NCBI GenBank assembly: GCA_016699555.1
Contig: CP064981.1
Location: 554,558-618,557, forward strand
DNA from: Candidatus Iainarchaeum sp.
GTDB taxonomy: Archaea > Iainarchaeota > Iainarchaeia > Iainarchaeales > VGJJ01
DNA length: 64,000 nucleotides
Direction: 5' to 3'
The position numbers were made by a program, and so were the translations under genes. Below the pieces are notes generated by a model. The model made no database searches. It was not told the DNA's origin and worked only from the letters and a program-made list of their open reading frames with translations. Positions within the stretch are counted from its first letter, which is position 1. Each line of letters opens with the position of its first letter. Of this stretch, positions 1 through 64,000 are shown piece by piece.

Positions 1-525
1 CTTGTACAATGCAATGGAATCCTTGATGATCTGCTTCGCCTCTGCCGCGCCCTTCCATCCCAACACTTCCACTTTCTTCTTCTCGAGCAATTTGTAAGTG
101 GCGAAGAAGTTGGCGATTTCATCCAAGGTGTGCTGGGGAACGTCCTTGATGTCCTTCACGTGCGCAAAGCGCGGATCGTCTTTCGGGACGCACAAAATCT
201 TATCGTCCTTCTCTCCTTTGTCGAGCATGTGCATCACAGCGATGGGCCTGCCTTCCACCAAGACGCCGGGATGGAATGGATTCGTGGAAAGGAAAATGGC
301 ATCCGCGGGATCGCCGTCTTCGCACAGCGTGTTGGGGATGAACCCATAATCGCCGGGATAAAAGACACTCGAAAAGAGGACACGGTCCAATTTCACTAAT
401 CCCAATTCCTTGTCGAATTCATATTTGTTGTTGCTGCCCTTGGGGCATTCAATGATGACATTGATGACCTCGGGGGCCTTGCTGCCATAACCAACTGTTG
501 AAACGTCCATGCGGAATCCCTCCAT
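1..525 (-). CDS. ppa: inorganic pyrophosphatase (family I), partial - 3' end runs off window start
   Basis: Reverse-strand translation from ATG (523-525; second ATG 508-510) gives MEGFRMDVSTVGYGSKAPEVINVIIECPKGSNNKYEFDKELGLVKLDRVLFSSVFYPGDYGFIPNTLCEDGDPADAIFL...KDDPRFAHVKDIKDVPQHTLDEIANFFATYKLLEKKK. This carries soluble-PPase signature blocks (KYE.DK, DRVL, YPxDYGFIPxT, DGDPxD, FFxxYK). The frame is open to position 1; absent from the ORF table because no stop falls in the window. Confidence 0.8.
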   Translation of the reverse strand, partial: MEGFRMDVSTVGYGSKAPEVINVIIECPKGSNNKYEFDKELGLVKLDRVLFSSVFYPGDYGFIPNTLCEDGDPADAIFLSTNPFHPGVLVEGRPIAVMHMLDKGEKDDKILCVPKDDPRFAHVKDIKDVPQHTLDEIANFFATYKLLEKKKVEVLGWKGAAEAKQIIKDSIALYK

Positions 526-618
526 GCGATACTACTCCCGTGGAGAATGGGGATTTAAACCCTCTTTTCGGCGGTTTATTTTGCGTATGCATTTATTCCT
601 TCCCATCGTATTACGTGC

Positions 619-1005
619 ATGAAATACATCCCCGCTCCCGAATGGACGCAAAAGACCCATGAGTTGGTGGCGCGCCTGGAGATGAAACATGTCATGACCG
701 ATCGCGTCATCTGCTTCAAATCCGAAGGATCGCAATCCCGTCGCACGATTGCACGCATCCATACGATGCCCAAGATCATCCAGATGGGGATCAACCAACC
801 CCCATTCTATGCCATCGAACTCATCTCCGAGCGCTTCGACAAGCAGAGCGAGGAAGAAAAGATCAAGACGCTCATCCATGAGCTCATGCACATCCCCCAT
901 TCATTCAATGGCGGTTTTCGTTCGCATAAACCTTTTGTGACGCATGCCAAAGTCAACGCCATGTATGCGCGCTATCAGTCCCAGGCCCAGTTGTTGTTGC
1001 CCTAG
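619..1005 (+). CDS. hypothetical protein with HExxH motif (putative metal-dependent hydrolase)
   Basis: 128-aa ORF containing LIHELMHIPHSF (HExxH..H). Preferred over the overlapping minus-strand ORF 532-900, which has no recognisable features. Confidence 0.4.
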   Translation: MKYIPAPEWTQKTHELVARLEMKHVMTDRVICFKSEGSQSRRTIARIHTMPKIIQMGINQPPFYAIELISERFDKQSEEEKIKTLIHELMHIPHSFNGGFRSHKPFVTHAKVNAMYARYQSQAQLLLP

Positions 1006-1056
1006 CGGGCAAGCTCTTTCTCTCCACCCATCAACCAGATTCGGACATAACGCAGG

Positions 1057-1064
1057 ATATAAAT
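1057..1064 (+). promoter_or_regulatory. TATA-box-like element (atataaat) 23 nt upstream of the leuS ATG
   Basis: A/T octamer at the canonical archaeal spacing for a leaderless or short-leader transcript; a GGAGGT also lies 8 nt upstream of the ATG. Confidence 0.4.
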
Positions 1065-1086
1065 CCCTTTGGGAGGTCTTACTCAT

Positions 1087-3795
1087 ATGGAACCGCAAAA
1101 GCAACAGGACATCACACGTGCTTGGAAGCAGCACCAGGTCTTCGAACCAAAAGAGATCGCGGAAAAAGACAAATACTACGTCACGCAGCCCTATCCCTAT
1201 CCCACTGGGCCGCTGCACGTGGGGCATGGAAGGACGTACACCACTACTGATGTGCTCACGCGCTTCGCACGCATCCAAGGAAAGAACGTACTCTGGCCGA
1301 TGGCCTTCCATGTAACGGGGACGCCCGTTCTTGCGATTGCCGACCAGGTCAAGCGCAAAGATGCGGACGCCATGCAGATGTATCGTGGTTACATCGGCAT
1401 CTATGAAAAAAATCCCGAAAAAGTAGAGCAGATCCTCCACTCGTTCGAGGACCCCAAAAAAATTGTGGCATTCTTCGGGAGCGTCATCGAAAAGGATTTC
1501 GATGCGATGGGTTACTCCATCGATTGGAGAAAACAATTCACGACCATGGATCCCTATTACCAGCAATTCGTCCAGTGGCAATTCCACAAATTCAAGGAAA
1601 AAGGGGCATTGGTAAAAGGAAAATATCCCATCCTCTATTCGGCCGTGGATGGAAATGCTGTGGGAGAAGACGACATCAAGGATGGGGACACTGACAAAGT
1701 CGCCATCACGGAATTCCAACTCATCAAATTTCCGCTCGCAAACGATCCCCACACATTCATCGTCGTCGCGACGCTCCGACCCGACACGCTTTTCGGCATC
1801 ACCAACATCTGGGTCAACCCCTCCTTGGAATACGTCAAAGCCGAAGTCAATGGAGAAAAATGGATCATCGCCAAAAACGCCATCGAAAAACTCAAGCTGC
1901 AACAAAAGACAATCGGCGATATCGCGGCTGTTCCGGCACATGAGTTGGCGCATAAAGACGCATTGCACCCGCTCGATGCGCATATGCACATTCCCATTCT
2001 CCCCACTACTTTCGTCAATGCCGAGAAAGGAACAGGCATTGTATGTTCCGTTCCGGGCCACGCCCCATTCGATTTCATGGCACTCGAAGAAGCCAAGAAA
2101 CTCGGCGATGCGACGGCGCAACGCATCCATCCCAAATACATCATTGCCCACCCCAATGGATTCGAGATGCGCAAATTCTTGGACACTTTCAAGGTCCAGA
2201 GCATGAACGACCGCACCCAATTGCAGCAGGCAACGGAAGCGATCTACAAGATCGAATTCTATGAGTGCCGCACCAATGGCGAAAATGGGCCTCTCTCCAA
2301 TATGTCCGTGCGCGGGGCCAAGGACAAATCGGTCGAGCTGTTGAAGGCCGTCAATCGGTGGGATCGCATCTACGAGCCATCGCGCAAGGCATTGACGCGC
2401 GCAGGGAACCCCGTTGTAGTGGCCATCCTTTCCGACCAATGGTTCTTGGACTACACCTCAAAGGAATGGAAAGAGAAAGCCCATCGCTGTCTCAATCGCA
2501 TGCGCATCTTCCCCGAAAAATACGCCAAGACGCTGCATGACTCCATCGATTGGCTGGAACAGCGCCCGTGCATCCGCAAGCGCGGACTCGGAACCCCTTT
2601 CCCTTTTCTGGGAGGGTGGATGATCGAGCCGTTGTCCGACTCCACGCTCTACATGCTCTTCTACCTCTGCATCGAGACCCTGCGCGAGAATGGAATGAAG
2701 CCTGAGGATTTGGATGAGGCATTCTTCGACGCCGCCATTTTGGGAAAAGCGCTCCCGCAAGGGGATGCACGCAGCGCTGCCGCGCAAGAGATCCATGGGA
2801 AGCTGCAGTACTGGTATCCCAATGACATCCGCCATACCGCGCCCGCACACATCCAGAACCACTCCTCTTTCTGGATCCTCGCGCACACGCTGTTATTGCC
2901 CGAAGAATGGTGGCCACGCGCGGCATCGTTCAATGAGATGATGATCCGGAACGGGCAGAAGATGTCCAAGTCCAAGGGCAACATCATCCCCCTCATCGAC
3001 GCCGTCCAAAAATTCGGCCCGGATTTGATGCGCCTCTACACGATCGCGTCTTCCTCGCTCGAACGAACGGCCGACTGGAAGGATGAGCAAGTCCCGCAAG
3101 TCGAAAACAAACTCAATGAGCTGGAGAAAGTCCTCCGTCAAGGATTGGATTTCATCCGCAAGGGCGGAGCGGACTTCATGATCCAACTGGATGCAGCCAC
3201 GAACACGGCGGTGAGCATGAAGAATACCTCTGCGACTCCGCAACAGTTCTGGCTCAAAGAAAAGATCATGCAGCGCTTGGGAGAAAGCTATGAGGCGTAT
3301 GCGCAGATGGACTACAAGATGGCCGCGCAAAAGGCATTCTTCGAACCACTGAATGACATCAAGCAATTCAAGAAAGTCTTTGCGGAAGACGAGAGCTTTG
3401 CCGTTTCGCTCGTCTTGAAGCGCTGGCTGATCATGATTACGCCCATCGCTCCCTTCCTCGCGGAACAGTTGTGGAAAGAAGCCGGTTTTCCCGGATTCGC
3501 TTCTGCACAACACTTGGAGCAGCCCGAAGGCAAGCCCGCGAAAGAAGTCCAAGAGCGCGTGGATGCGGTCGAGAAGATCTTAGGAGACGTCGAGCGCGTG
3601 CGCAAGCTCGCGAAAGGCAATCCCAAGACGTTGTACATCTATTCCATTGATGCGCAGGAAACGGAATGGATCGAAGCGGCAAAGGCACAAATAGAAAAGT
3701 ATGCCCTGCTGCAGGTCAAGATCAACGACGCCCACGACCCACTCGGGAAAAAAGCCAAAGCGCAGAAAGGAAAAGCTGCGCTTTACTTGGAGTGA
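1087..3795 (+). CDS. leuS: leucyl-tRNA synthetase, archaeal/eukaryal type
   Basis: 902 aa from MEPQKQQDI. HIGH region YPYPTGPLHVGHGRTYTTTDV, KMSKS region NGQKMSKSKGN. Long collinear blocks recalled from archaeal LeuRS (WVNPSLEYVKAEV; SDQWFLDYTSKEWKEK...IDWLEQRPCIRKRGLGTPFP; IEPLSDSTLYM). Confidence 0.95.
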   Translation: MEPQKQQDITRAWKQHQVFEPKEIAEKDKYYVTQPYPYPTGPLHVGHGRTYTTTDVLTRFARIQGKNVLWPMAFHVTGTPVLAIADQVKRKDADAMQMYRGYIGIYEKNPEKVEQILHSFEDPKKIVAFFGSVIEKDFDAMGYSIDWRKQFTTMDPYYQQFVQWQFHKFKEKGALVKGKYPILYSAVDGNAVGEDDIKDGDTDKVAITEFQLIKFPLANDPHTFIVVATLRPDTLFGITNIWVNPSLEYVKAEVNGEKWIIAKNAIEKLKLQQKTIGDIAAVPAHELAHKDALHPLDAHMHIPILPTTFVNAEKGTGIVCSVPGHAPFDFMALEEAKKLGDATAQRIHPKYIIAHPNGFEMRKFLDTFKVQSMNDRTQLQQATEAIYKIEFYECRTNGENGPLSNMSVRGAKDKSVELLKAVNRWDRIYEPSRKALTRAGNPVVVAILSDQWFLDYTSKEWKEKAHRCLNRMRIFPEKYAKTLHDSIDWLEQRPCIRKRGLGTPFPFLGGWMIEPLSDSTLYMLFYLCIETLRENGMKPEDLDEAFFDAAILGKALPQGDARSAAAQEIHGKLQYWYPNDIRHTAPAHIQNHSSFWILAHTLLLPEEWWPRAASFNEMMIRNGQKMSKSKGNIIPLIDAVQKFGPDLMRLYTIASSSLERTADWKDEQVPQVENKLNELEKVLRQGLDFIRKGGADFMIQLDAATNTAVSMKNTSATPQQFWLKEKIMQRLGESYEAYAQMDYKMAAQKAFFEPLNDIKQFKKVFAEDESFAVSLVLKRWLIMITPIAPFLAEQLWKEAGFPGFASAQHLEQPEGKPAKEVQERVDAVEKILGDVERVRKLAKGNPKTLYIYSIDAQETEWIEAAKAQIEKYALLQVKINDAHDPLGKKAKAQKGKAALYLE

Positions 3796-3852
3796 CGATA
3801 GCTATATTTACCCGAAGTTTGTGCTATCGAGAAACTTGCCTGATGGGTTACT

Positions 3853-5199
3853 ATGGTTTCCACTTTTAAGGGATTAGGAAAATACCCGTTTGGGAGATCC
3901 CTGCGGTTTGTGATTGGCCGTACCGGGCATTCGAGGGCCCGTCCCAAAAAATTATCTCCCGCTAATGGCCTGAAGCAGGTATCCGAGGAGTTACAGCGAC
4001 GAATTGATTTGGCCGAAAGAGATGGTAAGAATAAGCGTTTCGTGAAGAGTTGGAAACGCATGCACGTGCTCATCGAAGCCATACGTCAGCTCCCACTTCC
4101 AATTCAGCAACGATTTCCATTCGATGCCACTCATGTATTGGCCGCTAGCGGTTTGACTCATGGGATCGGGAAAAAAGAATTGAGCGAACAGCTCAGCGCG
4201 CTGCGTTACCTGCAACGACATGCTTCACGCCACGGAATCAAGATAGTCAAGGATGTCAATCTAGGCCTGATTACCACCGTGAATCGCGATACCGTGCAAC
4301 GCTTGGATACGTGGATGAGCCGTCAAGCAAAACCCATTCGTGTTGCCGATGCAGTGAATGAATTGCAACTCCCGCGTCACATGGTCTATCACGCGATTAC
4401 CGTGCTTCATCAAATGGGATTGGTCAAACGTACTCGTTTGCGCTCGTCGGGGAAAAATAATGCTATTTATCAATTCACGACGGCGCATCCGGAAAAGAAA
4501 GAAACAGCTGCACAGAAAAAGGAAAAGATCCCACGTGCAAAAAGAGGATCGAAGATGCAATTATGGAATCGGAGACTCAGCGAGACAGAAAGAAATGAGA
4601 TCGACATGTGGCTGAAACGCAATATTGGTCTCGTTCACCACGCCGCCAATAGATTCTATTACAAACATCGGAACTTCTTGGGTCGTATCGGGTATGGTCA
4701 AGAGGATTTACTGGGAGTAGCGTTATTTGCGGTCCAAAAAGCATTCCTTACGTTCGAACCCGAGCGTGGCATCAAGTTTTCTACTTTCGCGTTCAAATGC
4801 ATGCAAAATGAATTAGTTCATCTCGTGCGACGTTACGACTCCGAAAAACGCGGAAAAGATGCCGTTTCTTTGAGTGAAGTGCGTGAATACAAGGGAGCCC
4901 GTACTGGCACGCTGCTCGATCGCATCGTAATCGAACAGGCGAAACCATTACTCTCTGCGGATGCCCGTGCTGCACTGCGCGAGGCCGTTTCTGCTTCGAA
5001 TCTCACGGATATCCAACGCCTGGTAATTGAACGTCGATTCGGATTAGATGGCAAAGCGGCATCGGCGTTACGGGAGATCGGGAAGGAAAGAGGTGTTTCG
5101 GGCGAGCGCATCCGTCAAATAGAATCCGCGGCTCTAACCCGATTGGCCGAGAATCCCAAAATCCGGAAAATTTTTATGGATTATCTAGGGAATGAGTGA
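3853..5199 (+). CDS. sigma-70 family protein (regions 2 and 4) with about 250-aa N-terminal wHTH-like extension; compositionally atypical
   Basis: C-terminal half matches sigma-70 region 2 (NIGLVHHAANRFYY...GQEDLLGVALFAVQKAFLTFEPERGIKFSTFAFKCMQNELV) and region 4.2 HTH (LTDIQRLVIERRFGLDGKAASALREIGKERGVSGERIRQIESAALTRLAE). Arg codons are CGT/CGA/AGA-rich and TTA Leu is frequent, against CGC/CTC dominance in leuS and smc. A tatattta element lies at 3803-3810. Confidence 0.7.
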   Translation: MVSTFKGLGKYPFGRSLRFVIGRTGHSRARPKKLSPANGLKQVSEELQRRIDLAERDGKNKRFVKSWKRMHVLIEAIRQLPLPIQQRFPFDATHVLAASGLTHGIGKKELSEQLSALRYLQRHASRHGIKIVKDVNLGLITTVNRDTVQRLDTWMSRQAKPIRVADAVNELQLPRHMVYHAITVLHQMGLVKRTRLRSSGKNNAIYQFTTAHPEKKETAAQKKEKIPRAKRGSKMQLWNRRLSETERNEIDMWLKRNIGLVHHAANRFYYKHRNFLGRIGYGQEDLLGVALFAVQKAFLTFEPERGIKFSTFAFKCMQNELVHLVRRYDSEKRGKDAVSLSEVREYKGARTGTLLDRIVIEQAKPLLSADARAALREAVSASNLTDIQRLVIERRFGLDGKAASALREIGKERGVSGERIRQIESAALTRLAENPKIRKIFMDYLGNE

Positions 5200-5211
5200 C
5201 ATGTTGGGGCG

Positions 5212-6929
5212 CTACATCTCCTGCAGCGTCTCGATGTTCAGGCAGAACATGCCTTCTTCCAGCACGCAATTGACCGCTTTCACGAGTGCCAAGCGGGCGG
5301 ATTCCAATTCCTTATTCTCTTGGATGACGGCCGTCTCGTGGTAATAGGAATTGAACGTGTTCGCGAGATCCAAGATGTACTGCACCAGGATGTGCGGGGA
5401 ATAATGCGCCGTGGAATCAGCGAACACATCCGCTTTTTTTGCGAGCAGATACAGCAATGCCTTTTCTTTTTCCGTTGCTAGTATGTGCGCGAGCGCTTCA
5501 TTGGGCTTCGCATCCGACTTTCGCATGAGCGAGTAGGTGCGCGCCAGTGTGTAGAGCACATACGGCCCGGTCTGTCCGTCGAAGGAAAGGCTTTCCTGGG
5601 GATTGTACTCGATGGGCTTCTTCGCATCCTGGCGCGTCATGAAGAACTTGATGGCGGAAAGCGCGACCACGCGAGCGCGATTCCCTATGACGGACTCGCT
5701 CATCTCGGGATTGCGCTTCAGCAATTCGTCGCGGGCCAAGCGATAGACCTCATGGAATGCTTCGTCGGCATTGAACGCCTCCCCTGCGCGCGAGGACATC
5801 TTTCCCCGCCGGGTTTTTCGATCAGTCCATAAGAGAGGTGATAGCACTGTCGCGCTTGCGGGACTCCCAACAATTGCAGGATCGCGAACAACTGCTGGAA
5901 GTGCAGGTCCTGCTCGCTGCCGACGACATAGATGATCTTGCCCAATTCGGGATAGTCCCTGAAACGCTGCTGCGCGAGATAGATGTCCTGCGTCACATAC
6001 ATCGTCGTGCCGTCCGAGCGCAACACCACCTTATCGGGGAGGCCGAACGACTTCAGCGGGGCGGCGATGGCTCCATTCTCGAGCTTGATGAATTTCCCGC
6101 TTTCATAGGCGGCGAGCGCGATATTTTTTCCCTTGTCATAGATCATGGACTCATAGTAGTTCTTGTCGAACTGGATCCCGAAAAGGCGATAGCTCTGCTG
6201 CACGCCCTCGAACCACCAGGCGTTCATCTTCTCCCATAGTTCGCGTACAGTGGGATCGTCCTGTTCCCAGCGCTGGAGCATGAATTGGGCTTCTTCTTCG
6301 AGCTTGGGATCGGCATCGGCTTTCTGCTTGAACAAGACATAGTATTTCCCCACGAAATAATCTCCCTTCATGTCGATGCTTTGGGGCGTCTCTCCTTTGC
6401 CGAAGCGCTGATAGGCCAGCATGCTCTTGCAGATGTGCACGCCGCGATCGTTAATGATCTGCGCGCGCAACACGCGATGGCCTTGGTGCTCGAGCAAGCG
6501 CGCGATGCTCTCCCCTAAGGCCATATTACGCACGTGTCCGAGGTGCAGGGGCTTATTGGTGTTCGGGGAAACAAATTCTACCATGACCTGCTGCGCATCC
6601 TTTCCGGGGATTTTGGGCGCAGCAACGGCAGAAGCAAGAATATCCTTGTTCATCTGCTTCTCGTCGAGAAAAATATTGATGTAAGGCCCCACACTCTCGA
6701 AGCGGAAATTGTCCGTGGAGAGATTCAGCTCATTCGCCAGCTTTTCCGCATACACGGGGGGCTTTTCCCCTTTGGGAGTAAAGCGAAAAACGGGCAGGGT
6801 GAGGTGTCCGAATTTGGGATCGGTAGGCTGTGAAATGAAACCCACAATGGTCGTCTTTCCGGGGCTATTGCCCAGCAGCAGTCCGTCGACGAGTTCGGCG
6901 ACTCTTTCCTTTGCTTGGGCCAGGGACAT
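5212..6929 (-). CDS. argS: arginyl-tRNA synthetase, reading frame broken by a 1-nt deletion in an A5 (T5 on plus) run near 5814-5818
   Basis: ORF 5718-6929 has the ArgRS catalytic core (FVSPNTNKPLHLGHVRNMALGESIARLLEHQGHRV). ORF 5212-5847, in another frame, has GKMSSRAGE (KMSKS-like) and the DALR anticodon-binding C-terminus ending ...LNIETLQEM. Reading ctgatcgaaaaa(a)cccggcgg with one extra A yields a continuous LIEKTRRGKMSS. Confidence 0.85.
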
Positions 6930-7818
6930 ACCTAAATGATGCGGGCGAATGGAGTTTTAAACCTGCATCCAGGAGATGCGACTCGAGGGCGAATAGGACT
7001 CCCACGACTGCCACCATGACCCCACCCAACAACGTGAGCGGGGGCAAGACCTCATGGAAATAAGCCACGCTGAGGAGGATCGTCCCGATCGTCGTGACGA
7101 TGAGATCCATCATCGAAATCACGTGCACGCGCAGCTTCCCGAGCGCGATGTTGTAGAAGAGGTAGCCGAAGCCCGTGGAGACAACGCCTAATCCTATCAG
7201 CACGGGCCAGTCCAGCGTGGGGACGTTGAACAATCCCTTATCGAAGCCGAAGGGAAGCAGGAAGAGCGAGGCGAATCCCATGAACCAGGCCACGTCTCCC
7301 AGGGAATGGTGCTTATCCGCCTTTCGCGCATACACGGTCATCAATGCATAGCTCGTGCCCGAAATCAACGCCAAGAAATTGCCGATGATGCTCTGTCCCG
7401 TGAAGGGATTGATGAGTGCGATCCCGATAACCCCCAGAATGGTCAGCAACACATTATTGCGCGAGAACTTCTCTCGCAACAAGAACAATGCCGCAAGGGG
7501 TGCAACGAAGACATGCACGTAATTCAAGAAATACACATCCGTGAGCGGCGCCAGCGTCAAAGCGACATTGAATGTGAGCATCGTGAGCGCGAGCAGGAAA
7601 CCCACTATCGCATAGTCGCGCAAATCCCGCAGCGAGACCTTCCAGAATTCCTTGTCGAGGAAATGCGCCACTATGAGTAAGAAAATGAACGCGAAGAAGG
7701 CGCGGTAGAACGAGATGAGTTCGATGGCGATCGTGTCATGCAAGAGGCGCACGAACAATCCGATCGTGAGCAAGCACAGGATCGAGAGGAGCGCAGAGAA
7801 GTAATAGCGTTTGATCAT
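6865..7818 (-). CDS. EamA/DMT-family membrane transporter (about 10 TM helices)
   Basis: Highly hydrophobic 300+ aa ORF with duplicated 5-TM pattern. Start chosen at MIKRYYFSALL (atgatcaaacgc, rc of 7807-7818); the 3' end overlaps the argS start by about 60 nt. Confidence 0.65.
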   Translation of the reverse strand: MIKRYYFSALLSILCLLTIGLFVRLLHDTIAIELISFYRAFFAFIFLLIVAHFLDKEFWKVSLRDLRDYAIVGFLLALTMLTFNVALTLAPLTDVYFLNYVHVFVAPLAALFLLREKFSRNNVLLTILGVIGIALINPFTGQSIIGNFLALISGTSYALMTVYARKADKHHSLGDVAWFMGFASLFLLPFGFDKGLFNVPTLDWPVLIGLGVVSTGFGYLFYNIALGKLRVHVISMMDLIVTTIGTILLSVAYFHEVLPPLTLLGGVMVAVVGVLFALESHLLDAGLKLHSPASFRYVPGPSKGKSRRTRRRTAAGQ

Positions 7819-7883
7819 CCACGCAAGTAAAGAAGGCTCAAATATAAATGCGATTTTAATAGCCGAAGCGTTTACTCCCACGT

Positions 7884-9455
7884 ATGCCGCGTAAAGTGAT
7901 TAAACAACTGCTTCCAGGTCATCCTCATTATTGGGAAGTCGTCATGCTTCCTCCCACGACGCGTCAATTGCGTAAATTCCAGAAGCATGGGCATTTTCTG
8001 ATTGACGTTCCTAAAGGGAAGAAACCCACTCCAGAAGAAGTCGAACACGCGCGCACGCATGGGATCAAAGTCCCCCCGGTCACGGAAGGGGTGCGTGACT
8101 ACGCCCTTGAAGAGTTTTTCAAAAAAAAACTGACCCCCGAGCAAAAATCGGCGGTGTTGGGGGCAATCGAGCGCGAGATTAATCGCGCATACGCCGAAGA
8201 TGGGTCCAAATACCGTACGCGAGTGCCTCATGTAACCCCGATCGACAGCGTGCAATCCATTTTCGCGAATGCGCACATCAGTTCCATTTTCAAGAACACG
8301 ATCGAAGATCCTCGTGCCCGCGAAATCGCCGTAAAAATAGAGAGCGCTATCACGCGCGTAGGGGTCGCGTTCGTGATGCACGAACATCTGCGGGCGAAAG
8401 GCATCCATACGACGCTCCCAGAACTCGTGACCGCAGCCGTACGATTCATGAAAGAGCGTGGTCCGAAAGGAAGCGTCACCGTCGTCTCTCCGGAGTATGT
8501 TGCAGGAGTGGAACGCCAAATCCTCCAGGAGAACCTCGAGAAACGCAAGAAGGAATACGCTGCTCGCATCGCGCAGAACCGACAGGCGCGCGAAAAACTC
8601 CACCAAGTCAGGGAAATGATGGCCAATCTACTCATCCCGCGCGCGGAACGCAAGGAAATATTCCAATTCGCGCGTCAGCAATTCGCTCAAAAGGGGGGAA
8701 TTGACGCCGTCACTATCAACCGTCTTATCTACAAGCGTGCACGCCTGCATGCGATGGGTGCCATCCAAGCGGCAGGACTGAATGGCGATCGCCTCATTGG
8801 AGAAATAGGAGTCGATATGACTCCCGATGGAATGCGCCGTTTGCAGGCATTCGGAGAGATGCTGCGGGCCACTCCTCCTGAAGCCAGGCGTGAACGCATC
8901 GTCGCAATGGCGGAACAGGCGAGGCCCACTCCGAACGCAGTGACTTCTATCCCAATTCATCCGAAAGGCCCCCGGCGCGAAAAGGAAAGACGAAAACCAG
9001 TGCGTCCAGTAAAACCGCCCGTCAAAGCCACGCCTAAAAAACCAGTTGAAAAATTACCAGAAGGATTCAAGGGACTTGTCAACCATGTCGAAAGGGCGCC
9101 CCATGTGACGCATGAGATGTATGTTCGCCTGCGCGATTTGCTTTCTAATGAATCCGCCAAAAAACCAAAACAACAAAATAAGGACCTCATGCGCCGTGCG
9201 ATGCGCATCACGGTTCTTGCATATATCACGACCGAATTCAATATGTCGGGACGTCTGCATGTGGACCACCTCAAGGACAAGTACCGCAATACCCTACACC
9301 CCTTGGTGGACGAATGCGTAGCCAGTCTCGTTCACAACAATTTTTTGGAATATGAACATCATAAAGGACATTTCCGCAATGTCGCCTTGACGGAGTATGC
9401 TAAAGCACAAGGCGTCCTCGAAAAATATAATACCCGCAAAAACCAGCAAAAATGA
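7884..9455 (+). CDS. hypothetical basic protein (523 aa), Lys/Arg/Pro-rich central linker
   Basis: Long uninterrupted ORF with no recognised domain; PxKP-rich stretch KPVRPVKPPVKATPKKPVEK. Confidence 0.5.
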   Translation: MPRKVIKQLLPGHPHYWEVVMLPPTTRQLRKFQKHGHFLIDVPKGKKPTPEEVEHARTHGIKVPPVTEGVRDYALEEFFKKKLTPEQKSAVLGAIEREINRAYAEDGSKYRTRVPHVTPIDSVQSIFANAHISSIFKNTIEDPRAREIAVKIESAITRVGVAFVMHEHLRAKGIHTTLPELVTAAVRFMKERGPKGSVTVVSPEYVAGVERQILQENLEKRKKEYAARIAQNRQAREKLHQVREMMANLLIPRAERKEIFQFARQQFAQKGGIDAVTINRLIYKRARLHAMGAIQAAGLNGDRLIGEIGVDMTPDGMRRLQAFGEMLRATPPEARRERIVAMAEQARPTPNAVTSIPIHPKGPRREKERRKPVRPVKPPVKATPKKPVEKLPEGFKGLVNHVERAPHVTHEMYVRLRDLLSNESAKKPKQQNKDLMRRAMRITVLAYITTEFNMSGRLHVDHLKDKYRNTLHPLVDECVASLVHNNFLEYEHHKGHFRNVALTEYAKAQGVLEKYNTRKNQQK

Positions 9456-9486
9456 TAAACGCGAATCGCAGCGGGAGAAATCCGAA

Positions 9487-9536
9487 GGCCTGTTTCGGCA
9501 GGCCGCCTCGAGAACAGGTGTTGTGGACAACACCTG
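9487..9536 (+). repeat. structured hairpin repeat, family 1, copy D (GC stem with UUUCG-type loop + gcc-tcgagaac + variable hairpin)
   Basis: ggcctgtttcggcaggcc | gcctcgagaac | caggtgttgtggacaacacctg; same architecture as copies at 16800-16852, 23895-23946 and 26513-26565 (rc). Confidence 0.6.
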
Positions 9537-9599
9537 ATGTTTTTTCTTTTTGACTGGTCGTCTAATTTTTCTTTTTTTCCAAAAAAGAAAAAGGAGTGA

Positions 9600-9682
9600 C
9601 GCAGCGGGAGAGATTCGAACTCTCGTAGGATCGCTCCTCTAGCTCTCAAGGCTAGTGCGTTTGACCACTCCGCCACCGCTGC
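9600..9682 (-). tRNA. tRNA-Ser (anticodon UGA), long variable arm, no encoded CCA
   Basis: rc reads GCAGCGG..GCTAG CTTGAGA... wait-free form: acceptor GCAGCGG/CCGCTGC, anticodon stem CTAGC/GCTAG with loop CTTGAGA (anticodon TGA), long variable arm, T-arm GAGAG-TTCGAAT-CTCTC, discriminator G. Confidence 0.85.
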
Positions 9683-9743
9683 AGGATTTCTTGAGTGATA
9701 GTACTACCATTAATCTCCTGGAGATGGGATTAAAAATTAGGGG

Positions 9744-9751
9744 TTTAAATA
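9744..9751 (+). promoter_or_regulatory. TATA box (tttaaata) 22 nt upstream of the pilin ATG at 9773
   Basis: Canonical archaeal TATA spacing for a leaderless mRNA. Confidence 0.5.
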
Positions 9752-9772
9752 CGAGAAACGGTTTCTCCGCCT

Positions 9773-10354
9773 ATGGTTTCGAGAAAAAATTCCCTTTCCA
9801 TCAAGGGACAGGGTGCCCTCGAGTATCTGCTGTTGATCGGAGGGGCCGTGCTCATCGCAGTAGTCATTATCTCACTCTTGGCCACGGGGATCATCCCTTA
9901 TGGCAATCAACAGGTCCAGGGCCAAGTCCAGCTCAGCCAGGAAGAGATTTGTCTCCAGTCAGGACTCTTCACTCCCGCCGAATGCGCCGCCATCGACGCC
10001 GGCCTGCCGGGAGATTTCCGCAATTTCAATCTCAGCTATTCCAGCGGCGCACCGCAGAACATTACTCTTTCCTGGGTGTGGCCCGGGGACGATGGGATAT
10101 TGCAGGGAGGAACCATTGCCGGTTATGAATTGCGTTATTCCCCTGCCATTATCACCAACTCCAACTTCTCTTCCGCGACGCCCATTACCGGGCTCGCAGG
10201 CGCATCACCCTTACCCGTACCCGGTCCTGCCGGGAGCGTGGGAAGCTATTCCATCACCCTCCCCCCCGGAGGCTACTATTTCGGGATTCGTGCATTCGAT
10301 GATGTCGTTCCGCCCAATTACTCCGCCAACGTGGTAACGAACCACTATCCATAA
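9773..10354 (+). CDS. archaeal type IV pilin (class III signal peptide) with FN3-like C-terminal domain
   Basis: N-terminus SIKGQGALEYLLLIGGAVLIAVVIISLL matches the archaeal prepilin QxxxEYLLLI motif (PibD/FlaK substrate). C-terminus ITLSWVWPGDDG...GYELRYS...YYFGIRAFDD resembles a fibronectin-III fold. Confidence 0.8.
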   Translation: MVSRKNSLSIKGQGALEYLLLIGGAVLIAVVIISLLATGIIPYGNQQVQGQVQLSQEEICLQSGLFTPAECAAIDAGLPGDFRNFNLSYSSGAPQNITLSWVWPGDDGILQGGTIAGYELRYSPAIITNSNFSSATPITGLAGASPLPVPGPAGSVGSYSITLPPGGYYFGIRAFDDVVPPNYSANVVTNHYP

Positions 10355-10436
10355 TCCTGCTGCCGATGCGACCATTTTGTGCGTATTCGCTCTCGGCGAA
10401 TGCAATATTATAAGCCCTAGCCCCTTTTTGGTGGGT

Positions 10437-12392
10437 ATGCCAGAGATTCCTCCCGAGCAACTGGACAACGAAATGAAAGCCAACCCGTCCGGCACGGACA
10501 CGCGCTATTACATCTCTCCCCCAACGAGTGCAACCACTTCAGGAATCCCTCCCGCGGGCGCACCGCCTGCGCGCGCACCAGAACCGGCTCCAGCAGCCGT
10601 TCCAATACCCACTCCTCCCAAACTCGTCGAACGACCACTCTCGGTTGCGGCGGGGGATTCGTTGACCATTGACGACGCCATTCGCATCATCCAGCAACGC
10701 AAAGACATCCGCTTGGACGAACTCGCGCGACTCGTGGGGTGGAAGCAACCGCACCTCGAAAAGGCATTCAAACTATTGGAAGCGCGCGGCATCCTCGAGT
10801 TGCAGTATCCTCCTTCCCTCGTGCAGAGCCCGCGCATCAATATCCTGCAGCCCCTCCAGGAAAAAATAATCCCCCCACCGCAGGGCAACGTCATCGAAAC
10901 CTATGTGTCTTCGGCCGATCGCGTGGAATCAACGGTGCAGATCATCTCGCTCGCGGACGAGCAGCGGCCATTCTATCACTTGCATGTGCAAACGTATGGG
11001 CCTTACACCAATGCCCTCCTCGATGAGATGCGCGAAGGCGTTGCGGCGCAAGTGCCCATCGAAAACATCGATCTCTCGGATGCGGAGCAAGCCCATTCCC
11101 TCAAAGAAAAATTCCAAGTCGCCGCGCGGAGCGAAATCACCAAACTCTTCGGGAATCTCTCCGAAAACCTCCTGGCGAGCATGGCAGGGCAGCTGTTGCA
11201 CCAATTGTACGGACTGGGAGAGCTCGAACTCATGCTGGCCGATAACTACCTCGAAGAAGTGGCCATCAATTCGTCCAAGTCCCCGGTGACGGTGTATCAT
11301 CTCAAGTACGGCTGGATGAAATCCAACCTCCTCATGAGCGGCGAAGACAGCATCGCCAATCTTTCCTCGCAGATCGGAAGAAAAGTGGGGAGAGAGATCA
11401 CGAACCTCCACCCCATCATGGACGCGCACTTGCTTTCCGGGGATCGTGTGAATGCCACGCTGTTCCCCATCTCCTCGCTCGGAAACACTCTGACCATCCG
11501 CCGCTTCGCCCGCAAGCCATGGACGATCATCGATTTCATCGGCAAAGAAAAGACGATGTCCACGGAAATGGCCGCGTGGCTGTGGATCTCCATGCAGTAC
11601 GAATTGTCCATCCTCGTCGCAGGAAGCACGGCGGCCGGAAAGACGTCCGCGCTCAACGCCCTGCTCTCATTCATCCCCGCGCACCAGCGCGTGATTACGA
11701 TCGAGGACGTGCGCGAGCTCAATCTGCCCGATTACATGAAATGGAATTGGGTCCCCCTCACGACGCGCAATCCCAACCCCGAAGGGAGCGGAGAGGTCTC
11801 CATGCTCAACCTGCTAATTTCCTCTCTGCGTATGCGTCCCGATCGACTGATCGTGGGAGAGATGCGTACGCGCGAGGAAGCCGAAGTATTATTCGAAGCC
11901 ATGCACACGGGGCACAGCGTTTATGCCACCATCCACGCCGACTCGGCGCGTCAGGTATTGCGCCGCCTCATCGAGCCGCCCATCTCCATTCCCCCGCTCG
12001 AAGTCGAGGCCATCGACCTGGTGTTAGTGCAATACCGCGATCGCAAGAGCAACTCGCGTAAGAGCTATGAGATCGCCGAGATCGAAGCCGGTGTCACGGG
12101 AGAACAAGTGGGGATCAATGACGTCTATCGCTGGGTCGCGCGCGGGGACACATGGGAAAAAGTTTCCGAGCCTACGCGTCTCATCCAGAAATTGAATCTC
12201 CACACCGGAATGACGCAACGCGATATCGAGAACGAGGTCGCGGACCGCGTGACCATACTCAACTGGCTCGTGAAGCGCAACTACTCCAACATCAACCAAG
12301 TCGGAAACGCCATGCGCGCATTCTATGCCGATCCCAAGCGCGTGAAGGAAGCGGCGATGGCCGACCAAGACCCCGTACAGGTGCTCGGATGA
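10437..12392 (+). CDS. type IV pilus assembly ATPase (FlaI/PilB/GspE/VirB11 family) with N-terminal wHTH-like region
   Basis: Walker A VAGSTAAGKTSALNAL, Walker B/Asp box RLIVGEMRTREEA, His box HTGHSVYATIHAD. TATA-like aatattata at 10404-10412 sits 25 nt upstream of the ATG at 10437; the ORF-table start 10377 is less likely. Confidence 0.9.
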   Translation: MPEIPPEQLDNEMKANPSGTDTRYYISPPTSATTSGIPPAGAPPARAPEPAPAAVPIPTPPKLVERPLSVAAGDSLTIDDAIRIIQQRKDIRLDELARLVGWKQPHLEKAFKLLEARGILELQYPPSLVQSPRINILQPLQEKIIPPPQGNVIETYVSSADRVESTVQIISLADEQRPFYHLHVQTYGPYTNALLDEMREGVAAQVPIENIDLSDAEQAHSLKEKFQVAARSEITKLFGNLSENLLASMAGQLLHQLYGLGELELMLADNYLEEVAINSSKSPVTVYHLKYGWMKSNLLMSGEDSIANLSSQIGRKVGREITNLHPIMDAHLLSGDRVNATLFPISSLGNTLTIRRFARKPWTIIDFIGKEKTMSTEMAAWLWISMQYELSILVAGSTAAGKTSALNALLSFIPAHQRVITIEDVRELNLPDYMKWNWVPLTTRNPNPEGSGEVSMLNLLISSLRMRPDRLIVGEMRTREEAEVLFEAMHTGHSVYATIHADSARQVLRRLIEPPISIPPLEVEAIDLVLVQYRDRKSNSRKSYEIAEIEAGVTGEQVGINDVYRWVARGDTWEKVSEPTRLIQKLNLHTGMTQRDIENEVADRVTILNWLVKRNYSNINQVGNAMRAFYADPKRVKEAAMADQDPVQVLG

Positions 12393-13279
12393 CGCGCGTC
12401 GGATTCATGCTGTTGACCATCGAACAGGCCAATCGGCTGCCGAGCAACATCCAGGGAGCGGCGGGCAATTTCGCGCGCGTACTGCCATTCCTGGGAGAGG
12501 CATTGCGCTACGCACGGCTCAACATCACCGCCGCGGGTTATCTCGCGGGCGCTATCCTTTCCGCAATGGGATATGCGCTCATCTTCGGGGTGCTATTCGG
12601 GTTCTTGGGATTCATCACGGGCGGGGGAGAAATCATTGCGGGCGTTACGCTTGGAGTCGCGGCGGGTTTTTCGGGTTTCCTAGGGGCATTCGCGGTCCAC
12701 CTCATCTATCCCCGCATCATCGCCCAGAATGCCCGCGCGGGAATCGACCAAGGGCTCATTTTCGCGCTCAAGAGCCTGCTCATCCAAGTGAGCTCGGGGG
12801 TTTCGCTCTACGACTCCATGTCCAACGTCGCCAAGAGCAAGTACGGGACCATCTCCCAAGAATTCCAAACCGTCGTACAGGAAATCAATGCCGGGATGAC
12901 GGAAGCGACCGCACTCGAAAGGCTTGCGTTGCGCACCGAATCCGAATTCCTCAAGAAGACCGTATGGCAACTCGTCACGAGCCTGCGCACCGGCTCTTCC
13001 GTCGCCAGTGCGCTGCAGGCGATCGTGAACACGCTCACCGAATACCAGTCGCGCGTGATCAAGAGTTACGCGGCAGAGCTCAACCTCTACATCCTCATGT
13101 ATCTCCTCATCGCGGCTGCGTTGCCCACGATCGGAATCACGTTCATGGTCATCCTCTCCGCCGTCGGCGGAAACGAAATCAGCGAGGGGACCATTTTCAT
13201 GGCCGTTGGAAGCGCACTGGTCATCCAAGTGGTGATGATCGGGTTCATCCGCACACGCGCGCCGCAGGGGATGTTCTAG
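12389..13279 (+). CDS. pilus platform membrane protein (FlaJ/TadB/GspF-like, T2SS-F domain)
   Basis: Polytopic membrane protein immediately after the ATPase; ATG overlaps the ATPase stop (gATGAcg), suggesting translational coupling. Topology and position fit TadB/FlaJ. Confidence 0.7.
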   Translation: MTRVGFMLLTIEQANRLPSNIQGAAGNFARVLPFLGEALRYARLNITAAGYLAGAILSAMGYALIFGVLFGFLGFITGGGEIIAGVTLGVAAGFSGFLGAFAVHLIYPRIIAQNARAGIDQGLIFALKSLLIQVSSGVSLYDSMSNVAKSKYGTISQEFQTVVQEINAGMTEATALERLALRTESEFLKKTVWQLVTSLRTGSSVASALQAIVNTLTEYQSRVIKSYAAELNLYILMYLLIAAALPTIGITFMVILSAVGGNEISEGTIFMAVGSALVIQVVMIGFIRTRAPQGMF

Positions 13280-13280
13280 C

Positions 13281-14309
13281 ATGAATGCATTGCTCTATCG
13301 CATGGCGCGCAGCCTCCCCGTTTCCCTCCAGAAACGCGCGCAATCATTCGTGCGCGAGGCCGGAGGAGAAATCGATTCGTCGGTGTGGCTGGCCAAGACA
13401 TTGCTCTTGGCGCTATTCGGAGGAATCCTCCTCGCGTTCGTGATGGCATGGCAGGTCGACTTCCTCAACGAGTGGTTGCGCACCCTGCGTGCGGGATTCG
13501 CGTTGGATCCCAGCGTCGCGGGAATCATCGGTTTCGTCGTGGGATTGGGTTTGGCTGTGGCATTCCGCTATGTGCAGATTTACTACCTCACCGAAGCCCG
13601 TTCGCGCACGGTCGAAAACATCCTGCCGGATTTCCTCTTGTTGGTCGCGGGGAACATCCGCGCGGGAATGACCAGTTTCTCCGCATTCCGCGGGAGCGCA
13701 CGCCCGGAGTTCGGAGCGCTCAGCGAAGAGATCAAAGCCGTGAGCGCTCGCTCGCTGGGAGTCGAATCATTCACGGAAGCGCTGTCGACGATCTCCAATA
13801 AGATCAAGTCGCGCAATCTCACTGAAACGGTTGGATTCTTCCTCCAGGCCATGAAGAGCGGCGGAAGGCTCGCGCAGTTGTTGGAAAATACTTCTGCTGA
13901 CTTACGCCGGACGCAAGACCTCAAAAAAGAACTCCAAGCCGCGACGGCCACCTATGTCATCTTCGTGGGGTTCGTCATCGTCATCGCGACCCCTCTCCTG
14001 ATGGCCGTGAGCGTGGAATTCGTCGAGCTCATCGGCAAGATCCAAGGGCAATCCATCGCCAGCGGCGCCCAAGAGCTTGCGGGAACGGGTTTCGTCGGGG
14101 GAAAGGTTTCCATCACTCCTGAGTTCCTGACGGGAATCGCCTATATCCTGCTCTTCGGCAACTCGATCCTAGCGGGGTTATTCATGGGGACCATTGGCAG
14201 CAGCAAACCACTATTGGGCTTGCGTTATACGCTGCCGATGTTTGCGATATCCCTCGTCGTATTCTTCATCTCCAAGCAATTCCTCAAAGGGCTATTGGGG
14301 TTGGGATGA
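13281..14309 (+). CDS. second pilus platform membrane protein (FlaJ/TadC-like)
   Basis: Paralogous polytopic membrane protein starting 1 nt after the previous stop; a TadB/TadC-like split pair. Confidence 0.7.
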   Translation: MNALLYRMARSLPVSLQKRAQSFVREAGGEIDSSVWLAKTLLLALFGGILLAFVMAWQVDFLNEWLRTLRAGFALDPSVAGIIGFVVGLGLAVAFRYVQIYYLTEARSRTVENILPDFLLLVAGNIRAGMTSFSAFRGSARPEFGALSEEIKAVSARSLGVESFTEALSTISNKIKSRNLTETVGFFLQAMKSGGRLAQLLENTSADLRRTQDLKKELQAATATYVIFVGFVIVIATPLLMAVSVEFVELIGKIQGQSIASGAQELAGTGFVGGKVSITPEFLTGIAYILLFGNSILAGLFMGTIGSSKPLLGLRYTLPMFAISLVVFFISKQFLKGLLGLG

Positions 14310-14393
14310 GCCGCTGCCGTAAGACATCATTTATATAGCTGAAGGGGTTTGCTCTCTACAAGATGGGCATGGCCCACCAGGAGATGTGTTAAT

Positions 14394-14852
14394 ATGTTTT
14401 CGAGGAGAGGACAGGGTACCACGGAGTACTTGATTATTTTAGCGATTGTGATTGTGATTGCATTGGTTGTCGTAGGTGTTTTGGGCGGATTCGGTTCGCA
14501 AGGAAGCGCCATCAACGCATCCCAAAGCCGATCATACTGGGGAACGGTTCAGCCGCTTGCCGTAACCGATTGGTTGATTTCGCAGACCGGTACGGGAAGC
14601 TCATTGGTTTTCAAGAATTTGACCGCGAACACGATTACGCTGACGGATTTGAATTGGAATGGTGCCGCCATCAATATCACGGATGTCAACATTTCCGCTG
14701 GCGCCACGGCTACCGTCACCAGTACGAGCATGACATGCGGAAGCAATACCGGACAGAATTTTTCGCGAACATTCTCATACACCTACAATACCGCCGATTT
14801 GACGGGATTGAAAGTATATGGCTCCTCCCCCATCGTGGGAAGCTGCCAGTAA
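14394..14852 (+). CDS. type IV pilin (class III signal peptide), tandem paralog 1
   Basis: MFSRRGQGTTEYLIILAIVIVIALVVVGVLGG... followed by a beta-rich domain ending GSCQ. Confidence 0.85.
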   Translation: MFSRRGQGTTEYLIILAIVIVIALVVVGVLGGFGSQGSAINASQSRSYWGTVQPLAVTDWLISQTGTGSSLVFKNLTANTITLTDLNWNGAAINITDVNISAGATATVTSTSMTCGSNTGQNFSRTFSYTYNTADLTGLKVYGSSPIVGSCQ

Positions 14853-14896
14853 TCGCATAACGGATGGAGCGAGTGCTCCATTCCATTTTTTTTTAG

Positions 14897-15367
14897 GTGA
14901 ATGGCATGCAACCAATACGCGCACGCGGGCAGGGTACCACGGAGTACTTGATTATTTTAGCCATTGTGATTGTGATTGCATTGGTTGTCGTAGGTGTTTT
15001 GGGCGGATTCGGTTCGCAGGGGAGTGCAGTTAGTGCCTCGCAGAGCCGATCCTATTGGACGACGCTCCAGCCCTTTGCTCTAATCGATTGGTCGGTTCCC
15101 GCGAGCGGGACAGGGTCTTTAGTGCTCAAGAACGTTTCGACAAATTCTATTACCATTACCGACGTCAATTGGAATAATTCCGCTGTTGACGTTACGGATG
15201 TGACACTGCTAGCCAATCAGACGACCACGATCAGCAGCTCACGCTTCACCTGCAACAATTCGACCGGACAATCGTATGCATTGCAGGTCGGTTTTACCTA
15301 CAGCACTTCCGCCCTTACCGGCATCAAGTTCTATGGGCGCACTCCCTTAGTGGGAAGCTGCCAGTAA
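14897..15367 (+). CDS. type IV pilin (class III signal peptide), tandem paralog 2
   Basis: N-terminus nearly identical to 14394 (RGQGTTEYLIILAIVIVIALVVVGVLGGFGSQGSA); divergent middle; same C-terminal ...VGSCQ. Confidence 0.85.
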   Translation: MNGMQPIRARGQGTTEYLIILAIVIVIALVVVGVLGGFGSQGSAVSASQSRSYWTTLQPFALIDWSVPASGTGSLVLKNVSTNSITITDVNWNNSAVDVTDVTLLANQTTTISSSRFTCNNSTGQSYALQVGFTYSTSALTGIKFYGRTPLVGSCQ

Positions 15368-15428
15368 TCCACTGCATTGCGTTCTGCGATTAAAAAAAGA
15401 AAAGAATGGAAGCGGGCTTCCGCTCCCA

Positions 15429-15698
15429 TTATTTCATTTCCTTCGCCACGAGCAGGAATCCTATCAACAATAGGGTTTCGGCCAAGAGGTGGCTGAAGAG
15501 CGTGTGGAATACCCCGATGTGCGCCAACACGAACCCGAGCTCGGCGATCGCATAGAACGCAAACAGCGTGCCCCAAGCCCCTTTATTGGAGCTGAACGCC
15601 TTTGATGCCAGCCAAACCCCCACGAGCAATGCGATCAAGTGGATGATGATGTATGCTTCATTGGGCAATAAGTTATAGATTTCCAATCCAAATGCCAT
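15429..15698 (-). CDS. small hydrophobic membrane protein
   Basis: Start chosen at MAFGLEIYN, preceded by ggaggag 6 nt upstream; three predicted TM segments. Confidence 0.4.
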   Translation of the reverse strand: MAFGLEIYNLLPNEAYIIIHLIALLVGVWLASKAFSSNKGAWGTLFAFYAIAELGFVLAHIGVFHTLFSHLLAETLLLIGFLLVAKEMK

Positions 15699-15964
15699 AT
15701 TCTCTCCTCCCATGAATCCGGTCGGGATTCCAAGAAGGGAGTGGCCACTTGAATATAAATCACATGAACATAACAAAACAAAATCAGACAATCAACGTTG
15801 AGGGGTAAGGGAATGGGTAAGAGGAAACGAGGGTCTCCCACGAACGTTTTTATACTTCGAAGCCATACTCATTGCACGTATTGGGAGTTAAGGAGGGAAG
15901 CCATACTGCTGAACGCAGATCCCTGGCTCCCTTCTATTAAATTTGCTGATTCTATACCCTCATT

Positions 15965-16447
15965 TCACGAATACGAAATGGGCTTTCGTTGAATGGGTTC
16001 ATCCCCTTTCTCAACGGTCACATCCACAATACATCCGAAAATGAAAATGCCTTCCGGCGAAGGGATTACCCGTGCGAAAATCTTTCCCCAAAAGATATTC
16101 CTGTCGCGGTCGCGGAGCTGCACGGTCAAGCCCGAAATCTGATAGGACTTCGTCAGCTCTTCCAAGAAACGCGAGCGCTCCACGCTATTGACCCAGAACT
16201 CCGGAGAGAGCAAGGGCTGATTGATGAGGTCGAGCGAATTGAACATATTCGTGAGCACGGGATTCACATAATACACGCGCGCCGAAGAGATGGAGTCCTG
16301 TGCCGTGCAGCGGGCCAAGAAAATACCCCAAGGAGCATTGCGCATGAAGTTGTTGAACTCCGCGTCTTTCAGCTGATTCAGCTGCTCCAACTCCCGAATG
16401 CGCGCCTTGAGCCGAGCCCCTTCACGCAGTCCATCGATCTCTTCCAT
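15965..16447 (-). CDS. PAS-like sensor domain protein
   Basis: Region GIFLARCTAQDSISSARVYYVNPVLTNMFN...WVNSVERSRFLEEL...IFWGKIFARVIPS...IFGCIVDVTVEK fits a PAS fold. The ORF-table start at 16579 would overlap tRNA-Ala, so an internal Met (MEEIDGL) is used. Confidence 0.45.
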   Translation of the reverse strand: MEEIDGLREGARLKARIRELEQLNQLKDAEFNNFMRNAPWGIFLARCTAQDSISSARVYYVNPVLTNMFNSLDLINQPLLSPEFWVNSVERSRFLEELTKSYQISGLTVQLRDRDRNIFWGKIFARVIPSPEGIFIFGCIVDVTVEKGDEPIQRKPISYS

Positions 16448-16564
16448 GCAACCACGCAATCGCTTGCGTGCTATAAACCTGCGCCCGAGGGGGTTATGCC
16501 CATTTTTAAACGATTCCCAACCCCATTCTACTATATTCTGATGAATCTTTTCCTGAAAGATTCC

Positions 16565-16636
16565 GGGCAGGTAGCGCAATGGTAGCGCATCCGCTTCGCA
16601 TGCGGAAGGCTGCGGGTTCGAGTCCCGCCCTGTCCA
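16565..16636 (+). tRNA. tRNA-Ala (anticodon CGC), G3:U70 present, no encoded CCA
   Basis: GGGCAGG-TA-GCGC-AATGGTA-GCGC-A-TCCGC-TTCGCAT-GCGGA-AGGCT-GCGGG-TTCGAGT-CCCGC-CCTGTCC-A. Confidence 0.9.
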
Positions 16637-16639
16637 TAC

Positions 16640-16860
16640 ACCGTTCCGTCGGTGTGGTGCGGGAACAGGGATTGCTGCGCAATCCCTGATTTGATGAACC
16701 TTTATCTAAAGGTTCTGGTGCGGTATCCAGGTGCTGCCAGCAGCACCTGTCCTTTCACGCATCTTTCTCAAAGATGCTTCTGGGTCCAGTCCTGTCCATG
16801 GCCGTTTTCGTCCGGCCGCCCCGAGAACGAGTGATTGCCGTTGCAATCACTCCTTTGACC
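16640..16860 (+). repeat. hairpin-dense structured element, family 1 copy A (most complete; six or more stem-loops)
   Basis: Consecutive perfect hairpins: gggattgctgcgcaatccc; gatgaacctttatctaaaggttc; ccaggtgctgccagcagcacctg; gcatctttctcaaagatgc; ggccgttttcgtccggcc; then gccccgagaac + gagtgattgccgttgcaatcactc. Confidence 0.65.
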
Positions 16861-16873
16861 CCATTGTCAAAAA

Positions 16874-17776
16874 CTACTCGTACACCCACTGCGTGGATTG
16901 GATGACGTTGATGTCTTTTCCCATGATGCTCAATGGCAAGTCATATCCTGCGCGCACGGGCGTCGCATCCGCCGCGGTCTGCCAGCGGATCGAATAATCC
17001 ACTTGCAACGGTGTCATATCGCTGCTATCGTATGGTTGGATGCGCAGGCTTCCTCTATTCTCATCGATCGTGCCAAAGGTCAATGCGATATAGGATGAGG
17101 GAGTGGTGTTGAAATCGATGAGATACGTGTAATCATTGCCCACGCTGCCCCATCCTGTGGCGGTAAAGTCGTGCCCGGAATTGGAGTCCTCGAAGCGAAA
17201 ACGGATGTAGGTGTCTCCGCTCGCGTCGAGCGTCCATGGAGTGAGAGTGACGTATTCGCGGTTCGAGTGGATATTGATATCGATGATTTCGGGAAAATTG
17301 CTCGATTGCTCGGAGTAGATAGTAATACGCGACATATCGATGGGTTGCTTCCACACCGTATTATGGTCCGTCCTCCCGATGATATTCAGGTCTTGCACGA
17401 ATGCATTCAAATCCAGCCACGCCACGATATTGCTATCTTGTCCCAATTTTTGTATCTGGGATTGGTATCGAAGGAGATTCGTATACACGTTCAAATCGCT
17501 CGGCAAGCTACCCCGGAGGAAGAGGTTCACGCCTATATCATTCTGATCCACCACCAGAGATTGATTGAGCAAGGCATTCAAGTCCAAGCGCAGATCCGCG
17601 GATAATTGCGCGGCGCGCGTCTGCTGCCAGACCCGATACTCATTGGCGCGCAGCTCGTGCAAATGACTGGCTTGGAGCTGGGCATACACGACGATGTACA
17701 ATGCCAAGATGAACAATGCAAAACTGAGCACAAATCCTTTTTTGTCAGGAGAAGGTGCAGAGGGAAAGGGAATCAT
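16874..17776 (-). CDS. pilin-like protein (class III signal peptide), last gene of minus-strand pilus operon
   Basis: Start at MIPFPSAPSPDKKGFVLSFALFILALYIVV (charged residues - KG - hydrophobic helix); the ATG overlaps the upstream stop (ATGA). Confidence 0.6.
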   Translation of the reverse strand: MIPFPSAPSPDKKGFVLSFALFILALYIVVYAQLQASHLHELRANEYRVWQQTRAAQLSADLRLDLNALLNQSLVVDQNDIGVNLFLRGSLPSDLNVYTNLLRYQSQIQKLGQDSNIVAWLDLNAFVQDLNIIGRTDHNTVWKQPIDMSRITIYSEQSSNFPEIIDINIHSNREYVTLTPWTLDASGDTYIRFRFEDSNSGHDFTATGWGSVGNDYTYLIDFNTTPSSYIALTFGTIDENRGSLRIQPYDSSDMTPLQVDYSIRWQTAADATPVRAGYDLPLSIMGKDINVIQSTQWVYE

Positions 17777-18219
17777 GCCTGATTCACCCACGTCGTCACG
17801 ATGACTTTGTAGAGATTGGCATCCGGCGGGGAGGAGACGATGACGCCATTGCTCGCGCGCTCTTGTATTCCTGTGGCACTCGTGCACGAGGACTTGGAGA
17901 CGACCAACGTGGGGGCATTCGTGTCAAAATCAGGGTATACGCTCACGCTCGCGCACACGTTCGCGGGCCACGAGTCGAGGAAGGAACGGATCTCCGTGGT
18001 GTTGTTGCCGATGACGGCCTTCGGGATCAAGCGCGATTGCTCGAGCGCAATGCCGGCATAGAATGCCTGCTCGCGCAATCGCGTGCGCTGGCCGAAATCG
18101 ATCCCTTGCTGGGAAATGGTCTCGAATGCGATCCCGATCATCATGAACAACACAAACAGCGCCAGCAGCGCATCCACGGAGATGACGAACCCCTTCTGCT
18201 TTTTTTTCAACGATTTCAT
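17773..18219 (-). CDS. pilin-like protein (class III signal peptide)
   Basis: MKSLKKKQKGFVISVDALLALFVLFMMIGIAF. Confidence 0.65.
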   Translation of the reverse strand: MKSLKKKQKGFVISVDALLALFVLFMMIGIAFETISQQGIDFGQRTRLREQAFYAGIALEQSRLIPKAVIGNNTTEIRSFLDSWPANVCASVSVYPDFDTNAPTLVVSKSSCTSATGIQERASNGVIVSSPPDANLYKVIVTTWVNQA

Positions 18220-18785
18220 GATTCATACACCTGCAGCGTCACCAAGACGGGCTTTCCGTGGTAGACGGAAGAAAATGTGCTGGTACTCACTTTGACCGCA
18301 TCGACGGGAGAGATACCCGCATTCCAAATGATGTTTTTGTTCACGTCCGAGATATAGAAATAAAAATTCTTATCGCCGATGCCCATGCCCACTTTGAGGG
18401 AGCGATAATCATCCACGTTCCAATCGCGGAATTGGGCCAACTTTTGGGGGTCGATTTCTTTTCCGTGATCGATGAGGCCGATCCATGCGACAGCATTCCT
18501 GTCGGAGAGGTATTCCCAATTGGTAGGGTTTCCCGGAGAAAAGATCATCAATTGTGCGAGGCGGTCCGTGACATGATTCAGGCGTTCTCCCTCCGCCGAG
18601 GAGGTGGTTTGAGTAACGAGTTGGTCCGTGAGGGCAAACGTCACGGTAAGCGCGAATAGGAAGACCATCATCGCCAGGAGGGCATCCGATGAGAAGAGTT
18701 GCCCGCGCGCGCGAGAGGGATTAGCGGCCATCATCCTCATCTCCATCCCCTCCGCCGCCTCCACCGTCTTTGCCTCCGCCTTCAT
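18216..18785 (-). CDS. pilin-like protein (class III signal peptide)
   Basis: ...RARGQLFSSDALLAMMVFLFALTVTFAL. True start possibly an internal Met (MRMMAANPSRARGQ). Confidence 0.6.
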   Translation of the reverse strand: MKAEAKTVEAAEGMEMRMMAANPSRARGQLFSSDALLAMMVFLFALTVTFALTDQLVTQTTSSAEGERLNHVTDRLAQLMIFSPGNPTNWEYLSDRNAVAWIGLIDHGKEIDPQKLAQFRDWNVDDYRSLKVGMGIGDKNFYFYISDVNKNIIWNAGISPVDAVKVSTSTFSSVYHGKPVLVTLQVYES

Positions 18786-19200
18786 CGATGCTGGCCTGGG
18801 TTATCTCAGCCGGTCCGATCGTGAGACCATCCGTGCGATGCGTGACGCGGATCAACATGCCATCCGTGAAGGAATTGCTGTCCACCATGATGCTAGGGAT
18901 GGGGCTGATGAGATCATATTCTCCGGCGGAACCATAGAGGTTCTTTCCCTGCACAAAGAAATTCTCATCCACCTGTGCGCGAGGGATGAATGAGACGATG
19001 TGGGTCCCGCTTGGGCTGTGTGCGGCCTGGTAGATGAGCTCCAATATCTTTTCCTGGTTTTGCCGTAACTCGAACAGGTTTTGTCTGGAATTCGCCACTC
19101 CCGCTTGGGTGCTGAAAATATTGATGCTCACGAGCAGGATGACCAAGAGCACGGAGATGATCAGCAGCAATTCTACCGTGACTTGGCCGTGTGCGCGCAT
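18721..19200 (-). CDS. pilin-like protein (class III signal peptide)
   Basis: Start chosen at MRAHGQVTVELLLIISVLLVILLVSINIF; C-terminal Gly-rich tail. Confidence 0.6.
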   Translation of the reverse strand: MRAHGQVTVELLLIISVLLVILLVSINIFSTQAGVANSRQNLFELRQNQEKILELIYQAAHSPSGTHIVSFIPRAQVDENFFVQGKNLYGSAGEYDLISPIPSIMVDSNSFTDGMLIRVTHRTDGLTIGPAEITQASIDEGGGKDGGGGGGDGDEDDGR

Positions 19201-19249
19201 GCCCAGAAAGGGCTTTTTCGGCTTATAATGGATAGCGTTTTTTCCACGA

Positions 19250-21538
19250 TTAGTCGTCGGCCGTAATGGTGATATTTGCATCCATAATCCCATTGGCCTC
19301 CTCGATGATGAACGTATTCACGTTCGAAATCAATATCGCGGAGGGGGGATCCAGGTTACCGGCGTATTGGAATAACACATTGGTCACATAGGTCGTGCTG
19401 AGCAAATCGATAGTGGTATATGGGTTGGAATGCCTGTTGTCCACATTAGCTGCCGTGTTCTTGATGTTGCTCGTATATCTTGTCGGATACCATACCCGCA
19501 CGCGATTGACGGTCCTGGCACCGAAATCGAAATTGAGATCCACGGTGTAAGAGACACTTTGCTCGTTAGAATCGATATGGAATAATAGATTCCCTGTCCT
19601 CGGACTGGAAGGGGTCAATTGGATGTCCGTGATGACCAGCCCGGTCACATTTGTAGCAGCCGGGAAGAACTGAAATGAATTCCCATCTTCTTCGATCGAC
19701 ATGCTGTTGAATGCTTGCGCAGAGTCGGTATTGGAGAGGCCGCTCCAATTGTATGCTTCATCCCTGAATTTGGCCGCAAAATAATAAGTCGGACCAATGT
19801 TCAGGTCGGAGACCGTGATATAGGTAGGATATCCTCCCACGGCCTTGCTGAAATAATAATCATCCACGGGCGTTGCGCTGTTGAATTCAGATTCGTTATC
19901 GATAGAGCTCAGCGAGTAACGCAGATTCGCATCCACGGGAGTCCCGGTAAAATTATCATCCCCGGGAGAAGTGAAATTCAATCGGATTGTGCGGAAATCC
20001 GGTCCAGGGGAGGCGACGAGATTAGTTACCGTTCCGGGAGCAGTCGTATCGAGGAAGCAACCCGTGCCCCAAATGCCGGAAGAATAGACGGACCCATCCG
20101 AAAAAGTGACATGGGATTGGAATTGCTCTCCTTCATCGGAGATATTGCCCGTAAAGTAGAGGAAATTATTCTGGTAAATCCCATTGCCGCTGATATTCAA
20201 GCTGATCGCATTCGTCTCATTATCATCCGCCGCAGGAGAAAAGACGAAATCCCCTCCGCTGCTCCAAAATTCCTCGAGCTGCGCATGATTGGAATCGCAC
20301 GCCCACCATCGCTGCACGCGCAACTGGGATAGAGTAATGGCTCCGGAAGAATTATTCTTGAGCTTGAATCCCTGCACTGTCGTGGTATCCGGGAAGTAGG
20401 CCCCATTCCAGTCCCAAAGGAATGCGCCCGCCTGACCGAATACCTCGAGCTCGATGGGAATCACTTGATTGTTGGCGCCCGAATAATCCGTTACCGCGAG
20501 GCTTCCTAAATAGTGTCCATAACTCGTTCCTCCAGGAACCGTTATGGTGACCGTTTCCGTCGTGCAGCTTTGGCCCGAAAGCGTAGCGATCGTCGCGATG
20601 CTTTCGATCCAATCACCCGCGTTTCCCGAAGAAGGGATGAAAGAAATATTTTTCAGCTCTGCATTGCCCGTGTTGCAGATCTGGATTCCGATCGCGTTGG
20701 AGTCCGCTCCCAGCGTAGTGAAATAGAGCGAGGCCGGGAGGATATTCATGAGCGTGCCGGTGTTGGAAAAGACCTCCACGTTGATGGGGATCGCAAACGT
20801 CTCGACGCGATCCGAGAAGGTCGCAGTGATCGTGAGCGTGCCCGTGTAATTCCCGATGGCGCTGGCCGTAGAGACTGCGTTCAAATCGATATCGAAAGGA
20901 GCGTTGCCGACGATGGTTCCGCTGCTCGGGGAAATGACCGTCGTCACGAGCGTATGCGACCACGAAAGGGAAGCGCTCAGCGTGGCGGAGGAGGAATCGT
21001 GATTCGTCAAGGTGATGCGCGTGGTTTGATTACTGTCGCGCGCCATGGGAAGATAGATGCTCGCGGCCGAAGAAGAGAGCGTATTGGAACCCACATGCAC
21101 CCCGGTAGCGGTCGTGGTCAAGAGCAATTGCTTGGGCCCAAACGTGGTGGGGAGGCTTCCGGTCAGCGTGACGTCGGTGGTGGCAGTAATATCCGTGTCG
21201 TACACGCGCATGACGATGGATTTGCCGCTGAAATAGACATTCGCGGGATCGATTCCCCGGGGGAAATGGATGATGATGCTTTCCTGCGCGCCAATCCCTT
21301 GCGCATTCACGCCATTGATGGCGTCTGCCATCTCCGCTACCGCGATCTGTCCGGTCTTGATGGCCTGCTGTTGCTGCAATTGCAATACGTGCGTCGTGGT
21401 AAAATTCACCAAATATGCGAGGATGACCGTGGCGATCGCCACGGCCACGAGCATCTCTACCGTGCTCTGCCCGCGTGACTTTGTTGGCGGGGAATCGGAT
21501 TCCATATGGGGGAGAGCGGCTTTACCCAATAAAAGCAT
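19250..21538 (-). CDS. giant pilin-like adhesin (762 aa) with class III signal peptide and Ig/FN3-like beta domains
   Basis: N-terminus RGQSTVEMLVAVAIATVILAYLV; repeated beta-rich modules; FN3-like block TVTNLVASPGPDFRTIRLNFTSPGDDNFTG...LRYS...YYFAAKFRDEA. Paralog of 21557-23797. Confidence 0.75.
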   Translation of the reverse strand: MLLLGKAALPHMESDSPPTKSRGQSTVEMLVAVAIATVILAYLVNFTTTHVLQLQQQQAIKTGQIAVAEMADAINGVNAQGIGAQESIIIHFPRGIDPANVYFSGKSIVMRVYDTDITATTDVTLTGSLPTTFGPKQLLLTTTATGVHVGSNTLSSSAASIYLPMARDSNQTTRITLTNHDSSSATLSASLSWSHTLVTTVISPSSGTIVGNAPFDIDLNAVSTASAIGNYTGTLTITATFSDRVETFAIPINVEVFSNTGTLMNILPASLYFTTLGADSNAIGIQICNTGNAELKNISFIPSSGNAGDWIESIATIATLSGQSCTTETVTITVPGGTSYGHYLGSLAVTDYSGANNQVIPIELEVFGQAGAFLWDWNGAYFPDTTTVQGFKLKNNSSGAITLSQLRVQRWWACDSNHAQLEEFWSSGGDFVFSPAADDNETNAISLNISGNGIYQNNFLYFTGNISDEGEQFQSHVTFSDGSVYSSGIWGTGCFLDTTAPGTVTNLVASPGPDFRTIRLNFTSPGDDNFTGTPVDANLRYSLSSIDNESEFNSATPVDDYYFSKAVGGYPTYITVSDLNIGPTYYFAAKFRDEAYNWSGLSNTDSAQAFNSMSIEEDGNSFQFFPAATNVTGLVITDIQLTPSSPRTGNLLFHIDSNEQSVSYTVDLNFDFGARTVNRVRVWYPTRYTSNIKNTAANVDNRHSNPYTTIDLLSTTYVTNVLFQYAGNLDPPSAILISNVNTFIIEEANGIMDANITITADD

Positions 21539-21556
21539 GCCTTGTAAGGGATGCGG

Positions 21557-23797
21557 CTAGGCGAAGCGAAGCGTAAACTCGTCAATGCCATTCATGCTCG
21601 TCACATAGAAGGTATTCGGCTTCACGATGCCCGTCAGGCTGCCGACCAGGTCGAGGCACTGGTAGGTATAGCTCTCGCAGGTGGCGATATTTTCTTCATA
21701 ACTCATCAGGTTGACCGGGGTCAAGTCATTCATGAGGCCGGTATTCCAGTCATATCCCATTTCTTCTATGCCGGTGAACTCGGTATAGTCGAATTGGATG
21801 AATGTGATGGGGTGCTCATCCGACTCGCCGAAATTGATATCCATCAACCACGTCCCTGTACCGGCTTCTTGACCATAATTATCCTCGACGATCGCAATCG
21901 CAATATTGCGGACGGGGAACGTGCCTTCACTGAAGACCACGTTCTGCAGGATGAAAGACGAAAGCGTATTCGAATCCATGAAATGCGGATACTGGGTTCC
22001 GCTCTCGGTAATGGTCACTTCATCCGTGGGAGTGGCGGAGGGGCTGTTGGTATACGCATAGTGCGGCACCTCATCCTCGAAGCGCCCACCATAGTACCAG
22101 GTTTCCCCAAGCGGCATCCCGAATACGTGCATGCTGACGTCCGTGTCTCCGGTTGTGATGTTGAAATCACCATAAAATAATGCATCGGCTAAAGCCCACG
22201 TCGGTTCGTCATTCACGCGACCGCTCCGATAGCGGAAGGCCGCATCCGCCACTCTGCCGGAATAATCGTCATCTCCGGGGATGGTGAACTCCAAGAGCAC
22301 CGACCCCGGGTAATCGCCTGTGCCCGCAGTGAGATTAGTGATCGTCGCGGGAGGCGTCACATCTGCGGCGCATCCGCCTAGTCCAAAAACGGATGAGGTG
22401 TATGTGGTTCCGTCCGAGAAAGTGAGCGCTGCGACGAATTGCTCATTCTCATCATTGATGCGCCCGCTGAAATGGAGGGTATTATTCGTGTAATAGGACA
22501 ACACGGGCATGATGAAATCATTGATATCGCTTGCAACTCCGGCTGCGCTGCTCCCGGTGAAGCGAGTGCTGCCGTTGAATATGATGGACGTGAGCGCATT
22601 CTGGTTGGAATCGCAATTATTCCACCCGTCGAGGGTAAAACTGGTGATATTGAGGGGATTGGATCCCGTGTTGGCCATGCCATATTCGATAATGGAGGTG
22701 TTCGTGAGATAGGCGACATTCCAATCCCACACGAATGCGCCGCTCATCCCTAAGACGTTCACCGTCAAGGGAATGGCAACGGTATTGGTGCCATCGAAAT
22801 CACGCAGGACGAGGGTGCCATAATAGGTGCCTAATCCCGTTCCATTGGGTGGAGAGATCGTGACTTGCACATCGGTGCATTCTTGCCCGGTCAAGGAGGC
22901 AATATCCGCGATGCCCTGCACCCAATCCCCTGCATTGCCCGTGGAGGGAGTGAAGGAAATGGATTTGATCGGGGTGTTGCCGAGATTGCATAATTGGATT
23001 AATCCCGAGTTGGAATCATCCCACAACGTATTCACGGTCAGCGATGTGGGGTAGGGCGTGAGCAGCGTGCCAGTGTCCACCAACACCTCGACATCGATGG
23101 GGATGCGCAATGATTCTAGGTGGTCAGAAAAACTAGCGGAAACCTGATAGGACCCGGTGTAATTCCCAACGGCCAGGGGGCCTGCATACACATTCACGTC
23201 GCGGTTGACATCCGCGGCAGACGAAATAGAAAAAGGCGTGGTATCCGATGCGCTCGTCACGAGCGTGGGATTCCATTGCAGGGTCGGCGTGATGAGTGCG
23301 CTCGTCGAGGAGGTGCTCCGCAATTGGATGTTCGCCGTGCTGTTCTGATCGCGCGCCACGGGGAGATAGATGAATGCAGGAGAAGCCGACAGCGTGAGCG
23401 TGCCGACGCTCACATACCCATCCGCCGCACGGATGTTGATGCGTTGCGTCCCGGCTGTTGTGGGGAGCGAGCCCGTGATATACGGGATGGCCGTCCCCAC
23501 GATATCGGACTTGTACACCCGCAACCGGATGGATTTGTTGGCGATGCTCGAGAGCGAGGCGTCGATGCCGGCGGGCCATATCACGGTGACCTGCTTGGCG
23601 GCCCCGGGGCCCTGCGCATACACTTCGTTGATTCCGTTGATCAACTCATTCATCGAAGCCTGCGCCGTCTTTTGCGCTTGGGTCTCTTGGAGGATGGCGA
23701 TCTGATTGCCCACGAATCCCACGAGACTGGCTACGACGATGAGCCCGATGGCCATGATGACCATCAACTCGACTGTCGTCTGGGCCTTGCGCTGCAT
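21557..23797 (-). CDS. giant pilin-like adhesin (746 aa) with class III signal peptide; first gene of operon
   Basis: N-terminus MQRKAQTTVELMVIMAIGLIVVASLVGFV. Collinear with 19250-21538 (for example LCNLGNTPIKSISFTPSTGNAGDWVQGIADIASLTGQECT against ICNTGNAELKNISFIPSSGNAGDWIESIATIATLSGQSCT). Confidence 0.75.
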   Translation of the reverse strand: MQRKAQTTVELMVIMAIGLIVVASLVGFVGNQIAILQETQAQKTAQASMNELINGINEVYAQGPGAAKQVTVIWPAGIDASLSSIANKSIRLRVYKSDIVGTAIPYITGSLPTTAGTQRINIRAADGYVSVGTLTLSASPAFIYLPVARDQNSTANIQLRSTSSTSALITPTLQWNPTLVTSASDTTPFSISSAADVNRDVNVYAGPLAVGNYTGSYQVSASFSDHLESLRIPIDVEVLVDTGTLLTPYPTSLTVNTLWDDSNSGLIQLCNLGNTPIKSISFTPSTGNAGDWVQGIADIASLTGQECTDVQVTISPPNGTGLGTYYGTLVLRDFDGTNTVAIPLTVNVLGMSGAFVWDWNVAYLTNTSIIEYGMANTGSNPLNITSFTLDGWNNCDSNQNALTSIIFNGSTRFTGSSAAGVASDINDFIMPVLSYYTNNTLHFSGRINDENEQFVAALTFSDGTTYTSSVFGLGGCAADVTPPATITNLTAGTGDYPGSVLLEFTIPGDDDYSGRVADAAFRYRSGRVNDEPTWALADALFYGDFNITTGDTDVSMHVFGMPLGETWYYGGRFEDEVPHYAYTNSPSATPTDEVTITESGTQYPHFMDSNTLSSFILQNVVFSEGTFPVRNIAIAIVEDNYGQEAGTGTWLMDINFGESDEHPITFIQFDYTEFTGIEEMGYDWNTGLMNDLTPVNLMSYEENIATCESYTYQCLDLVGSLTGIVKPNTFYVTSMNGIDEFTLRFA

Positions 23798-23894
23798 AGC
23801 CCAAAGGACCTTTTTGGGGCTTAAAATGGATTTGCTTGCACGGCAGCTTGTGCCATTTAAAACCTTTAGCGGGGCTTTTTGGTATTATAGACTC

Positions 23895-23972
23895 GCCGCT
23901 TTCGAGCGGTGGCGCCGAGAACGAGGAATTGCCGTTGCAATTCCTCCTTGGATGAACCCTTCTCAAGGGTTC
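23895..23972 (+). repeat. structured hairpin repeat, family 1 copy B, abutting the tRNA-Ser 5' end
   Basis: gccgctttcgagcggt | ggcgccgagaac | gaggaattgccgttgcaattcctc | cttggat | gaacccttctcaagggttc; the last hairpin ends 1 nt before the tRNA. Confidence 0.65.
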
Positions 23973-23973
23973 T

Positions 23974-24057
23974 GCACCGATGGCAGAGTGGTCTAATGCG
24001 CCGGTCTGGAAAGCCGGTCTCCTCACGGAGGCACGAGTTCGAATCTCGTTCGGTGCG
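23974..24057 (+). tRNA. tRNA-Ser (anticodon GGA), long variable arm, no encoded CCA
   Basis: GCACCGA...CCGGT-CTGGAAA-GCCGG...ACGAG-TTCGAAT-CTCGT-TCGGTGC-G. Confidence 0.85.
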
Positions 24058-24191
24058 AAGTTCATCTCATTCTTCTGCGCTTGCGAACACGGATGAATGA
24101 TTGATTCCTATCAGAATAATTGCCCACCCGAAACAGTTCGAGTTTTTCTCTGGAATGCGTCATTAAATAGTTTGGGGGATATCCCACGTAC

Positions 24192-24608
24192 ATGCCCTCC
24201 GATTCCACCTGCATCTTCTGCAAAATCATCAACAAAGAAATCCCTGCCGACATCCTGTATGAGGATGCGCACTACCTCTGTTTCCTGGACATCCACCCCA
24301 TCTCTCCCGGGCACGCGCTCGTTATCCCAAAAAACCACTCGCGAGATATCCTCGATGCCGCTCCCAAGGACCGCGAAGGATTGCTCGCTGTCGTCGCCAA
24401 GGTCGCGCCCGCGATATTGAAAGGAGTCCACGCCACGGCGTTCAACATCGGCATCAACACGGGTAAACCGGCCGGACAAGTGGTATTCCACACCCACATC
24501 CACATCATCCCGCGCCAGGACGAGGACGGGTTGAAGAGCTGGGACGCGCACAAAATAGGGATCAAGGAATTACAGCTCATCCGCGCAGGGATCAGCCCCC
24601 ATTTGTAG
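24192..24608 (+). CDS. HIT-family (histidine triad) nucleotide hydrolase
   Basis: CIFCKII...HALVIPKNH...GQVVFHTHIHIIPR (HxHxHxx triad). Confidence 0.85.
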   Translation: MPSDSTCIFCKIINKEIPADILYEDAHYLCFLDIHPISPGHALVIPKNHSRDILDAAPKDREGLLAVVAKVAPAILKGVHATAFNIGINTGKPAGQVVFHTHIHIIPRQDEDGLKSWDAHKIGIKELQLIRAGISPHL

Positions 24609-24635
24609 GGCATTTTTAATCCCCAAGAGCGAAAA

Positions 24636-25196
24636 GTGAGTGTGACGCGTACGACTGTGCACACGATCGCATTCGCCCCCAGCAAAGGACCCGGCATGCT
24701 CGACCGCTTCATGTGGGAACACCTCCCGCTGATCGCGCGCAGGATGGGGGAAAAAGAACTGTTTGTGCGCATCGCCCCGGAAAGGTCGTTTGCGCAGTGG
24801 CATTTGGCATTGCACAAGAGCAAACCCTTCGTGCAAGCCCAACTCGACAACCTCCTGGCACGCCAAACCCATTTCGGTATCAAGGCCGGATTCAAAGAAC
24901 GTCCGCGCGAGGCCGAAATAGTGCTCCAATTGCCTCTCGCGCACGCGGATGAATTCCTCAACGCGCATAATATTTTCCTCTATGCCTGCATGCCATTCCT
25001 GCGCGTGCAAGCGGGACATTTCGCGATCGACTTCTCCAAAGCGAGCACGTTCCATGTCCAAGTCGAGGGCGATGCGCAGGCGCTGGAACAATTCACCTCA
25101 TTCGTGCGCAATCCCAAATTGCTCGCGACAACTCCCGTGCGCAAAAAGCGTTCGCGTACCAAAAAACAAACCAAGCGGCGGCGAGGGATACACTGA
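24636..25196 (+). CDS. hypothetical protein with KR-rich C-terminal tail
   Basis: 186-aa ORF, no recognised domain; ends PVRKKRSRTKKQTKRRRGIH. Confidence 0.45.
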   Translation: MSVTRTTVHTIAFAPSKGPGMLDRFMWEHLPLIARRMGEKELFVRIAPERSFAQWHLALHKSKPFVQAQLDNLLARQTHFGIKAGFKERPREAEIVLQLPLAHADEFLNAHNIFLYACMPFLRVQAGHFAIDFSKASTFHVQVEGDAQALEQFTSFVRNPKLLATTPVRKKRSRTKKQTKRRRGIH

Positions 25197-25681
25197 TGTT
25201 CGTGAATGGGAACGCCACCACCGCATTAATGCACCTCCTCACATGGAATGAACTGCACCGCTTGCGCGTGAACGCGGAATGGCCCATCACCAAGATGAAA
25301 GCCGAACAAAAAGTACTAGTGAATTTTGCCCGGCAACAGAATCCCAAAGAAGGAGCGTTCGACTTCTATGTGGAAACGCCTCGCAAGCGCATCGGATTCG
25401 AAGTGCTCACGCGCCCGAGCAAAGGAAAGATGCTGCGCAAGATTTCCTACCGCGATGAAGTGGACGAATTCGTTTTCGTGATCCCGCACGACTCATTATT
25501 GCCCTATCAAAAAACAGAAACCGCTCCCGGATTCCACGTCCGCAGCAAGGCGCTGCCCAAAGAATTCGCCCAAAAAGGGCTCTATATCTGGCTCGTGGAC
25601 CTGGCGGAGCAGCGCATCATCAAGCGCGCACCCATCGCCAGGATTTACCACGTCGAATCCGCTCCCATGAAGAGAAAATAG
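25196..25681 (+). CDS. hypothetical protein
   Basis: 161-aa ORF; start overlaps the previous stop (TGATG). No recognised domain. Confidence 0.45.
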   Translation: MFVNGNATTALMHLLTWNELHRLRVNAEWPITKMKAEQKVLVNFARQQNPKEGAFDFYVETPRKRIGFEVLTRPSKGKMLRKISYRDEVDEFVFVIPHDSLLPYQKTETAPGFHVRSKALPKEFAQKGLYIWLVDLAEQRIIKRAPIARIYHVESAPMKRK

Positions 25682-25749
25682 CCCTCGGAGATTCCTCGCT
25701 TTAAATTCTCTCCGTTTCCATTCTGAGTAACGCCTATCCAATCCCTACT

Positions 25750-25824
25750 GCCCGAGTAGCTCAGCCTGGATAGAGCACCTGCCTTCTAAGCAGGTGGTCG
25801 AGGGTTCAAATCCCTTCTCGGGCG
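25750..25824 (+). tRNA. tRNA-Arg (anticodon UCU), no encoded CCA
   Basis: GCCCGAG-TA-GCTC-AGCCTGGATA-GAGC-A-CCTGC-CTTCTAA-GCAGG-TGGTC-GAGGG-TTCAAAT-CCCTT-CTCGGGC-G. Confidence 0.9.
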
Positions 25825-25827
25825 CTC

Positions 25828-25853
25828 CTTTTTCTTTTTAAAAAAAGAAAAAG
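25828..25853. terminator. perfect 12-bp A/T inverted repeat (ctttttcttttt-aa-aaaaagaaaaag) immediately 3' of tRNA-Arg
   Basis: Strand-symmetric hairpin flanked by T/A runs. A similar element (tttttctttttttccaaaaaagaaaaagg, 9565-9595) lies 3' of tRNA-Ser(UGA). Candidate oligo-T/hairpin terminators. Confidence 0.5.
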
Positions 25854-25914
25854 TAGTGCGCAGTCAAAAAGAAAAAACAGAAGGTGGTGCGGCACAATAC
25901 CACTTCGCAGGCGC

Positions 25915-26388
25915 TTATTTCTTGAAATGCAGATGCAGCTTCCGGCGCAGCCATCTCTTTGTGCTGCGGATGGGGTGTTCAATGAATTGTCCCACGCGCG
26001 TCTTCTCGAACGCATGCCATCCCAGCTTGATCAAGCGAACAAAACGAAAGGCATTCCCAAATGGCACTACCGAAAGAATGGTCATCCACTTCGTCTTGAT
26101 GAAATGGATCTTATTGCGCGCCACCAAGAAAATCAACAACACCTCGGTGATTAGGATCACTTCGGCCGCGATGTCCGCCAAATGGATCAATTCCAGCGTT
26201 GCCTTGCCCGGGTGGAAAAAAATTTCCAATGCGAACGTCATGGCCAGAAACAGCACGCACGCCAGCCCCACCATCTCCCAAATCACAAAGAAAGGAGAAT
26301 GCCTATGATGCGCCCAGGAGTGAGATTTAGCATGAGCTTCTTTACTTTCTCCCTTGCGCGCATGAATGGAAGCACTTGCATGTGTCAT
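25915..26388 (-). CDS. hypothetical membrane protein (2-3 TM helices; ion-channel-like architecture)
   Basis: Hydrophobic helices VGLACVLFLAMTFAL and IAAEVILITEVLLIFLVA. No selectivity-filter motif seen. Confidence 0.4.
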   Translation of the reverse strand: MTHASASIHARKGESKEAHAKSHSWAHHRHSPFFVIWEMVGLACVLFLAMTFALEIFFHPGKATLELIHLADIAAEVILITEVLLIFLVARNKIHFIKTKWMTILSVVPFGNAFRFVRLIKLGWHAFEKTRVGQFIEHPIRSTKRWLRRKLHLHFKK

Positions 26389-26421
26389 ATCGGAAGGACG
26401 AAAAACCGCTATTTAATCCCC

Positions 26422-26565
26422 GAACCCTTGAGAAGCCTTTTTGGGAAAAAGGCTTGCGAAAAACGGTTTTCGCTAACCTTTTCTGAAAAGGTTAAAGGGT
26501 TCATCCAAGGAAGCCAGATGCTGTAAAACAGCACCTGGCCTCGGTATCGCCGGTCGAAAACGGCG
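26422..26565 (-). repeat. structured hairpin repeat, family 1 copy C (reverse orientation) with about 60-nt insertion of three A/T hairpins, in the 5' leader of the ATPase gene
   Basis: rc reads cgccgttttcgaccggcg | ataccgag | gccaggtgctgttttacagcatctggc | ttccttggat | gaaccctt [taaccttttcagaaaaggtta gcgaaaaccgtttttcgc aagcctttttcccaaaaaggctt] ctcaagggttc. Confidence 0.65.
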
Positions 26566-26602
26566 TAATACTTAAATGCCCGCAAATGGTTGGAATAGGC
26601 AT

Positions 26603-29600
26603 ATGGCTGAAGAAAATCCTTCCCCCAATGAAGGACGCGTGCGTAAAATCAAGGGGCATAAGGATCCCTTTGAAGCCGCACTCGAAGACACTTCTACACA
26701 ATCAGGTGCTCCTCTGATACTCGACCTCGGTGAAACTCCTCCCGAAGAAGATGAAACCGCACTCCAAGGACGCATGGCCTCCCGTGCACGCCGAAGGCAG
26801 GCAGCAGAAGATGACGATGGCGACGAGGATGGCGATGACGACGATGGAGAAGGCGACGACGAAGAGGAACCTCCTATTCCGGATGATGAAGAACCCGACG
26901 ACGATGAGGAAGGAAATCCCGAGGATGGGCTCGATGACATCCAGGATGGAGATAATCCCGACGAAGTCACTCCCAGCGTGGACACACGCACACGCTCCCG
27001 CAAGACAAAAGCAGCGCCCGCGGCAGCGGAAGGAGAAGAAGCGGTTGAGCCGGAATCGGAATGGAATGAAGAGCACGACTTGCAGGACTTACTGCACGAA
27101 GAAGGGGTAACCGAAGAAGGAATCGACTCCATCGACGAGCTCCATCCGGGAATGGAAGAAGACGCTGCGGCGAATGAGAACCCAAGCGATGAACCACTGC
27201 CCGAAGACGCCGCACCGCGCAAGAGACAACTCCTGCACGCTAAAACGCTCAGCCCCTTGCACGAGAAACTCAAAGAACAGCTCCTGCTCAAAGCCCGCGC
27301 GCACGAGATGCCTGTCACATCCCCTTCGGTGAAATTGGAATTGCTCGAGCTGCCAGAGAAAAAACAGGCATTCATCGGGAGAAAGAAAAGCATCCTCCAA
27401 AAATCAGGACTCGATGGCGCACTCTATATCGGAAAAGTCCAAGACGATGAAAAGTACGGCGACTATTCGCTCTACCTCGACTCGCTCAACCCCCACGTCG
27501 TATTCATCTGCGGATCCCGCGGAAGCGGAAAGTCGTACTTGTTAGGCGTTATCGCCGAGGAATTGGCGCTGCACAACAAAGACGTCGGCGTGGTCGTCGT
27601 GGACCCCGTGGGGGTATTCTGGTCCATGAAATTCCCCAACAAAGAAGAACGCGAAGTCAAGACGCTCAACGATTTCAATCTCATGCCGCAGGGACTGGAA
27701 AACCTCCGCGTGTTCATTCCCGAAGGCAGCAAGAACGAGACGCCCAAGAACACATATGACGGGCTATTCTCCATTCCCCCTGCCATGCTCACCAGCGAAG
27801 ACTGGGCGCTCACCTTCGGAATGGAACGCTTTTCTCCAACGGGATTGCTATTGGAAAAAGCCCTCAAGAAAGTCGAAACCGGATTCAAAACAATCGAAGG
27901 AGAAAAAGTTCCCGGAAAGAAAAACAAATTCAGCCTGGACGATTTGATCCTGTGCCTGGAAAAGGACTTCGAACTCAACTCCCGCGAACGCGGATACAAA
28001 CCCGATTCCGTGCGCGCGCTCGTCTCGCGCTTTGAAGCCGCCAAGGCATGGGGAATATTTTCCGAGAAAGGGACCCCGCTCAGCGAGATCTCGCGCGAGG
28101 GACAGCTCACGGTCATCGACACCAGCTTCTTGGACGATTCCGTCACCGCACTCGTCATCGGAATTTTGGCAAGAAGATTGCTGGCCGCGCGCAAAGTGCA
28201 AACGCGGAGGGAAGCCGCACAGAAATTCAAATCCGATGAGGCGGATGACCTGCTCGAGACCGAGATACCTCCCACATGGCTGTTCATCGATGAAGCGCAC
28301 ACACTCATCCCCAGCGGGAACGTCAAGACCCCCGCGACGAATGCGATCGTGGAATACGTGAAACAAGGACGCAGGCCCGGGTGCTCGCTCGTGTTCGCGA
28401 CCCAGCAACCCTCTGCCATCGACACGCGCGTGCTGTCGCAGTTGGATGTGATCGTGGCCCACAAACTCATTTTCGACGATGACATCAAGGCCATCATGAA
28501 GCGTACTCCCACCATTATCCCCATGAAATACAAGCACCCCAATTTCCTGAAGACGCTTCCGGTAGGAATCGGTTTGACAGGCGACCGACGCGAAGAGACC
28601 TCGCGCGCATTCGTGCTGAAAGTGCGCCCGCGCATGTCGCAGCACGAAGGAAGAGATGCCGAAACGGGCGAGCACAAGCAACAGCTCTCCGAGAAAGAGG
28701 TCATGAAGCTCGCCATCGAGGTCATCTTCTCCAAGCTCGAGAAAGAAGGGAAATTGGAAAAAGAAGAAGTGGAACAGCTCGTGCAAACCCTCAATTCCAA
28801 GTACCGGAGCAAGATCATGCTATCGGACGTGCTGGATGGCCTCGAGGAAAAGGGCGCGCGCATCGATGCCAAGACCATGGAAGTGATCTCTCCCACGTAC
28901 ATCGAGGTCAAGATACCCGTTCCCGCGGAAAAAGAAGCGACCGCCAAGACTCCCCAGCAGAAGGCACAAGAACTCCAGAAACTCATCGAAGAACCGCAAG
29001 CCGAAGAAGAAGAGACCAGTTTGCGCGCGTTGCCCGTGTCTTTCTCCAACGCTCAGATTATCCAGAAACTCGAAAAGGCAGCGAAGAAGAGCATGTTCGG
29101 ATTCGGCGGGACGCAGGAGAAGCTCCAGGAAGTATCGCTGCACTACAAGCCCATCTATCATGTGGAATACCGCCAATTCACCGGCAAGACCACTTTTATC
29201 CAACGCTCGTGCGATGTGGATGCCGAGAAAGGGGAGTTCGTCCACTACCTCAACAACCAATTCGTCTTATCCAATGGCTTGAGCGAGGTTGGTTCGCTGA
29301 GCAAGCAAGAAGGGCAACTCCTGCATACGATTGCGCGTAAATCCACTACCATCCCACAGCTCGCTTCTCAACTGGACATGAGCGAAAAAGACGTCAAGCG
29401 CGCCTTGACGAAACTCTACGACCAAAAGCTCATCGATGTCACGGGAAGCAAGGAAAAACCAGTGGTGCAGCTCTCCAAGTCCCTCGACTTGCCGTTCTCC
29501 GGAAGCGAAAAAGCGCTATCCTCGCTCGCACCGCTCAAGCTCGTGCACGTGCCCAAGATCAAACCCATTCGCGCACGTATCAGCGCGGATGAATTGAATG

Positions 29601-29752
29601 CGTTGCTTTCCACGCTGTGGCCCAACACCAACATCATGCACGTCTCCGAAATCTATCAACCCGTGATCGAGGCCACGCTCATGAATGCAAAGACAAATGA
29701 ATTCCGCAAGGTCCTATTGGACGGATTCACGGGAAACATTCTTGAAGAGTAG
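26603..29752 (+). CDS. HerA/FtsK-superfamily (DUF87-type) P-loop ATPase with acidic disordered N-terminus and C-terminal wHTH
   Basis: Walker A FICGSRGSGKSYLLG, Walker B WLFIDEAHTLIP, VFATQQP motif. N-terminal 250 aa is D/E-rich (DEDGDDDDGEGDDEEEPPIPDDEEPDDDEE). C-terminal TrmB-like HTH (LLHTIARKSTTIPQLASQLDMSEKDVKRALTKL). TATA-like tacttaaat at 26568-26576 favours ATG 26603 over 26576. Confidence 0.8.
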   Translation: MAEENPSPNEGRVRKIKGHKDPFEAALEDTSTQSGAPLILDLGETPPEEDETALQGRMASRARRRQAAEDDDGDEDGDDDDGEGDDEEEPPIPDDEEPDDDEEGNPEDGLDDIQDGDNPDEVTPSVDTRTRSRKTKAAPAAAEGEEAVEPESEWNEEHDLQDLLHEEGVTEEGIDSIDELHPGMEEDAAANENPSDEPLPEDAAPRKRQLLHAKTLSPLHEKLKEQLLLKARAHEMPVTSPSVKLELLELPEKKQAFIGRKKSILQKSGLDGALYIGKVQDDEKYGDYSLYLDSLNPHVVFICGSRGSGKSYLLGVIAEELALHNKDVGVVVVDPVGVFWSMKFPNKEEREVKTLNDFNLMPQGLENLRVFIPEGSKNETPKNTYDGLFSIPPAMLTSEDWALTFGMERFSPTGLLLEKALKKVETGFKTIEGEKVPGKKNKFSLDDLILCLEKDFELNSRERGYKPDSVRALVSRFEAAKAWGIFSEKGTPLSEISREGQLTVIDTSFLDDSVTALVIGILARRLLAARKVQTRREAAQKFKSDEADDLLETEIPPTWLFIDEAHTLIPSGNVKTPATNAIVEYVKQGRRPGCSLVFATQQPSAIDTRVLSQLDVIVAHKLIFDDDIKAIMKRTPTIIPMKYKHPNFLKTLPVGIGLTGDRREETSRAFVLKVRPRMSQHEGRDAETGEHKQQLSEKEVMKLAIEVIFSKLEKEGKLEKEEVEQLVQTLNSKYRSKIMLSDVLDGLEEKGARIDAKTMEVISPTYIEVKIPVPAEKEATAKTPQQKAQELQKLIEEPQAEEEETSLRALPVSFSNAQIIQKLEKAAKKSMFGFGGTQEKLQEVSLHYKPIYHVEYRQFTGKTTFIQRSCDVDAEKGEFVHYLNNQFVLSNGLSEVGSLSKQEGQLLHTIARKSTTIPQLASQLDMSEKDVKRALTKLYDQKLIDVTGSKEKPVVQLSKSLDLPFSGSEKALSSLAPLKLVHVPKIKPIRARISADELNALLSTLWPNTNIMHVSEIYQPVIEATLMNAKTNEFRKVLLDGFTGNILEE

Positions 29753-29768
29753 CAACCTCACTAGTGGT

Positions 29769-30065
29769 ATGCCCCCCCTCAAGCTCGAGCACTACCGCGG
29801 CCAGCTATGCGATTCGCATCTCTCCTACGAGTTCATCCCCCGCAACGAATACCACTTGGACTTGCTCAAGATCGGCGCCGCGCTCGAGAAAGCAGGAAAA
29901 CAACTCCAGATCAAGACTCCCTTTATCCTCGTGGCAAAAGTGAGCGGAATCAAGGTCAGCTTCTATTCCACGGGAAAGATCCTCACGCAAAACGTCCCCG
30001 ATCAGGCGACGGCGAACGCGGCATTCAACGCCTTCGTGGGATGGGTCAATGCCCTTGATGTCTGA
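29769..30065 (+). CDS. hypothetical small protein
   Basis: 98 aa from MPPLKLEHY; the ORF-table start 29685 overlaps the preceding gene. Confidence 0.35.
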   Translation: MPPLKLEHYRGQLCDSHLSYEFIPRNEYHLDLLKIGAALEKAGKQLQIKTPFILVAKVSGIKVSFYSTGKILTQNVPDQATANAAFNAFVGWVNALDV

Positions 30066-30120
30066 TTCCCAGAATCCGATTTAAATTATCCAACCCATTC
30101 CTTGCAGCGGTGATACACGT

Positions 30121-30471
30121 ATGCGTGGAATGATATTGGAACGGATCGACGTCATGAGCTTCGCCAAGCTCAATGCGATTTTCGGATTGGTCGTGGGATT
30201 GGCGATGGGCGTCCTCACGCTTATCTTCACCAGCCTCCTCTCCGATTTCATCCGCTCGCCCTCCATCGATGCCGCGCTCGCAACACAACAAACCATCGCG
30301 CAGGGGCCCCAGCTGATCGTGCAGCTCCAACAACTAGGATTTTTCGGGGTCATCTTCTTCTTGATCGGGGGCGTGATCACGGGATTCATCGTCGGCGCGG
30401 TCATGGCATTCGTCTACAATCTCTCCGCCAAACTGGTGGGAGGGGTCAAGATCGAGTTGGAAGAACCCTGA
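30121..30471 (+). CDS. small membrane protein (2 TM)
   Basis: Two hydrophobic helices; TATA-like tttaaatt about 25 nt upstream. Confidence 0.5.
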   Translation: MRGMILERIDVMSFAKLNAIFGLVVGLAMGVLTLIFTSLLSDFIRSPSIDAALATQQTIAQGPQLIVQLQQLGFFGVIFFLIGGVITGFIVGAVMAFVYNLSAKLVGGVKIELEEP

Positions 30472-30546
30472 AGCGGTCCCTTGTAAGGGCATTTTTCCCT
30501 TCGCATTCCGAAAAGCTGTATATAGTCGAATCCCTTCCTGGGGGAT

Positions 30547-31509
30547 ATGGACTACTCCACCTACACGGCCCAGAACTCCATGTTCGTACCCGGATTAGAC
30601 GGCAAACCCAAACTGGATGTCATGCTGCTCGTGCAGAACCTCCTTGTACTCACTTCCATCATCTTCCTCTACTGGCTCATCGACGCCCAAGCCATGCGCT
30701 TGAATGCATCTCCCATCGGCATATTCCGTCCGGGAGGAATCCTCCTCACCTTCTTCCTCTTGGCCGCGATCGGGATGCTGTGGCGCACGGTCGCACAGCT
30801 GTTTGAACATTATCCCAACGTCCGCAAATTCCTGAAGTGGGGAATATTCTTGCTGTTCGTATTCTTGGCGGTAGGCGCGTACTTCTTCCCCCAACCCTTC
30901 GTGACAGCTTACTATTCTCCCGCGCTCCAGCAGCACATCGACAGGCTGGAGCCGGTGCGCTACATCTATGGGTATCATGCCCAAATCCCCAAAGACACGC
31001 TAACTCCCTCTTCCACGACGGCGAGCGTTTCGGATAAGTACAAGTTGACCGCGCAAGAGATTACGGTCAAGCTGCACGATGCCGTCAATTTCGAAAGGAG
31101 AAAATTGGGATTGAATGCACTTATCTACGATACGCGCCTCGCAAGCATTGCGGAAGCGCACTCCAATGACATGCTGGCGCGCCACTATTTCGATCATGTC
31201 TCGCCCGAAGGGAATACGTTCATTTCGCGCTATGAGCGGGCAGGTTATACCTGTGAACTCATCGTTGGAAACGAAACCATCCGCGGAGGAGAGAATCTCG
31301 CGGAAAGCGTCACGTACAACAGCACCTACGCCAATGGGCTGATTTCCGACTACAAGTCCGTCGAAGAGATCGTGAATCAGACGATCGGCATCTGGATGAA
31401 CTCCACCTCGCACCGCAGCAACATCCTCCATCCCTATTGGAGAGGAGAAGGGATCGGGGTCGCGATCGAACCCGATGGCAAAATACTCATCACGGAAAAC
31501 TTCTGTTAG
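30547..31509 (+). CDS. membrane-anchored CAP/SCP/PR-1 (YkwD-like) domain protein
   Basis: N-terminal TM helices; C-terminal AHSNDMLARHYFDHVSPEG...GENL...IWMNSTSHRSNILHPYW matches CAP-domain signatures. Confidence 0.75.
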   Translation: MDYSTYTAQNSMFVPGLDGKPKLDVMLLVQNLLVLTSIIFLYWLIDAQAMRLNASPIGIFRPGGILLTFFLLAAIGMLWRTVAQLFEHYPNVRKFLKWGIFLLFVFLAVGAYFFPQPFVTAYYSPALQQHIDRLEPVRYIYGYHAQIPKDTLTPSSTTASVSDKYKLTAQEITVKLHDAVNFERRKLGLNALIYDTRLASIAEAHSNDMLARHYFDHVSPEGNTFISRYERAGYTCELIVGNETIRGGENLAESVTYNSTYANGLISDYKSVEEIVNQTIGIWMNSTSHRSNILHPYWRGEGIGVAIEPDGKILITENFC

Positions 31510-31555
31510 CCGCACCCTGCGGCTGTGCGGAAGTTAGGGTGTTTTTCAAACACCC
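31509..31555 (+). repeat. bipartite hairpin element, family 2 copy 1, immediately 3' of the CAP-domain gene
   Basis: gccgcaccctgcggc ... gggtgtttttcaaacaccc; second copy at 35307-35353 has an identical first hairpin and a covarying second hairpin. Confidence 0.55.
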
Positions 31556-31612
31556 ACACGCTACTCTACATAATAGTTTAAGAGCTCTTTTCCGCGAGAA
31601 AGAGGTATTGGA

Positions 31613-32380
31613 GTGATGTCTATGGTGCTTGAGCTGATTGGAATCGTAGTGGTACTATTGATGTTGGCTGTATTTGGGATGCGCTTAATCCAGCAATACG
31701 AAACGGCCGTGGTATTCCGCTTAGGAAAATACGCACGTACGCTTTCTCCGGGACTGAATTTCATCATCCCTATCATCGAGCGCAGCGTCACATTGGACAT
31801 GCGTATTCTCACGATTGATATCCCTCGCCAACAAGCCATCACGAAAGATAATGTGCCCGTTTCAATCAATGGAGTGGTGTACTTCAAAGTCAAGGATGCA
31901 CAGAAGGCCATTATCAATGTGCAAGACTACGTGTATGCGGTTTCGCAATACGCCCAGACGGCCTTGCGCGATGTCGTGGGAGGCATGAGTTTGGATGAAG
32001 TTCTCGCTGAGCGGCAAAAGATCGGCGAACAGATCGCGGAGATCGTGGAAAAGCAATGCTCCAATTGGGGGCTGGACATCGACGCCATCAAGATGCAAGA
32101 CATCGAGCTGCCCGAAGACATGAAACGCATCATGTCACGTCAAGCAACCGCTGAACGCGAGAAGCGCGCCAACATCACTAAAAGTGAAGGCGATAAGATG
32201 GCCGCGAAGAATCTCGCGGATGCCGCCAAGATCATGCAAGAGATGCCGGGAGCGATGCAACTACGCACATTGCAAACGATCGATGGATTGGGCCCCACGC
32301 CCAGCAATACGGTCATCTTGGTTCCGGTTGAATTGATGGAATTCGCCAAGAATATGTTCGGGAATGCGAAGAAAAAGTGA
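31613..32380 (+). CDS. SPFH/band-7 (stomatin/prohibitin/HflC-like) membrane protein
   Basis: N-terminal TM; YETAVVFRLGKYARTLSPGLNFIIPIIE...DNVPVSINGVVYFKV typical SPFH core; coiled-coil C-terminus. Confidence 0.85.
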   Translation: MMSMVLELIGIVVVLLMLAVFGMRLIQQYETAVVFRLGKYARTLSPGLNFIIPIIERSVTLDMRILTIDIPRQQAITKDNVPVSINGVVYFKVKDAQKAIINVQDYVYAVSQYAQTALRDVVGGMSLDEVLAERQKIGEQIAEIVEKQCSNWGLDIDAIKMQDIELPEDMKRIMSRQATAEREKRANITKSEGDKMAAKNLADAAKIMQEMPGAMQLRTLQTIDGLGPTPSNTVILVPVELMEFAKNMFGNAKKK

Positions 32381-32446
32381 TGTGAGAAGCTGACAGGTAT
32401 TGCCATGCAATACCTGGATTTCGCAGCGGCCAGCCGAAACTGGCCA

Positions 32447-32529
32447 CGCAGTGGGTGGGATTCGAACCCACGAGCCCGTAAAGGCCCGGTTTTCGAGACC
32501 GGTGGATTAGACCGCTTTCCTACCACTGC
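32447..32529 (-). tRNA. tRNA-Ser (anticodon CGA), long variable arm, no encoded CCA
   Basis: rc reads GCAGTGG...CCGGT-CTCGAAA-ACCGG-GCCTTTACGGGCTC-GTGGG-TTCGAAT-CCCAC-CCACTGC-G. Confidence 0.85.
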
Positions 32530-32580
32530 ATAGGGATTGGGGAAAATAACCCATATAAATCCAAAAGGAATTCTCCCTCT

Positions 32581-33645
32581 ATGGCATCCCCTCGAAAGCC
32601 TCGCAGCTCACGAAAGCCCTTTCCCCCGCGCAAGCCAGAGCCCATTATCGGTTTCCAGGAACGTGCTCCCGGACAGCCTGGCAGGTATCGTCGCGGGGAG
32701 TTGCTTCTGCTCTATGAGGCATTGCCCAAACAGACCAGTGCGCTTGGAATTGTCTTTTCGCGTAGTGGAGAAATAAAGTTTCCCCGCTATGAGACCGTGG
32801 GCGGAGAATTAGGGCCGCTCAAACGCGTTCCTGGAGCCGTTGTCGTTTCTACCTTGCCGCGTGCGCAACGCGCGCAATTCCACAAACAAGAAAGCGTCGC
32901 GGCGGAATACAAGAAGCTCTTCGACGTCGGAAGCGAAATCGCTCACATCCATGCTTATCTGGTACGCCACGGAAAACCATTGACGCCGGAAGAAAAAAAG
33001 AGATTGAAGGGGAAGCTCGCAACGCTAGCGAATACGATCGGATTGCGCTCGCGCAAGGAATCCAAATCCAATGCGGTGCAACGACTTTCTCGCGCGATCG
33101 AGTTGGCGGATTCCAACCCCAATGCGATGCTGCTCTCATTGATAGGCGCGCACAATGATTTGGCTGTGCGACTTTCCGCGTTGCGGCGAATGATTCCAAA
33201 AACGGTGCGCACGATGCAATCCGTCGCCTCGCGCTTCTTCTCCGAGCGCAACCGCTCGTGGAAAAAAATTCATGATTCGCGCCAACGATTAGCGAAAGGC
33301 ACATTGACTGCAGAAGGAAAGGCCGATTTGCAGCGCGAAATCGATTCCTTCTCCAATCGTTTCATCTTCGATGCGGGAATGGTGGATGATATGCGGCGCT
33401 GGAAGAGTCCTGCAGCGCGCACCCGCATCGCCTCGAACCAATTGCGATTGGTGTATGAGAATATCGACTTCTGGCAAAAGAGAGGAGAAGCCCACTGGGT
33501 CGAACCCTGGATGCGACACGTGGTGAATGCCCTCGCAAAAGAGCGCGGCACCCAAACGCCTGCCGAAATGGCCTATCACGCATTGCAACGCAAGGATTTT
33601 GCCGCGGCCAAGAAGGCATTGGAGCCATTCGCTGAGGCGACGTGA
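32581..33645 (+). CDS. hypothetical basic protein (354 aa)
   Basis: Long ORF, Arg/Lys-rich, no recognised domain. Confidence 0.45.
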   Translation: MASPRKPRSSRKPFPPRKPEPIIGFQERAPGQPGRYRRGELLLLYEALPKQTSALGIVFSRSGEIKFPRYETVGGELGPLKRVPGAVVVSTLPRAQRAQFHKQESVAAEYKKLFDVGSEIAHIHAYLVRHGKPLTPEEKKRLKGKLATLANTIGLRSRKESKSNAVQRLSRAIELADSNPNAMLLSLIGAHNDLAVRLSALRRMIPKTVRTMQSVASRFFSERNRSWKKIHDSRQRLAKGTLTAEGKADLQREIDSFSNRFIFDAGMVDDMRRWKSPAARTRIASNQLRLVYENIDFWQKRGEAHWVEPWMRHVVNALAKERGTQTPAEMAYHALQRKDFAAAKKALEPFAEAT

Positions 33646-33651
33646 TCGCGT

Positions 33652-34353
33652 ATGCCGGTGGTGAAACGCAAACGCATGTTCCGTGGCGCGGCGCGCGGAA
33701 GAGTATTCCAGACCGTGGATTTGGGCGCGGGGAAAGGCGAATATATCGAACGGCAATCCAGACGCTTTCCCAACCGGAAATATGCGGCCGTCGACTTCTT
33801 GCTGGGTCCTGAAAAATTCTTCGATGCCGTGGGACAACGACTCCACAAAAACGGAGTAGGAGTCGGGGATGACGTAACGACGTTCTTGCGTCAGATGATC
33901 GAGCGCAAGGAAAAGACGCGGCACCTTAACATGGACATGCCCTATCCCTTTGACACGAGCGCGTACGCTTCCGAAAGCCAACGCGCCTTCAAGAGCGCCT
34001 TGGAAATGATTCCGCGCGTGCTATTGCCTAACGGAAAATTCTATATCACGAGCGAAAGCAGCTGGACTATCCGCCTCATGCAAAAACTCGCGGAAAAACA
34101 AGGCTTCGCTGCACGTCAATTACGCACCATTCCTCCGCTCAGTTCATCCGATCTTCTCACAACTGCGCAGCAACGTGCGCTCCGAATGAAACAACCGGAT
34201 TATTATCATCCCGGCATGGTGTGGGCATTCGCGAACCAACCCATCTATCGTCTCGAAATAACCTACAACCTCAAAAAAGCGCTCCCCTCCAAGGATGCGC
34301 GGAGAAAATTGGCGCAACCGCGTGCATCGTTCGAGAAGAAAAAACCCAAATGA
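33652..34353 (+). CDS. SAM-dependent methyltransferase (possibly TrmB-like tRNA m7G methyltransferase)
   Basis: Motif I VDLGAGKGEY; downstream MDMPYPFD echoes the TrmB FPDPW block. Tentative. Confidence 0.5.
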   Translation: MPVVKRKRMFRGAARGRVFQTVDLGAGKGEYIERQSRRFPNRKYAAVDFLLGPEKFFDAVGQRLHKNGVGVGDDVTTFLRQMIERKEKTRHLNMDMPYPFDTSAYASESQRAFKSALEMIPRVLLPNGKFYITSESSWTIRLMQKLAEKQGFAARQLRTIPPLSSSDLLTTAQQRALRMKQPDYYHPGMVWAFANQPIYRLEITYNLKKALPSKDARRKLAQPRASFEKKKPK

Positions 34354-34369
34354 AAAAATCAGACGAAGG

Positions 34370-35272
34370 CTAGTGATCGGAAGGAGAGGCATCAATCGAC
34401 GAGGAATCTTTCTTCTCTTCCACGATCGCAAGCGGATATTTTTTCTCCTCGCGGAAAACGCCCTCGATCAGGTGCGAGGGGCCTCTGATCGTCGCGGCGT
34501 CGCGCTTGACATCCAAGGTGAACAATCCCATATGGGCTTTGATCCCCGGATGCGTGGGCTCGACTTTTTGGATGTGCTGCAGGACGTCATGCAAATGATG
34601 CAACGGGAGCGAGGCACGATTTCCCTTGGGGGTGTAGGGCAATCCGTCCAATACCGTGTGGGCAGGATGCGTGTTGCCTTCTTCTTGGATGTAATCCACA
34701 TGCAACTCCTGCGCATTCGAAGTGGAAATGAGTTGTGCGAGCTTGGGCTGCAACTCCGTCAATGTCAAATGCTTGCTCGCGGGAAAATTCAATTCCTTCA
34801 AGGAAGAGATTTGCGCGTGCATGGTCTGTTCCAAGTACTGCATCTGCTTCAAGTGCGACTGCACATCCTCGTGCACCTTTTCGATGTCGGCGATGGAAAA
34901 ACTGACTCCCGCGCGGGCATTATCCAATAAGCGAGGGTCGACTTTGCTGCGTTCCAGCAAAATAGAGAGGTGCTGCACCAGGGGACCGGGATTGCTTTCG
35001 ATGGAACGGACTTTCATCAGCTGATTCAATTTCAGCACGAGCTTGTCGTGCATCTTCACTTTCACGTTGGCTTGCCCTTTGTCGGTCACAAAGAGCTGGT
35101 GGTCTTTCTTTTGCACCATCCCGAAGGAAATGGCATCCTTTAGCACGCGGGAAAGGGCAGCTCGCGAAGAGTTGAGATTGGAGTAATTGGGGGCAATCTT
35201 CGAAAGCAAATCACTATAGGTAATGCCTGGATTCTGCGAAATAATTAACAGAATAGAATTCTTAGAAGTCAT
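34370..35272 (-). CDS. hypothetical protein with N-terminal winged-helix (MarR/TrmB-like) domain
   Basis: ILLIISQNPGITYSDLLSKI...LSRVLKDAISFGMVQKK resembles a wHTH; remainder unassigned. Confidence 0.45.
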   Translation of the reverse strand: MTSKNSILLIISQNPGITYSDLLSKIAPNYSNLNSSRAALSRVLKDAISFGMVQKKDHQLFVTDKGQANVKVKMHDKLVLKLNQLMKVRSIESNPGPLVQHLSILLERSKVDPRLLDNARAGVSFSIADIEKVHEDVQSHLKQMQYLEQTMHAQISSLKELNFPASKHLTLTELQPKLAQLISTSNAQELHVDYIQEEGNTHPAHTVLDGLPYTPKGNRASLPLHHLHDVLQHIQKVEPTHPGIKAHMGLFTLDVKRDAATIRGPSHLIEGVFREEKKYPLAIVEEKKDSSSIDASPSDH

Positions 35273-35306
35273 GCGTTAAGGGTTAACGAATCAGGAGAAT
35301 AAAAAA

Positions 35307-35353
35307 GCCGCACCCTGCGGCTGCGCGGGGGTTAGGGTATCTTTCAGATACCC
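35307..35353 (-). terminator. bipartite hairpin element, family 2 copy 2; on the minus strand the gccgca-ccc-tgcggc hairpin is followed by TTTTTTATT (intrinsic-terminator-like), 3' of rpl44e
   Basis: gccgcaccctgcggc ... gggtatctttcagataccc; rc gives hairpin + cttttttatt directly downstream of the eL42 stop. Confidence 0.5.
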
Positions 35354-35361
35354 ATACAGAA

Positions 35362-35643
35362 TTAAGCTTCGAGCTCGACCTTTTTCATTCTTTTATCGAT
35401 GACGAAGTAGCGCTTCTTCTTACAAACGGCGCATTCGGCCAAAAAGGTGGGCTTCTTGGTCTGTTTCTTGACCTTGATCACGAACTTGGCCTTTCCACCG
35501 TAACCGCGCTTGTGCTTGCGGACATTTCTACGGGTTCCGTGCGCCATCGAGCGGGACTGACCGGACTTGAAGAGCTTCAATTTGTGAGCCGTGTGTGAAT
35601 TGCACTTCTTACAATAGGTTTTCACGGATTTGGGCATCTTCAT
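35362..35643 (-). CDS. rpl44e: 50S ribosomal protein eL42 (L44e)
   Basis: MKMPKSVKTYCKKCNSHTAHKL...RKHKRGYGGKAKF...ECAVCKKK: C4 zinc ribbon and the eL42 family KRGYGG block; an archaeal/eukaryal-only ribosomal protein. Confidence 0.9.
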   Translation of the reverse strand: MKMPKSVKTYCKKCNSHTAHKLKLFKSGQSRSMAHGTRRNVRKHKRGYGGKAKFVIKVKKQTKKPTFLAECAVCKKKRYFVIDKRMKKVELEA

Positions 35644-35819
35644 AAGCGATCACAATCAAACAATAATATACAAAAACGCCAAGAAAACGCTTATAAATGG
35701 AAGTTATTGAGTGTCCTGGCGTAAGCCCCCTAGGGGGCTCCCATTCTCTCGCTAAATACCCCCTCCTTATAAATGCCAAAACCGTTTTTGGGGTATATTG
35801 GAGTCGGTGGGGTTATGCT

Positions 35820-36599
35820 ATGATACACGCATTCGGGGAAGCCATTGCATTCATGCGCACACGCCCTATCGTAGTGGTGGGGATGGCCATCATCATTCTC
35901 CTTCAAGCCGGAATCGCCCTCTTGCAATTGCCGGTGGCCAGCTATTTCCTTTCCGTGCTTGACTTCAACACGCTCATAGATGCATTTGGGGGGATCCAGC
36001 TCGCGGGGTTCTTCATCCTCTTGCTCATCGGCATGATCGTCAACTTCACCGGATTCTTGTGGGTCGCACAGCATGTCAAGGCATGGAAGCTGCACAGCGG
36101 AGAAAAGACATCCCTGCAGCTGATCAAGTCTGCTGGTCTCGTGGCCGCTGCCATCATCCTCGTGGGCGGGCTCATGCTCGGACTCACGTGGGTCCTCACC
36201 GCCATCGTCGATGCGATCGGATTCTTCGCCTTGCTCTTATTGGGAGTCATGGTCCTGCTGGCGTTCTATCTCACCATCAAATTCCTGTTCGTCTTGCCAC
36301 TCATGGGATTCGGATTGGGGTTGAAGCAAGCGCTCCAGCAATCCTGGCACATCACCCAAGAACATTTCTTCGCAAGCGCGGCATTGCTGATCGGGCTCTT
36401 CATCGTTACGGCGGTCATCGATTTCATCACCCAAACGCTTTTGGTGGGGATCGACGCGGACATCATCGTGGTGCCGCTCAACTTCATCATCGCCGTGCTC
36501 CTGAGCACTTATAGCGCTGCCGTGGTGGCGTGCGCCATTCCCTTGCAGGAAGTGGACACCATTCCCCATCCCAAACACGCACACGGGAAAGCCAAATGA
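35820..36599 (+). CDS. polytopic membrane protein (hypothetical)
   Basis: Start chosen at MIHAFGEAIAF; 6-7 hydrophobic helices. Confidence 0.5.
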   Translation: MIHAFGEAIAFMRTRPIVVVGMAIIILLQAGIALLQLPVASYFLSVLDFNTLIDAFGGIQLAGFFILLLIGMIVNFTGFLWVAQHVKAWKLHSGEKTSLQLIKSAGLVAAAIILVGGLMLGLTWVLTAIVDAIGFFALLLLGVMVLLAFYLTIKFLFVLPLMGFGLGLKQALQQSWHITQEHFFASAALLIGLFIVTAVIDFITQTLLVGIDADIIVVPLNFIIAVLLSTYSAAVVACAIPLQEVDTIPHPKHAHGKAK

Positions 36600-36641
36600 T
36601 GACACGTATGCGAATGGACCATTGCACGAGCTGAAACCCAC

Positions 36642-39600
36642 ATGATCCGCCTCACCAAATTACGCATGAAGAATTTCAAGTCCTTCCGTAACGCTGCTAT
36701 CACCTTCTCCAACGGATTCACGGCCATCGCAGGAGCCAATGGAAGCGGAAAAAGCAATGTGATGGATGCAGTATTATTCGCGCTCGGAGAGACATCCCTC
36801 AAGAGCTTGCGCGCCGGACGCCTGACCGATCTGGTGAACACGGGTTCCAGCGACGGATATGCCGTCGTCAACATCACCCTCGAAGAAGGAGACAAAGCCT
36901 ACGACATCTCGCGCACGATCGACAAGCAAGGGAAAAGCGTCTATCGTTTGGGAGAGAAACGCGTCACGCTCAATGAGATCTCCAATCTCCTCCAAGAACT
37001 CGGACTCAGCGCCGACGGGCACAACATGGTCGTGCAAGGGGACCTGCTCAAGATCATCGACATGAACCCCATCGAACGACGCGGGCTCATTGACGAGGTC
37101 GCCGGACTCCAAGAGTTCGAGGCCAAGAAAGCCGAAGCCATGAAAGACTTGGACAAGGTCGAGCGCAAGATCAAGGACATCACCATCGTGCTGAATGAAC
37201 GCGTGGCCGTAGTGGAACAACTATCCAAAGAAAGGCAAATCGCCCAACGCTATACCCAACTGGAAAAAGAATTGCGCGAGACGAAGGGAACTATCCTCCA
37301 CACCGAAGCCAAAGAACTCAACGCGCGTTTGAAAAAAATTCTCGACGAGCAGATGGAAATCATCGAGAAAAAAGAAGAAGCCCACGCGAAAAGGCAAGTC
37401 ACCCTCACCCAAATCAATGGACTCGAGAAAGAGCTCAATGAATTGGACGCCCAACTCATCGGAGTCAAACGCCAAGCATTCGAAAGTTTGGGGAAGAGCG
37501 TCGAAGAGCAAAAGGCAGAGATCAAGGTCAGCGAAGAACGACTATTGCACTTACAACGCAGGAAGCAAGAGCTCGAGCAGGAAAAAGTAGAGCTCAAGGC
37601 CCTCGTCGAAAAAGCAAATCAGGCCATCGTGCAGAAAAAGAGCGAAATGGAGAAGCACGCGGCCGAACTCAAAGAGCTCATGGAGAAACTCACTCCCTTG
37701 CAGGCCAAAAAAGACGAAACCCTCAAGAAGAAAATGGAACTGCTCCACCACTCGCAAGAATTGGAAAAAGAACTCTCCACGCAGCGCGATGCACTCACTC
37801 AATTCCGCGAGAAGATCGCAGGACTGAACGCCAAGATGGATTCCGCGCGCAAAGAAAAAGAAATGCGCGAGAACATGCACGCGCGCATGCAGATGGAATT
37901 GTCGCGCGCCCAGGCGGAGATGAAGAATCTCGAGAAAGACCTGCATGAGATCGAGAAGATCCACAAGCGATTCCCCAACATCGCCAAAGAAAAACAGCGT
38001 TTGCAGGAGGCGTTCGCGGACTTGGAGAAGCAGATCGCCGAGCACAAGGGAATGGCCTTCTCCCATTCCTCCAGCATCGAACAGCTCCACAAGACAAAAG
38101 CGAACTGTCCCATCTGCGAGCGGGATCTGCCCAAGGAACTCAAGGACAGCCTCCACAAGCAAAAAGAGACCATGCACAAGCAAGCGCTCGCCCACGTGGA
38201 AAAGCTCGAGGCCCAGCGCGTGAAACTGCATGAGGAGATGGATTCCCTGCGCAAAGCAGAAGGAGACCTCAACCATTTCTCTCACTCTCAGACGCGCAGC
38301 CAGCATCTCAAGGAACAGGAAAAGCTCATTACGAAAGAATTGGAAACGCTCAAGAAACAGTCCCCCGCGTCCAATGAAAACGAATGGAATGAGCAGCGCA
38401 AGGAATTGGAATCCCAACTCCAGCAAGCAAAGTCCGAAGTCGAGAAGACGGAAGCCAAACTCCTCAAGGTACGCGACCAATTGCATCAGACGACGATGGA
38501 TGAACAGCTGGCCAATTTCTCCAACCAGCGTGCGCAGCTCGAGAAGAAGCATTTCATGCTGCAGACGGAATTGGAGATCCCCCAGAACGCCATCGCCCAA
38601 TCCAAAGCCCGCGAGAAGGCCATGAAAGAGGAAGAGAAGACGGCGCAGGAACAGATCAAGACCGAAGAGACGAGACAAAAGGCGTTGCATAAGGCGCTGG
38701 TCGATGCCGAGGCCGCTTACCAATCCGCGCTCAGCGCCAACCAATCCCTTGTGCGCAAGCGCGAGCAACTCTATGAGCGCGTCAACAACGAACGCGAAAA
38801 AGAACGGACGTGGCAGGAAAAGGGCTATCGTTTGGAATCGCAGCTATCCGAACTCAAGATCGACCAATCCAAGTATGATACGCGCCTCGTGGATGTGAAT
38901 GAGGAGCTCAAACACTACGAAGGAGTCAAATTCCTCGAGGGAATGGAGCAAGTGGAATTGAAGAAGCGCATTCCTGTCTTGGAGCACGAAATCAAGCAGC
39001 TCGGCGCCATCAACATGCGTGCATTGGAAGACTTCGGGCACTATGAGAAGGAAGTCCTCGACATCCGCGACAAAGCCCAAGTACTATCCGAAGAAAGACT
39101 CGCGGTATTGGATATGATTAAAGGAATTGACGTCAAGCGCGGCGAAGCATTCATGGAGACATTCGACGAGATCAACAAGAACTTCAACCGCCTCTACACG
39201 AGCTTCTTCGATGGGACCGCGAACCTGAGCCTGACGAATCCCGCTGCGCCGCTCGAGTCCGGGCTCATCATCGAAGCCAAGCATGGGAGCGAGAACCGCT
39301 TGAAGAATATCGACTCCATGTCCGGCGGGGAAAAGTCCATGACCGTGTTGGCGTTCATTTTCGCGGTACAACTCTATGAACCCGCGCCCTTCTATTTCTT
39401 CGACGAAGTGGATGCGGCATTGGACATGAACAACTCCGTCAAAATCGCCATGCTCATCAAGGAAATGAGCAAGGCCTCGCAGTTCGTCATGGTCACGCAC
39501 AACGATGCCGTCGTAAAGGCGGCGGATCAGATTATGGGTGTTACTAAGAGCAATACCGTTTCAACGGTTTTGGGATTGAAGCTCGAGAAGGCCATTGCGG

Positions 39601-39659
39601 AAGGATTCATTTCCTCGGACGGATACAATCGCACCGATGGCGAGACGGCCAACGAATAA
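36642..39659 (+). CDS. smc: chromosome segregation protein SMC
   Basis: N-terminal Walker A FTAIAGANGSGKSN, 700 aa of heptad coiled coil with central hinge, C-terminal signature motif LSGGEKSMTVLAFIFA and Walker B FYFFDEVDAALD. Confidence 0.9.
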   Translation: MIRLTKLRMKNFKSFRNAAITFSNGFTAIAGANGSGKSNVMDAVLFALGETSLKSLRAGRLTDLVNTGSSDGYAVVNITLEEGDKAYDISRTIDKQGKSVYRLGEKRVTLNEISNLLQELGLSADGHNMVVQGDLLKIIDMNPIERRGLIDEVAGLQEFEAKKAEAMKDLDKVERKIKDITIVLNERVAVVEQLSKERQIAQRYTQLEKELRETKGTILHTEAKELNARLKKILDEQMEIIEKKEEAHAKRQVTLTQINGLEKELNELDAQLIGVKRQAFESLGKSVEEQKAEIKVSEERLLHLQRRKQELEQEKVELKALVEKANQAIVQKKSEMEKHAAELKELMEKLTPLQAKKDETLKKKMELLHHSQELEKELSTQRDALTQFREKIAGLNAKMDSARKEKEMRENMHARMQMELSRAQAEMKNLEKDLHEIEKIHKRFPNIAKEKQRLQEAFADLEKQIAEHKGMAFSHSSSIEQLHKTKANCPICERDLPKELKDSLHKQKETMHKQALAHVEKLEAQRVKLHEEMDSLRKAEGDLNHFSHSQTRSQHLKEQEKLITKELETLKKQSPASNENEWNEQRKELESQLQQAKSEVEKTEAKLLKVRDQLHQTTMDEQLANFSNQRAQLEKKHFMLQTELEIPQNAIAQSKAREKAMKEEEKTAQEQIKTEETRQKALHKALVDAEAAYQSALSANQSLVRKREQLYERVNNEREKERTWQEKGYRLESQLSELKIDQSKYDTRLVDVNEELKHYEGVKFLEGMEQVELKKRIPVLEHEIKQLGAINMRALEDFGHYEKEVLDIRDKAQVLSEERLAVLDMIKGIDVKRGEAFMETFDEINKNFNRLYTSFFDGTANLSLTNPAAPLESGLIIEAKHGSENRLKNIDSMSGGEKSMTVLAFIFAVQLYEPAPFYFFDEVDAALDMNNSVKIAMLIKEMSKASQFVMVTHNDAVVKAADQIMGVTKSNTVSTVLGLKLEKAIAEGFISSDGYNRTDGETANE

Positions 39660-39691
39660 AAACGTAGATTCTTGGACACTTCTCTATTGCA

Positions 39692-40399
39692 CTACTTCTT
39701 CCGCACCTTCGTTTTCTCCAATTCCCCTAAGAAGGAGTGCAGTTCCCCATCTGCTGCGTGAGAGTCGCGGTCCTTTTCTTGCTCGTCTTCTTCATCCAAA
39801 TCGTCCGGGTCGATTTCCCCACTGTTCTGCTTGCGGTTTTTTCCCAGGAAGGAAGCGCTCTTGATGTTGTTGCGCTTGCCCTGTTCGTCGTCATCGTCGT
39901 TCGCCTTTGCTTTTTTGGGGGCTTTATCGGCGGGATTGTAATAGATGAGCTCGAAATAGATGACCCAGGCGATAGTCACTAGAAATTGCACGGCGTAGGC
40001 GATCTCTTCATTCGCCAACTCTCCGGGCAACAAGCAGCAGGTGGAAAAGATCGCATACGGATCCCCAAAATGGAAGCGGAGTTGCGTGGGGTGGCTGAGC
40101 AGGAGGATGTGCACAATTTCATGGATGATTCCTCCCACTGCGACTCCGGAAATGGCTACATTCACAAACCCCGAAACAGAAATCTTTCCTCCTTGCTCGG
40201 CTTGGGATTTGGATTTGAGGAATAAGGCGATGAACGCAATCGCGACCAGCAATACCACATAGAAGAACGGTGAGTCCTTGATGGTGCCATTCTGGTCCAC
40301 GTGGGTGAACCAATTATACCCCAACAAGGAGAAACCGATGGCCAGGAGGAAAATGAAACCGAAGACGACGACTAACCCCTTTGCACGATCGGCAGGCAT
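39692..40399 (-). CDS. membrane protein with HExxH zinc-metalloprotease motif and acidic C-terminal tail
   Basis: Four TM helices; GGIIHEIVHILLL; C-terminal DDDDEQ.../DPDDLDEEDEQEKD low-complexity region. Confidence 0.5.
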   Translation of the reverse strand: MPADRAKGLVVVFGFIFLLAIGFSLLGYNWFTHVDQNGTIKDSPFFYVVLLVAIAFIALFLKSKSQAEQGGKISVSGFVNVAISGVAVGGIIHEIVHILLLSHPTQLRFHFGDPYAIFSTCCLLPGELANEEIAYAVQFLVTIAWVIYFELIYYNPADKAPKKAKANDDDDEQGKRNNIKSASFLGKNRKQNSGEIDPDDLDEEDEQEKDRDSHAADGELHSFLGELEKTKVRKK

Positions 40400-40450
40400 A
40401 TGGTGCGATGGATGGATTGGTGGAATTTAAAGCTGGCTCTAGAGGGGGTG

Positions 40451-41259
40451 CTACTCCTCGGTTGGAGGTAGGTGGCGTTCACTTCTTTTACGCGAAAGCA
40501 CTCTTTTCGGGACTGTTCGAATGAATGTTCTTTGGCTAAATGGATTGTAAAAAACAACACGACTTACTTTTGCCGCATCAAAGTTTTCCAAAATTTTATA
40601 GCCCATTCCAGGAATATAGCTGTGGTCGGTATTCGACAAATGAAAAATTTCATTCGCATGCCACTCTCCGGCTTCTAATACCACTTTGTGTTTTCTAATC
40701 ACGCGTTGAGCTTCGCGGTCAAGGGTTTCTTTTGCCTTTTCGATGTGCGCGATGGCATGCAGATTGAAGATGCGCCCGAGTTCGATATTCGAGATGCGAC
40801 GAAACGGATAGCTTACCGGCTTTCTTTTGAGAGGGTTCACTACCCGGCGTCGCGTCTGTTTCTTTTGCGATTTTGCGAGAAAGGGGATTTTTGTGGCTCT
40901 TCGTCGAATCATAGCATCACTATCGATTCCAGGAATATATGCGTTCCTGCTGGGCATTTTTATAGTTCGAATAATTCTATGTCGCTATGAAACCGCGCCC
41001 GCATCACATGCCTAGTCAACGCGGGGTAGGGCAAATCGTTTCCAGGGATATCCATCTCGTTTCCATCGGCGAACCCGGCGGAAAACAAAAAGGGCAACAT
41101 ATCTTGCGCCCAGGCCATCGCGCGGAAGCCGAAACGCATCCGCTGGTAATTGGTCATCCTGGGCAAATCGCAGAAATCTCCGCGCGCAGCGTACTGGCGC
41201 GGCATGGAGTAGAAGTTCATTTTGATCAGTCTCAAATCCCTGAAATAAGAAGCGGTCAC
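40451..41259 (-). CDS. hypothetical protein, possibly one gene split across two abutting ORFs (40960-41259 and 40451-40957) by a frameshift
   Basis: The two minus-strand ORFs meet at 40957-40960 in different frames. No recognised domain. Confidence 0.3.
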
Positions 41260-41361
41260 TTGCCCTCACGCGTATTCCTCACACACTCCGGAGAAATTCC
41301 TGTGCGCTTGCGCAGGGGAAACCGAACGCATCGCGTGTATTATCCCCACCACTTGCCGACG

Positions 41362-41805
41362 ATGCCCGTTGCAGAAGTGCGTGCGCGCATGGCGCAAGGG
41401 GATTTGCAATTGGGGAAGGATTTCAAAATCCTAAGAAGCGGAATGCTCGAATTGACTGTTCCGAATATCATTTACCACGTCGACCCGGCGCAAATACCCG
41501 CAATCGCAAAAAATAATTGGGTTTCAGGGAGCAAGCGCTCGGCATTCCAATCCAATTTCACGCGCGTGGAAGGGAAACTCAGAACACGCGATGGAATCAT
41601 CGTCCTATCCGAGACACTGCCTGTGAAGCTGCCCAAGGATATTGCATTGCTGTTGTATGGCGGAACAGACGGAAAGAGCAGGCATATCCACTCCCTATTC
41701 ATCGACCCGGGTTTTAGCGGGCCAATCGTATTAGAGATCCAAGGGCTTGGACACAAAGGCAAACCCGAAAAAATCATTGCGCGATTGGTAAAAGTAACGC
41801 CATAG
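41362..41805 (+). CDS. dUTPase-superfamily protein (dCTP deaminase/dUTPase-like)
   Basis: C-terminal block GGTDGKSRHIHSLFIDPGFSGPIVLEIQG resembles the dCTP deaminase/dUTPase motif (RSSLAR.G..VH...IDPGW.G...LE). Short at 147 aa, so tentative. Confidence 0.5.
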   Translation: MPVAEVRARMAQGDLQLGKDFKILRSGMLELTVPNIIYHVDPAQIPAIAKNNWVSGSKRSAFQSNFTRVEGKLRTRDGIIVLSETLPVKLPKDIALLLYGGTDGKSRHIHSLFIDPGFSGPIVLEIQGLGHKGKPEKIIARLVKVTP

Positions 41806-41890
41806 ATTATTGTTTTTGGCGCCCTGCTTTCAGCACCCTTAAAAGAGCTCAAAACCACACTCTATTGTTAGTCTAAAATGGTGTTGAGAC

Positions 41891-43351
41891 ATGGGCGGAG
41901 AAATGCGCAGTGGGGAGTTGGCGGAGGACCGAAAGGCAGCCGTGCGCACATTCTTGGACACGATTGAATCAACCGCCAAAACCCTCAATGGGTTGGATTC
42001 CGCCGTCGTCGTTACGCACCACGATTGCGATGGGATGACTTCGGGCGGGATCATGGCGCAAGCCCTCAAGCGCGCGCAAATACCCGTTGACACGATTACG
42101 CTCAAGCAGCTCTATTCGGAAGATATCGATCGCCTCAAGAAAATGGAGAAATGGCTCATCTTCACGGACTTCGGAAGCAGCTACATCAATCAACTCAAAG
42201 AAGCGGTGGGGGAAAAGTTTGTCGTTATCGACCACCACCAAAAAGGAAATGGTCTCCACGACTATCATGTGAATCCCATGGAATTCGGATTGGATGGAGG
42301 CGTGGAAATCTCCGCGGGAGGAATCTCGTATCTCGTCGCCAAAGCCATGTCGCACAAAAATATGGATTTGGCCGCGCTCGGAGTCGTTGGAGCGTGCGGG
42401 GACATGCAGGACTCGCGTTCCTCGGGATTGCAAGGGCTGAATGCGGAAATCCTATTGACCGATGGGATCGAAGCCGGCGTGATGCACGTGAAGAGAGACC
42501 TGCGCTTGTATGGGAGGATTTCCCGACCATTAGTGCAGTACCTGCTTTTTTCTACGTCTCCCATTTTGCCGGATCTTACCGCGAATAAAGATAATTGCAT
42601 GCGCTTCTTGGAAGGATTGGGGATTGAGTTGCAGCACCAGGATGGACGCTGGAGAAGCTATGAAGATTTGAATCCCGAAGAGAAGAAGGTTCTTTCCACT
42701 GCACTCCTCATGCACCTGCATCAGTACAATACTCCTGAATGGAAATTAAATGAACTCGTGGGAGAAGTCTATACGCTCACGCACGAAGATTCTCATTCTC
42801 CGCTGCGCGATGCCAAGGAATTCTCCACGGTCCTCAACGCGTGCGGCAGAAACGGCGCGAGCAGCATCGGCTTCCAGGTCTGCATGGGGGATCGTTTCGA
42901 ATACTATCAAAAAGCCCTGGGGTTGCTGCAAGAGCACCGCAGGAATCTCGCGGAAGGCATTCAATTGATGCAAACCCAAGGCTTGCAGGAATACAAGAAC
43001 TATTATTTCTTCGACGCGGAATCAAAAATAAAGGATTCCATTGTGGGAATTGTAGCAGGAATGCTCTATGGCAGCGGCAGCGTCAAAACGGACAAGCCCA
43101 TCGTCGCATTTTCGCGCCACGAAGATGGGAGCATCAAAGTGAGCGCGCGTGCGACGAGTGAATTAGTGCGAAACGGGGTCAACTTGGGATTGGCCCTACG
43201 CGAGACCTGCCAGTCGCTTGGAAGCACGGCCGAGGGTGGAGGGCACAAGATCGCCGCTGGATGCAGGCTCGAGGAAAACCAGAAAGAACAATTCTTGCAG
43301 GAATTCGACACCAAACTAGGATTTCAAACCAATCCGAGCATTCAATCCTAA
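41891..43351 (+). CDS. DHH-family phosphoesterase, archaeal RecJ/GAN(Cdc45)-like
   Basis: DHH motifs VVVTHHDCDGMTSGG, VIDHHQ; DHHA1-like C-terminus GGGHKIAAG. Confidence 0.75.
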   Translation: MGGEMRSGELAEDRKAAVRTFLDTIESTAKTLNGLDSAVVVTHHDCDGMTSGGIMAQALKRAQIPVDTITLKQLYSEDIDRLKKMEKWLIFTDFGSSYINQLKEAVGEKFVVIDHHQKGNGLHDYHVNPMEFGLDGGVEISAGGISYLVAKAMSHKNMDLAALGVVGACGDMQDSRSSGLQGLNAEILLTDGIEAGVMHVKRDLRLYGRISRPLVQYLLFSTSPILPDLTANKDNCMRFLEGLGIELQHQDGRWRSYEDLNPEEKKVLSTALLMHLHQYNTPEWKLNELVGEVYTLTHEDSHSPLRDAKEFSTVLNACGRNGASSIGFQVCMGDRFEYYQKALGLLQEHRRNLAEGIQLMQTQGLQEYKNYYFFDAESKIKDSIVGIVAGMLYGSGSVKTDKPIVAFSRHEDGSIKVSARATSELVRNGVNLGLALRETCQSLGSTAEGGGHKIAAGCRLEENQKEQFLQEFDTKLGFQTNPSIQS

Positions 43352-43454
43352 AAGAAGTTGAAAAAACTCTCTTCAACTTTTTTATTTTTTGTTAATTGGT
43401 ACCATTGGAACCTATGGCGCCTTGGCATTTCCTATTTGTTAAAAATGAGTTGGA

Positions 43455-44033
43455 ATGCAAAGTGTTTTGGTGATGTTCATGCGGGTTTCACAAATAGCTT
43501 TTCTATTCACAGCGGCCGTTTTGTTTTCTTCAATGGCGTTTGCATACAGTCATAGTAGTATGGAATATTATTTAGCGGAGGGATTCAATGAAAAGGGGGA
43601 ACTGCAGCCTTACTATCAATCCAATATTGCGGTTGCGAACGCACAATTGCAACAAGCGCCCGAATTCATTCGAGGAATTTTATTGAATGAGCGCATTCAA
43701 GGAAAAATCCTCATGGAAAGCGGAAAAACAGAACTAATTGGGATTGAGTTATCCAAAGAAGGGATTCAGCACGTCTTTAGAGGGGAAATGGATAACCCTA
43801 CTCTCCAAATTACGGGAAATGAAGCGGCCGTAGTTGAAATACTCAACGCGGATGCGCCCGTGGATGCCGCCGTAAAGGCCATCAATGCCGGGAGCATCAC
43901 CTATGGGGGTGTTTCTGCAATGGATGAAGTGAAAGCAGAATCCAACTTCGCCATAACAACGAAGCTCTTCTTGGTGAATATTGCTTCTTTCATGAGTGGG
44001 TTCTTAGAGAAAGTATATAGTACGCTTTCCTAA
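43455..44033 (+). CDS. hypothetical secreted protein
   Basis: N-terminal signal-like helix IAFLFTAAVLFSSMAFA. Confidence 0.4.
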   Translation: MQSVLVMFMRVSQIAFLFTAAVLFSSMAFAYSHSSMEYYLAEGFNEKGELQPYYQSNIAVANAQLQQAPEFIRGILLNERIQGKILMESGKTELIGIELSKEGIQHVFRGEMDNPTLQITGNEAAVVEILNADAPVDAAVKAINAGSITYGGVSAMDEVKAESNFAITTKLFLVNIASFMSGFLEKVYSTLS

Positions 44034-44923
44034 TGCGTGGTGGTGGCGAAAGCTACCCATCCCTGCATGCGGAAAGGAGCAATCACTTGCGATGCCACTT
44101 TCTCATCCTCACAAACCGCCACTACCGTGGGCCCTGCGCCCGCGAGCATGGCCTTGCGGATGCCTGGCATGTAATTCAAGCGCGCAATTAACTCAAATAC
44201 GGGCTCATATTCTTTCAACGTGAGATTCTCGAATACATTTCCCATTTTCTCAACAACTTTTTTGGGATCATTCGATTCTAATGCATGCTGCATGGCTTTG
44301 ATCGAATAGTGCTCCGATACATTTGCTACATTAAAGTTTCCGTAAATCCATTTTGTTTTGGCTTCGGGCACTTTTACGGGCGGAACGATGAATGCAAGAT
44401 GCAGCGTGGGGCATTTTTCTTTCAATGGAGAAATGATTTCCCCTCTTCCACGAGCGATGCACGTCCCTCCATAAATGAAAAAGGGCACGTCGCTGCCAAT
44501 GTGTCCCGCCATTTCGGCGAGTTTTTCATTGGAGAGATGGAGTTCCCACAATTGATTCAATCCCTTCAACACGGTTGCCGCATTGCTGCTCCCGCCGCCC
44601 AATCCTCCAGCGGAAGGGATGTGCTTCTCGATGAATATGCGCACACCCTCTAAGGGCTTGCTTTGTTTTTGGGCTTCGTGTTGCATCAGTTCAACCGCTT
44701 TCCAGCAGGTGTTTGTGTGATCGCGTGGCACAGTCGGATCGGTGCATTCGATTTGGATTTGGTTCGTGTGGGGGAGGGTTTCGATGGTGATGTTATCATG
44801 GATGTTCAATTCCTGCATCACGAATTCGACTTCATGAAACCCATCATCGCGCTTGCGCAAGAGATCCAAGACTAGATTGAGCTTTGCGGGGGAATGGAGG
44901 GTCAGTGTGGGCATGGAAATCAT
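44030..44923 (-). CDS. ispE: 4-diphosphocytidyl-2-C-methyl-D-erythritol kinase (MEP pathway)
   Basis: HSPAKLNLVLDLLRKRDDGFHEVEF (IspE N-terminus) and GHMP-kinase loop IPSAGGLGGGSSNAA. Confidence 0.8.
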   Translation of the reverse strand: MISMPTLTLHSPAKLNLVLDLLRKRDDGFHEVEFVMQELNIHDNITIETLPHTNQIQIECTDPTVPRDHTNTCWKAVELMQHEAQKQSKPLEGVRIFIEKHIPSAGGLGGGSSNAATVLKGLNQLWELHLSNEKLAEMAGHIGSDVPFFIYGGTCIARGRGEIISPLKEKCPTLHLAFIVPPVKVPEAKTKWIYGNFNVANVSEHYSIKAMQHALESNDPKKVVEKMGNVFENLTLKEYEPVFELIARLNYMPGIRKAMLAGAGPTVVAVCEDEKVASQVIAPFRMQGWVAFATTTH

Positions 44924-45313
44924 TCAAGTCGATCGTGTATTCCAATATTCATTCAAATAGGTGATTTTCTTACCCTTCATCTTGAGAACCATTATTCCAT
45001 ACATCAAATCATGGCGCCATTTTTTCTCGCTTCGTTTGTAATGATCGTTTTCACACTTCCATTCGGCAAAACCTGTTTTTCCATTTTTTGAAACCCAGTA
45101 GTTTCCAAGACTAAATTTAATGTTTTTTGTATTCATCACAACGGTGCGTCGCCAGAACTTTTTCATAGCATTATGGCCGTTAATTGGTTTTCGCAATGGA
45201 CTTTCCTGATAAGACCCGCGAGGAACAAAGCATTGTATCAATATTTCAGGATCTTGTTGTTCCCATGCCTTGCCATATAGTTGCATGACTTGCCTGATTT
45301 GCTTTCGATTCAT
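44924..45313 (-). CDS. NTF2/SnoaL-like fold protein (hypothetical)
   Basis: 129 aa; YGKAWEQQDPEILIQCF...GHNAMKKFW pattern typical of SnoaL-like domains. Confidence 0.4.
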   Translation of the reverse strand: MNRKQIRQVMQLYGKAWEQQDPEILIQCFVPRGSYQESPLRKPINGHNAMKKFWRRTVVMNTKNIKFSLGNYWVSKNGKTGFAEWKCENDHYKRSEKKWRHDLMYGIMVLKMKGKKITYLNEYWNTRST

Positions 45314-45349
45314 AATAGGTGTGGCGCGTCAGAAAATAAATATATACGC

Positions 45350-46363
45350 CTAATGCACCACATAGGCTGGGCGCACAATCTCGCTTTCGGCTTTGTTGTG
45401 GTCGCGGTCGTAGCGGGCGATCCATTGCACGACGTCTTCGATATCCTCATCCGGAGTAGAAGCGCCGGCGCCGATTCCCACATACTTGGAATTGGCGAAC
45501 CATTCGGGTTTCAATTCGGCTTGGGATTCAACCCAATGCGTGGTAGTGTATTTGGCGCACAGCTCGGCTTGGCGTTTCGTATTTCCGCTATTCTTTCCGC
45601 CGATGACAATCATCGTGTCCACTTGCATGGCCAATCCCACGGCGCCGGGCTGCATCTCGTGCATGGCGTTGCAGATGGTATTGAACACGCGCACTTCTCT
45701 GGCTTTGCCCATCAACGCATCCACGATGGCTTGGACATGATCGTTGCTCTGCGTGGTCTGCGAAACGACGCCGAGTTTGGGGACGGTGGGGTAATGCAAC
45801 TTTTCCACGACGCCTTCATCGGTCTTCTCTTTCATCAGTTCGTCGTTGGTGTAATATTGGGTTTTCTTCTGGAACAAGCCTTTTGCCTCGTCCAATGTCT
45901 CCACGACAATCGCATTCGGGGCATAGGACTTAATTCCTTCCACTTCGGGGTGGCCGTGTTCGCCGATGATGACGACTTGATAGCGTTCATCGAACAACTG
46001 CTTGGCTTGCTTGTGGACCATCGTGACAAAGGGGCAGGTCGTGTCGACGATCTTGAAGTTCTTTTCCTTGGCCTTCTGCATGGCCTGGACCGTCACGCCG
46101 TGCGCGCGCATCAAAACAGTCGATCCTTCGGGGATTTCTTCCATGGAATTCAAGTGAGTGAATTTGGAGATCTTGCTGGCGGCATAGGGGTTGTCTTCCA
46201 CGAGCTTTCCGCCGTGTTCGATGATCTTCTCTACGACGCGCTGGTTGTGGACAGGCATTCCATAGAGGTAAGCGGATCCCTTGTCCAAGGTCTCATGGGA
46301 AAGCTTCACGCTGCGCTTAACTCCGAAGCAGAATCCAGCGGCACGGGCGATTTCGATCTTCAT
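45350..46363 (-). CDS. ispH: 4-hydroxy-3-methylbut-2-enyl diphosphate reductase (MEP pathway)
   Basis: MKIEIARAAGFCFGVKRSV... (LytB N-terminal Cys motif) and two more conserved Cys regions (TTCPFV; FNTICNA). Start at MKIE preferred over the upstream in-frame extension. Confidence 0.85.
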   Translation of the reverse strand: MKIEIARAAGFCFGVKRSVKLSHETLDKGSAYLYGMPVHNQRVVEKIIEHGGKLVEDNPYAASKISKFTHLNSMEEIPEGSTVLMRAHGVTVQAMQKAKEKNFKIVDTTCPFVTMVHKQAKQLFDERYQVVIIGEHGHPEVEGIKSYAPNAIVVETLDEAKGLFQKKTQYYTNDELMKEKTDEGVVEKLHYPTVPKLGVVSQTTQSNDHVQAIVDALMGKAREVRVFNTICNAMHEMQPGAVGLAMQVDTMIVIGGKNSGNTKRQAELCAKYTTTHWVESQAELKPEWFANSKYVGIGAGASTPDEDIEDVVQWIARYDRDHNKAESEIVRPAYVVH

Positions 46364-46530
46364 TGAAAAACAACTCCTTGTCGTTGCGTAATAACTCAAA
46401 ATGGCGAGCACGCAGATAAAAACCCAACCCAAAAGTTTGACGGAAAGCGAATTAAAAAACGACAAAGGACGAATTGGGGGTGGATTCTGCCCGGAAACGG
46501 AATTAAAAGCAGCAATTCGGTCGGATTGGT

Positions 46531-47781
46531 ATGCCTGTGCAGAAAATGGACGTATTTGATGTCATCGTTTCGGGTGCCGGCCCCGCTGGCGCAACCACGG
46601 CGTTATTCCTCGCACGCGCGGGAAAGAAAGTCCTTCTCTTGGATAAGGAAAAATTCCCGCGCGACAAGATCTGCGCGGACAACAAGACATGGAAGTGCTT
46701 GGACATCGTGAAAGAACTAGGGCTATGGAAGCAATTCCAAAAGCTCCCCAAAGCGGAAATCTATGGGGTGTTGGTTGCCTCACCCAATGGAAGCGAGATG
46801 TACACCCCACTTCATGAAAAAGACATCGCCGAGCGGGGACACTGGTATAATGTCAAGCGCATCCATTTCGATAACTTGCTCGCGCAAGCCGCCAAGAAAG
46901 AAAAAAATATCACATTCAAGGAAAAATGCGCGGTTGTCAAACCCATTTATGCGGTGCATTCCAAAACACACATCAGTGGGGTGACCTATCACGATGCAAA
47001 AGGGAAAACGCACGACGCATGGGCACGCGTCGTCGTGGGAGCGGATGGATCGCAGTCTCCTATCGCAAAAGCGGTGGGTCATTCCCCTGTGGTGAAAGGG
47101 CGCTATGCCACGAACACGCGCGCCTATTTCGAGAACGTAAAAGGCCCCATGGATCGGTGCGAACTCTATTATCTCAAGGGCATTTGTCCGGGTTATTTTT
47201 GGATTTTCCCGGTGGACAAGAAGACTTGCAACGTGGGGATCGGTATGCGCCCGGAGGATTTCGAGAGGCAAAAGAAGTCCTTGGAACAAATCTTGCGGGA
47301 AACGATTGCGTTGCCGCAATTCAAGGGGCGTTTCAAGAAAGCCAAGCAAGTTACTGCATTCAAGGAATGGGGACTAAGCGTGTTGGGGAAACGCCGTCCC
47401 TGCGCGGGAAATGGATGGGTGCTCGTGGGAGATGCCGGGACGTTCGCGATGACATTCTCCGGAGAAGGAGTTGGTCCCTCGATGCGCACGGGAAAGATCG
47501 CCGCGCAAGGGATCGTGCGCGCGCTGAACGAAAATGATGTGTCCGCGCGCAATCTGAAAAAACACTATGAGGATGCGCTTTGGAAAATTTTGAATCCGGA
47601 AGTCAAGGGATTCCGCTGGCTCGAATTCTTGCTACTGAATGAGCGCCTGTTCGATTTCGTCATCGCAAAGTCAGCGAAAAACAAAGAGCTCATCGAGATC
47701 TCTTCGCGGATGCAGCATGATTACACGCTCTCCAAGAAGCTCGTGCATCCCAAGACCGCGCTGAAGATGCTACTGAGTTAA
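46531..47781 (+). CDS. geranylgeranyl reductase family FAD-dependent oxidoreductase (archaeal DGGGP reductase-like)
   Basis: FAD motif DVIVSGAGPAGATTALFLARAG...LLLDKE; GD(A)AG block VLVGDAGTF. Confidence 0.8.
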   Translation: MPVQKMDVFDVIVSGAGPAGATTALFLARAGKKVLLLDKEKFPRDKICADNKTWKCLDIVKELGLWKQFQKLPKAEIYGVLVASPNGSEMYTPLHEKDIAERGHWYNVKRIHFDNLLAQAAKKEKNITFKEKCAVVKPIYAVHSKTHISGVTYHDAKGKTHDAWARVVVGADGSQSPIAKAVGHSPVVKGRYATNTRAYFENVKGPMDRCELYYLKGICPGYFWIFPVDKKTCNVGIGMRPEDFERQKKSLEQILRETIALPQFKGRFKKAKQVTAFKEWGLSVLGKRRPCAGNGWVLVGDAGTFAMTFSGEGVGPSMRTGKIAAQGIVRALNENDVSARNLKKHYEDALWKILNPEVKGFRWLEFLLLNERLFDFVIAKSAKNKELIEISSRMQHDYTLSKKLVHPKTALKMLLS

Positions 47782-47811
47782 GGCTAAATAGTTGAAAATA
47801 ATTCTCATTGC

Positions 47812-48930
47812 ATGCCTAAGGCCAAGCCCGCAGGAACTCCTGGGAGAAGACCTAATTCTCGTAGGCCCGGCCTTATTTTTCCTCTCGATCGCGCTAAATG
47901 GTATCGAAGATTAGAAGTGCGTGCTGCACGCTATAAGCGACGCATAACTAAACATGAAATCAAATTTAGGGATTTGGATAGAGTAACTCAAAACGAGATT
48001 CTTGCTTTTTTAGATAAAGAGTCGCTATCTCATCACGTGACTCCTTTTTCCGCGACAATTTCTGCAGGGCTGCCTATTGCAGTAGCAAATGGTTCTGAAA
48101 AGAGTGTATTGCCAATTGCCGCGCTCAGCTTGCTCAACCTGGCAGCATCATCCGGTGCGGCAAGCACTAACAATGAACTGCTTCGTCGTGTGCGCATTCG
48201 TATTCAGCATTCGAATAATAAAAAAATCAAACACTATCTAACCGATAGCAAATATTTTTTTATCGATAAAAATGGAAATGTTATTTTTACCGATTCGAAC
48301 CCATTCCTGGCGCTACGTAAGCGTGTACGCGCCAATGAATCGGATCAACGCCCGTCGCGGGGAATGAGAGCTTTCGATAGAATGGGTGATATTTATTTCC
48401 GCGTGGCTTGGCCCTACTTATGGAGTCAAATCCAACTACCCTTTTTTCGTTATCGTGCACTTCGAAAAGCAGCGGATATTCAAAAAGGGATGACTGTCGT
48501 GGAAGTAGCCAGCGGGGCTATCCCCTATCATTCACTGTTTCGTAAAGCCGTTGGAAAAGAAGGAAAACTAATCGTGGGAGATGTCAATCCACGCGTTACA
48601 AAGGATTCGCGCCGTATTATGAGAGGAATCCAATTCGTTGAAAGGATGGTGCGAGGGAAAAAACCCAGCGAAAAGGCTGAACCTCATTACTTGACATTCA
48701 GCACCAAAAAGTTGCCCTTTCCCGACAATAGCGTGGATCGCGTGGTGGGATCATACGTGTATGAGGTTGATGTGCGGGAATTAGCGCGTGTACTCAAAAA
48801 AGGTGGGAAATTCGTTTTAGTGGAGGGAGGCGGTTGTCGCTATCATGAGCTGGACGCCATGATGAAGCGTGGAATCATACATCAAGCTCATGCCAACGGA
48901 ATTACTACTCTCACCAAACTAACTAATTAA
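47812..48930 (+). CDS. hypothetical protein with C-terminal class-I SAM methyltransferase domain; strongly AT3-rich atypical codon usage
   Basis: VVEVASG (motif I)...LPFPDNSVDRVVGSY...LKKGGKFVLVE. Basic N-terminus. Codons dominated by att/ttt/gat/aaa/cgt, unlike flanking GGR and dxr. Confidence 0.55.
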   Translation: MPKAKPAGTPGRRPNSRRPGLIFPLDRAKWYRRLEVRAARYKRRITKHEIKFRDLDRVTQNEILAFLDKESLSHHVTPFSATISAGLPIAVANGSEKSVLPIAALSLLNLAASSGAASTNNELLRRVRIRIQHSNNKKIKHYLTDSKYFFIDKNGNVIFTDSNPFLALRKRVRANESDQRPSRGMRAFDRMGDIYFRVAWPYLWSQIQLPFFRYRALRKAADIQKGMTVVEVASGAIPYHSLFRKAVGKEGKLIVGDVNPRVTKDSRRIMRGIQFVERMVRGKKPSEKAEPHYLTFSTKKLPFPDNSVDRVVGSYVYEVDVRELARVLKKGGKFVLVEGGGCRYHELDAMMKRGIIHQAHANGITTLTKLTN

Positions 48931-48987
48931 GTCAATTACCGGTGGGTTGTGGAAAGGCATTTAACTTCATTTCAATTGGTGGTGCAT

Positions 48988-50157
48988 ATGCCCACTAAAA
49001 TCCCCCATCAAAAAATAGGAATCCTCGGCAGCACGGGGAGCATCGGCACGCAGACCCTGAATGTGGTGGATCAGCACACGGATTTATTTTCGGTGAAAGT
49101 CCTTTCGGCGAATGGAAGCATCGATTTGTTGAGCGAGCAGATCAAAAAATACAAACCCGAAGCCGTTTGCTTAATCGATGAAACAAAAGCAGATGTCCTG
49201 CGCCAAAAAATGAAAGGGAATATGCACGTGCTCGCGGGATACGCGGGATTGGACGAGGCGGCGCGCTGGGAAAGCGTGGAGACGCTTGTGACTGCTGTTG
49301 TAGGAAATGTGGGATTGAAACCCACCATCGAAGCCATCCGTGCGGGAAAGAAGATTGCGCTGGCGAATAAGGAAACCCTCGTGAGCGGGGGTGCCGTGGT
49401 GATGCGCGAGGTGAAGAAGCACCAAACGCATCTGACGCCCATCGACTCGGAGCACTCGGCGATATTCCAATGCTTGAATGGGGAAGATGTGAAGGAAGTG
49501 GAGAAGATCATCCTCACCTGCTCCGGCGGACCATTCCGCGGAAGGACAAAGGCGCAGCTCAAGGGCGTCACCAAAGAACAGGCGCTCAACCATCCCACGT
49601 GGAAGATGGGGGGAAAGATTACGATCGATTCCGCAACGCTCATGAACAAGGGATTCGAGGTCAATGAGGCGATGTGGTTGTATGATGTTCCGGCGGAGCA
49701 GATCGAAGTGGTCGTGCATCCCCAGAGCATCATCCACTCGGCGGTGCAGTTCGTGGACCAGAGCATTATGGCACAGGTCGGGACGCATGATATGCGCTTG
49801 CCCATCCAGTATGCGCTGACCTATCCCCGTCGCATTCCGCTGGATATCCCCAAGTTCGATTTCGCCAAGGCCAGGCAGTTCACCTTCGAGAGCCCTGACA
49901 TGAACACGTTCGAGTGCTTGCAGATGGGATTCGAAGCCGCGAAGCAGAAAGGGACTGTTTGTTGCGTGTTGAATGCTTCGAATGACACGGCCGTAGAGGA
50001 GTTCCTCCAAGGAAAAATAGAGTTCCTGGATATCCAGCATGCCATTCGCAGGGTCATGGATCAACACAAGAACATCAAGCACCCCGAGCTGCAGGATGTG
50101 TTGGATGCCGATGCCTGGGCACGAAAGGAAACATTAAAAGTCCTGGATTCGCGATAA
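48988..50157 (+). CDS. dxr: 1-deoxy-D-xylulose 5-phosphate reductoisomerase (MEP pathway)
   Basis: KIGILGSTGSIGTQTL (NADPH site), LANKE, DSEHSAIFQ, ITIDSATLMNKG blocks. Confidence 0.9.
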   Translation: MPTKIPHQKIGILGSTGSIGTQTLNVVDQHTDLFSVKVLSANGSIDLLSEQIKKYKPEAVCLIDETKADVLRQKMKGNMHVLAGYAGLDEAARWESVETLVTAVVGNVGLKPTIEAIRAGKKIALANKETLVSGGAVVMREVKKHQTHLTPIDSEHSAIFQCLNGEDVKEVEKIILTCSGGPFRGRTKAQLKGVTKEQALNHPTWKMGGKITIDSATLMNKGFEVNEAMWLYDVPAEQIEVVVHPQSIIHSAVQFVDQSIMAQVGTHDMRLPIQYALTYPRRIPLDIPKFDFAKARQFTFESPDMNTFECLQMGFEAAKQKGTVCCVLNASNDTAVEEFLQGKIEFLDIQHAIRRVMDQHKNIKHPELQDVLDADAWARKETLKVLDSR

Positions 50158-50161
50158 GAGC

Positions 50162-50485
50162 ATGGGAAAGAATAGGCGTGGCTTCAAGCTGGAAAGGAAA
50201 ACGTACGGGGGAATCCCTCCTGCGCCGCATGTCCATCCGAGTCAGAAACCGCCGTGGTATCGTGAATTGGAGGGCCGCAGGCACCTCATCGAGCTGGCGT
50301 TTGCCGCCGAGCGTCGCTGGGACCAAAAGACGATCCAGGCCAAGACGAACCGCATGTTGGCCGAGCTCCTGCGTCAATCTGCCAAGGGCCAAGTCAATGT
50401 CAAAACGCTCACCTACTTGCAGGATCTCATCCAATTCGGACAGGATATGGTGGATCACGCCGAGCGCCAAAAGGGGAAGCGTTAA
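50162..50485 (+). CDS. small hypothetical protein between dxr and ispD
   Basis: 107-aa ORF starting 5 nt after the dxr stop; no recognised domain. Confidence 0.35.
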   Translation: MGKNRRGFKLERKTYGGIPPAPHVHPSQKPPWYRELEGRRHLIELAFAAERRWDQKTIQAKTNRMLAELLRQSAKGQVNVKTLTYLQDLIQFGQDMVDHAERQKGKR

Positions 50486-50513
50486 TTAAATCGTTGGGAA
50501 TAACTGGATAATC

Positions 50514-51227
50514 ATGCATGTCCACGCAATCCTCGGTGCAGGCGGTAGCGGCACGCGCATGCGCAATCCCATAAATAAGTCTTTCATGCTATTGCGCGGG
50601 AAACCCATCCTCGCTTATTCTTTACAGCTCTTCCAGGAAATGCCGGAGATCCATGATGTGACGATCGTGATCAACAAGGACTGGCAACCCCAACTCATGG
50701 AGGTCATCAATCGCTATCGCATCACGAAAGTGAAAGAGATCGTGGAAGGCGGAAAAGAAAGGCAGGATTCCATGCGCAATGCGGTGGAGGCTATTGCGCG
50801 TCATGCGCCGGCGAATGATGATCTCATGCTGATCCACAATGCCGCAAATCCCCTCGTCACCAAAGAAATCATCCGCGAGTGCATCCGCGCAGCGCAGTTG
50901 CATCGTGCGGCCGTCGCGGGATATCGGGTGAAGGACACGATCAAGCGCGTGCATGATGATGGGAAGATCATCGAAACGCTCAACCGCAACGAACTATGGG
51001 GGATGCAAACCCCTCAATGCGTGGAATTCGAGCTCTACTATCAGGCGCACCAAAAGGCCAAGAAAGAGGGCTTCATGGGAACGGATGATGTGCAACTGGT
51101 CGAGCGCCTAGGGGTGAAGGCGCAAGTGGTGGATTGCGGCTATGACAATATCAAAATCACCACGCCCGAGGACATCATGCACGCCGAACGCATCTTGGAA
51201 AGAAGGGAGTCGTCGGATGCCCCGTAA
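50514..51227 (+). CDS. ispD: 2-C-methyl-D-erythritol 4-phosphate cytidylyltransferase (MEP pathway)
   Basis: ILGAGGSGTRMRNPINKSFMLLRGKPIL (IspD glycine-rich loop), 237 aa. Confidence 0.9.
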   Translation: MHVHAILGAGGSGTRMRNPINKSFMLLRGKPILAYSLQLFQEMPEIHDVTIVINKDWQPQLMEVINRYRITKVKEIVEGGKERQDSMRNAVEAIARHAPANDDLMLIHNAANPLVTKEIIRECIRAAQLHRAAVAGYRVKDTIKRVHDDGKIIETLNRNELWGMQTPQCVEFELYYQAHQKAKKEGFMGTDDVQLVERLGVKAQVVDCGYDNIKITTPEDIMHAERILERRESSDAP

Positions 51228-51780
51228 GAAGAAACGCAAAGCAATGCATTCGCATTCCACTTCGCATGAGGAACCCATCGATTGGATCGATGTGCATGGG
51301 AAAAGAATCCTCACGCTCAACAAACAAATGGTCCACCTGTTTGGATTGAAGCACTATGCGGTGCATGTTTTTGTGATAAATGCCAAAGGGGAATTGGTCT
51401 TGCAGCGTCGCCGCGACGATCGTTTCTTGCAGCCCGGGAGCTGGGACACTTCGGTGGGAGGACACGTCACGAGCGGGGAATCATTGCTCGCGAGCGCGCG
51501 GAGAGAAACCAAGGAGGAATTGCGCATCACCTCTCCTTTGCACGCGTTGGGGCAGTTGGACGTGATCGACAAGCAAAAAAATTATCATAACGACGAGCGC
51601 GTGGCCTATTATTGGTGTCGCACCACGCAAATACCTTACTATCAACGCTCCGAAATCGCGGGGTTGCAGGCGATTCCGCTTGGAAAAGTGAATGCGTTCA
51701 TCCGTTCGCATCAGTGCTCGCCCATGCTCGTTGCGGGTTGGAAGAAATTTGGGAAACGCTTTATGGAGAGGATGCTTTAA
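51217..51780 (+). CDS. Nudix hydrolase resembling type-1 IPP isomerase but with Gly in place of the IDI-1 catalytic Cys
   Basis: HYAVHVFVINAKGELVLQRRRDDRFLQPGSWDTSVGGHVTSGESLLASARRETKEELRI parallels the IDI-1 segment (...FPGxWTNSxCGHP...RRxxEELGI); here TSVGGH. Start MPRKKKRK overlaps the ispD stop. Confidence 0.65.
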   Translation: MPRKKKRKAMHSHSTSHEEPIDWIDVHGKRILTLNKQMVHLFGLKHYAVHVFVINAKGELVLQRRRDDRFLQPGSWDTSVGGHVTSGESLLASARRETKEELRITSPLHALGQLDVIDKQKNYHNDERVAYYWCRTTQIPYYQRSEIAGLQAIPLGKVNAFIRSHQCSPMLVAGWKKFGKRFMERML

Positions 51781-52295
51781 TGGGAAAAATCATTCGTGGA
51801 AAATTTGGAAATGGAAAAAAATCGCCTGTCAAAAAGATTGCCTCATCAAAAAGAGAGACTCCTGTACTGCGGTTTGACTTTAGATTCAATGCATTTTTAC
51901 GTGATCGAGCGGCACGCACTCACTTGTGGACGCATCGTGTGGAAAAATATGGATTACGGGCTGACACTGGTTTTCACGCGCGTTTGCTCTATGAATTAGA
52001 GCCGAAAATGATTGATGATGCCGTGGGGGCACTCCAAAGTTTGCCTCCTCGTTTGTTCAGATGGGAAAAACTTTCTGAGGATCAGCGGTTTGCGTGTGTC
52101 GTGGGGGCGAACGTGATTCATTCGGTTTCAATACCGGATTTTGTTCGGCGATTGAATAACTACCAGCGGGGCGTGATGATGATTATTGATGCCATACGCA
52201 AGGATGGGGAATTGGCCGTGTTGCGAAATACGCGTTTATGCCAGCGCGCTGAGCGTATCATGCGTAATGCTGCTGGGAGTGATGTAAATGTATAG
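51780..52295 (+). CDS. hypothetical protein (171 aa), compositionally atypical, translationally coupled between the Nudix gene and ispF
   Basis: ATG overlaps the Nudix stop (TAATG) and its own stop overlaps the ispF ATG. cgt/ttt/gat-rich codons. No recognised domain. Confidence 0.45.
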   Translation: MGKIIRGKFGNGKKSPVKKIASSKRETPVLRFDFRFNAFLRDRAARTHLWTHRVEKYGLRADTGFHARLLYELEPKMIDDAVGALQSLPPRLFRWEKLSEDQRFACVVGANVIHSVSIPDFVRRLNNYQRGVMMIIDAIRKDGELAVLRNTRLCQRAERIMRNAAGSDVNV

Positions 52296-52776
52296 GATCG
52301 GATTCGGCGTGGACTCGCATCGCTTGCTCGCTCCCGGCGTGCAGCCGGAGAAGAAACTCATGCTGGGAGGGGTGCATATTCCTGACCACGCAGGCGTTGA
52401 CTCGCACTCGGATGGGGATCTGATTTTGCATGCGCTCGTGAATGCGCTTTCTTCTGCGATTGGAGAGAAGAGTATCGGGCAGTTCTTTCCGGATAGCGAT
52501 CCCAAATGGAACGGTGTCGCTTCTTCCAAGATGGTCGAGCATGTGTGGGAGTTGGTGCGTGAGAAAGGCTATTGTGTGGGAAACGTGGTTTTCTCGCTCG
52601 AGTGCAAGACGCCAAAAATTTCCCCCCATGAAAGCGCAATCAAGCAATCCATTGCGGCTTTGTTGGATATTCCGCTGGATGCGGTTGCGGTCCACGCCAC
52701 CACTGGGGAAAAGCTCGCTGCGTTTGGGAAGGGGGAGGGCATCTACTGCCAAGCCACCATTCTGCTACATAAATAA
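52288..52776 (+). CDS. ispF: 2-C-methyl-D-erythritol 2,4-cyclodiphosphate synthase (MEP pathway)
   Basis: MYRIGFGVDSHRL...GHSDGDLILHALVNAL (IspF Zn-binding D.H...H). Confidence 0.9.
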   Translation: MYRIGFGVDSHRLLAPGVQPEKKLMLGGVHIPDHAGVDSHSDGDLILHALVNALSSAIGEKSIGQFFPDSDPKWNGVASSKMVEHVWELVREKGYCVGNVVFSLECKTPKISPHESAIKQSIAALLDIPLDAVAVHATTGEKLAAFGKGEGIYCQATILLHK

Positions 52777-52963
52777 GTCATTATTTGCCCTCCGTCCCAG
52801 ATATTCTTTAATACTACAATCGTCGAACCCCTTGGATAAACGGCCACTATTACGTCAATCTGTAATTTTTAGATTGGCAAATAACGTATTGTTTTATAAC
52901 GCCCAGGAACCAAAAATAACGTCTCTAACGGCCTTACCTACGCTTTTGGGCTGTATATGAGGG

Positions 52964-54832
52964 GTGAACCATCCTATGACTTCCACCATGTCTGTCAGCA
53001 AGCCAAATGCCAATGGAAATGGCCATGCGAACAAGATTACGCTCAAAGACATCAATAGCCCCAAGGACCTCCGCGCGTGCAGCGTTGAAGAGCTCACGTC
53101 CATCGCAGAGGAAGTCCGCCAACTCCTGATTACGACGTGTGCGGCCAATGGTGGCCACATTGGAGCCAATCTGGGTGTTGTGGAACTGACCATGGCGATC
53201 CACTATGTCTTTAACACTCCCAAGGATAAAGTCATCTTCGATACCTCTCACCAAGCGTACACGCACAAGATCATCACCGGCCGACGCGAGCAATTCCCGA
53301 CGCTGTGCAAATACCCCGGCGGACTCTCTCGCTTCATCGTGCGCGGAGAAAACGAATACGATCTCTTTTCTGCAGGGCATGCTTCAACGGGATTGAGCGC
53401 TGCCATGGGATTCGCCGAAGCCGCGAAACACAAGGAAGCCGATTACCAAACCGTTTGTGTGGTTGGAGACGGCGCATTAACCGGTGGAATGGCCTATGAG
53501 GCGCTCAACAACATGGGCTACAACCAAACCGACATCAACATCATCCTCAACGACAACAAGATGGGGATCTCCCACAACGTCGGGGCGATGTTCGAATACC
53601 TCAAACGCTTATCCGAAGTATCGACCGACGACCGCGCGCGCCGTGCGATCGGGACCATCTTCGAGAAATTGGGCTTCAAGTATTACGGCCCCGTGAAAGG
53701 ACATGATTTCAATGAGCTCATCCACCACTTGGAAGAGATGAAACACATCAAGGGCCCCAAGATCCTGCACGTGCTCACGGACAAGGGATTGGGCGTGGAC
53801 TACATGGAGAACGACAAGGCCACGTGGCACGAACACGCGGCATTCGATATCCCCACGGGAATCGCAAAGGCCAAATTGGATCCCACCAAGCCCGTGCACC
53901 CGAGCATCGAAAGCATCGCCACGTCGGCGTTGATCAAGCTCGCGGAGAAGGATAAGACGATCGTGGGATTGACCGCTGCGATGGCCGCCGGAACGGGCAT
54001 GGTAAAATTCGGGGAAAAGTTCCCGGATCGATTCTATGACGTGGGTATTGCCGAAGAGCACGCCATCACCTTCTCTGCCGGACTCGCCGCAGAAGGGATG
54101 AAGCCCGTGGCGAACATTTACTCTCCCTTCATGCAGCGCGCATTCGACCAGATCATGCACGATGTGGCGAGCATGCATTTACCCGTGCGCATGCTGTTGC
54201 CTAAAGCAGCCATCACGGGAGACGGATGGACGCAAGGCGGAATCCTGGACTTGAGTTATTTGCGCATCATCCCGAATGTCGTTGTCGCTGCGCCCATGAA
54301 CGAGAATGAACTCTATCACATGGTCAAGATGGCCGTCGACTACGATAAGGGCCCCATCGCCGTGCGCTTCCCCAAAGGGACCGGCAGCGGGATGGCCATC
54401 GATGCGGAATTCAAGACCATTCCCATCGGAAAAGCCGAAGTCTTGAAGGAAGGAAAAGATATTACCTTGCTGGCCATCGGCTGGCCCGTGCAAGATGCCG
54501 TGAAAGCGGCGGCGGAACTCGAGAAGAAAGGGATCTCCGCAACCGTCATCAACGCGCGCTTCGCCAAGCCATTGGATGAGGAGACGATCCTGAAGCATGT
54601 GAAGCAAACAGGAAAGGTCATCACCATCGAAGAAAATACATTGATCGGCGGGTTCGGCTCGGCTGTTCTCGAATGCCTCGAACGCCACGGCATCAAGAAT
54701 GTGGATGTGAAGCGCTTAGGTGCAGCGGATGGGTACATTCCATTCGACACGCCGGCGAATATCAAGAAATCCTTCGGTATGGCGATGGATGATATCGTGA
54801 AGCAGGCCGAGAAGATGACGGGAAAGCACTAG
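52964..54832 (+). CDS. dxs: 1-deoxy-D-xylulose 5-phosphate synthase (MEP pathway)
   Basis: GGHIGANLGVVELTMAIHYVFNTPKDKVIFDTSHQAYTHKIITGRRE (TPP site) and CVVGDGALTGGMAYEALNN; 622 aa. Confidence 0.9.
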   Translation: MNHPMTSTMSVSKPNANGNGHANKITLKDINSPKDLRACSVEELTSIAEEVRQLLITTCAANGGHIGANLGVVELTMAIHYVFNTPKDKVIFDTSHQAYTHKIITGRREQFPTLCKYPGGLSRFIVRGENEYDLFSAGHASTGLSAAMGFAEAAKHKEADYQTVCVVGDGALTGGMAYEALNNMGYNQTDINIILNDNKMGISHNVGAMFEYLKRLSEVSTDDRARRAIGTIFEKLGFKYYGPVKGHDFNELIHHLEEMKHIKGPKILHVLTDKGLGVDYMENDKATWHEHAAFDIPTGIAKAKLDPTKPVHPSIESIATSALIKLAEKDKTIVGLTAAMAAGTGMVKFGEKFPDRFYDVGIAEEHAITFSAGLAAEGMKPVANIYSPFMQRAFDQIMHDVASMHLPVRMLLPKAAITGDGWTQGGILDLSYLRIIPNVVVAAPMNENELYHMVKMAVDYDKGPIAVRFPKGTGSGMAIDAEFKTIPIGKAEVLKEGKDITLLAIGWPVQDAVKAAAELEKKGISATVINARFAKPLDEETILKHVKQTGKVITIEENTLIGGFGSAVLECLERHGIKNVDVKRLGAADGYIPFDTPANIKKSFGMAMDDIVKQAEKMTGKH

Positions 54833-54907
54833 CGCTTCCTGTCTCTCTCAAAATTTTACTTAGAAATAAAATCAGTTCCCTCAACGCGTGTACGCGGTGA
54901 TTCCCTC

Positions 54908-56161
54908 ATGCAAAAACTCGAAACCTACAACGGATTTGTCAAGCGCAAGAGCGTTGCGGTGATGGTGGGGAAGATCGGTATTGGAGGGAGCAATCCCGTG
55001 CGCGTGCAATCGATGACCAATACCGACACGGCCGATGTGGAAGGGACGGTAAAACAGATCAAAGAGCTCGCCGATGCGGGTTCTGAACTCGTGCGCATGA
55101 CGATCGAAAAAGACGCCATGGCCCAAGCCGTTCCAGAGATCCACCGCCGCCTGCATGCGGAGGGGTATGAGGATGTGGCGCTAATCGGTGACTTTCATTA
55201 CAATGGACATATTCTCCTGCAGAAATATCCCGAGCTCGCGGAGGCGCTGGATAAGTACCGCATCAATCCCGGGAATGTGGGCTTCGGAGAGAAGCACGAT
55301 GAGAACTTCGACACCTTCATCAAGCTCGCCGTAAAATACAACAAGCCCGTGCGCATTGGGGTGAATGGCGGGAGTTTGGATCAAAATCTCCTCAAGAAAC
55401 TCATCGACGAAGACAACGCGCGTGCTCCCCACGAACAGCGCGGGGCGAATATGGTTTTCTTGGATGCGATGATCGAATCCGCGATCCAGTCCACGCAGCG
55501 CGCACTCTCATTGGGCATGCGCAAGGACCAAATCATCATTTCCACGAAGATGAGTGGGGTGCAGGAGATGGTGTATTGTTATTCCCAGCTCGCCAAGCGC
55601 ACCGAGCAGCCTCTCCATTTGGGTCTGACGGAAGCCGGGCTCGGGGACAAAGGGATCATCGGCAGCACGGCCGCGCTTTCATTGTTGTTGAACCAGGGGA
55701 TCGGCGACACGATCCGTGTTTCTCTTACGCCCGAACCGGGTGCTCCACGCGCGCGCGAAGTACGCATTGCCCAGCAGGTGTTGCAGTCATTGGGCTTGCG
55801 CTACTTTTTGCCGCAGGTCACGAGCTGTCCGGGTTGCGGGAGGACGACTTCGACGACGTTCCAGGAACTCGCAAAGGAAGTGACGGAATACTTGCACCAC
55901 CAAATGCCGGTGTGGAAAAAAGAAGGCCACGCGGGCGTGGAAAGCATGCACGTGGCAGTGATGGGGTGCATCGTGAACGGCCCCGGAGAGGCCAAGGATG
56001 CGAATATCGGAATCTCTCTCCCCGGAAGCGGAGAAAACTCAGCCGCTCCTGTGTTCGAGGACGGAAAGCTCGTGAAGACGCTGCAGGGGCCCCAAATGAA
56101 AGAAGATTTCAAGCAGATGGTCCTTGCGTATGTGCAGCGCAAATATCCCAAAGCGCACTAA
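54908..56161 (+). CDS. ispG: 4-hydroxy-3-methylbut-2-enyl diphosphate synthase (MEP pathway)
   Basis: [40 protein letters not shown] (GcpE N-terminus) and C-terminal Cys cluster SCPGCGRT...GCIVNGPGE. Confidence 0.9.
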
Positions 56162-56190
56162 TTTTCAAAAAAAAAAGAATATGGCTGCCG

Positions 56191-57561
56191 CTAGCGGCAG
56201 CAGATGCTTCCTTCAATCCCTAATGGGATGAGTCCGATTTCGCGTTGGCCTGCCGGGCATGAGATTCCTCCGCCGGGATTGCCATAAATGGTTCCTCCGG
56301 CTTGCGTGCATGCATCGGCTGTCATTTCGGTAGGGGCTGGCGGAGTGGATTCGAATGCGCAATTGAATGCCGCCGTACAGTCGCTTCCCACGCACCCGCG
56401 GACGCTATATTGGTTGTCGGCGGAACCGGCGATTTGGAATGTCTGCGTGACTTTTTCTCCGCGTTTTCCTGCGATCTTGATTTTCTGGATGAAAACGGGC
56501 TTGGCGTTGGTGGTAATCATGGGATTCTGTGCGGGAAGGTAGAATTCCAGCTCCATCTCGCGCTGCTGTCCTGCCCATCCGGACTTGACAGGGAGGAATG
56601 CAATCGTGGCCTCGCGTGCCTGCGTGGCGGGGTTCAGGCCGCACTGGCTGTGATTGGGGTAGAGGGCCATGGAACTCGGATAACTGGTCTCGACCAAGTA
56701 GTCGCTGGTCTGGATAGTGGTGAGCTCGAGCACGTACCCATGCCCGTCTTCATATTTCGCGGGCATATGGGTCTGCTGGTCGATGCAGATGGACTGGAGT
56801 GTGTTTCCATTCCCTGTCTCGAACGCATCGCAGTCTCTTCCGCGCACCGTCCGCACTCCGACGAATGTAAAAGGCTGCGCGAGGAGTTGGGACTTGCTCT
56901 TGAGCGTGGTGGGGAGCAATGAGAAGGGAGTGGGGAATGTTCCGGGGTCATCGGTCAAGATCATGCAATAACCCAATGGGCAGCGCAAGATCTCATCGCC
57001 TACTTTGAAGGTGGTTGGCTGGATGATCGCGCTCAAGAATAAATCGGTGAGGATGCTGCCCGTGCTGGGGGTGGTGGTCTTGACTCCGATCAGTCCACGA
57101 TTGTCAACGAATGCTACGTGGCCGAAGTCGCGTGGAGCGGTTGTGGTGGTTGTGCCTGTACTCGGAGCGGTGGGCAAGGTGGTGGTGCCTTGGCGATTGG
57201 CTATATTCTGTAGGAACGTGGTGAAGTCACTCGGTGTTGTGCTGCTGCCGAATGTCTGGATGCCGGGCATCTTGCCGTTGTACACATATTTCCCGGGAAT
57301 GGGCTTCGCCTCCAGGGCTTGCTGGAACAATGCATCGGCTAAAACGACGGGGCGCTCTTGTATCGGTGGAACGGGCAATGGTTGGTGCAACGTCACGGGT
57401 GAAATGGGTGTGTCGATTTGTGCCGTGGTCGTTTTATCCGAGAGGATGGCAGCGACGGCTAGGAGTGCAATCGTAATCAGCACAAACGCCCATTTGTAAT
57501 TCACCGGAATGGGATGCATGCGCTGGTAGAAGACTGTTTTTTTGGATTGTGTTTTCGTCAT
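56191..57561 (-). CDS. hypothetical secreted/membrane-anchored protein, Thr/Pro-rich linker, Cys-rich C-terminus
   Basis: N-terminal TM WAFVLITIALLAVAAIL; TTTTAP/TTTLPTAPSTG linker; C-terminus SDCTAAFNCAFE...GGISCPAG...GSICCR. Confidence 0.5.
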   Translation of the reverse strand: MTKTQSKKTVFYQRMHPIPVNYKWAFVLITIALLAVAAILSDKTTTAQIDTPISPVTLHQPLPVPPIQERPVVLADALFQQALEAKPIPGKYVYNGKMPGIQTFGSSTTPSDFTTFLQNIANRQGTTTLPTAPSTGTTTTTAPRDFGHVAFVDNRGLIGVKTTTPSTGSILTDLFLSAIIQPTTFKVGDEILRCPLGYCMILTDDPGTFPTPFSLLPTTLKSKSQLLAQPFTFVGVRTVRGRDCDAFETGNGNTLQSICIDQQTHMPAKYEDGHGYVLELTTIQTSDYLVETSYPSSMALYPNHSQCGLNPATQAREATIAFLPVKSGWAGQQREMELEFYLPAQNPMITTNAKPVFIQKIKIAGKRGEKVTQTFQIAGSADNQYSVRGCVGSDCTAAFNCAFESTPPAPTEMTADACTQAGGTIYGNPGGGISCPAGQREIGLIPLGIEGSICCR

Positions 57562-57781
57562 GCTGTGAGCAAAAATTCGTCATTTATATACCTGCCTGGC
57601 CAGTTACATTTGGCCACTACGAGAAGAGTATTGCTGCTCAACCCCCATTTACTCTATTTTTTTTCCAACGATTCGATCAAGTTCTCTGCATTTCCCGAAA
57701 AATGGCGGGGTGGATGGAATGCCCTTTATATGGGTAATTTGACCAGGTTGAGTAGCTACTGGGCAAGGGAGTTGGTCGGTC

Positions 57782-58563
57782 ATGCGTCCCAAATATGTCA
57801 TCGGAAACTGGAAAATGTTCACTTCTATTTCAGAAGGGAGAAAGCTCGCCGAGGAAGTGCATAAGTTCGCACAATTACATGTGGCCGGGAGCAATGTGCG
57901 TGTGGCCGTCTGTCCGCCTTTCACGCATCTCACGGAAGTCGCGCACGTGCTCAAGGAGTCCTTGGTGAAATTAGGCGCACAGGATTGTCATTTCGAGAAT
58001 GAAGGCGCGCACACGGGGACGTTTCTCCTGTCATGCTCGCGGGAGCGGGAGCGCAGTATTGTATGGTGGGCCACTCCGAAAGGCGCGCGAACCACCACGA
58101 AGACAACCGCATCGTGAATGCGAAGCTGCTCGCGGCGATGCGTAATAATCTCTTGCCTATCTTGTGTTTTGGCGAGACGGCCGCGGAAAAAAGCGCGGGA
58201 AAAACACACGAGGTCATTACGCGCGCTCTCAAGGAATGTCTTGGGGGGATTTCCCGCGAAACGATGGGGAAGATTATTCTTGCCTATGAGCCGGTGTGGG
58301 CGATCTCCACCAACAAGGACAACAAAGGCGCTCCTGCCACGCCGCAAGACGCCAATGCGGTGCACCAATTCATCCGCAACACATTGAAGGAGATGTTCGG
58401 CGCGGAAGTGGCGAATCAGACGACCATCCTCTATGGCGGAAGCGTCAAACCCGAGAATGCAAAGGCATTCTTTTCCCAGAGCGACATCGATGGCGCACTG
58501 GTGGGAGGGGCTTCGCTGAAGAAGGATAGCTTTGCCGCGATCATCGAAGCGGCCAAGCAGTAG
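57782..58563 (+). CDS. tpiA: triosephosphate isomerase, frame broken by a 1-nt deletion in a G4 run at about 58015-58018
   Basis: ORF 57782-58117 has VIGNWKMF...VAVCPPFTHL...EGAHTG; ORF 58033-58563 in another frame has MVGHSERR...ILCFGET...AYEPVWAISTN...YGGSVK...GGASLK. Adding one G (acgggggac) gives a continuous [29 protein letters not shown]. Confidence 0.8.
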
Positions 58564-58597
58564 CTTTAAATCGTGGGCAAAGTTACTATTTGATTCG

Positions 58598-59653
58598 ATG
58601 CCCACGAAAGATCTCACTTCCCAACGCAAGATAGAGCACGTGAATATTGTGTTGCAAAAACCCGTGCAGTTTACGCAAAAAACGACGGGCTTCGAAGAGA
58701 TGGAAGTGGAATACCTGACGCTTCCCGAGATTGATGCGGGAAAGATCGACACGAGAACGACATTCCTCAAGCACGCATTTTCATTCCCTTTCATGGTGAG
58801 CAGCATGACGGGTGGGCATGAGAAAACCACTATCATCAACAGGCAAATCGCCCAAGCCTGCGAGGAAGTTGGAATCGGGATGGGCCTCGGTAGCACGCGC
58901 GCGGCCATCGAGAACAAGAAAACGATGGCGTCATTCGATGTGCGCAAGTATGCGCCGAACATTTTCTTGGCGTGCAATATCGGTGTTTCCAATCTGAAAA
59001 AATACTCGAGCAAGCAATTGCAAAAGTTGGTGGATGATTTGCAGTGCGATGCGATGATCGTCCATTCCAACTCGGCGCAAGAAATTGTACAGCACGAAGG
59101 GACGCCGCAATTCTCGGATTGCTTGAAAGAGATTGGCCGTGTCGCGCGCGAGCTCGAGGTACCGGTGTATGTGAAGGAAGTGGGGAATGGGATTTCTCCC
59201 ACGAATGTCAAACAATTGGACAAGCTGCCCATTGCCGCGATTGATGTGGCCGGGGCCGGTGGGACGAGCTGGACGGCCATTGAAAGCAAGCGCGGAACGA
59301 TGGACAACAAAGAATTAGGTGAAAAATTCTGGAATGTGGGTATTCCGACCGTTCCTGCGGTGATTGGGGCCAAAAGATACTCGAAGAAACCCATTATCGC
59401 AAGCGGCGGCGTTCGTTCAGGTCAGGATGTGCTCAAGGCGATGGTGTTGGGTGCTAGCATGAGTGCGGCTGCAATTCCCATTATTTTGGCGCAAGACAAT
59501 GGTGGGGCGCAAAAAATCGTTTCTCATCTTGAAAAACTCCAACGCGAATTCCGCGCGGGAATGTTTCTCGCGGGAGCGAAGAATGTGAGTGCGTTGCACG
59601 GGAAAAAATATTATCTATTCGGAAAGACAAAAGAATGGGTGGAACAGCTATGA
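58598..59653 (+). CDS. fni: isopentenyl-diphosphate delta-isomerase type 2 (FMN-dependent)
   Basis: RKIEHVNIVL, PFMVSSMTGG, TIM-barrel FMN-binding C-terminus IASGGVRSGQDVLKAMVLGAS. Start MPTKDL preferred over the upstream extension that overlaps tpiA. Confidence 0.85.
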   Translation: MPTKDLTSQRKIEHVNIVLQKPVQFTQKTTGFEEMEVEYLTLPEIDAGKIDTRTTFLKHAFSFPFMVSSMTGGHEKTTIINRQIAQACEEVGIGMGLGSTRAAIENKKTMASFDVRKYAPNIFLACNIGVSNLKKYSSKQLQKLVDDLQCDAMIVHSNSAQEIVQHEGTPQFSDCLKEIGRVARELEVPVYVKEVGNGISPTNVKQLDKLPIAAIDVAGAGGTSWTAIESKRGTMDNKELGEKFWNVGIPTVPAVIGAKRYSKKPIIASGGVRSGQDVLKAMVLGASMSAAAIPIILAQDNGGAQKIVSHLEKLQREFRAGMFLAGAKNVSALHGKKYYLFGKTKEWVEQL

Positions 59654-60306
59654 GGCCAAAAAATTCTCCTAAACGATTACGCTTCCCATCGCGCGGGGGA
59701 ATCCAAAATGCGCGACGTCGCCCATCGGATGAACCGACTCTTGATGGTTTTACGCGTGCACTCCAACGAAGAACGCGTGCGGCAAAAGAAATGGGTTTTT
59801 TTGATGGTGAGGCAGTGGGTTTTGCGGATGCAATCCCGTTGCGTGGTAAGCACCTTCGCCTTCCCGTGCATGCGAGGGATGCACTCCCCGAGCGCATTAT
59901 GAATACGAAAGATGGATTTGGTTCTGCTACCTTACGGAAATATTGGTCGGCGCGTATCCAACGCTTTCTGCGACAGCATCCGTCCGCTGAAAAGCTAAAG
60001 CACTACTCCCTGCCCCGCGCTACTGCGTTGTTGGTTGATACGATTCGTTTTTTTGGGAAGAGCTATGGAATAGCTACTGCACAACGGATTGCGTTGAATT
60101 ATCTGTCGGGGAGCGATATCACTTCTCCGCGCGCGCCACCATTTCTTGAAGCCGAACGTTCGCAATATCGGCCATTTTTTGTTCAATTCGATTCGCATAT
60201 CGACTCTCGCAGGGGTAAGCACCTTGACGTCCAGCGGCTTCGCAGTGAAGCACGAGACGCAGGCTATCGCATCGTGAAACGCAAGCCTTCTTCGGGCAAG
60301 ACGTGA
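59650..60306 (+). CDS. hypothetical basic protein (218 aa), compositionally atypical, start overlaps the fni stop (ATGA)
   Basis: cgt/ttt/gat-rich codon usage unlike upstream fni; Arg-rich; no recognised domain. Confidence 0.45.
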   Translation: MRPKNSPKRLRFPSRGGIQNARRRPSDEPTLDGFTRALQRRTRAAKEMGFFDGEAVGFADAIPLRGKHLRLPVHARDALPERIMNTKDGFGSATLRKYWSARIQRFLRQHPSAEKLKHYSLPRATALLVDTIRFFGKSYGIATAQRIALNYLSGSDITSPRAPPFLEAERSQYRPFFVQFDSHIDSRRGKHLDVQRLRSEARDAGYRIVKRKPSSGKT

Positions 60307-60321
60307 TTGTTCTTCGTTGGT

Positions 60322-60798
60322 TCACAAATACGTCTTCGTCAAATCTCCAAGCGCATTCTCGATGTTCTTTGTGGAGGAGTGCACGCCCTGGGATATCCAG
60401 TAATTGAAGCTTGCGACCAAATCGTTCGGATCTGCGTTGGGGGCGGGGTTGAATTTGTAGGATTGCTTGTCCCTCACGAGGAAGTTCAAATCCAGCAATC
60501 GTTTGAGGTGATAGCGCAGTAGTTTTTCGGAAATCTCTTCTTGGGTCTTCTCTCTGATGTAGCTCTGGATCTCTTTCGTGGAGGGGGTGGTTTTCTTGGA
60601 GAGGTGGAAATAGAGGAGGGCATCCAATACATCCAACACCGTCTGCCGCGATTCTTGTTCGGAGATGAGGCCGCTTGAGAGCGCGAACCAGCGCAATAGG
60701 GAGCGCTTGGTCATCCGCACGTGCGGGGGGAGGTCGACTTCTTTGACGATGAAAGTTCTTCTTACGAGTTCGGCCTCTGGAAGCTGAATCTTCGACAT
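60322..60798 (-). CDS. small winged-helix protein (hypothetical transcriptional regulator)
   Basis: Start at MSKIQLPEAELV (atgtcgaagatt). C-terminal EKLLRYHLKRLLDLNFLVRDKQSYKFN fits a wHTH recognition helix plus wing. Confidence 0.45.
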   Translation of the reverse strand: MSKIQLPEAELVRRTFIVKEVDLPPHVRMTKRSLLRWFALSSGLISEQESRQTVLDVLDALLYFHLSKKTTPSTKEIQSYIREKTQEEISEKLLRYHLKRLLDLNFLVRDKQSYKFNPAPNADPNDLVASFNYWISQGVHSSTKNIENALGDLTKTYL

Positions 60799-60911
60799 AA
60801 TTCGTTTCCCCCTTCTGGAATAAAGTGTTAGCTTTGGAAAGAAAATTTTAGAGTTTAAAATGGCGCCTGCTCCGGCGTTCCGTTGGGCTTGGGGTTTGTG
60901 TGGGGGTTGCA

Positions 60912-60918
60912 TTTAAAT
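60912..60918 (+). promoter_or_regulatory. TATA box (tttaaat) 23 nt upstream of the ATG at 60941
   Basis: Canonical archaeal spacing for a leaderless mRNA. Confidence 0.45.
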
Positions 60919-60940
60919 CCTAGAAAAATACAACCATTCC

Positions 60941-61771
60941 ATGCGCAAACGCTTTGAGTCGGATTCTCCCAAGAATGATTCTCCTAAAAACACTGGTGCG
61001 GGGCCCCACTCCCATCACATGCACTTGTTCGGTTTTGGGCACGGGTGGCTGCTGCTAGTGATTATGGGCAGCATGATTGCGATTTCATTCTTGCTCGGAT
61101 ACTATGTCGCGGCACAATCGGGGCTGACGGTATCGCATACGGACGATCAGATCATCGTGAACTGGCAGGGTAACCAGACGACGCTCTATGATGCGATGAC
61201 CACGCAGATGCCGAACTGGGTGAATGGGCAGATCGTCACGGCGATCGCACAGCTCACGACCCAACTCACTGGACAATGTCCTACTGGCCAAGTGTTGGCG
61301 GGATATGGCAGCGGCCTCTCACGGGTTTGTGTGAGTCCTACTGGGGGAGGGTTGAATTATCATTCCATCCAGAGCGTTTCTCCCAATTTTGTTCCCGCGC
61401 CTATTCTTTTCAATTACACGGATACGTCGAACCCCGGGTATCCGGCGAATTGGTCGACCATCAATCTGAATGGCGCGACCTTCCTCAACCTTCCTGCTAC
61501 GGCGCTGGCGAATGTGAGGATGGTGAAGCTCCGTGTCACGTGCGGGGAGGCATTCATCTGGATGACGGGCGAGGCGAGCCCTCCTGCGACGATTACGCCT
61601 ATCGATTTCCGCCGCGTGTGTGGTGCGGGCAATAATACCGCCGACACGTCCGATGTCGATGTCGCGGTAACCGCTTCCGGGAATCAGCTCCCACTGAAAT
61701 TCAGGGCGCAGGCCACCAATCCTTCTACGGTTGGGGTCACGGCCTATCTCTTGGGCTATTACACCAACTGA
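60941..61771 (+). CDS. hypothetical membrane-anchored extracellular protein
   Basis: TM helix WLLLVIMGSMIAISFLLGYYVAA followed by Thr/Gln/Asn-rich beta-type domain. Confidence 0.5.
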   Translation: MRKRFESDSPKNDSPKNTGAGPHSHHMHLFGFGHGWLLLVIMGSMIAISFLLGYYVAAQSGLTVSHTDDQIIVNWQGNQTTLYDAMTTQMPNWVNGQIVTAIAQLTTQLTGQCPTGQVLAGYGSGLSRVCVSPTGGGLNYHSIQSVSPNFVPAPILFNYTDTSNPGYPANWSTINLNGATFLNLPATALANVRMVKLRVTCGEAFIWMTGEASPPATITPIDFRRVCGAGNNTADTSDVDVAVTASGNQLPLKFRAQATNPSTVGVTAYLLGYYTN

Positions 61772-61872
61772 TTTTTTCCTTCCGGAGAGGCATTTTGGGG
61801 CCAAACCCCATCAACGCTTAATAATCCCAAGCGCCTTTTCTGGGTATTTGTATTCTTAGGGGGAATTCAGTC

Positions 61873-62232
61873 ATGGTATTCGTACGCACATCCTTGTTTC
61901 CATATCGCCTGGTACTGGCGCGCAAGCAGCCCGTCCAATTGAGCATCGACATTCGCAATGACGAGGGAAAGGACAAGCCCTTCGTGCTCGAGATCGAAGT
62001 CCCGCGCGCGCTGGGGTTGGAAAGCTCCGGTCCCAAGTGCATGGACACGAAGAATTTGGGTGTGATTCCTGCAGGGAAGCAATTGCGCTTGTACTATGAT
62101 ATCCACGGCAAAGCCGCGAGCGACGACACCACTTACCCCATTGAGGTGCGCGTGCATGAGTTGATTCCCGGCTCGCGCGATATCATCCGCACCACTCGCG
62201 CGGAATCGGAATTGATCGTGCAGGGACGCTAG
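61873..62232 (+). CDS. hypothetical protein (119 aa)
   Basis: ORF only; no recognised motif. Confidence 0.35.
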   Translation: MVFVRTSLFPYRLVLARKQPVQLSIDIRNDEGKDKPFVLEIEVPRALGLESSGPKCMDTKNLGVIPAGKQLRLYYDIHGKAASDDTTYPIEVRVHELIPGSRDIIRTTRAESELIVQGR

Positions 62233-62282
62233 TGTCGTCGTCGCAGTGGAATGATTATTAATCGCACGCGGATAATGGATGC

Positions 62283-63005
62283 ATGTCCTCCCACTCGGAA
62301 TTATTCCCATCATTCGATGGGACTGAACGCGAGCGCGCCGAAAAGTGCATCCAATATATCAATCGCACGATCCGCCTGAAGCGCTTGGATCCCGTGTGGT
62401 TGCTCTCTTTCGCTACGCATTCTCCGGAAGAGATCATGCGCCGCAAGAAAGCGTTCGTCGCCTTTCCTTGCTTGGATTTGAGCATTGTGGGGGCGGAATT
62501 GCTGGTGCGCAATCACATCCCTTCCCAGATCATCATCGAGCAACGCCAAGCTCCCGGGGGGATGGAGGTGCACCACTACACGCTTGCGCTTTCCCTGGAT
62601 GGAAAGCCCATGCAAATCAAAGTCGGGCGCGGCCTGCATCTTTCCGATGAACCCTTGCCTTCCGCGCACGAGCGCACCATCAAGATGCGCGATCCCACCG
62701 GGAAAAAAATTGAAGGACGCGCCACGCGAAAGCTGACGGTCGATTATGCTGCGACTCACGCCCGCGATCCTGCATTCGCCATACTGGGGTATTCCTCGCG
62801 CCGCTACCTCCGCCATTCGATGAATTGGACGCTGCCCGTGGCGTTCCGCAATCTCATCGTATTCAATTCTGCGAAATTCGCCCAGCGTGTGATAGGGCAG
62901 GAGAAAAAGTCTATTATGGGCCATACCGGAAAAGCCTCCATGGTGACACGCTTCATGCTTGCCCTCAAGCGCGTGCGTGCGCGTCTCCGGCGCAAATCCA
63001 AATAA
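62283..63005 (+). CDS. hypothetical protein (240 aa)
   Basis: ORF only; host-like codon usage. Confidence 0.4.
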   Translation: MSSHSELFPSFDGTERERAEKCIQYINRTIRLKRLDPVWLLSFATHSPEEIMRRKKAFVAFPCLDLSIVGAELLVRNHIPSQIIIEQRQAPGGMEVHHYTLALSLDGKPMQIKVGRGLHLSDEPLPSAHERTIKMRDPTGKKIEGRATRKLTVDYAATHARDPAFAILGYSSRRYLRHSMNWTLPVAFRNLIVFNSAKFAQRVIGQEKKSIMGHTGKASMVTRFMLALKRVRARLRRKSK

Positions 63006-63308
63006 TAACTGCTCCTATCTTTCATTTCCTATGCCCTCTCCGCAATTCAAGCGCATCACGTGGAAGCGTGTCTTCTCGGAAGGAGAAAAACGCATCAAGG
63101 GAGTGTGGGCACAGGCATTATTGCGCGCCAGCAAGCGCGAGCGTCCATTCCTGCTGGCGAAACATGAGGCAGTATGGGTGCTCACGCGCTCCTCGCTCGC
63201 GAGCAAAAACTCGCGTCAATTGCATAGGGCGCTCAAAGAACAGTTGCGCTTGCTCTCGGAATTATACACGCTGGCGCTCCGAGAGAGATGAAATATTCCT
63301 CTGCGCAC

Positions 63309-63770
63309 TCATTTCATCTTTCGGCTGCGCAGCAATGTTTGGATGAGCGCGTCGATGGTGGCTATTACTTCTGCGTATTTTTCCGGGCCCAGCATAGCGG
63401 TCGCGCGTTTGCGTAATCTATCGGATTGCTCTGCAGGAGTACTTTCCATGCGTGCGCGGAGCATCTGCTTCACGACTTCACGCTGTTTGGGATTCAATTG
63501 TTTTACAGATGCGCTGCCGAGCGTGGTCTGCACTAAAATATTCTGGATGAGGTCGCGTAATCGACGCTCATGTGTTTTCTCGCGCTTGTCCCAATGTCCT
63601 AACGCCTCGATTTCCTTCCACCGGAATTCGTCATGAGGTTTTTGCTTGAACACGTCTTCGACGTTTTGTTTCAATCTCCGCGCGAACGGTTTCTCTTGCG
63701 ATCCTCGGATGGAGCGGTTCACATATTTGATCCATTTGCGTTCATTGCGCAGGGGTTTTGGCATTATCAT
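63309..63770 (-). CDS. hypothetical basic protein
   Basis: Start chosen at MIMPKPLRNERKW (atgataatgcca). Arg/Lys-rich; no recognised domain. Confidence 0.35.
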   Translation of the reverse strand: MIMPKPLRNERKWIKYVNRSIRGSQEKPFARRLKQNVEDVFKQKPHDEFRWKEIEALGHWDKREKTHERRLRDLIQNILVQTTLGSASVKQLNPKQREVVKQMLRARMESTPAEQSDRLRKRATAMLGPEKYAEVIATIDALIQTLLRSRKMK

Positions 63771-64000
63771 GCAAGCGGCGCCGGCATTTATTAAGTTGTT
63801 TTTTGTTTTGGCTGCATGGCCACACCCAATCCTGCTTCCATTTTGCAATCCGCTGGATTTACCGTTCCCGAGTTCGCGCGCTACGTCGACAAAAGAGGAA
63901 TGGTGCGCTTCGTGAAACGCAGCGTGGGAGAGAAGTCCGTCGCGGCGCATGGGTGGAGAGAGATTTCCCGCGCCGAGGCGGAGCGCATCCATCGGGCGAA

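Follow-up and report, generated by a model that had tools for sequence, protein, structure and literature searches.

Why should the chromosome of an archaeon carry, between two aminoacyl-tRNA synthetase genes, a gene that reads like a bacterial sigma factor? The question arises from a 64,000-nt stretch of DNA from a Candidatus Iainarchaeum species (hereafter, the window), in which a 448-aa ORF with an ATG start encodes a sigma-like protein. The first-pass annotation of this DNA took the codon usage of the gene as a pointer to recent foreign origin and offered four possibilities: a decaying bacterial or phage acquisition, part of a virus or plasmid, a domestic repurposed DNA-binding protein, or a chimeric assembly. 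We examined the protein, its relatives, its chromosomal setting and its rate of evolution, and weighed these possibilities and others against the combined results.

The setting of the gene is archaeal. The upstream leuS scores 727.8 bits with the archaeal equivalog model TIGR00395 (cut-off 648.5), an archaeal RecJ and class III signal peptide pilins are also encoded in the window, and a GenBank protein from a 1,048,949-bp contig of Ca. Iainarchaeum (QQR92123.1) is identical to the product of the sigma-like ORF. These observations agree with the earlier placement of the gene between leuS and argS on an archaeal chromosome (Table 1). The idea that bacterial and archaeal reads had been joined in assembly could draw only on a dip in base composition and on the adjoining argS, whose reading frame is broken in the window by the loss of one nucleotide between 5806 and 5805, as located against the intact genes of two related genomes (L002 and L003); this indel suggests imperfect consensus quality. 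Against a chimera, an independent Logan contig built from short reads (SRR11674035) is identical to window positions 3524-5700, crossing both gene junctions base for base, and the gene order is repeated in other samples. For practical purposes, therefore, a chimeric origin is refuted.

Table 1. Positions of the sigma-like gene, the parts of its product and the flanking genes within the window.
Feature	Position	Strand	Basis or remark
leuS, archaeal type, upstream anchor of the slot	1069..3795	+	TIGR00395 leuS_arch
TATA-like box TATATTTA	3804..3811	+	42-49 nt 5' of the ATG; presumably the gene's archaeal promoter; read from sequence
Whole sigma-like ORF, fusion of archaeal winged helix and sigma-70-family module	3853..5199	+	QQR92123.1
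Conserved basic N-terminal peptide MVS..G..PF.R.LRF..., aa 1-29	3853..3939	+	Predicted disordered, pLDDT <50
Helical bundle, aa 36-125	3958..4227	+	Without specific structural match
Winged helix-turn-helix, ArsR/MarR/TrmB type, aa 145-210	4285..4482	+	
Lys/Glu-rich disordered linker joining the two halves, aa 213-227	4489..4533	+	pLDDT <50
Sigma domain 2 (regions 2.1-2.4), motif FEPERGIKFSTFAFKCMQNEL, aa 244-332	4582..4848	+	PF04542; AlphaFold pLDDT >90
Short linker with beta-hairpin, aa 333-368	4849..4956	+	Strands 343-345 and 351-353; Ser339-Leu340 invariant in alignment A1
Sigma domain 4 (regions 4.1-4.2), aa 369-447	4957..5193	+	PF04545; TIGR02393; PDB RpoS/SigA alignments
argS, downstream anchor, convergent with the sigma-like gene	5212..6929	-	Pfam tRNA-synt_1d and DALR_1

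The protein consists of a lineage-specific N-terminal module and a two-domain sigma module (sigma2, a short linker and sigma4), with a disordered linker between them. The C-terminal half is a genuine module of the sigma-70 family. Sigma70_r2 (Pfam PF04542) matches aa 256-329 at 31.6 bits (cut-off 24), Sigma70_r4 (PF04545) matches aa 383-431 at 37.4 bits (cut-off 24.1), and the NCBIfam sigma-70 superfamily model TIGR02937 spans aa 250-433 at 50.8 bits (cut-off 42.9). The first-pass annotation had read regions 2 and 4.2 from two peptides, both of which fall within these matches, and had proposed an HMM search as a check; that search places both sigma domains above their cut-offs and returns no TFIIB-family match (cyclin repeats, zinc ribbon; Pfam, E<=1), so the protein does not group with TFB/TFIIB. 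Independent comparisons gave the same answer. The sequences of 70 distinct solved sigma-factor chains in the PDB match the protein, and its AlphaFold model (pLDDT 83.3 overall, >90 in both sigma2 and sigma4) recovered holoenzyme sigma chains in Foldseek with E values of 2e-7 to 6e-5 and probabilities of 0.99-1.0 among the 50 matches listed, consistent with the folds of both domains. The NCBIfam model of the RpoD C-terminus (TIGR02393) aligns with aa 358-444 at 56 bits, and sigma domain 4 carries the recognition helix SGERIRQIE and ends in a primary-sigma-like tail. In the family alignment, sigma positions D285, A297, S339, L340, G397, L398, G414 and L431 are conserved, D285 and A297 being almost invariant.

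Assignment to a particular class of sigma factor is less direct. Sigma domain 3 (PF04539) and region 1.2 (PF00140) are absent from the protein (Pfam, E<=1), the former placing it outside groups 1-3, and only 36 residues separate sigma2 from sigma4 in the model. With the named equivalogs SigK, SigE, RpoD, RpoS, RpoH, FliA and MzaA, the protein stays far short of every NCBIfam cut-off, the best being SigK at 63 bits against 252. The long N-terminal extension with its winged helix, also noted in the first pass, is confirmed; the protein stays below threshold for the TrmB, MarR and ArsR Pfam domains and is assigned to none of them. The best-conserved part of the N-terminus across the family is aa 1-29, in which M1, G9, R15, L17, R18 and F19 are invariant in two alignments (A1 and A2). 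Membership of a defence system was also considered and set aside, the matches being a weak sigma4-only hit to MzaA and a weak winged-helix hit to Csa3.

The N-terminal module is found elsewhere. In an exhaustive search, stretches 1-211, 4-212 and 4-198 of the protein matched P0135 and P0137 (proteins of about 625-640 aa) and P0165, which is truncated by its contig, in each case at the N-terminus; a C-terminal sigma module is present in P0135, P0137, P0122 and P0123. The window protein thus belongs to a fusion family, with aa 1-211 homologous to the N-termini of the long forms and sigma2-sigma4 at the C-terminus. Alignments A1 and A2 hold 16 invariant columns. The A2 profile gives the window ORF 278 bits, by construction, as the window sequence is part of the profile. 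A word-index protein search with A2 gave no match below 0.001, whereas the exhaustive search found the family, and the word-index result probably reflects limited search sensitivity. A locus scan with a narrower alignment (A6) identified one genome with a family member, Ca. Forterrea (Iainarchaeota), and one family locus (L008) adjoins DUF63 and TP_methylase genes. In these sequence comparisons, the N-terminal module is a partner of sigma modules specific to Iainarchaeota.

The position of the gene is likewise shared with relatives. Between leuS and argS, 3-4 related genomes hold a sigma-like gene (L002, L003, L004 and L006), and the order leuS, sigma-like gene, argS, EamA and an ORF of ~530 aa is common to L002, L003 and L004; synteny continues to the pilin in L002 and L003, and as far as T2SSE in L003. 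The slot genes encode 258, 288 or 448 aa with differing N-terminal extensions, and the sigma modules of the window, L003 and L002 are mutual best matches (124, 100 and 86 bits). L006 has two sigma-like genes in the slot, the second being the sole paralogue observed in the window or related loci, and the more distant relative L011 has two unrelated small ORFs there.

Comparison of the syntenic genes revealed a marked difference in evolutionary rate, which is a new finding. Neighbouring genes are 79-91% identical between the related genomes, and leuS is 89-90% identical between the window and L002 and L003, against 31-38% for the slot gene. The slot gene reaches a dN of 0.72-0.89 where that of leuS is 0.06-0.07, so that the slot genes diverged about 10-15 times faster than leuS at non-synonymous sites. 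Synonymous sites offer less resolution, with dS at ~1.4-2 or saturated and third-position identity in leuS at 0.54-0.58. Under NG86, dS of the sigma-like gene is saturated (undefined) in two of the three pairs, and for this gene only dN can therefore be quoted, not a reliable dN/dS. The divergence of the slot genes is what near-neutral change would give at the observed dS. Throughout, the frame has stayed open and the structural positions canonical for sigma factors have been kept, and the suggestion that the gene is decaying fails on this point: ORF and sigma motifs are intact although synonymous sites are near saturation. A near-neutral rate could also mean that the protein is only weakly useful. 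We conclude that the gene is native, vertically inherited and very fast-evolving, with the qualification that homologous allele replacement is not fully separable from vertical descent at this divergence.

Another fast-evolving ORF lies nearby (7884-9455) and was considered as a partner or relative of the sigma-like gene. It gave no Pfam match above threshold, no PHROG, PADLOC or family-profile match, and in the PDB no sequence matched at an E value below 0.2.

Codon usage in the sigma-like gene does differ from that of its neighbours, as the first-pass annotation had reported. Its Arg codons include 19 CGT, 7 CGA and 7 AGA, where leuS uses CGC for 28 of 37; TTA encodes Leu 10 times, compared with twice in leuS; and GC3 is 0.49, compared with 0.68-0.71 in the flanks. 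The low GC3 is real and not unique to this gene. It lies only 1.35 sd under the window mean, seven further window ORFs, mostly with no Pfam match, have GC3 <0.5, and the slot gene falls below its flanks in L002 and L003 too. Constraint on the gene that is very weak or diversifying accounts better for the codon bias than recent foreign origin does.

Upstream sequences point the same way. A TATA-like box stands at the aligned position 3' of the leuS stop in L002 and L003, and every other family gene has a TATA box ~20-37 nt upstream of its ATG. Scanning positions 3600-5400 for bacterial -35/-10 promoters identified none upstream of the sigma-like gene; the sole consensus-like match (4153-4180) lies within the ORF and does not rise above shuffled sequences. 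Bacterial-type promoter-like or terminator-like sites showed no excess over shuffles. Sites like TTGACA, the predicted -35-like target motif, number 22, of which 2 are intergenic; they are not enriched in the intergenic DNA of the window and fall within the spread of same-composition hexamers, in a comparison that has no power because only ~5 kb of the window is non-coding.

These data bear directly on the leading idea of the first-pass annotation, namely that the gene came recently from a bacterium or phage by horizontal transfer and is now decaying. The low GC3 and atypical Arg and Leu codons fit such an event, as does the scarcity of close homologues (the closest non-self match in our first search is 30% identical). 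Recent arrival is hard to reconcile with syntenic sigma-like genes in several related genomes, an archaeal promoter, fusion to a module specific to Iainarchaeota, intact ORFs with conserved sigma positions despite near-saturated dS, and a low GC3 that other native orphan ORFs share. We regard this explanation as largely refuted and its probability as very small.

A mobile element would offer another route into the chromosome. Neither an integrase nor a match to a viral hallmark family was found among the ~46 window ORFs scanned (Pfam or NCBIfam), no direct or inverted repeats beyond short chance repeats flank the gene, and scans of IMG/VR, which were pattern-limited, returned no member of the fusion family. 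Judged by an integrase, viral hallmark genes, att repeats and relatives on viral contigs, the locus does not qualify as a provirus or an integrated element, and the virus or plasmid once suggested finds no counterpart in these data. The gene is native to the chromosome of a DPANN (Iainarchaeota) archaeon. The sole phage-named domain nearby, PhageMetallopep (619-1005), belongs to a conserved syntenic gene present in all relatives.

A related proposal sees the leuS-argS slot as a hotspot where accessory or mobile DNA comes and goes, and the sigma-like gene as exchangeable cargo, with its source in, for instance, a DPANN virus or some other element, replaced by recombination and not diverging in place. 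The variable content of the slot, from genes of three lengths to the pair in L006 and the unrelated ORFs of L011, would be expected of a hotspot, and so would the depressed GC3 of the slot gene in three genomes. The best profile match of the protein is moreover a phage family (phrog_351, 112 bits), and divergent rpoS-like genes have been reported in viruses assigned to DPANN (PMC12647753). Set against this, the slot amounts to one 1.4 kb gene, none of the hallmarks of mobility listed above is present, the slot genes of the window, L002 and L003 pair as reciprocal best matches, and their divergence needs nothing beyond near-neutral change at this dS. In a tblastn search of 50,697 phage genomes, matches were only 24-33% identical, no nearer than bacterial sigmas come; no bacterial or phage sigma exceeds about 35% identity. 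Exchangeable cargo is thus an unlikely account of the locus. A specific phage donor was considered on the strength of the phrog_351 score and was not supported, given the low identity of the phage genome matches and the empty IMG/VR scans.

We are left with a sigma-derived protein that is at home in its archaeal host. The explanation that best fits the whole, to which we give a rough probability of 0.55, is a native, fast-evolving, domesticated DNA-binding regulator derived from a sigma factor and working with the archaeal machinery, its function being deduced from sequence. Of the four possibilities first raised, the domestic repurposed DNA-binding protein is therefore the best fitting. What the earlier reading said of the sigma homology, the winged helix, the leuS/argS position and the codon shift has stood, and its suggestions of recent foreign origin, chimerism, a virus or plasmid, and decay have not; syntenic slot genes, archaeal TATA boxes and the Iainarchaeota-specific N-terminal module all argue against the first of these.

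Under the domesticated-regulator explanation, an ancestor of the family would have taken up a sigma gene from a bacterium or phage in the distant past, probably one similar to the short sigmas, of group 3 or ECF-like, that occur in Firmicutes and their phages, and the captured gene would then have become fused to archaeal winged-helix modules. The present gene is presumably transcribed by the archaeal RNA polymerase from its TATA-box promoter. The most likely role of the product is that of a sequence-specific DNA-binding transcription regulator, which may contact DNA through both the sigma4 helix-turn-helix (with its almost primary-sigma recognition helix, ERIRQ) and the winged helix. Sigma2 might contact the clamp coiled-coil of the archaeal polymerase or might serve as a mere scaffold, and a bacterial core polymerase would not be needed. 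Near-neutral protein change, together with recognition helices that differ between sister genomes, suggests a regulator with quickly changing targets or partners, in an accessory or conflict-related circuit and not a housekeeping one.

To our knowledge, the archaeal polymerase clamp coiled-coil is universally conserved. In region 2.2, the residues that contact the beta' coiled-coil in E. coli sigma70 (Q406, E407 and N409) are G, V and L in the sigma-like protein, which makes polymerase contact uncertain. That the protein acts as a functional sigma, either on the archaeal clamp or after delivery to a bacterial partner, we consider unlikely. Docking on the clamp would make it an alternative promoter-specificity or promoter-opening factor, a natural hybrid of bacterial and archaeal initiation; delivery would allow it to reprogram a bacterial partner's polymerase in the manner of phage sigmas. 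In either case, the allele-specific, fast change in its recognition helices would be the mark of an arms race or of a regulon being rapidly rewired.

Taken separately, each form of a functional sigma meets its own obstacles. As a working initiation factor for the archaeal polymerase, with sigma2 on the Rpo1 clamp coiled-coil, the protein would open promoters or replace TFB/TFE at some of them; retention of the sigma2 motif KFSTFA and of ERIRQ in sigma4 is compatible with this, as are the conservation of the clamp and, according to a review, the lack of TFE-beta in DPANN (PMC7289017). Such a factor would be without precedent, however, its core-binding residues are not conserved, its fast evolution and differing recognition helices are unlike those of a basal factor, and its similarity to TFE is generic to winged helices. 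We consider this improbable. A true sigma for a bacterial RNA polymerase, whether that of a bacterial host or neighbour (as an effector resembling phage sigmas) or one unseen in the archaeon itself, would account for the complete sigma2-sigma4 architecture with its confident model and for fast evolution of the kind typical of host-parasite interfaces. Some DPANN have been argued to be possible episymbionts of bacteria (PMC8204110). No obvious hydrophobic signal peptide is visible by eye at the N-terminus, however, the gene has no associated secretion or delivery system other than the generic pilus locus close by, the window ORFs scanned include no gene for a bacterial polymerase, and the archaeal-type winged helix would have no role. 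A bacterial target of either kind is highly improbable.

Transcription initiation in archaea and bacteria is textbook-distinct, and a selected sigma homologue in an archaeon would therefore constitute a natural experiment in the portability of sigma domains. The family is tractable, combining a winged helix with sigma2-sigma4, an archaeal promoter, a fixed slot and near-neutral change with the fold kept. As the chromosomal slot is fixed, orthologues can be compared, and the role of a sigma domain where there is no bacterial polymerase becomes testable with recombinant proteins. The gene is also flagged as part of a fast-changing, possibly conflict-related circuit in genomes of ~1 Mb. Should it prove to be merely a repurposed helix-turn-helix regulator, it would still be a neat if modest case of an anciently transferred domain put to new use.

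Sigma-70 genes in DPANN were already published in 2021, in a sigma passage that lists and does not dissect them (PMC8204110). Castelle et al. grouped them as protein family fam00359, described them beside TBP, TFB and TFE with no anti-sigma factors, and excluded mis-binning (PMC8204110). The likeness to our locus is plain, a bacterial-type sigma-70 homologue lying beside archaeal genes in a DPANN genome. The report stresses Woesearchaeota, with no mention of Iainarchaeota, and its passage on sigma factors does not describe the winged-helix fusion, conserved slot or extreme rate found here (PMC8204110). Our search of the literature for sigma factors in Iainarchaeota or Diapherotrites found nothing specific.

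Among bacterial sigmas, the SigK and SigE models (group 3) are collinear with the window's sigma2-sigma4 over about 195 aa, and the FSTFA..C..NE and VSL motifs of the protein appear to resemble those of sporulation sigmas. The closest sigma-only relatives occur in Firmicutes-like and phage-like contexts; unlike these short sigmas, the window's gene has an archaeal host, a TATA promoter and a 240-aa archaeal-type N-terminal module. RpoS and RpoD give the best match to region 4.2 and the C-terminal tail (36-46 bits), with a nearly identical recognition helix (ERIRQIE). Unlike RpoD and RpoS, the protein has no region 1.1, region 1.2, non-conserved region or sigma3, and it has Lys-Cys where region 2.3 otherwise carries a Trp dyad. 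On the archaeal side, the winged helix recalls the regulators ArsR, MarR, TrmB and Lrs14 and the initiation factor TFE-alpha, with sequence matches below Pfam thresholds. It differs from all of these in being preceded by a helical bundle without a match and a conserved basic peptide, and in being fused to a sigma module.

The ATG-initiated ORF between leuS and argS carries a sigma-70 module in its C-terminal half, as the first-pass annotation had argued from peptides that we find to lie inside the Pfam and NCBIfam matches. Pfam searches of the 448-aa product scored above cut-off for both Sigma70_r2 (aa 256-329; 31.6 bits against 24) and Sigma70_r4 (aa 383-431; 37.4 bits against 24.1), and the protein also passes the superfamily model TIGR02937 (NCBIfam; 50.8 bits against 42.9). 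It matches 70 distinct solved sigma-factor chain sequences, best in region 4.2 (RpoS, E 3e-11). An AlphaFold model from 72 sequences (mean pLDDT 83.3, for the most part over 90 within sigma2, aa 244-332, and within sigma4, aa 369-447) led Foldseek to the sigma factors of holoenzyme structures (E 2e-7, probability 1.0). Because Pfam finds neither sigma3 nor region 1.2 in the protein and sigma2 is separated from sigma4 by just 36 residues, we read the module as a two-domain sigma. The short sporulation sigmas SigK and SigE align with it end to end, but at 63 bits, far below the cut-off of 252.

The N-terminal half proved equally informative. Searched exhaustively with HMMER, 1.84 billion representatives yielded 8083 sigma relatives, the single match above 1e-30 being the protein itself, and residues 1-211 independently matched the N-termini of three of the proteins recovered (P0135, P0137, P0165). 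The shared region includes the wHTH-like segment noted in the first-pass annotation, here assigned to a winged helix (Table). P0135, P0137, P0122 and P0123 each run to about 625-640 aa and finish in a sigma2-sigma4 module; P0165 (440 aa) is truncated by a contig end. Roughly 200 aa of additional middle sequence, with a second winged helix, set these long forms apart from the window protein, itself a short form. A Ca. Forterrea MAG (Iainarchaeota) encodes one of the long forms; another is encoded between genes for a DUF63 membrane protein and a TP_methylase. With about a dozen members seen, the fusion family is rare, and its N-terminal half is a recurrent, lineage-specific module. The search also returned P0125 (589 aa, metagenomic, outside the window), with about seven tandem sigma region-4-like units (...SLTDREKDILFRRYGLNGYEKQTQ...), an unusual repeat architecture.

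The surroundings are archaeal: leuS passes the archaeal equivalog TIGR00395, the window contains archaeal RecJ and an SMC gene, and class III signal peptide pilins and a T2SSE ATPase lie downstream. A chimeric assembly, one of the origins initially proposed, is scarcely credible. An independently assembled 2177-bp Logan contig (run SRR11674035), identical to window 3524-5700, reads straight through both the leuS-sigma and sigma-argS junctions, and chimerism is thus ruled out for practical purposes. The identical protein in GenBank (QQR92123.1, on a 1,048,949-bp contig) is already annotated as a sigma factor. Just outside the Logan contig, a 1-nt deletion between 5806 and 5805 (run GGCGG-GGAAAG) breaks argS into two ORFs that overlap, judged against the intact argS of two related contigs, L002 and L003; the probable cause is a consensus error of the assembly, the alternative being that an essential gene is truly frameshifted.

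Three contigs of related genomes from other samples (L002, L003, L004) share the order metallopeptidase, leuS, sigma-like gene, argS (convergent), EamA and an ORF of ~530 aa; synteny with the window reaches the pilin in L002 and L003, and T2SSE in L003. In the somewhat more distant L006 (LeuS 77% identical), two sigma-like genes (402 and 212 aa; 4034-6294) occupy the slot, and a small antisense ORF between them holds a 41-aa fragment resembling the catalytic part of argS, a possible trace of earlier rearrangement or duplication there. In the much more distant L011 (Hainich groundwater; LeuS 54% identical), leuS and argS are still adjacent, with two unrelated small ORFs between them (3667-4649; 136 aa, plus strand, and 109 aa, minus strand), neither having a Pfam match; over longer timescales the slot therefore accepts different cargo. 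That the sigma-like gene is itself exchangeable cargo in a hotspot is an unlikely account. The PhageMetallopep gene upstream of leuS recurs in L002, L003, L006 and L011, that is, down to 54% LeuS identity; it is a stable chromosomal gene and, despite its domain name, no prophage sign.

Every gene of the family carries a TATA-like box, some 20-37 nt ahead of the ATG in the others and at -49 to -42 in the window gene; across window genes generally, the motif peaks at -25 to -29. Scanning 3600-5400 revealed no bacterial-type promoter upstream of the sigma-like gene; the lone consensus-like match sits inside the ORF and does not exceed shuffles. Sigma-like genes at the same slot in related genomes, together with archaeal TATA-like boxes, contradict the recent foreign origin first suggested and point to an inherited gene. 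The codon counts behind that suggestion were correct, but not what was drawn from them: GC3 is 0.49 versus 0.68-0.71 in the flanks, only 1.35 sd below the window mean, and seven other window ORFs, five of them without a Pfam match, fall below 0.5. Slot genes are also low in L002 (0.37 versus about 0.50) and L003 (0.31 versus about 0.57), and not lower than the flanks in L006. Because these other ORFs and slot genes share it, the bias is no mark of recent bacterial origin; it characterises either this class of fast-evolving genes or a donor pool of lower GC. In composition the seven ORFs group with the sigma-like gene, and several are interleaved with MEP genes.

Table. Features of the window and of the sigma-like protein (aa). 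Low-GC3 ORFs range over 0.40-0.48 in GC3, the window mean being 0.62.
Feature	Position	Strand	Remark
PhageMetallopep gene	619-1005	+	128-aa HExxH protein, directly upstream of leuS
TATA-like box	3804-3811		sigma-like gene
Sigma-like gene	3853-5199	+
Basic peptide M-V/A-S-..-G-.-.-P-F-.-R-.-L-R-F	shared N-terminus		strongly conserved, predicted disordered
Helical bundle	aa 36-125		shared N-terminus
Winged helix	aa 145-210		shared N-terminus
Disordered linker	after winged helix		shared N-terminus
argS	5212-6929	-
Orphan ORF	7884-9455	+	523 aa, Lys/Arg-rich, syntenic
ATPase gene	26576-29752	+	1058 aa
Low-GC3 ORF	40451-40957
Low-GC3 ORF	43455-44033
MEP/DOXP region	44030-56161
GHMP kinase, ispE-like	44030-44923	-
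Low-GC3 ORF	44924-45313		sub-threshold SnoaL-like
ispH/LytB	45350-46465	-
Geranylgeranyl reductase	46531-47781		among MEP genes
Low-GC3 ORF	47812-48930		methyltransferase
dxr	48949-50157
ispD	50514-51227
Low-GC3 ORF	51612-52295
Low-GC3 ORF	52442-52960
dxs	52964-54832
ispG	54908-56161
Low-GC3 ORF	59635-60306

Among the window, L002 and L003, slot-gene products are 31-38% identical in all three pairs, compared with 89-90% for leuS, 79-90% for argS, 87-91% for EamA and 79-82% for the pilin; T2SSE reaches 91% (full-length comparison with L003) and T2SSF 90%. DNA similarity ends at the leuS stop codon and restarts at the argS stop codon. By the Nei-Gojobori method the slot gene has a dN of 0.72-0.89, compared with 0.06-0.07 in leuS and 0.13-0.16 in the pilin; dS, saturated in the slot gene, comes to about 1.4-2 in leuS, where third-position identity is only 0.54-0.58. 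By these measures the slot gene changes at a pace approaching neutral. Its frame is open in every genome compared and canonical sigma structural positions (D285, A297, S339-L340, G397-L398, G414, L431) are conserved, which argues against a pseudogene and makes a recent acquisition now decaying, as had been envisaged, extremely improbable.

Mutual best matches connect the window, L003 and L002 sigma modules (124, 100 and 86 bits), with the long forms clustering separately, so divergence in place is likelier than a series of replacements by distant paralogues. Replacement would fit the differing N-terminal parts (448 aa with the full module in the window, 258 and 288 aa without it) and the protein P0124, which by eye seems to retain part of the long forms' middle section; we consider it the less likely course. 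Recognition helices differ (ERIRQIE in the window and L003, ENVRLIN in L002), implying that DNA specificity may differ between sister genomes. Two genes from the sigma-like gene, the orphan ORF is the second fastest-evolving neighbourhood gene (dN 0.47-0.50; 47-50% identity to its L002 and L003 versions, themselves 73% identical). It has no Pfam match above threshold, no PHROG or PADLOC match and no PDB sequence match with an E-value under 0.2; it may act together with the sigma-like protein or just be one more rapidly evolving orphan.

In protein and phage genome searches, sigmas of bacteria and phages reached at most about 35% identity to the window protein. The best curated matches were SigK and SigE over the whole module and RpoD and RpoS over region 4; the broad phage family phrog_351 scored 112 bits, with individual phage genes just 24-33% identical. 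Among sigma-only relatives, the nearest occur in Firmicutes-phage-like surroundings (Spo0A_C, GP3_package), on a Firmicutes-like chromosome and in one unresolved context. Our best guess at the donor would be a short sigma of Firmicutes or phage type, and measured against the radiation of these Iainarchaeota the transfer is probably ancient.

The simplest mechanism would make the protein a domesticated DNA-binding regulator (probability roughly 0.55). Its sigma4 helix-turn-helix would read DNA, as would the winged helix, and the conserved disordered N-terminal peptide is a candidate docking motif. Four of the five positions that contact the -35 element in E. coli sigma70 are kept in sigma4 (E, R, R, Q). 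A sigma2 contact with the archaeal clamp coiled-coil is speculative because the positions of region 2.2 that make this contact in E. coli are G, V and L here. TTGACA enrichment in the window was negative, in a test without power. An effector aimed at bacterial polymerase is very improbable; no bacterial polymerase gene occurs among the window ORFs scanned. We also think it quite unlikely that the protein is a real initiation factor for the archaeal polymerase. Sigma-encoding DPANN archaea are reported to possess TBP, TFB and TFE and to lack anti-sigma factors (PMC8204110).

Elsewhere in the window, the 1058-aa ATPase has a HerA/VirB4-like core (PADLOC mad8 and HerA, E about 1e-20) and its last ~80 aa match CasR and CARF-associated winged-helix models; it may be defence-related or conjugation-like. 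The window also encodes a nearly complete bacterial-type MEP/DOXP isoprenoid pathway. Similar clusters have been reported for Woesearchaeota (PMC8204110), whereas this genome belongs to Iainarchaeota.

In the literature found, we saw no description of the Iainarchaeota-specific fusion (N-terminal peptide, bundle and winged-helix module), of a fixed leuS-argS slot for a sigma-like gene, of archaeal promoters for the family, or of near-neutral protein divergence with a retained fold. The bare observation of a sigma gene in a DPANN archaeon is already known, since sigma-70 genes in DPANN genomes have been published with the same puzzle stated (PMC8204110), viruses assigned to DPANN are reported to carry divergent rpoS-like genes (PMC12647753), and GenBank annotates the protein accordingly. 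The sigma-like family is thus no new category; what it offers is a well-defined way into a question that is still open.

Follow-up and report, generated by a model that had tools for sequence, protein, structure and literature searches.

Non-coding hairpin modules abutting tRNA gene ends in Candidatus Iainarchaeum resemble miniature mobile DNA

The hairpins flagged in an earlier sequence-only reading do belong to a family of small hairpin modules, non-coding and abutting tRNA gene ends, and this family is best understood as mosaic, probably mobile, repeats rather than as a non-coding RNA gene. Between close relatives, modules are inserted, deleted, inverted and shuffled; since they come and go in this manner, they resemble miniature mobile DNA more than a conserved RNA gene. 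For the more specific reading, namely that the modules are miniature non-coding, non-autonomous elements, spread and turned over at the DNA level in Iainarchaeota with a preference for tRNA gene boundaries, we see about an even chance. The window, i.e., the whole 64-kb stretch of DNA analyzed, belongs to the metagenome-assembled genome of a DPANN archaeon of the Iainarchaeota/Diapherotrites and not to a bacterium. Three of its proteins are 100% identical to Candidatus Iainarchaeum proteins (locus tags IPJ89_), and its genes include those for ribosomal protein L44e, pilin-like proteins with a class-III signal peptide and archaeal-type pilus ATPases. Many of its genes are preceded by a TATA-like box approximately 25–30 nt 5′ of the ATG, which, judged by established promoter geometry, is consistent with leaderless archaeal promoters; most intergenic gaps in the window measure 30–100 nt. 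A candidate TpiA gene at 57783 was rejected due to five stops in frame. In total, seven cores (A1, A2, B, C, D, E and the degenerate F) and a variant pair at 31508 and 35306 were counted in the window (Table 1). The earlier inventory comprised four loci, all of which were confirmed, but A1, E, F and both variant elements had been missed.

The core consists of two hairpins and a linker. HP1 is a GC hairpin with a stem of 5–8 bp and a loop containing UUUCG, or UUCCG in one subfamily. The linker CGARA (CGGRA in the UUCCG subfamily) starts 11 nt past the loop motif in 13 of 13 strong copies, and 10–12 nt past it in weaker ones. HP2 is a perfect palindrome of 9–11 bp with a loop of 3–5 nt and a variable sequence, for which only the loose consensus CAGGTATTGC..GCAATACCTG can be given. 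An optional third hairpin, HP3 (GAUGAACC..GGUUC), is often located 3′ of the core; HP3 and (u)uUGAUGAACC extend the core to a unit of approximately 75–80 nt in A1, B, C, L002c, L009, L010, L014 and L008 (labels beginning with L refer to loci outside the window). Also recurrent is a fourth module, an A/T palindrome that carries T-runs on both strands and precedes cagtcaaaaagaaaaaaca. It was found in the trailers of tRNA-Arg and tRNA-Ser(UGA) of the window, which share the same module set, in the tRNA-Ala trailer of L009, and also in L008 and L015. The sequences quoted in the earlier reading were all located where it had placed them (HP1 at 16800, 9487, 23895 and, as reverse complement, 26548–26565), and the HP2 arms of its copies A and B differ as it described (TG/CA versus GA/TC).

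Table 1. Coordinates of hairpin modules and adjoining features in the window.
Feature	Position	Strand	Remarks
HP3-type hairpin GAATCTTT-TCCTG-AAAGATTC	16543–16563	+	ends 1 nt before tRNA-Ala +1
tRNA-Ala(CGC)	16565–16636	+	without encoded CCA
Core copy A1	16637–16688	+	directly after tRNA-Ala discriminator base
A1 parts	HP1 16638–16655; loop UUCCG 16644–16648; linker CGGGA 16660–16664; HP2 16666–16688	+	
HP3 hairpin uuUGAUGAACCUUU-AUCU-AAAGGUUC	16696–16715	+	
Partial core: GGTGCGGTAT linker and hairpin (16728–16749)	16717–16749	+	20.2 bits
Extra hairpin gcatcttt-ctc-aaagatgc	16759–16777	+	
Decayed direct repeat of tRNA-Ala 3′ end (T-loop to discriminator)	16779–16798	+	15/20 identical
Core copy A2 (copy A of the sequence-only reading)	16799–16852	+	
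A2 parts	HP1 16800–16817; UUUCG 16806–16810; CGAGA 16822–16826; HP2 16829–16852	+	
Full unit B	23893–23972	+	ends 1 nt before tRNA-Ser(GGA)
B parts	HP1 23894–23911; CGAGA 23916–23920; HP2 23923–23946; HP3 23954–23972	+	
tRNA-Ser(GGA)	23973–24058	+	
Unit C	26422–26565	-	between two divergent TATA-like boxes; orthologue in L002
C parts	HP1 26548–26565; linker CGAGG (rc 26539–26543); HP2 26513–26539	-	
C HP3 outer stem	26422–26429 / 26495–26502	-	encloses three inserted hairpins, 26433–26494
Direct repeat of tRNA-Ser(UGA) 3′ end	9465–9486	-	16–17/20 identical; abuts HP1 of copy D
Core copy D	9487–9536	+	76.8 bits; followed by T-run
D parts	HP1 9487–9504; UUUCG 9493–9497; CGAGA 9509–9513; HP2 9515–9536	+	
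A/T palindrome module	9566–9592		adjoins tRNA-Ser(UGA) 9598–9683; homologous to tRNA-Arg trailer
tRNA-Arg trailer	25826–25889	+	A/T palindrome 25828–25853, then cagtcaaaaagaaaaaaca, then hairpin
Core copy E	32394–32445	-	0 nt after tRNA-Ser(CGA) 32446–32530; 71.3 bits
E parts	HP1 32428–32445; linker CGAAA (rc 32419–32423); HP2 32394–32416	-	
Degenerate copy F (HP1 loop and HP2 decayed)	57593–57665	+	28.7 bits; adjoins TATA-like box
Variant two-hairpin element (HP1, GTGCGGAAGTT, HP2)	31508–31559	+	canonical core at this position in L002
Second variant copy	35306–35357	+	85% identical to 31508–31559; downstream of L44e gene

Single short motifs of the family do not exceed chance expectation in the window, either for GCCNCGAGAAC with one mismatch (5 matches versus 5.1 expected) or for GGATGAACC alone (27 versus 18.9); unlike these, the combined architecture is significant. 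A covariance model (R1), trained on C, D, E, L002c and L004a only and hence built without A and B, recovered A2 (38.9 bits, E-value of 7e-9) and B (33.6 bits) and found A1 (36.4 bits), with E-values of approximately 1e-7 to 1e-9; it also picked up copies E and F. A second covariance model scored A1 at 66.5 bits and detected no additional full copies in the window. Using an independent repeat search, 16801–16858 was paired with 23895–23952 in the window (81% over 58 nt). Compared to dinucleotide shuffles, the whole tRNA-Ala trailer (16637–16873) folds with a z-score of −6.4, and single units range from −3.8 to −5.2. When all intergenic regions of the window were scanned, only element-bearing ones stood out, most others having z-scores near 0, and among the five that are most structured, four are in contact with a tRNA gene. 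Together with the paired-cell counts on 13 copies given below, the covariance models corroborate that a modular family with compensatory stem changes is real. Its association with tRNA genes and its occurrence in both orientations, both claimed before, were also upheld. A pattern scan of metagenomes yielded one true copy (L004, Hainich groundwater), the other match being a chance hit in a GC-rich coding region (L005).

Copy A had been proposed as possibly forming, in itself, a stable non-coding RNA of about 220 nt. Instead, the region is a composite: in 16637–16873, core A1 is followed by HP3, a partial core, a hairpin, the repeat of the tRNA-Ala 3′ end, core A2 and the stop codon of the convergent gene. 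The tRNA-Ala trailer is 237 nt long in the window, approximately 105 nt in L009 and approximately 125 nt in L010, and the module orders differ. The tRNA-Ala sequence of L009 is the same as in the window and that of L010 differs at two positions; the neighboring protein is 85% identical to that of the window in L009 and 63% in L010. In L009, a module 'cagggattgc..gcaatccctg + HP3' is located upstream of tRNA-Ala, and the trailer comprises an A/T palindrome and one hairpin. The L010 trailer differs too, yet it starts with a UUCCG-type core. As the trailers of both L009 and L010 differ from that of the window, a single conserved 220-nt RNA is unsupported. Two tRNA-like readings were also tried. 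The stretch 16717–16798 was rejected as a pseudo-tRNA, because GGTGCGG, which looks like its 5′ end, is a linker motif that recurs at 16655, 25885 and in L010, and the match to the tRNA is confined to the 3′ 20 nt; a split or permuted tRNA or a tRNA minihelix was rejected because acceptor pairing is impossible.

A smaller RNA gene was considered as well, i.e., a family of approximately 75–80 nt (pseudoknot plus two hairpins) that would borrow tRNA transcription and be released by two cuts, the 5′ one made by RNase Z and the 3′ one by RNase P. Such units are indeed bordered by a tRNA 3′ end on one side and, on the other, by a tRNA 5′ end (unit B) or, at tRNA-Ala of the window, by modules and the tRNA 3′-end repeat, and both their size of 74–80 nt and their architecture are consistent in A1, B, L009, L010 and L014. 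Nevertheless, the unit is not kept at orthologous tRNAs, its sequence varies freely outside short motifs, perfect hairpins without internal loops are atypical for functional small RNAs, and C/D-box features were sought by eye but not met, so that we consider a small RNA gene very unlikely. Rfam provided no match either. At the gathering threshold only the five tRNAs of the window were reported, and at E-values up to 5 nothing overlapped the elements save two sub-threshold sX4 matches (20.8 and 20.5 bits, E-values of 3.9–4.6), which span tRNA-Ser(UGA) and tRNA-Ser(CGA) and touch the adjacent modules; IS605 and HEARO-type families did not match the modules.

The foot of HP1 mostly falls on the junction with the tRNA end: the interval between this foot and the nearest tRNA end, or tRNA-end repeat, is 0–3 nt in no fewer than 11 cases (A1, A2, D, E, L010, L003, L014, L015 twice and L008 twice). 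HP1 starts 0–3 nt past the discriminator base in A1, E, L010-Ala, L003-Ala, L014 and L015, and HP3 ends 1 nt before position +1 of the tRNA in the window (Ala, Ser-GGA), L009, L010, L008 and L014. Moreover, six of the 24 tRNA genes examined possess a significant repeat of approximately 20 nt of their own end, with 43–195 nt of hairpin modules in between. Repeats of the 3′ end were found at tRNA-Ala and tRNA-Ser(UGA) of the window (Table 1) and at tRNA-Gln (16/20), tRNA-Ala (15/20) and tRNA-Ser(CGA) (19/20) of L008, and a repeat of the 5′ end at tRNA-Ser(GGA) of L014 (17/20). Against local background, p is ≤0.007 for each of them in the better of two 20-mer framings; in the second framing, p is 0.010 for tRNA-Ser(UGA) and 0.017 for tRNA-Ala of the window. 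Beyond the repeats in the window and in L008, another core follows (A2 in the window, rc 16787–16853 in L008), and this is the trace which serial insertion at one point would leave.

All five 3′ repeats start in the T-loop and run to the tRNA 3′ end, a pattern that brings to mind the T-loop sublocation which Williams is said to have described in 2002 for tyrosine-integrase att sites. The inserts could accordingly be decayed integrase-mediated integrations of viruses or plasmids in tRNA genes, in which the hairpins would be conserved att-proximal arms of one family of integrative elements that has lost its coding parts. Trailer modules are shared between different tRNAs: the trailers of tRNA-Ala and tRNA-Ser(CGA) in L008, 9 kb apart, share approximately 170 nt of collinear modules at 82–84%, and each contains its own tRNA's repeat directly after the A/T palindrome. 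Partial tRNA copies left by integration are also common in archaea (PMC9897764). However, all six inserts comprise merely 43–195 nt, compared to 9–23 kb in the documented archaeal tRNA-integrated elements (PMC9897764). Further, one of the duplications is of a tRNA 5′ end, the insert at tRNA-Ser(UGA) of the window is inverted compared to the L008 inserts, with the opposite module order, and modules are also found away from tRNAs (upstream of HerA, downstream of L44e and within a pilin gene). The window yielded no integrase, and the viral contigs scanned did not carry the element, the sole match of that scan having arisen by chance in a coding region. Integration remnants are thus an unlikely origin in our view.

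The preferred reading of miniature elements draws on turnover, which was seen at three tRNA genes, those for tRNA-Ala, tRNA-Ser(GGA) and tRNA-Ser(UGA), and in one instance within a pilin gene. For tRNA-Ser(GGA), the promoter (..catttaaaacc..) is conserved in four genomes (window, L014, L015, L016), with the following content. L016 has promoter and tRNA with zero modules, and the window has one unit (B). In L014, the same unit precedes a stretch that matches the tRNA's first 20 nt at 17/20, then a 43-nt hairpin insert and the true tRNA, with a core downstream of it. L015 differs in having other hairpins and, against the tRNA 5′ end, an inverted core; in addition, it contains a downstream core as well as an A/T palindrome. 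Since L016 contains the same tRNA-Ser(GGA) and promoter without any module, an essential function in tRNA processing is ruled out, tRNA-processing modules having been among the earlier suggestions. Between the promoter and tRNA-Ser(UGA), L010 has approximately 190 nt of modules, the promoter being conserved, compared to 45 nt in the window. The element upstream of HerA is common to the window and L002, and the surrounding promoter boxes are identical; its HP1 stem shows compensated changes, HP2 is different, and in the window copy a 62-nt insertion of three hairpins resides in the HP3 loop. In the earlier reading, this copy C was assigned to the leader of the HerA (DUF87 ATPase) gene, but the TATA-like boxes of the two divergent genes are both located downstream of it. 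Similarly, a canonical core is found 3′ of the CAP-domain gene in L002, and a variant element in the window. Within the 5′ end of a pilin-like gene, L009 carries an array of two units (144–165 nt), antisense and in frame, which leaves the ORF open; the window and L010 lack the array, the site measuring ≤21 nt there. HP1 and linker of this array are nearly identical to those of the tRNA-Ser(GGA) unit in L014, suggesting copying from site to site. On the other hand, cores are kept at the same sites despite neighboring proteins being only 60–63% identical, i.e., in the tRNA-Ala trailer (L010, L003) and downstream of L44e (L008, where a related pair lies at the same place as 35306–35357).

Stem covariation had been taken as evidence for selection on RNA or single-stranded DNA structure. 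The compensatory changes are genuine: of the 20 pairs in 13 full copies, 15 show changes on both sides, with 95% of cells paired; no shuffle out of 500 matched the observed covariation, and slid controls were 35–44% paired. The alignment was fitted to the hairpins, so these values are somewhat inflated, but the hairpins can be plainly seen in every individual sequence, too. For HP3, double changes were read by eye at three stem positions, since MAFFT misplaced the 3′ arms (position 1: G-C, A-U, C-G; position 4: C-G, U-A; position 6: U-A, C-G). However, the stems are perfect DNA palindromes and, therefore, covariation by itself does not prove RNA selection. Stem cells comprise 181 Watson–Crick pairs, 3 G-U and 4 A-C without strand asymmetry. 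Such near-pure Watson–Crick stems are not expected from selection on RNA only; they fit DNA-level constraint or use of both strands. Stems that stay nearly all Watson–Crick while sequences diverge would also result if the palindromes were a mutational by-product, neither mobile nor functional, that intrastrand template switching creates at highly transcribed loci and maintains free of mismatches, and the elements do cluster at highly expressed genes (tRNAs, the L44e gene). We nevertheless hold this origin to be extremely doubtful, as it explains neither the conserved unpaired motifs (UUUCG loop, CGAGAAC linker and their 11-nt spacing) nor module order, the 170-nt collinear homology between trailers of different tRNAs and the tRNA-end repeats.

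The unpaired motifs are complementary to each other, UUUCG to CGAGA or CGAAA and UUCCG to CGGGA or CGGAA, which makes an H-type pseudoknot possible. In this loop–linker helix, which was not part of the model, 94–95% of cells are paired, compared to 30–67% in slid controls. A change of the central pair, U-A to C-G, is confined to three copies; however, these three form one subfamily and, hence, the double change probably represents a single evolutionary event. The proposed helix includes a conserved U-G, which is strand-specific. A loop–linker pseudoknot is suggested by these data, not shown.

Orientation was tallied over the loci read: approximately 18 cores run in the direction of local transcription and 3 against it, a bias suggesting RNA-level selection. 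Orientation bias, persistence at sites and the strand-specific U-G count against a purely selfish reading and make use as RNA 3′-end or insulator elements a serious rival. According to this alternative, the modules function as RNA within the leaders and trailers of pre-tRNAs and at the 3′ ends of some mRNAs, acting as 3′-end, insulator or exonuclease-blocking hairpins with a 5′-proximal H-type pseudoknot at highly transcribed genes of a very compact genome, and turnover simply reflects weak sequence constraint. Besides the orientation bias, the exact positions of HP1 past the discriminator base and of HP3 before tRNA +1, the pairing of the loop–linker helix with its U-A to C-G double change in three copies, the T-runs after copy D and the L002 copy at 6907, and the retention at orthologous sites in distant relatives all point this way. 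Pointing in the other direction are L016, where the same tRNA lacks a module, most gene 3′ ends of the window, which are unstructured, the scarcity of G-U stem pairs with A-C mismatches being equally frequent, the position of copy C upstream of both neighboring TATA-like boxes, and the L009 array, which is antisense within a coding region. Furthermore, archaeal transcription termination is generally driven by oligo-T and not by hairpins. Altogether, we judge this alternative rather unlikely. Hairpin-plus-T-run arrangements resembling intrinsic terminators do exist in the family (D, 9515–9536 plus T6; L002, 6907–6971; the minus strand of 35306–35322 on the L44e side), but the T-run is absent in A1, A2, B, C and E, and several copies are located upstream of genes or tRNAs.

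If the modules are miniature elements, whole modules would be copied and inserted as DNA, with tRNA gene boundaries as the preferred sites. The terminal structure recognized by a trans-acting recombinase or transposase, itself encoded elsewhere, may then be HP1 with its loop, together with the linker. Leaders and trailers of tRNAs are removed by RNase P and RNase Z. The tRNA flanks might be true targets or, owing to trimming by these enzymes, safe havens, and perhaps they are the sole sites tolerated in a genome with mostly 30–100 nt between genes. Some copies may have been co-opted as 3′-end or insulator hairpins. A Pfam scan of 50 ORFs in the window found no transposase, integrase or casposase. 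Neither terminal inverted repeats nor short target duplications were present at the elements, which counts against mobility, and the best-matching pair of copies in the window is only 81% identical, giving no sign of very recent transposition here.

Among known systems, bacterial REP/BIME/REPIN sequences are the closest analogue in behavior, and the modules are analogous to REP/BIME or MITEs while being a member of neither. A REP/BIME-like mosaic build, as proposed earlier, was upheld, the modules being short, GC-rich extragenic palindromes with compensatory stem changes, intergenic location, a conserved unpaired tag beside the hairpin and mosaic arrays in combination with other motifs. Membership in RAYT-mobilized REPs was not borne out: the elements reside in an archaeon, their tag consists of a loop motif and a 3′ linker instead of a 5′ GTAG/CGTC (the 5′ flanks of HP1 vary by copy, i.e., ccaT, gacT, tta, gaa and cta, with conserved bases in loop and 3′ linker), and no gene for a RAYT (Y1 HUH transposase), which REPs flank in REP/BIME systems, was found among 50 window ORFs in the Pfam scan. 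Also unlike REP/BIME, most copies form same-orientation tandems instead of alternating, the stems are perfect, and tRNA ends are tightly linked and repeated. REP/BIME reach 100 or more copies per genome; here, seven cores and two variants were counted in 64 kb. MITEs and palindrome-associated elements derived from IS200/IS605 are likewise small and non-autonomous, with hairpin ends next to conserved single-stranded bases, and occur in archaea, but the modules are without their terminal inverted repeats, tetranucleotide target and flanking TnpA/TnpB; the unit ends, HP1 and HP3, are unrelated in sequence, and flanking repeats, where present, are approximately 20 nt of tRNA. Archaeal tRNA-targeting integrative elements resemble the modules in that the insert is flanked by a direct repeat of the 3′ part of the tRNA, starting at the T-loop, and that one family is found at several tRNAs; they differ in that the inserts here are gene-free, short (43–195 nt) and in both orientations, with one 5′-end duplication and non-tRNA sites. 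A possible further parallel is with integron attC sites, which keep structure while sequence varies, function as folded single strands of imperfect palindromes and have conserved short boxes at the hairpin foot, but the modules appear to lack a cassette array, IntI and the R/L box consensus.

Small non-autonomous repeats are well studied in bacteria and poorly characterized in archaea, and DPANN genomes, roughly 1 Mb in size, are thought to be short of room for selfish DNA. Extragenic palindromes in archaea have been reported in general surveys (PMC12306157), and we found no description in the literature of tRNA-boundary hairpin modules or small non-autonomous repeats in DPANN archaea. We tentatively propose, as a possibility that may well prove wrong, an undescribed class of non-coding mobile elements of 45–200 nt in DPANN archaea, with exact insertion at tRNA ends, copying of approximately 20 nt of the tRNA end, recognition by a terminal pseudoknotted hairpin and harmlessness through RNase P/Z trimming, i.e., a tRNA-flank archaeal counterpart of REPINs or MITEs. 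If the modules do move, exact 5′ and 3′ tRNA gene boundaries constitute a new target logic, pointing to a recombinase that acts on them; if they act at the RNA level instead, they would be rare hairpin/pseudoknot 3′-end elements in archaeal transcription. The modules generate decayed tRNA fragments, can occupy in-frame positions within genes (L009) and turn tRNA flanks into hypervariable markers which could be used for strain typing.

Finally, HP3 was compared by eye with known RNA motifs. As an archaeal C/D-box sRNA (RUGAUGA, CUGA) it was rejected, because the 3′ side reads CUGG, CUGC or CGGG; with the box D equivalent missing and stems free of internal loops, C/D-box, K-turn and H/ACA were all dismissed. 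HP3 is preceded by UGAUGA or GGAUGA, the GA of which belongs to the Watson–Crick stem.

In L008, a 24-kb locus of a relative, all three tRNA genes (Ala, Ser-CGA and Gln) have a hairpin mini-insert downstream, beyond which their own 3′ end is repeated. The Ala and Ser trailers have ~170 nt of modules in common, in collinear order, and a further module, tcagccgttg..aaggttgattcg..ccttgtccccgggg, which occurs three times in this locus, is similar to a decayed tRNA-Ala T-arm plus 3′ end.

Directly 5′ of hairpins, GGTGCGG (or GTGCGG or GCGCGG) recurs as a spacer and is a second linker type alongside CCGAGAAC. At 5387-5412 of L009, another locus of a relative, the hairpin cagggattgc..gcaatccctg, which is of the palindromic HP2 type, agrees at 14 of 20 positions with the 5′-terminal 20 nt of tRNA-Ala (background p ~0.03, a per-test value with no multiple-test correction). 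This match could be due to chance, or may suggest an origin of HP2 palindromes from tRNA 5′ segments.

L009 also carries a two-unit hairpin array (3697-3860; 144-165 nt) in the 5′ end of a pilin-like gene with a class III signal peptide; the orthologous position in the window is ~18198-18219. The array is oriented antisense, in frame, and leaves the ORF uninterrupted. Since the reading frame is open throughout, translation of the array may add an N-terminal extension to the protein, which prepilin peptidase would cleave off. Pilin-like paralogues are found in tandem at window 14349-15367, where a repeat search of the window detected a 188-nt repeat at 82% and a 74-nt repeat at 70%.

HerA/DUF87 ATPase homologues of several relatives harbor an intein with a LAGLIDADG endonuclease, and the HerA gene of the window (26603-29752) is without intein. 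Further downstream, at window 45350-56161, this archaeon has a nearly complete gene cluster of bacterial type for the MEP isoprenoid pathway. As the mevalonate route is the usual isoprenoid pathway of archaea, this cluster was probably acquired by horizontal transfer.

Coordinates of features in the window and in loci of relatives
Feature	Source	Position	Remark
tRNA mini-insert regions	L008	7195-7310; 7954-8260; 16750-17064	
GGTGCGG-type spacer	window	16655, 16717, 25885, 31525, 35323	
GGTGCGG-type spacer	L010	~11950	
Intein-bearing HerA/DUF87 homologue	L008	10001-14314	also relatives' proteins P0016, P0017, P0052 and others
GHMP kinase	window	44030-44923	adjoins MEP cluster
LytB/IspH	window	45350-46465	MEP cluster
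Geranylgeranyl reductase	window	46531-47781	adjoins MEP cluster
Dxr	window	48949-50157	MEP cluster
IspD	window	50514-51227	MEP cluster
Dxs	window	52964-54832	MEP cluster
GcpE/IspG	window	54908-56161	MEP cluster

Finally, the product of window 3853-5199 has weak precomputed Pfam matches to Sigma70 regions 2 and 4, which is unexpected in an archaeal protein.

Follow-up and report, generated by a model that had tools for sequence, protein, structure and literature searches.

The closest described counterparts of the locus analysed here are the modular and palindromic repeats of bacteria and archaea and the elements that integrate at tRNA genes. First, the BOX repeats of Streptococcus pneumoniae are built of modules (boxA-boxB(n)-boxC) whose number varies between copies, and ERIC copies carry insertions of ~70 bp at fixed internal sites. 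Second, REPs and BIMEs are short, intergenic, lineage-specific palindromes that often follow genes, that stand singly, in tandem or inverted, and that preserve their pairing through compensatory changes; REPs have been reported in archaea as well as bacteria (PMC12306157) and, as far as the account in PMC3733652 goes, carry a GTAG/CGTC tag. Third, MITEs are small, non-autonomous, intergenic and taxon-specific, nested MITE copies are known, and high MITE densities have been reported for DPANN genomes (PMC11602168). Finally, foreign DNA that lies between a complete and a partial copy of a tRNA is a known signature of integration at tRNA genes, and the elements integrated in this way are 9-23 kb long (PMC9897764).

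Within the window, that is, the whole stretch of 64,000 nucleotides that was analysed, the segment at 26422-26565 (hereafter the focal copy) belongs, as one copy, to a family of modular palindromic repeats that is specific to a clade of tiny DPANN archaea. It behaves like REP/BIME, BOX/ERIC or MITE repeats and yet lacks defining features of both REPs and MITEs. The family shares with REPs and BIMEs all the habits listed above, but it differs from them in its three to four distinct hairpins in a fixed order, its conserved single-stranded motifs and its copies that lie flush with tRNA genes, and it is without the REP tag as that account gives it: the 5' flanks of the copies (TATTAC, AGACTC, TCCATG, TGCTAA, CCGAA and TGCGT) have no tag in common. 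A Pfam search of the ~65 ORFs in the window, which makes up 6% of the 1.05-Mb contig, found no RAYT (HUH tyrosine transposase) domain and no transposase, integrase or HUH-nuclease domain of any kind. BOX and ERIC are modular like the element, although they are bacterial and unrelated to it in sequence, and the element's own insertions lie exactly in a hairpin loop. The likeness to MITEs extends to small size, lack of autonomy, intergenic position and restriction to one taxon, whereas the ends of the element (GCCG..., ...GGTTC) do not form inverted repeats and the copies have no flanking duplication in common; nor do their boundaries show a shared target sequence, and outside converted stretches the copies are 60-70% alike. 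As for the elements integrated at tRNA genes, the partial tRNA duplicate is found at neighbouring copies of the family but not at the focal one, and the blocks that such duplicates bracket measure 43-147 nt rather than 9-23 kb and are without an integrase.

The focal copy is read on the minus strand and comprises the following parts.

26422-26565, minus strand: the element, modules i-iv, with the loop of hairpin iv interrupted by the inserted block
26549-26564, minus strand: module i, hairpin GCCGTTTTCGACCGGC (GCCG-TTTTCGAC-CGGC), with the family-invariant loop motif TTTCG
26539-26548, minus strand: module ii, linker ATACCGAGGC / GATACCGAGG, which carries the conserved CGAG(R)(R) motif
26514-26538, minus strand: module iii, 10-bp hairpin CCAGGTGCTG-TTTTA-CAGCATCTGG
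26503-26513, minus strand: linker CTTCCTTGGAT, with the family motif TTGATGA / TGGATGA
26495-26502, minus strand: 5' arm of hairpin iv, GAACCCTT, which forms an 8-bp stem with AAGGGTTC
26433-26494, minus strand: inserted block TAACCTTTTCAGAAAAGGTTA / GCGAAAACCGTTTTTCGC / AAGCCTTTTTCCCAAAAAGGCTT, in the loop of hairpin iv
26422-26432, minus strand: loop CTC and 3' arm AAGGGTTC of hairpin iv

The initial annotation had seen three extra hairpins in a conserved hairpin loop of a minus-strand repeat copy. Sequence and fold agree that they are real, and the hairpin insertion is far beyond chance. A covariance model of modules i-iii scores the focal copy at 63 bits (E ~5e-17), both strands fold into a four-way junction (z = -7.4 and -6.6 as RNA), and the inserted block folded as DNA reaches z = -8.0, with 0 of 200 shuffles as good. 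Short reads that were assembled separately (Logan, SRR11674035; L001) contain the whole 215-nt intergenic sequence without a difference, which is evidence against an artefact of assembly.

Throughout the family the order of parts is hairpin i (loop TTTCG), CGAGAA, hairpin iii, TTGATGA and hairpin iv. The stems covary, with 96.5% of cells paired and both sides changing in 11 of the 15 pairs, against 32-49% paired in slid controls, and RNAalifold independently recovers three hairpins. Five of the six pairs of module i change on both sides among 16 copies, and its loop reads TTTCG in 15 of the 16 copies aligned; module iii shows covariation in eight of its nine pairs and pairing in 98.6% of its cells. 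Hardly any variation is seen in the unpaired motifs TTTCG, CGAG(R)(R) and T(T/G)GATGA. Pairing in the stems is almost purely Watson-Crick (220 pairs, with 4 G-T and 2 A-C) and has no strand bias; an excess of G-T over A-C was considered as evidence for RNA, but counts of 4 vs 2 are uninformative. The CGAG(R)(R) motif of module ii is complementary to the loop of module i, and judged by this complementarity the two are a possible pseudoknot: the candidate pairing UUUCG/CGAGA is kept in 79 of 80 cells, includes a conserved U-G pair, and shows one double compensatory change, in the copy at 16636-16692.

Several more familiar identities were considered for these folds and set aside. A tRNA or tRNA-like gene was rejected for the four-way junction, as ARAGORN and Rfam find no match and the loops have just 3-4 nt. 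Module i is not a decayed T-arm, given that its loop is 6-8 nt long, the equivalent of A58 is lost and TTTCG is too conserved for a pseudogene. A C/D box or k-turn reading of UGAUGA fails on the absence of CUGA (box D) and on the Watson-Crick pairing of the last GA in stem iv, and a hammerhead-like reading of CUGAUGA / GAA on the wrong order of helices and the absence of an Rfam match.

The repeat search that uncovered the family first linked positions 16801 and 23895. The covariance model then returned six full copies in the window (E 1e-15 to 1e-20), which are the focal copy, where the match begins at 26568, and the following five.

9484-9540, plus strand: copy i-iii, between the gene at 7884-9455 and tRNA-Ser(TGA)
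16636-16715, plus strand: copy i-iv, directly after tRNA-Ala, within a 147-nt inserted block
16797-16856, plus strand: copy A (i-iii), just past a duplicated tRNA-Ala 3' end
23891-23972, plus strand: copy B (i-iv), which ends one base before tRNA-Ser(GGA) (23973-24058)
32390-32448, minus strand: copy i-iii, which starts at the first base after tRNA-Ser(CGA)

All six core copies in the 64 kb are intergenic and four stand beside tRNA genes; copies occupy 4 of the 10 tRNA-flanking intergenic regions vs 1 of the 42 others (hypergeometric p ~0.0035), with boundaries 0-4 nt from the mature tRNA ends. The sites, which are the few that a compact genome can accommodate, include positions flush with tRNA gene ends, positions right after stop codons, and one between two divergent core promoters. 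Two more copies, in the same range of E, were found in the relative L002, and in 35 other Iainarchaeota/DPANN loci the model gave nothing beyond weak matches in L004 and L015. The family is found in this genome and in close relatives of it, with only a weak presence in a single, more distant relative (L004). Viral contigs, scanned by pattern, yielded one chance match inside a coding region and nothing else. Rfam 15 reports only tRNAs above its thresholds, and even at E <= 10 nothing credible over copy B, copy C or the stack after tRNA-Ala.

A two-hairpin repeat, AGCCGCACCCTGCGGCT ... GGGTRTYTTTCARAYACCC, is found at 31508-31559 and 35306-35357, its two copies being 85% identical. The copy at 31508-31559 follows a CAP-domain gene, a position at which a regular i-iii copy stands in L002, and because it occupies the site of that copy the two-hairpin repeat may be a variant of the i-iv family.

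The window holds further features of note. At 3853-5199 lies a gene for a 448-aa protein with sigma-70 regions 2 and 4 (E 1e-7 to 1e-17), regions that are unexpected in an archaeal genome, and an ORF at 619-1005 with a 'putative phage metallopeptidase' domain (E 1e-18) adjoins the leucyl-tRNA synthetase gene. A type IV pilus or archaellum-like locus spans 9773-23797, with class III signal peptides (9773, 14394, 14906 and 18721), a FlaI/T2SSE ATPase (10437-12392), a T2SSF protein (13281-14309) and large paralogues without Pfam domains (19250-21538 and 21557-23797); a tandem repeat of 188 nt runs within the pilin-like genes (14409/14927). The region 44030-56161 contains genes of the bacterial-type MEP pathway of isoprenoid synthesis (DXR 48988-50157, IspD 50514-51227, DXS 52976-54832 and GcpE/IspG 54908-56161), beside which stand a geranylgeranyl-reductase-like gene (46531-47781) and a GHMP kinase gene (44030-44923). 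Since archaea normally use the mevalonate route, the cluster looks like a transfer from bacteria. The cumulative GC skew has its minimum and changes sign at ~36000-40000, near the SMC gene (36642-39659), and this region may be a replication origin or terminus.

The focal copy lies between two divergent genes, whose starts and core promoters are as follows.

26603-29752, plus strand: HerA/DUF87 ATPase gene (Pfam), with ATG 26603 used by gene callers in L001 and L045
26569-26578, plus strand: TATA box of the ATPase gene, TACTTAAATG, which ends 24 nt before ATG 26603
26409-26416, minus strand: TATA box of the 157-aa gene, TTAAATAG, 20 nt before ATG 26388, conserved
25915-26388, minus strand: gene for a 157-aa membrane protein with a weak Ion_trans match, divergent from the ATPase gene

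The initial annotation had pointed to a TATA-like TACTTAAAT beyond the element and a start codon 38 nt from it, and both are borne out, at 26569-26577 and at ATG 26603, respectively. The formal opening of the ORF, ATG 26576, is rejected as the start, as it lies inside the TATA box and L002 has an in-frame TAG between the two ATGs. Proteins encoded beside the element are 100% identical to IPJ89_03180 and IPJ89_03210 of a Candidatus Iainarchaeum MAG with a contig of 1.05 Mb, and relatives of the ATPase are all from Iainarchaeota or other DPANN archaea. The TATA box of the ATPase gene is conserved as GGGCATTTAAGTATTA in all relatives whose locus was compared. Over 55 genes of the window the A+T content peaks at -29..-24 from the ATG, which suggests that mRNAs are mostly leaderless, and the best TATA-like 8-mers of window genes start at -32..-29; the distance from TATA box to ATG in the ATPase gene is typical of the genome. 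The element therefore fills the space between the TATA boxes of the two divergent genes, upstream of both core promoters, and it abuts both TATA boxes in all relatives that carry it, while its own orientation, on the minus strand, faces the 157-aa gene. From this position it follows that the element is not the 5' leader of the ATPase gene, as had been proposed: it lies wholly upstream of the ATPase TATA box, in a genome of leaderless geometry. The same geometry disposes of the worry that the insertion might be a standard terminator of an upstream minus-strand gene at 25915-26388. This gene starts at 26388, beside the element, and has its stop at 25915; the block cannot terminate a gene that begins there, and the objection does not apply.

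The ATPase / 157-aa gene pair is conserved among relatives, which allows orthologous spacers to be compared.

L002 and L046: a single i-iv element with a plain hairpin iv
L045: a single element, somewhat decayed
L048: a second unit (i-iii, linker and 5' half of iv) within the loop of iv, 65 nt
L050: two tandem copies, of which the second bears one more i-type hairpin and has a loop of iv longer by ~11 nt
L049: i-iii, with another hairpin in last place
L040 (outgroup, protein 53% identical): element absent, 77-nt spacer

The comparison of orthologous loci that had been suggested shows the element to be present without the block in five related lineages (L002/L046, L045, L048, L049 and L050). 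It follows that the element at the ATPase locus is old and that the block is lineage-specific. The loop of hairpin iv at this locus has been shown to have received three independent insertions or duplications (62, 65 and ~11 nt).

The block itself consists of three perfect hairpins (26494-26474, 26473-26456 and 26455-26433) whose stems measure 9, 7 and 10 bp and which follow one another directly, and each has runs of T4-T5 on both strands. The insertion stands as first reported, although it counts 62 nt and not 60. CTT is found on either side of the one copy of the block, so that its boundary is ambiguous by 3 nt. The flanks had been likened to copy B, and here the match proved to be of two kinds: with copy B of the window it is exact in stretches of 17 and 14 nt, and with copy B of L042, in the tRNA-Ser(GGA) leader of that relative, the 30 nt left after removal of the block (CTTCCTTGGATGAACCCTTCTCAAGGGTTC) are identical throughout, 30/30. 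By BLAST against the window and 41 other loci there is no second copy of the block. Its first hairpin, however, matches 18 of 21 nt of a hairpin, CAACCTTTTGAGAAAAGGTTG, in the block inserted at tRNA-Ser(GGA) of L042. A discrete, nested insertion of small hairpins, as originally put forward, fits the data, given that the block is lineage-specific and lies exactly in the loop of hairpin iv, that other insertions have entered loop iv (L048 and L050) and that the L042 hairpin is so similar.

Evidence that copies exchange sequence comes from comparisons across loci. The linker and hairpin iv of the focal copy agree with copy B of L042, which is not orthologous, in a way that the orthologous loci do not, and the first copy of L050 shares 32/32 nt with the tRNA-Ala trailer copy of the window, whereas between these genomes the neighbouring gene has an identity of only 35-65% at its fourfold-degenerate sites. 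Repeat copies thus appear to exchange sequence or to be replaced. Copies of the same genome are more alike than orthologous copies, and the homology between copy B and the focal copy continues beyond module i, on its upstream side, for 27 nt or more, with a score that 3 of 2000 shuffles equal.

Turnover is most evident at the tRNA loci, where orthologous sites have copies that are present, absent, inverted, tandemly duplicated or stacked. Upstream of tRNA-Ser(GGA), modules i-iv stand in forward orientation in the window and in L042, the latter with an additional insertion of 64 nt that combines 21 nt duplicated from the tRNA 5' end with the hairpin already mentioned; in L043 modules i-iii are inverted and flush with the tRNA, and in L044 there is no copy. 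The trailer of the same tRNA has a copy in L042 and in L043 and none in the window, and that of tRNA-Ala has 237 nt of stacked modules in the window vs 11 nt in L044. The 3' end of tRNA-Ser(TGA) is duplicated 113 nt downstream (9467-9486, 18/20 nt) and that of tRNA-Ala 147 nt downstream (16784-16799, 14/16 nt), both matches being unique in the 64 kb. At these two loci the duplicate and the intact tRNA bracket a module block, the duplicates measuring 16-21 nt with that of L042 included (2632-2652 there, minus strand). Hairpin-module blocks bracketed by tRNA-end duplicates look like miniature or decayed integrated elements. The focal copy adjoins no tRNA gene and so has no bracketing duplicate. 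A stretch of 14 nt at 25901-25914 that resembles the 3' end of tRNA-Arg has 11 equally good matches in the window and is not significant alone, and a 14-nt match to the end of tRNA-Ser(CGA) at 16883-16896 is conserved coding sequence.

Some further features of these tRNA flanks deserve mention. A type iv hairpin after GATGA ends at position -1 of tRNA-Ala (16543-16563) and of tRNA-Ser(GGA) (23954-23972); in L044 this hairpin is degenerate at tRNA-Ala and missing at tRNA-Ser. Substrates of RNase P do not usually have their -1 base paired. The GATGAAC of the tRNA-Ser(GGA) leader (23950-23956) is complementary over 7 nt to the GTTCATC of its trailer (24061-24067), by which leader and trailer could pair. 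A second trailer motif is common to tRNA-Ser(TGA) and tRNA-Arg (9528-9592 and 25828-25889) and comprises a perfect palindrome rich in T, TTTTTCTTTTT..AAAAAGAAAAA, after which come CAGTCAAAAAGAAAAAACA and a hairpin. The T-rich palindrome in these two trailers is probably a bidirectional oligo-T terminator; after tRNA-Arg, L002 has a plain T8 run in its place. The sequence CAGTCAAAA is found also in the block inserted at tRNA-Ser(GGA) of L042 (~2594-2602 of that locus).

Taken as a whole, we consider it somewhat better than an even bet that the focal copy is a resident member of a clade-specific, non-autonomous, modular palindromic DNA repeat. Spread and uniformity of the family would on this hypothesis result from processes at the level of DNA: insertion by integrase-like recombination at tRNA genes, homogenisation by gene conversion between repeat copies, and growth by duplication or insertion at extruded hairpins, through template switching or break repair. 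The 62-nt block, with its three hairpin modules, would have been inserted recently and nested within the copy, as the latest addition. At the ATPase locus the element would lie outside both mRNAs, transcribed as part of neither, and would serve at most as a spacer or insulator, the gap from TATA box to TATA box having grown from ~25 nt in the outgroup to ~150 nt. In its favour are the differences in presence, orientation and stacking of copies between orthologous sites, the duplicated tRNA ends, the likeness of copies within a genome, the almost purely Watson-Crick stems and the site of the element beyond both transcription units. Against the hypothesis stand the absence of terminal inverted repeats, of a consistent target-site duplication and of a target motif at the copy boundaries, the lack of a recombinase among the ~65 ORFs of the window, the want of a second copy of the block in the loci compared, and the retention of the element at the ATPase locus in at least five lineages. 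Furthermore, the stems covary around unpaired motifs (TTTCG, CGAG and TGATGA) that do not change, and insertions are confined to loops, which would also be expected of selection on a functional folded RNA.

This last possibility is the first to be weighed. The family could be a functional structured RNA, with a pseudoknot and two hairpins, that acts in processing, 3'-end protection or termination in tRNA flanks and 3' UTRs; the element at the ATPase locus would then be transcribed away from the shared TATA box, and the block would be a tolerated expansion segment of a loop. We regard this as a tentative alternative, well short of probable. Besides the conserved single-stranded motifs and covarying stems, the complementarity between the loop of module i and CGAGA, with its 79 of 80 paired cells, its double compensatory change and its U-G pair, favours RNA. 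All three indels at the ATPase locus lie in the loop of hairpin iv and leave its stem intact, the copies in tandem gene contexts (L002 6909, L004 3123 and the trailers of L042 and L043) have the orientation of the upstream gene, and the motifs of the family persist even though fourfold sites are near saturation. On the other side, Rfam offers no match at a limit as lenient as E <= 10, just 4 of 238 cells hold G-U pairs, and the element of L043 is inverted within the same tRNA leader. The leader and trailer copies are absent altogether in sister species and hence dispensable, and the sole copy sampled in the genome of L044/L045 is the most decayed. Finally, the upstream flank of the sole TATA box that faces the element better suits the opposite direction, and a transcription start would follow hairpin i.

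A bolder form of the DNA-repeat hypothesis is that the modules are miniature, non-autonomous integrative elements of DPANN archaea that land at tRNA ends and in loops and that are read as folded single strands by a dedicated recombinase. Recognition would proceed through the i-loop/CGAGA pseudoknot and TGATGA, and the loops of earlier copies would serve as landing pads. We think this unlikely, but if it is true, archaeal repeats would have a way of targeting both tRNA ends and hairpin loops that has not been described for them.

A bidirectional terminator or insulator, in which the three inserted T-rich hairpins would halt stray divergent or antisense transcription between the promoters, appears more doubtful still. 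Oligo-T is an archaeal signal of transcription termination, perfect T-rich palindromes do occur at convergent tRNA/gene junctions in the window (9566-9592 and 25828-25853), and one of the inserted hairpins with its T run fits a terminator-like pattern. Nevertheless, five related lineages are without the block and no co-oriented gene reads into the region; a scan for terminators found 3 sites vs 1.5 expected, which carries no weight. A role of the element as 5' leader of the DUF87/HerA ATPase gene, or in shaping the promoter of that gene, is very improbable. It does lie 3 nt from the ATPase TATA box, with module i covering the BRE and the positions upstream, but it remains wholly on the far side of a TATA box that is 24 nt from the ATG in a leaderless genome, and the element is missing altogether from an outgroup in which this gene pair is present. 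Perfect palindromes may come from errors of long-read assembly, but chance or artefact can practically be dismissed in view of the identical separate assembly, the E of ~5e-17, the z of -7.4 to -8.0 and the homologues in five other lineages.

Of the readings weighed above we thus retain a resident DNA repeat as the one we favour. The compact genomes of DPANN archaea still carry fast-evolving hairpin repeats, which reshape tRNA flanks and promoter spacers between sister species. In practice, recognition of the family serves the annotation of tRNA leaders and trailers, reduces false calls of structured leaders and provides strain markers. Should the pseudoknot be real, and tRNA ends and hairpin loops indeed be targeted, these repeats would give access to an unknown recombination system in uncultured organisms.
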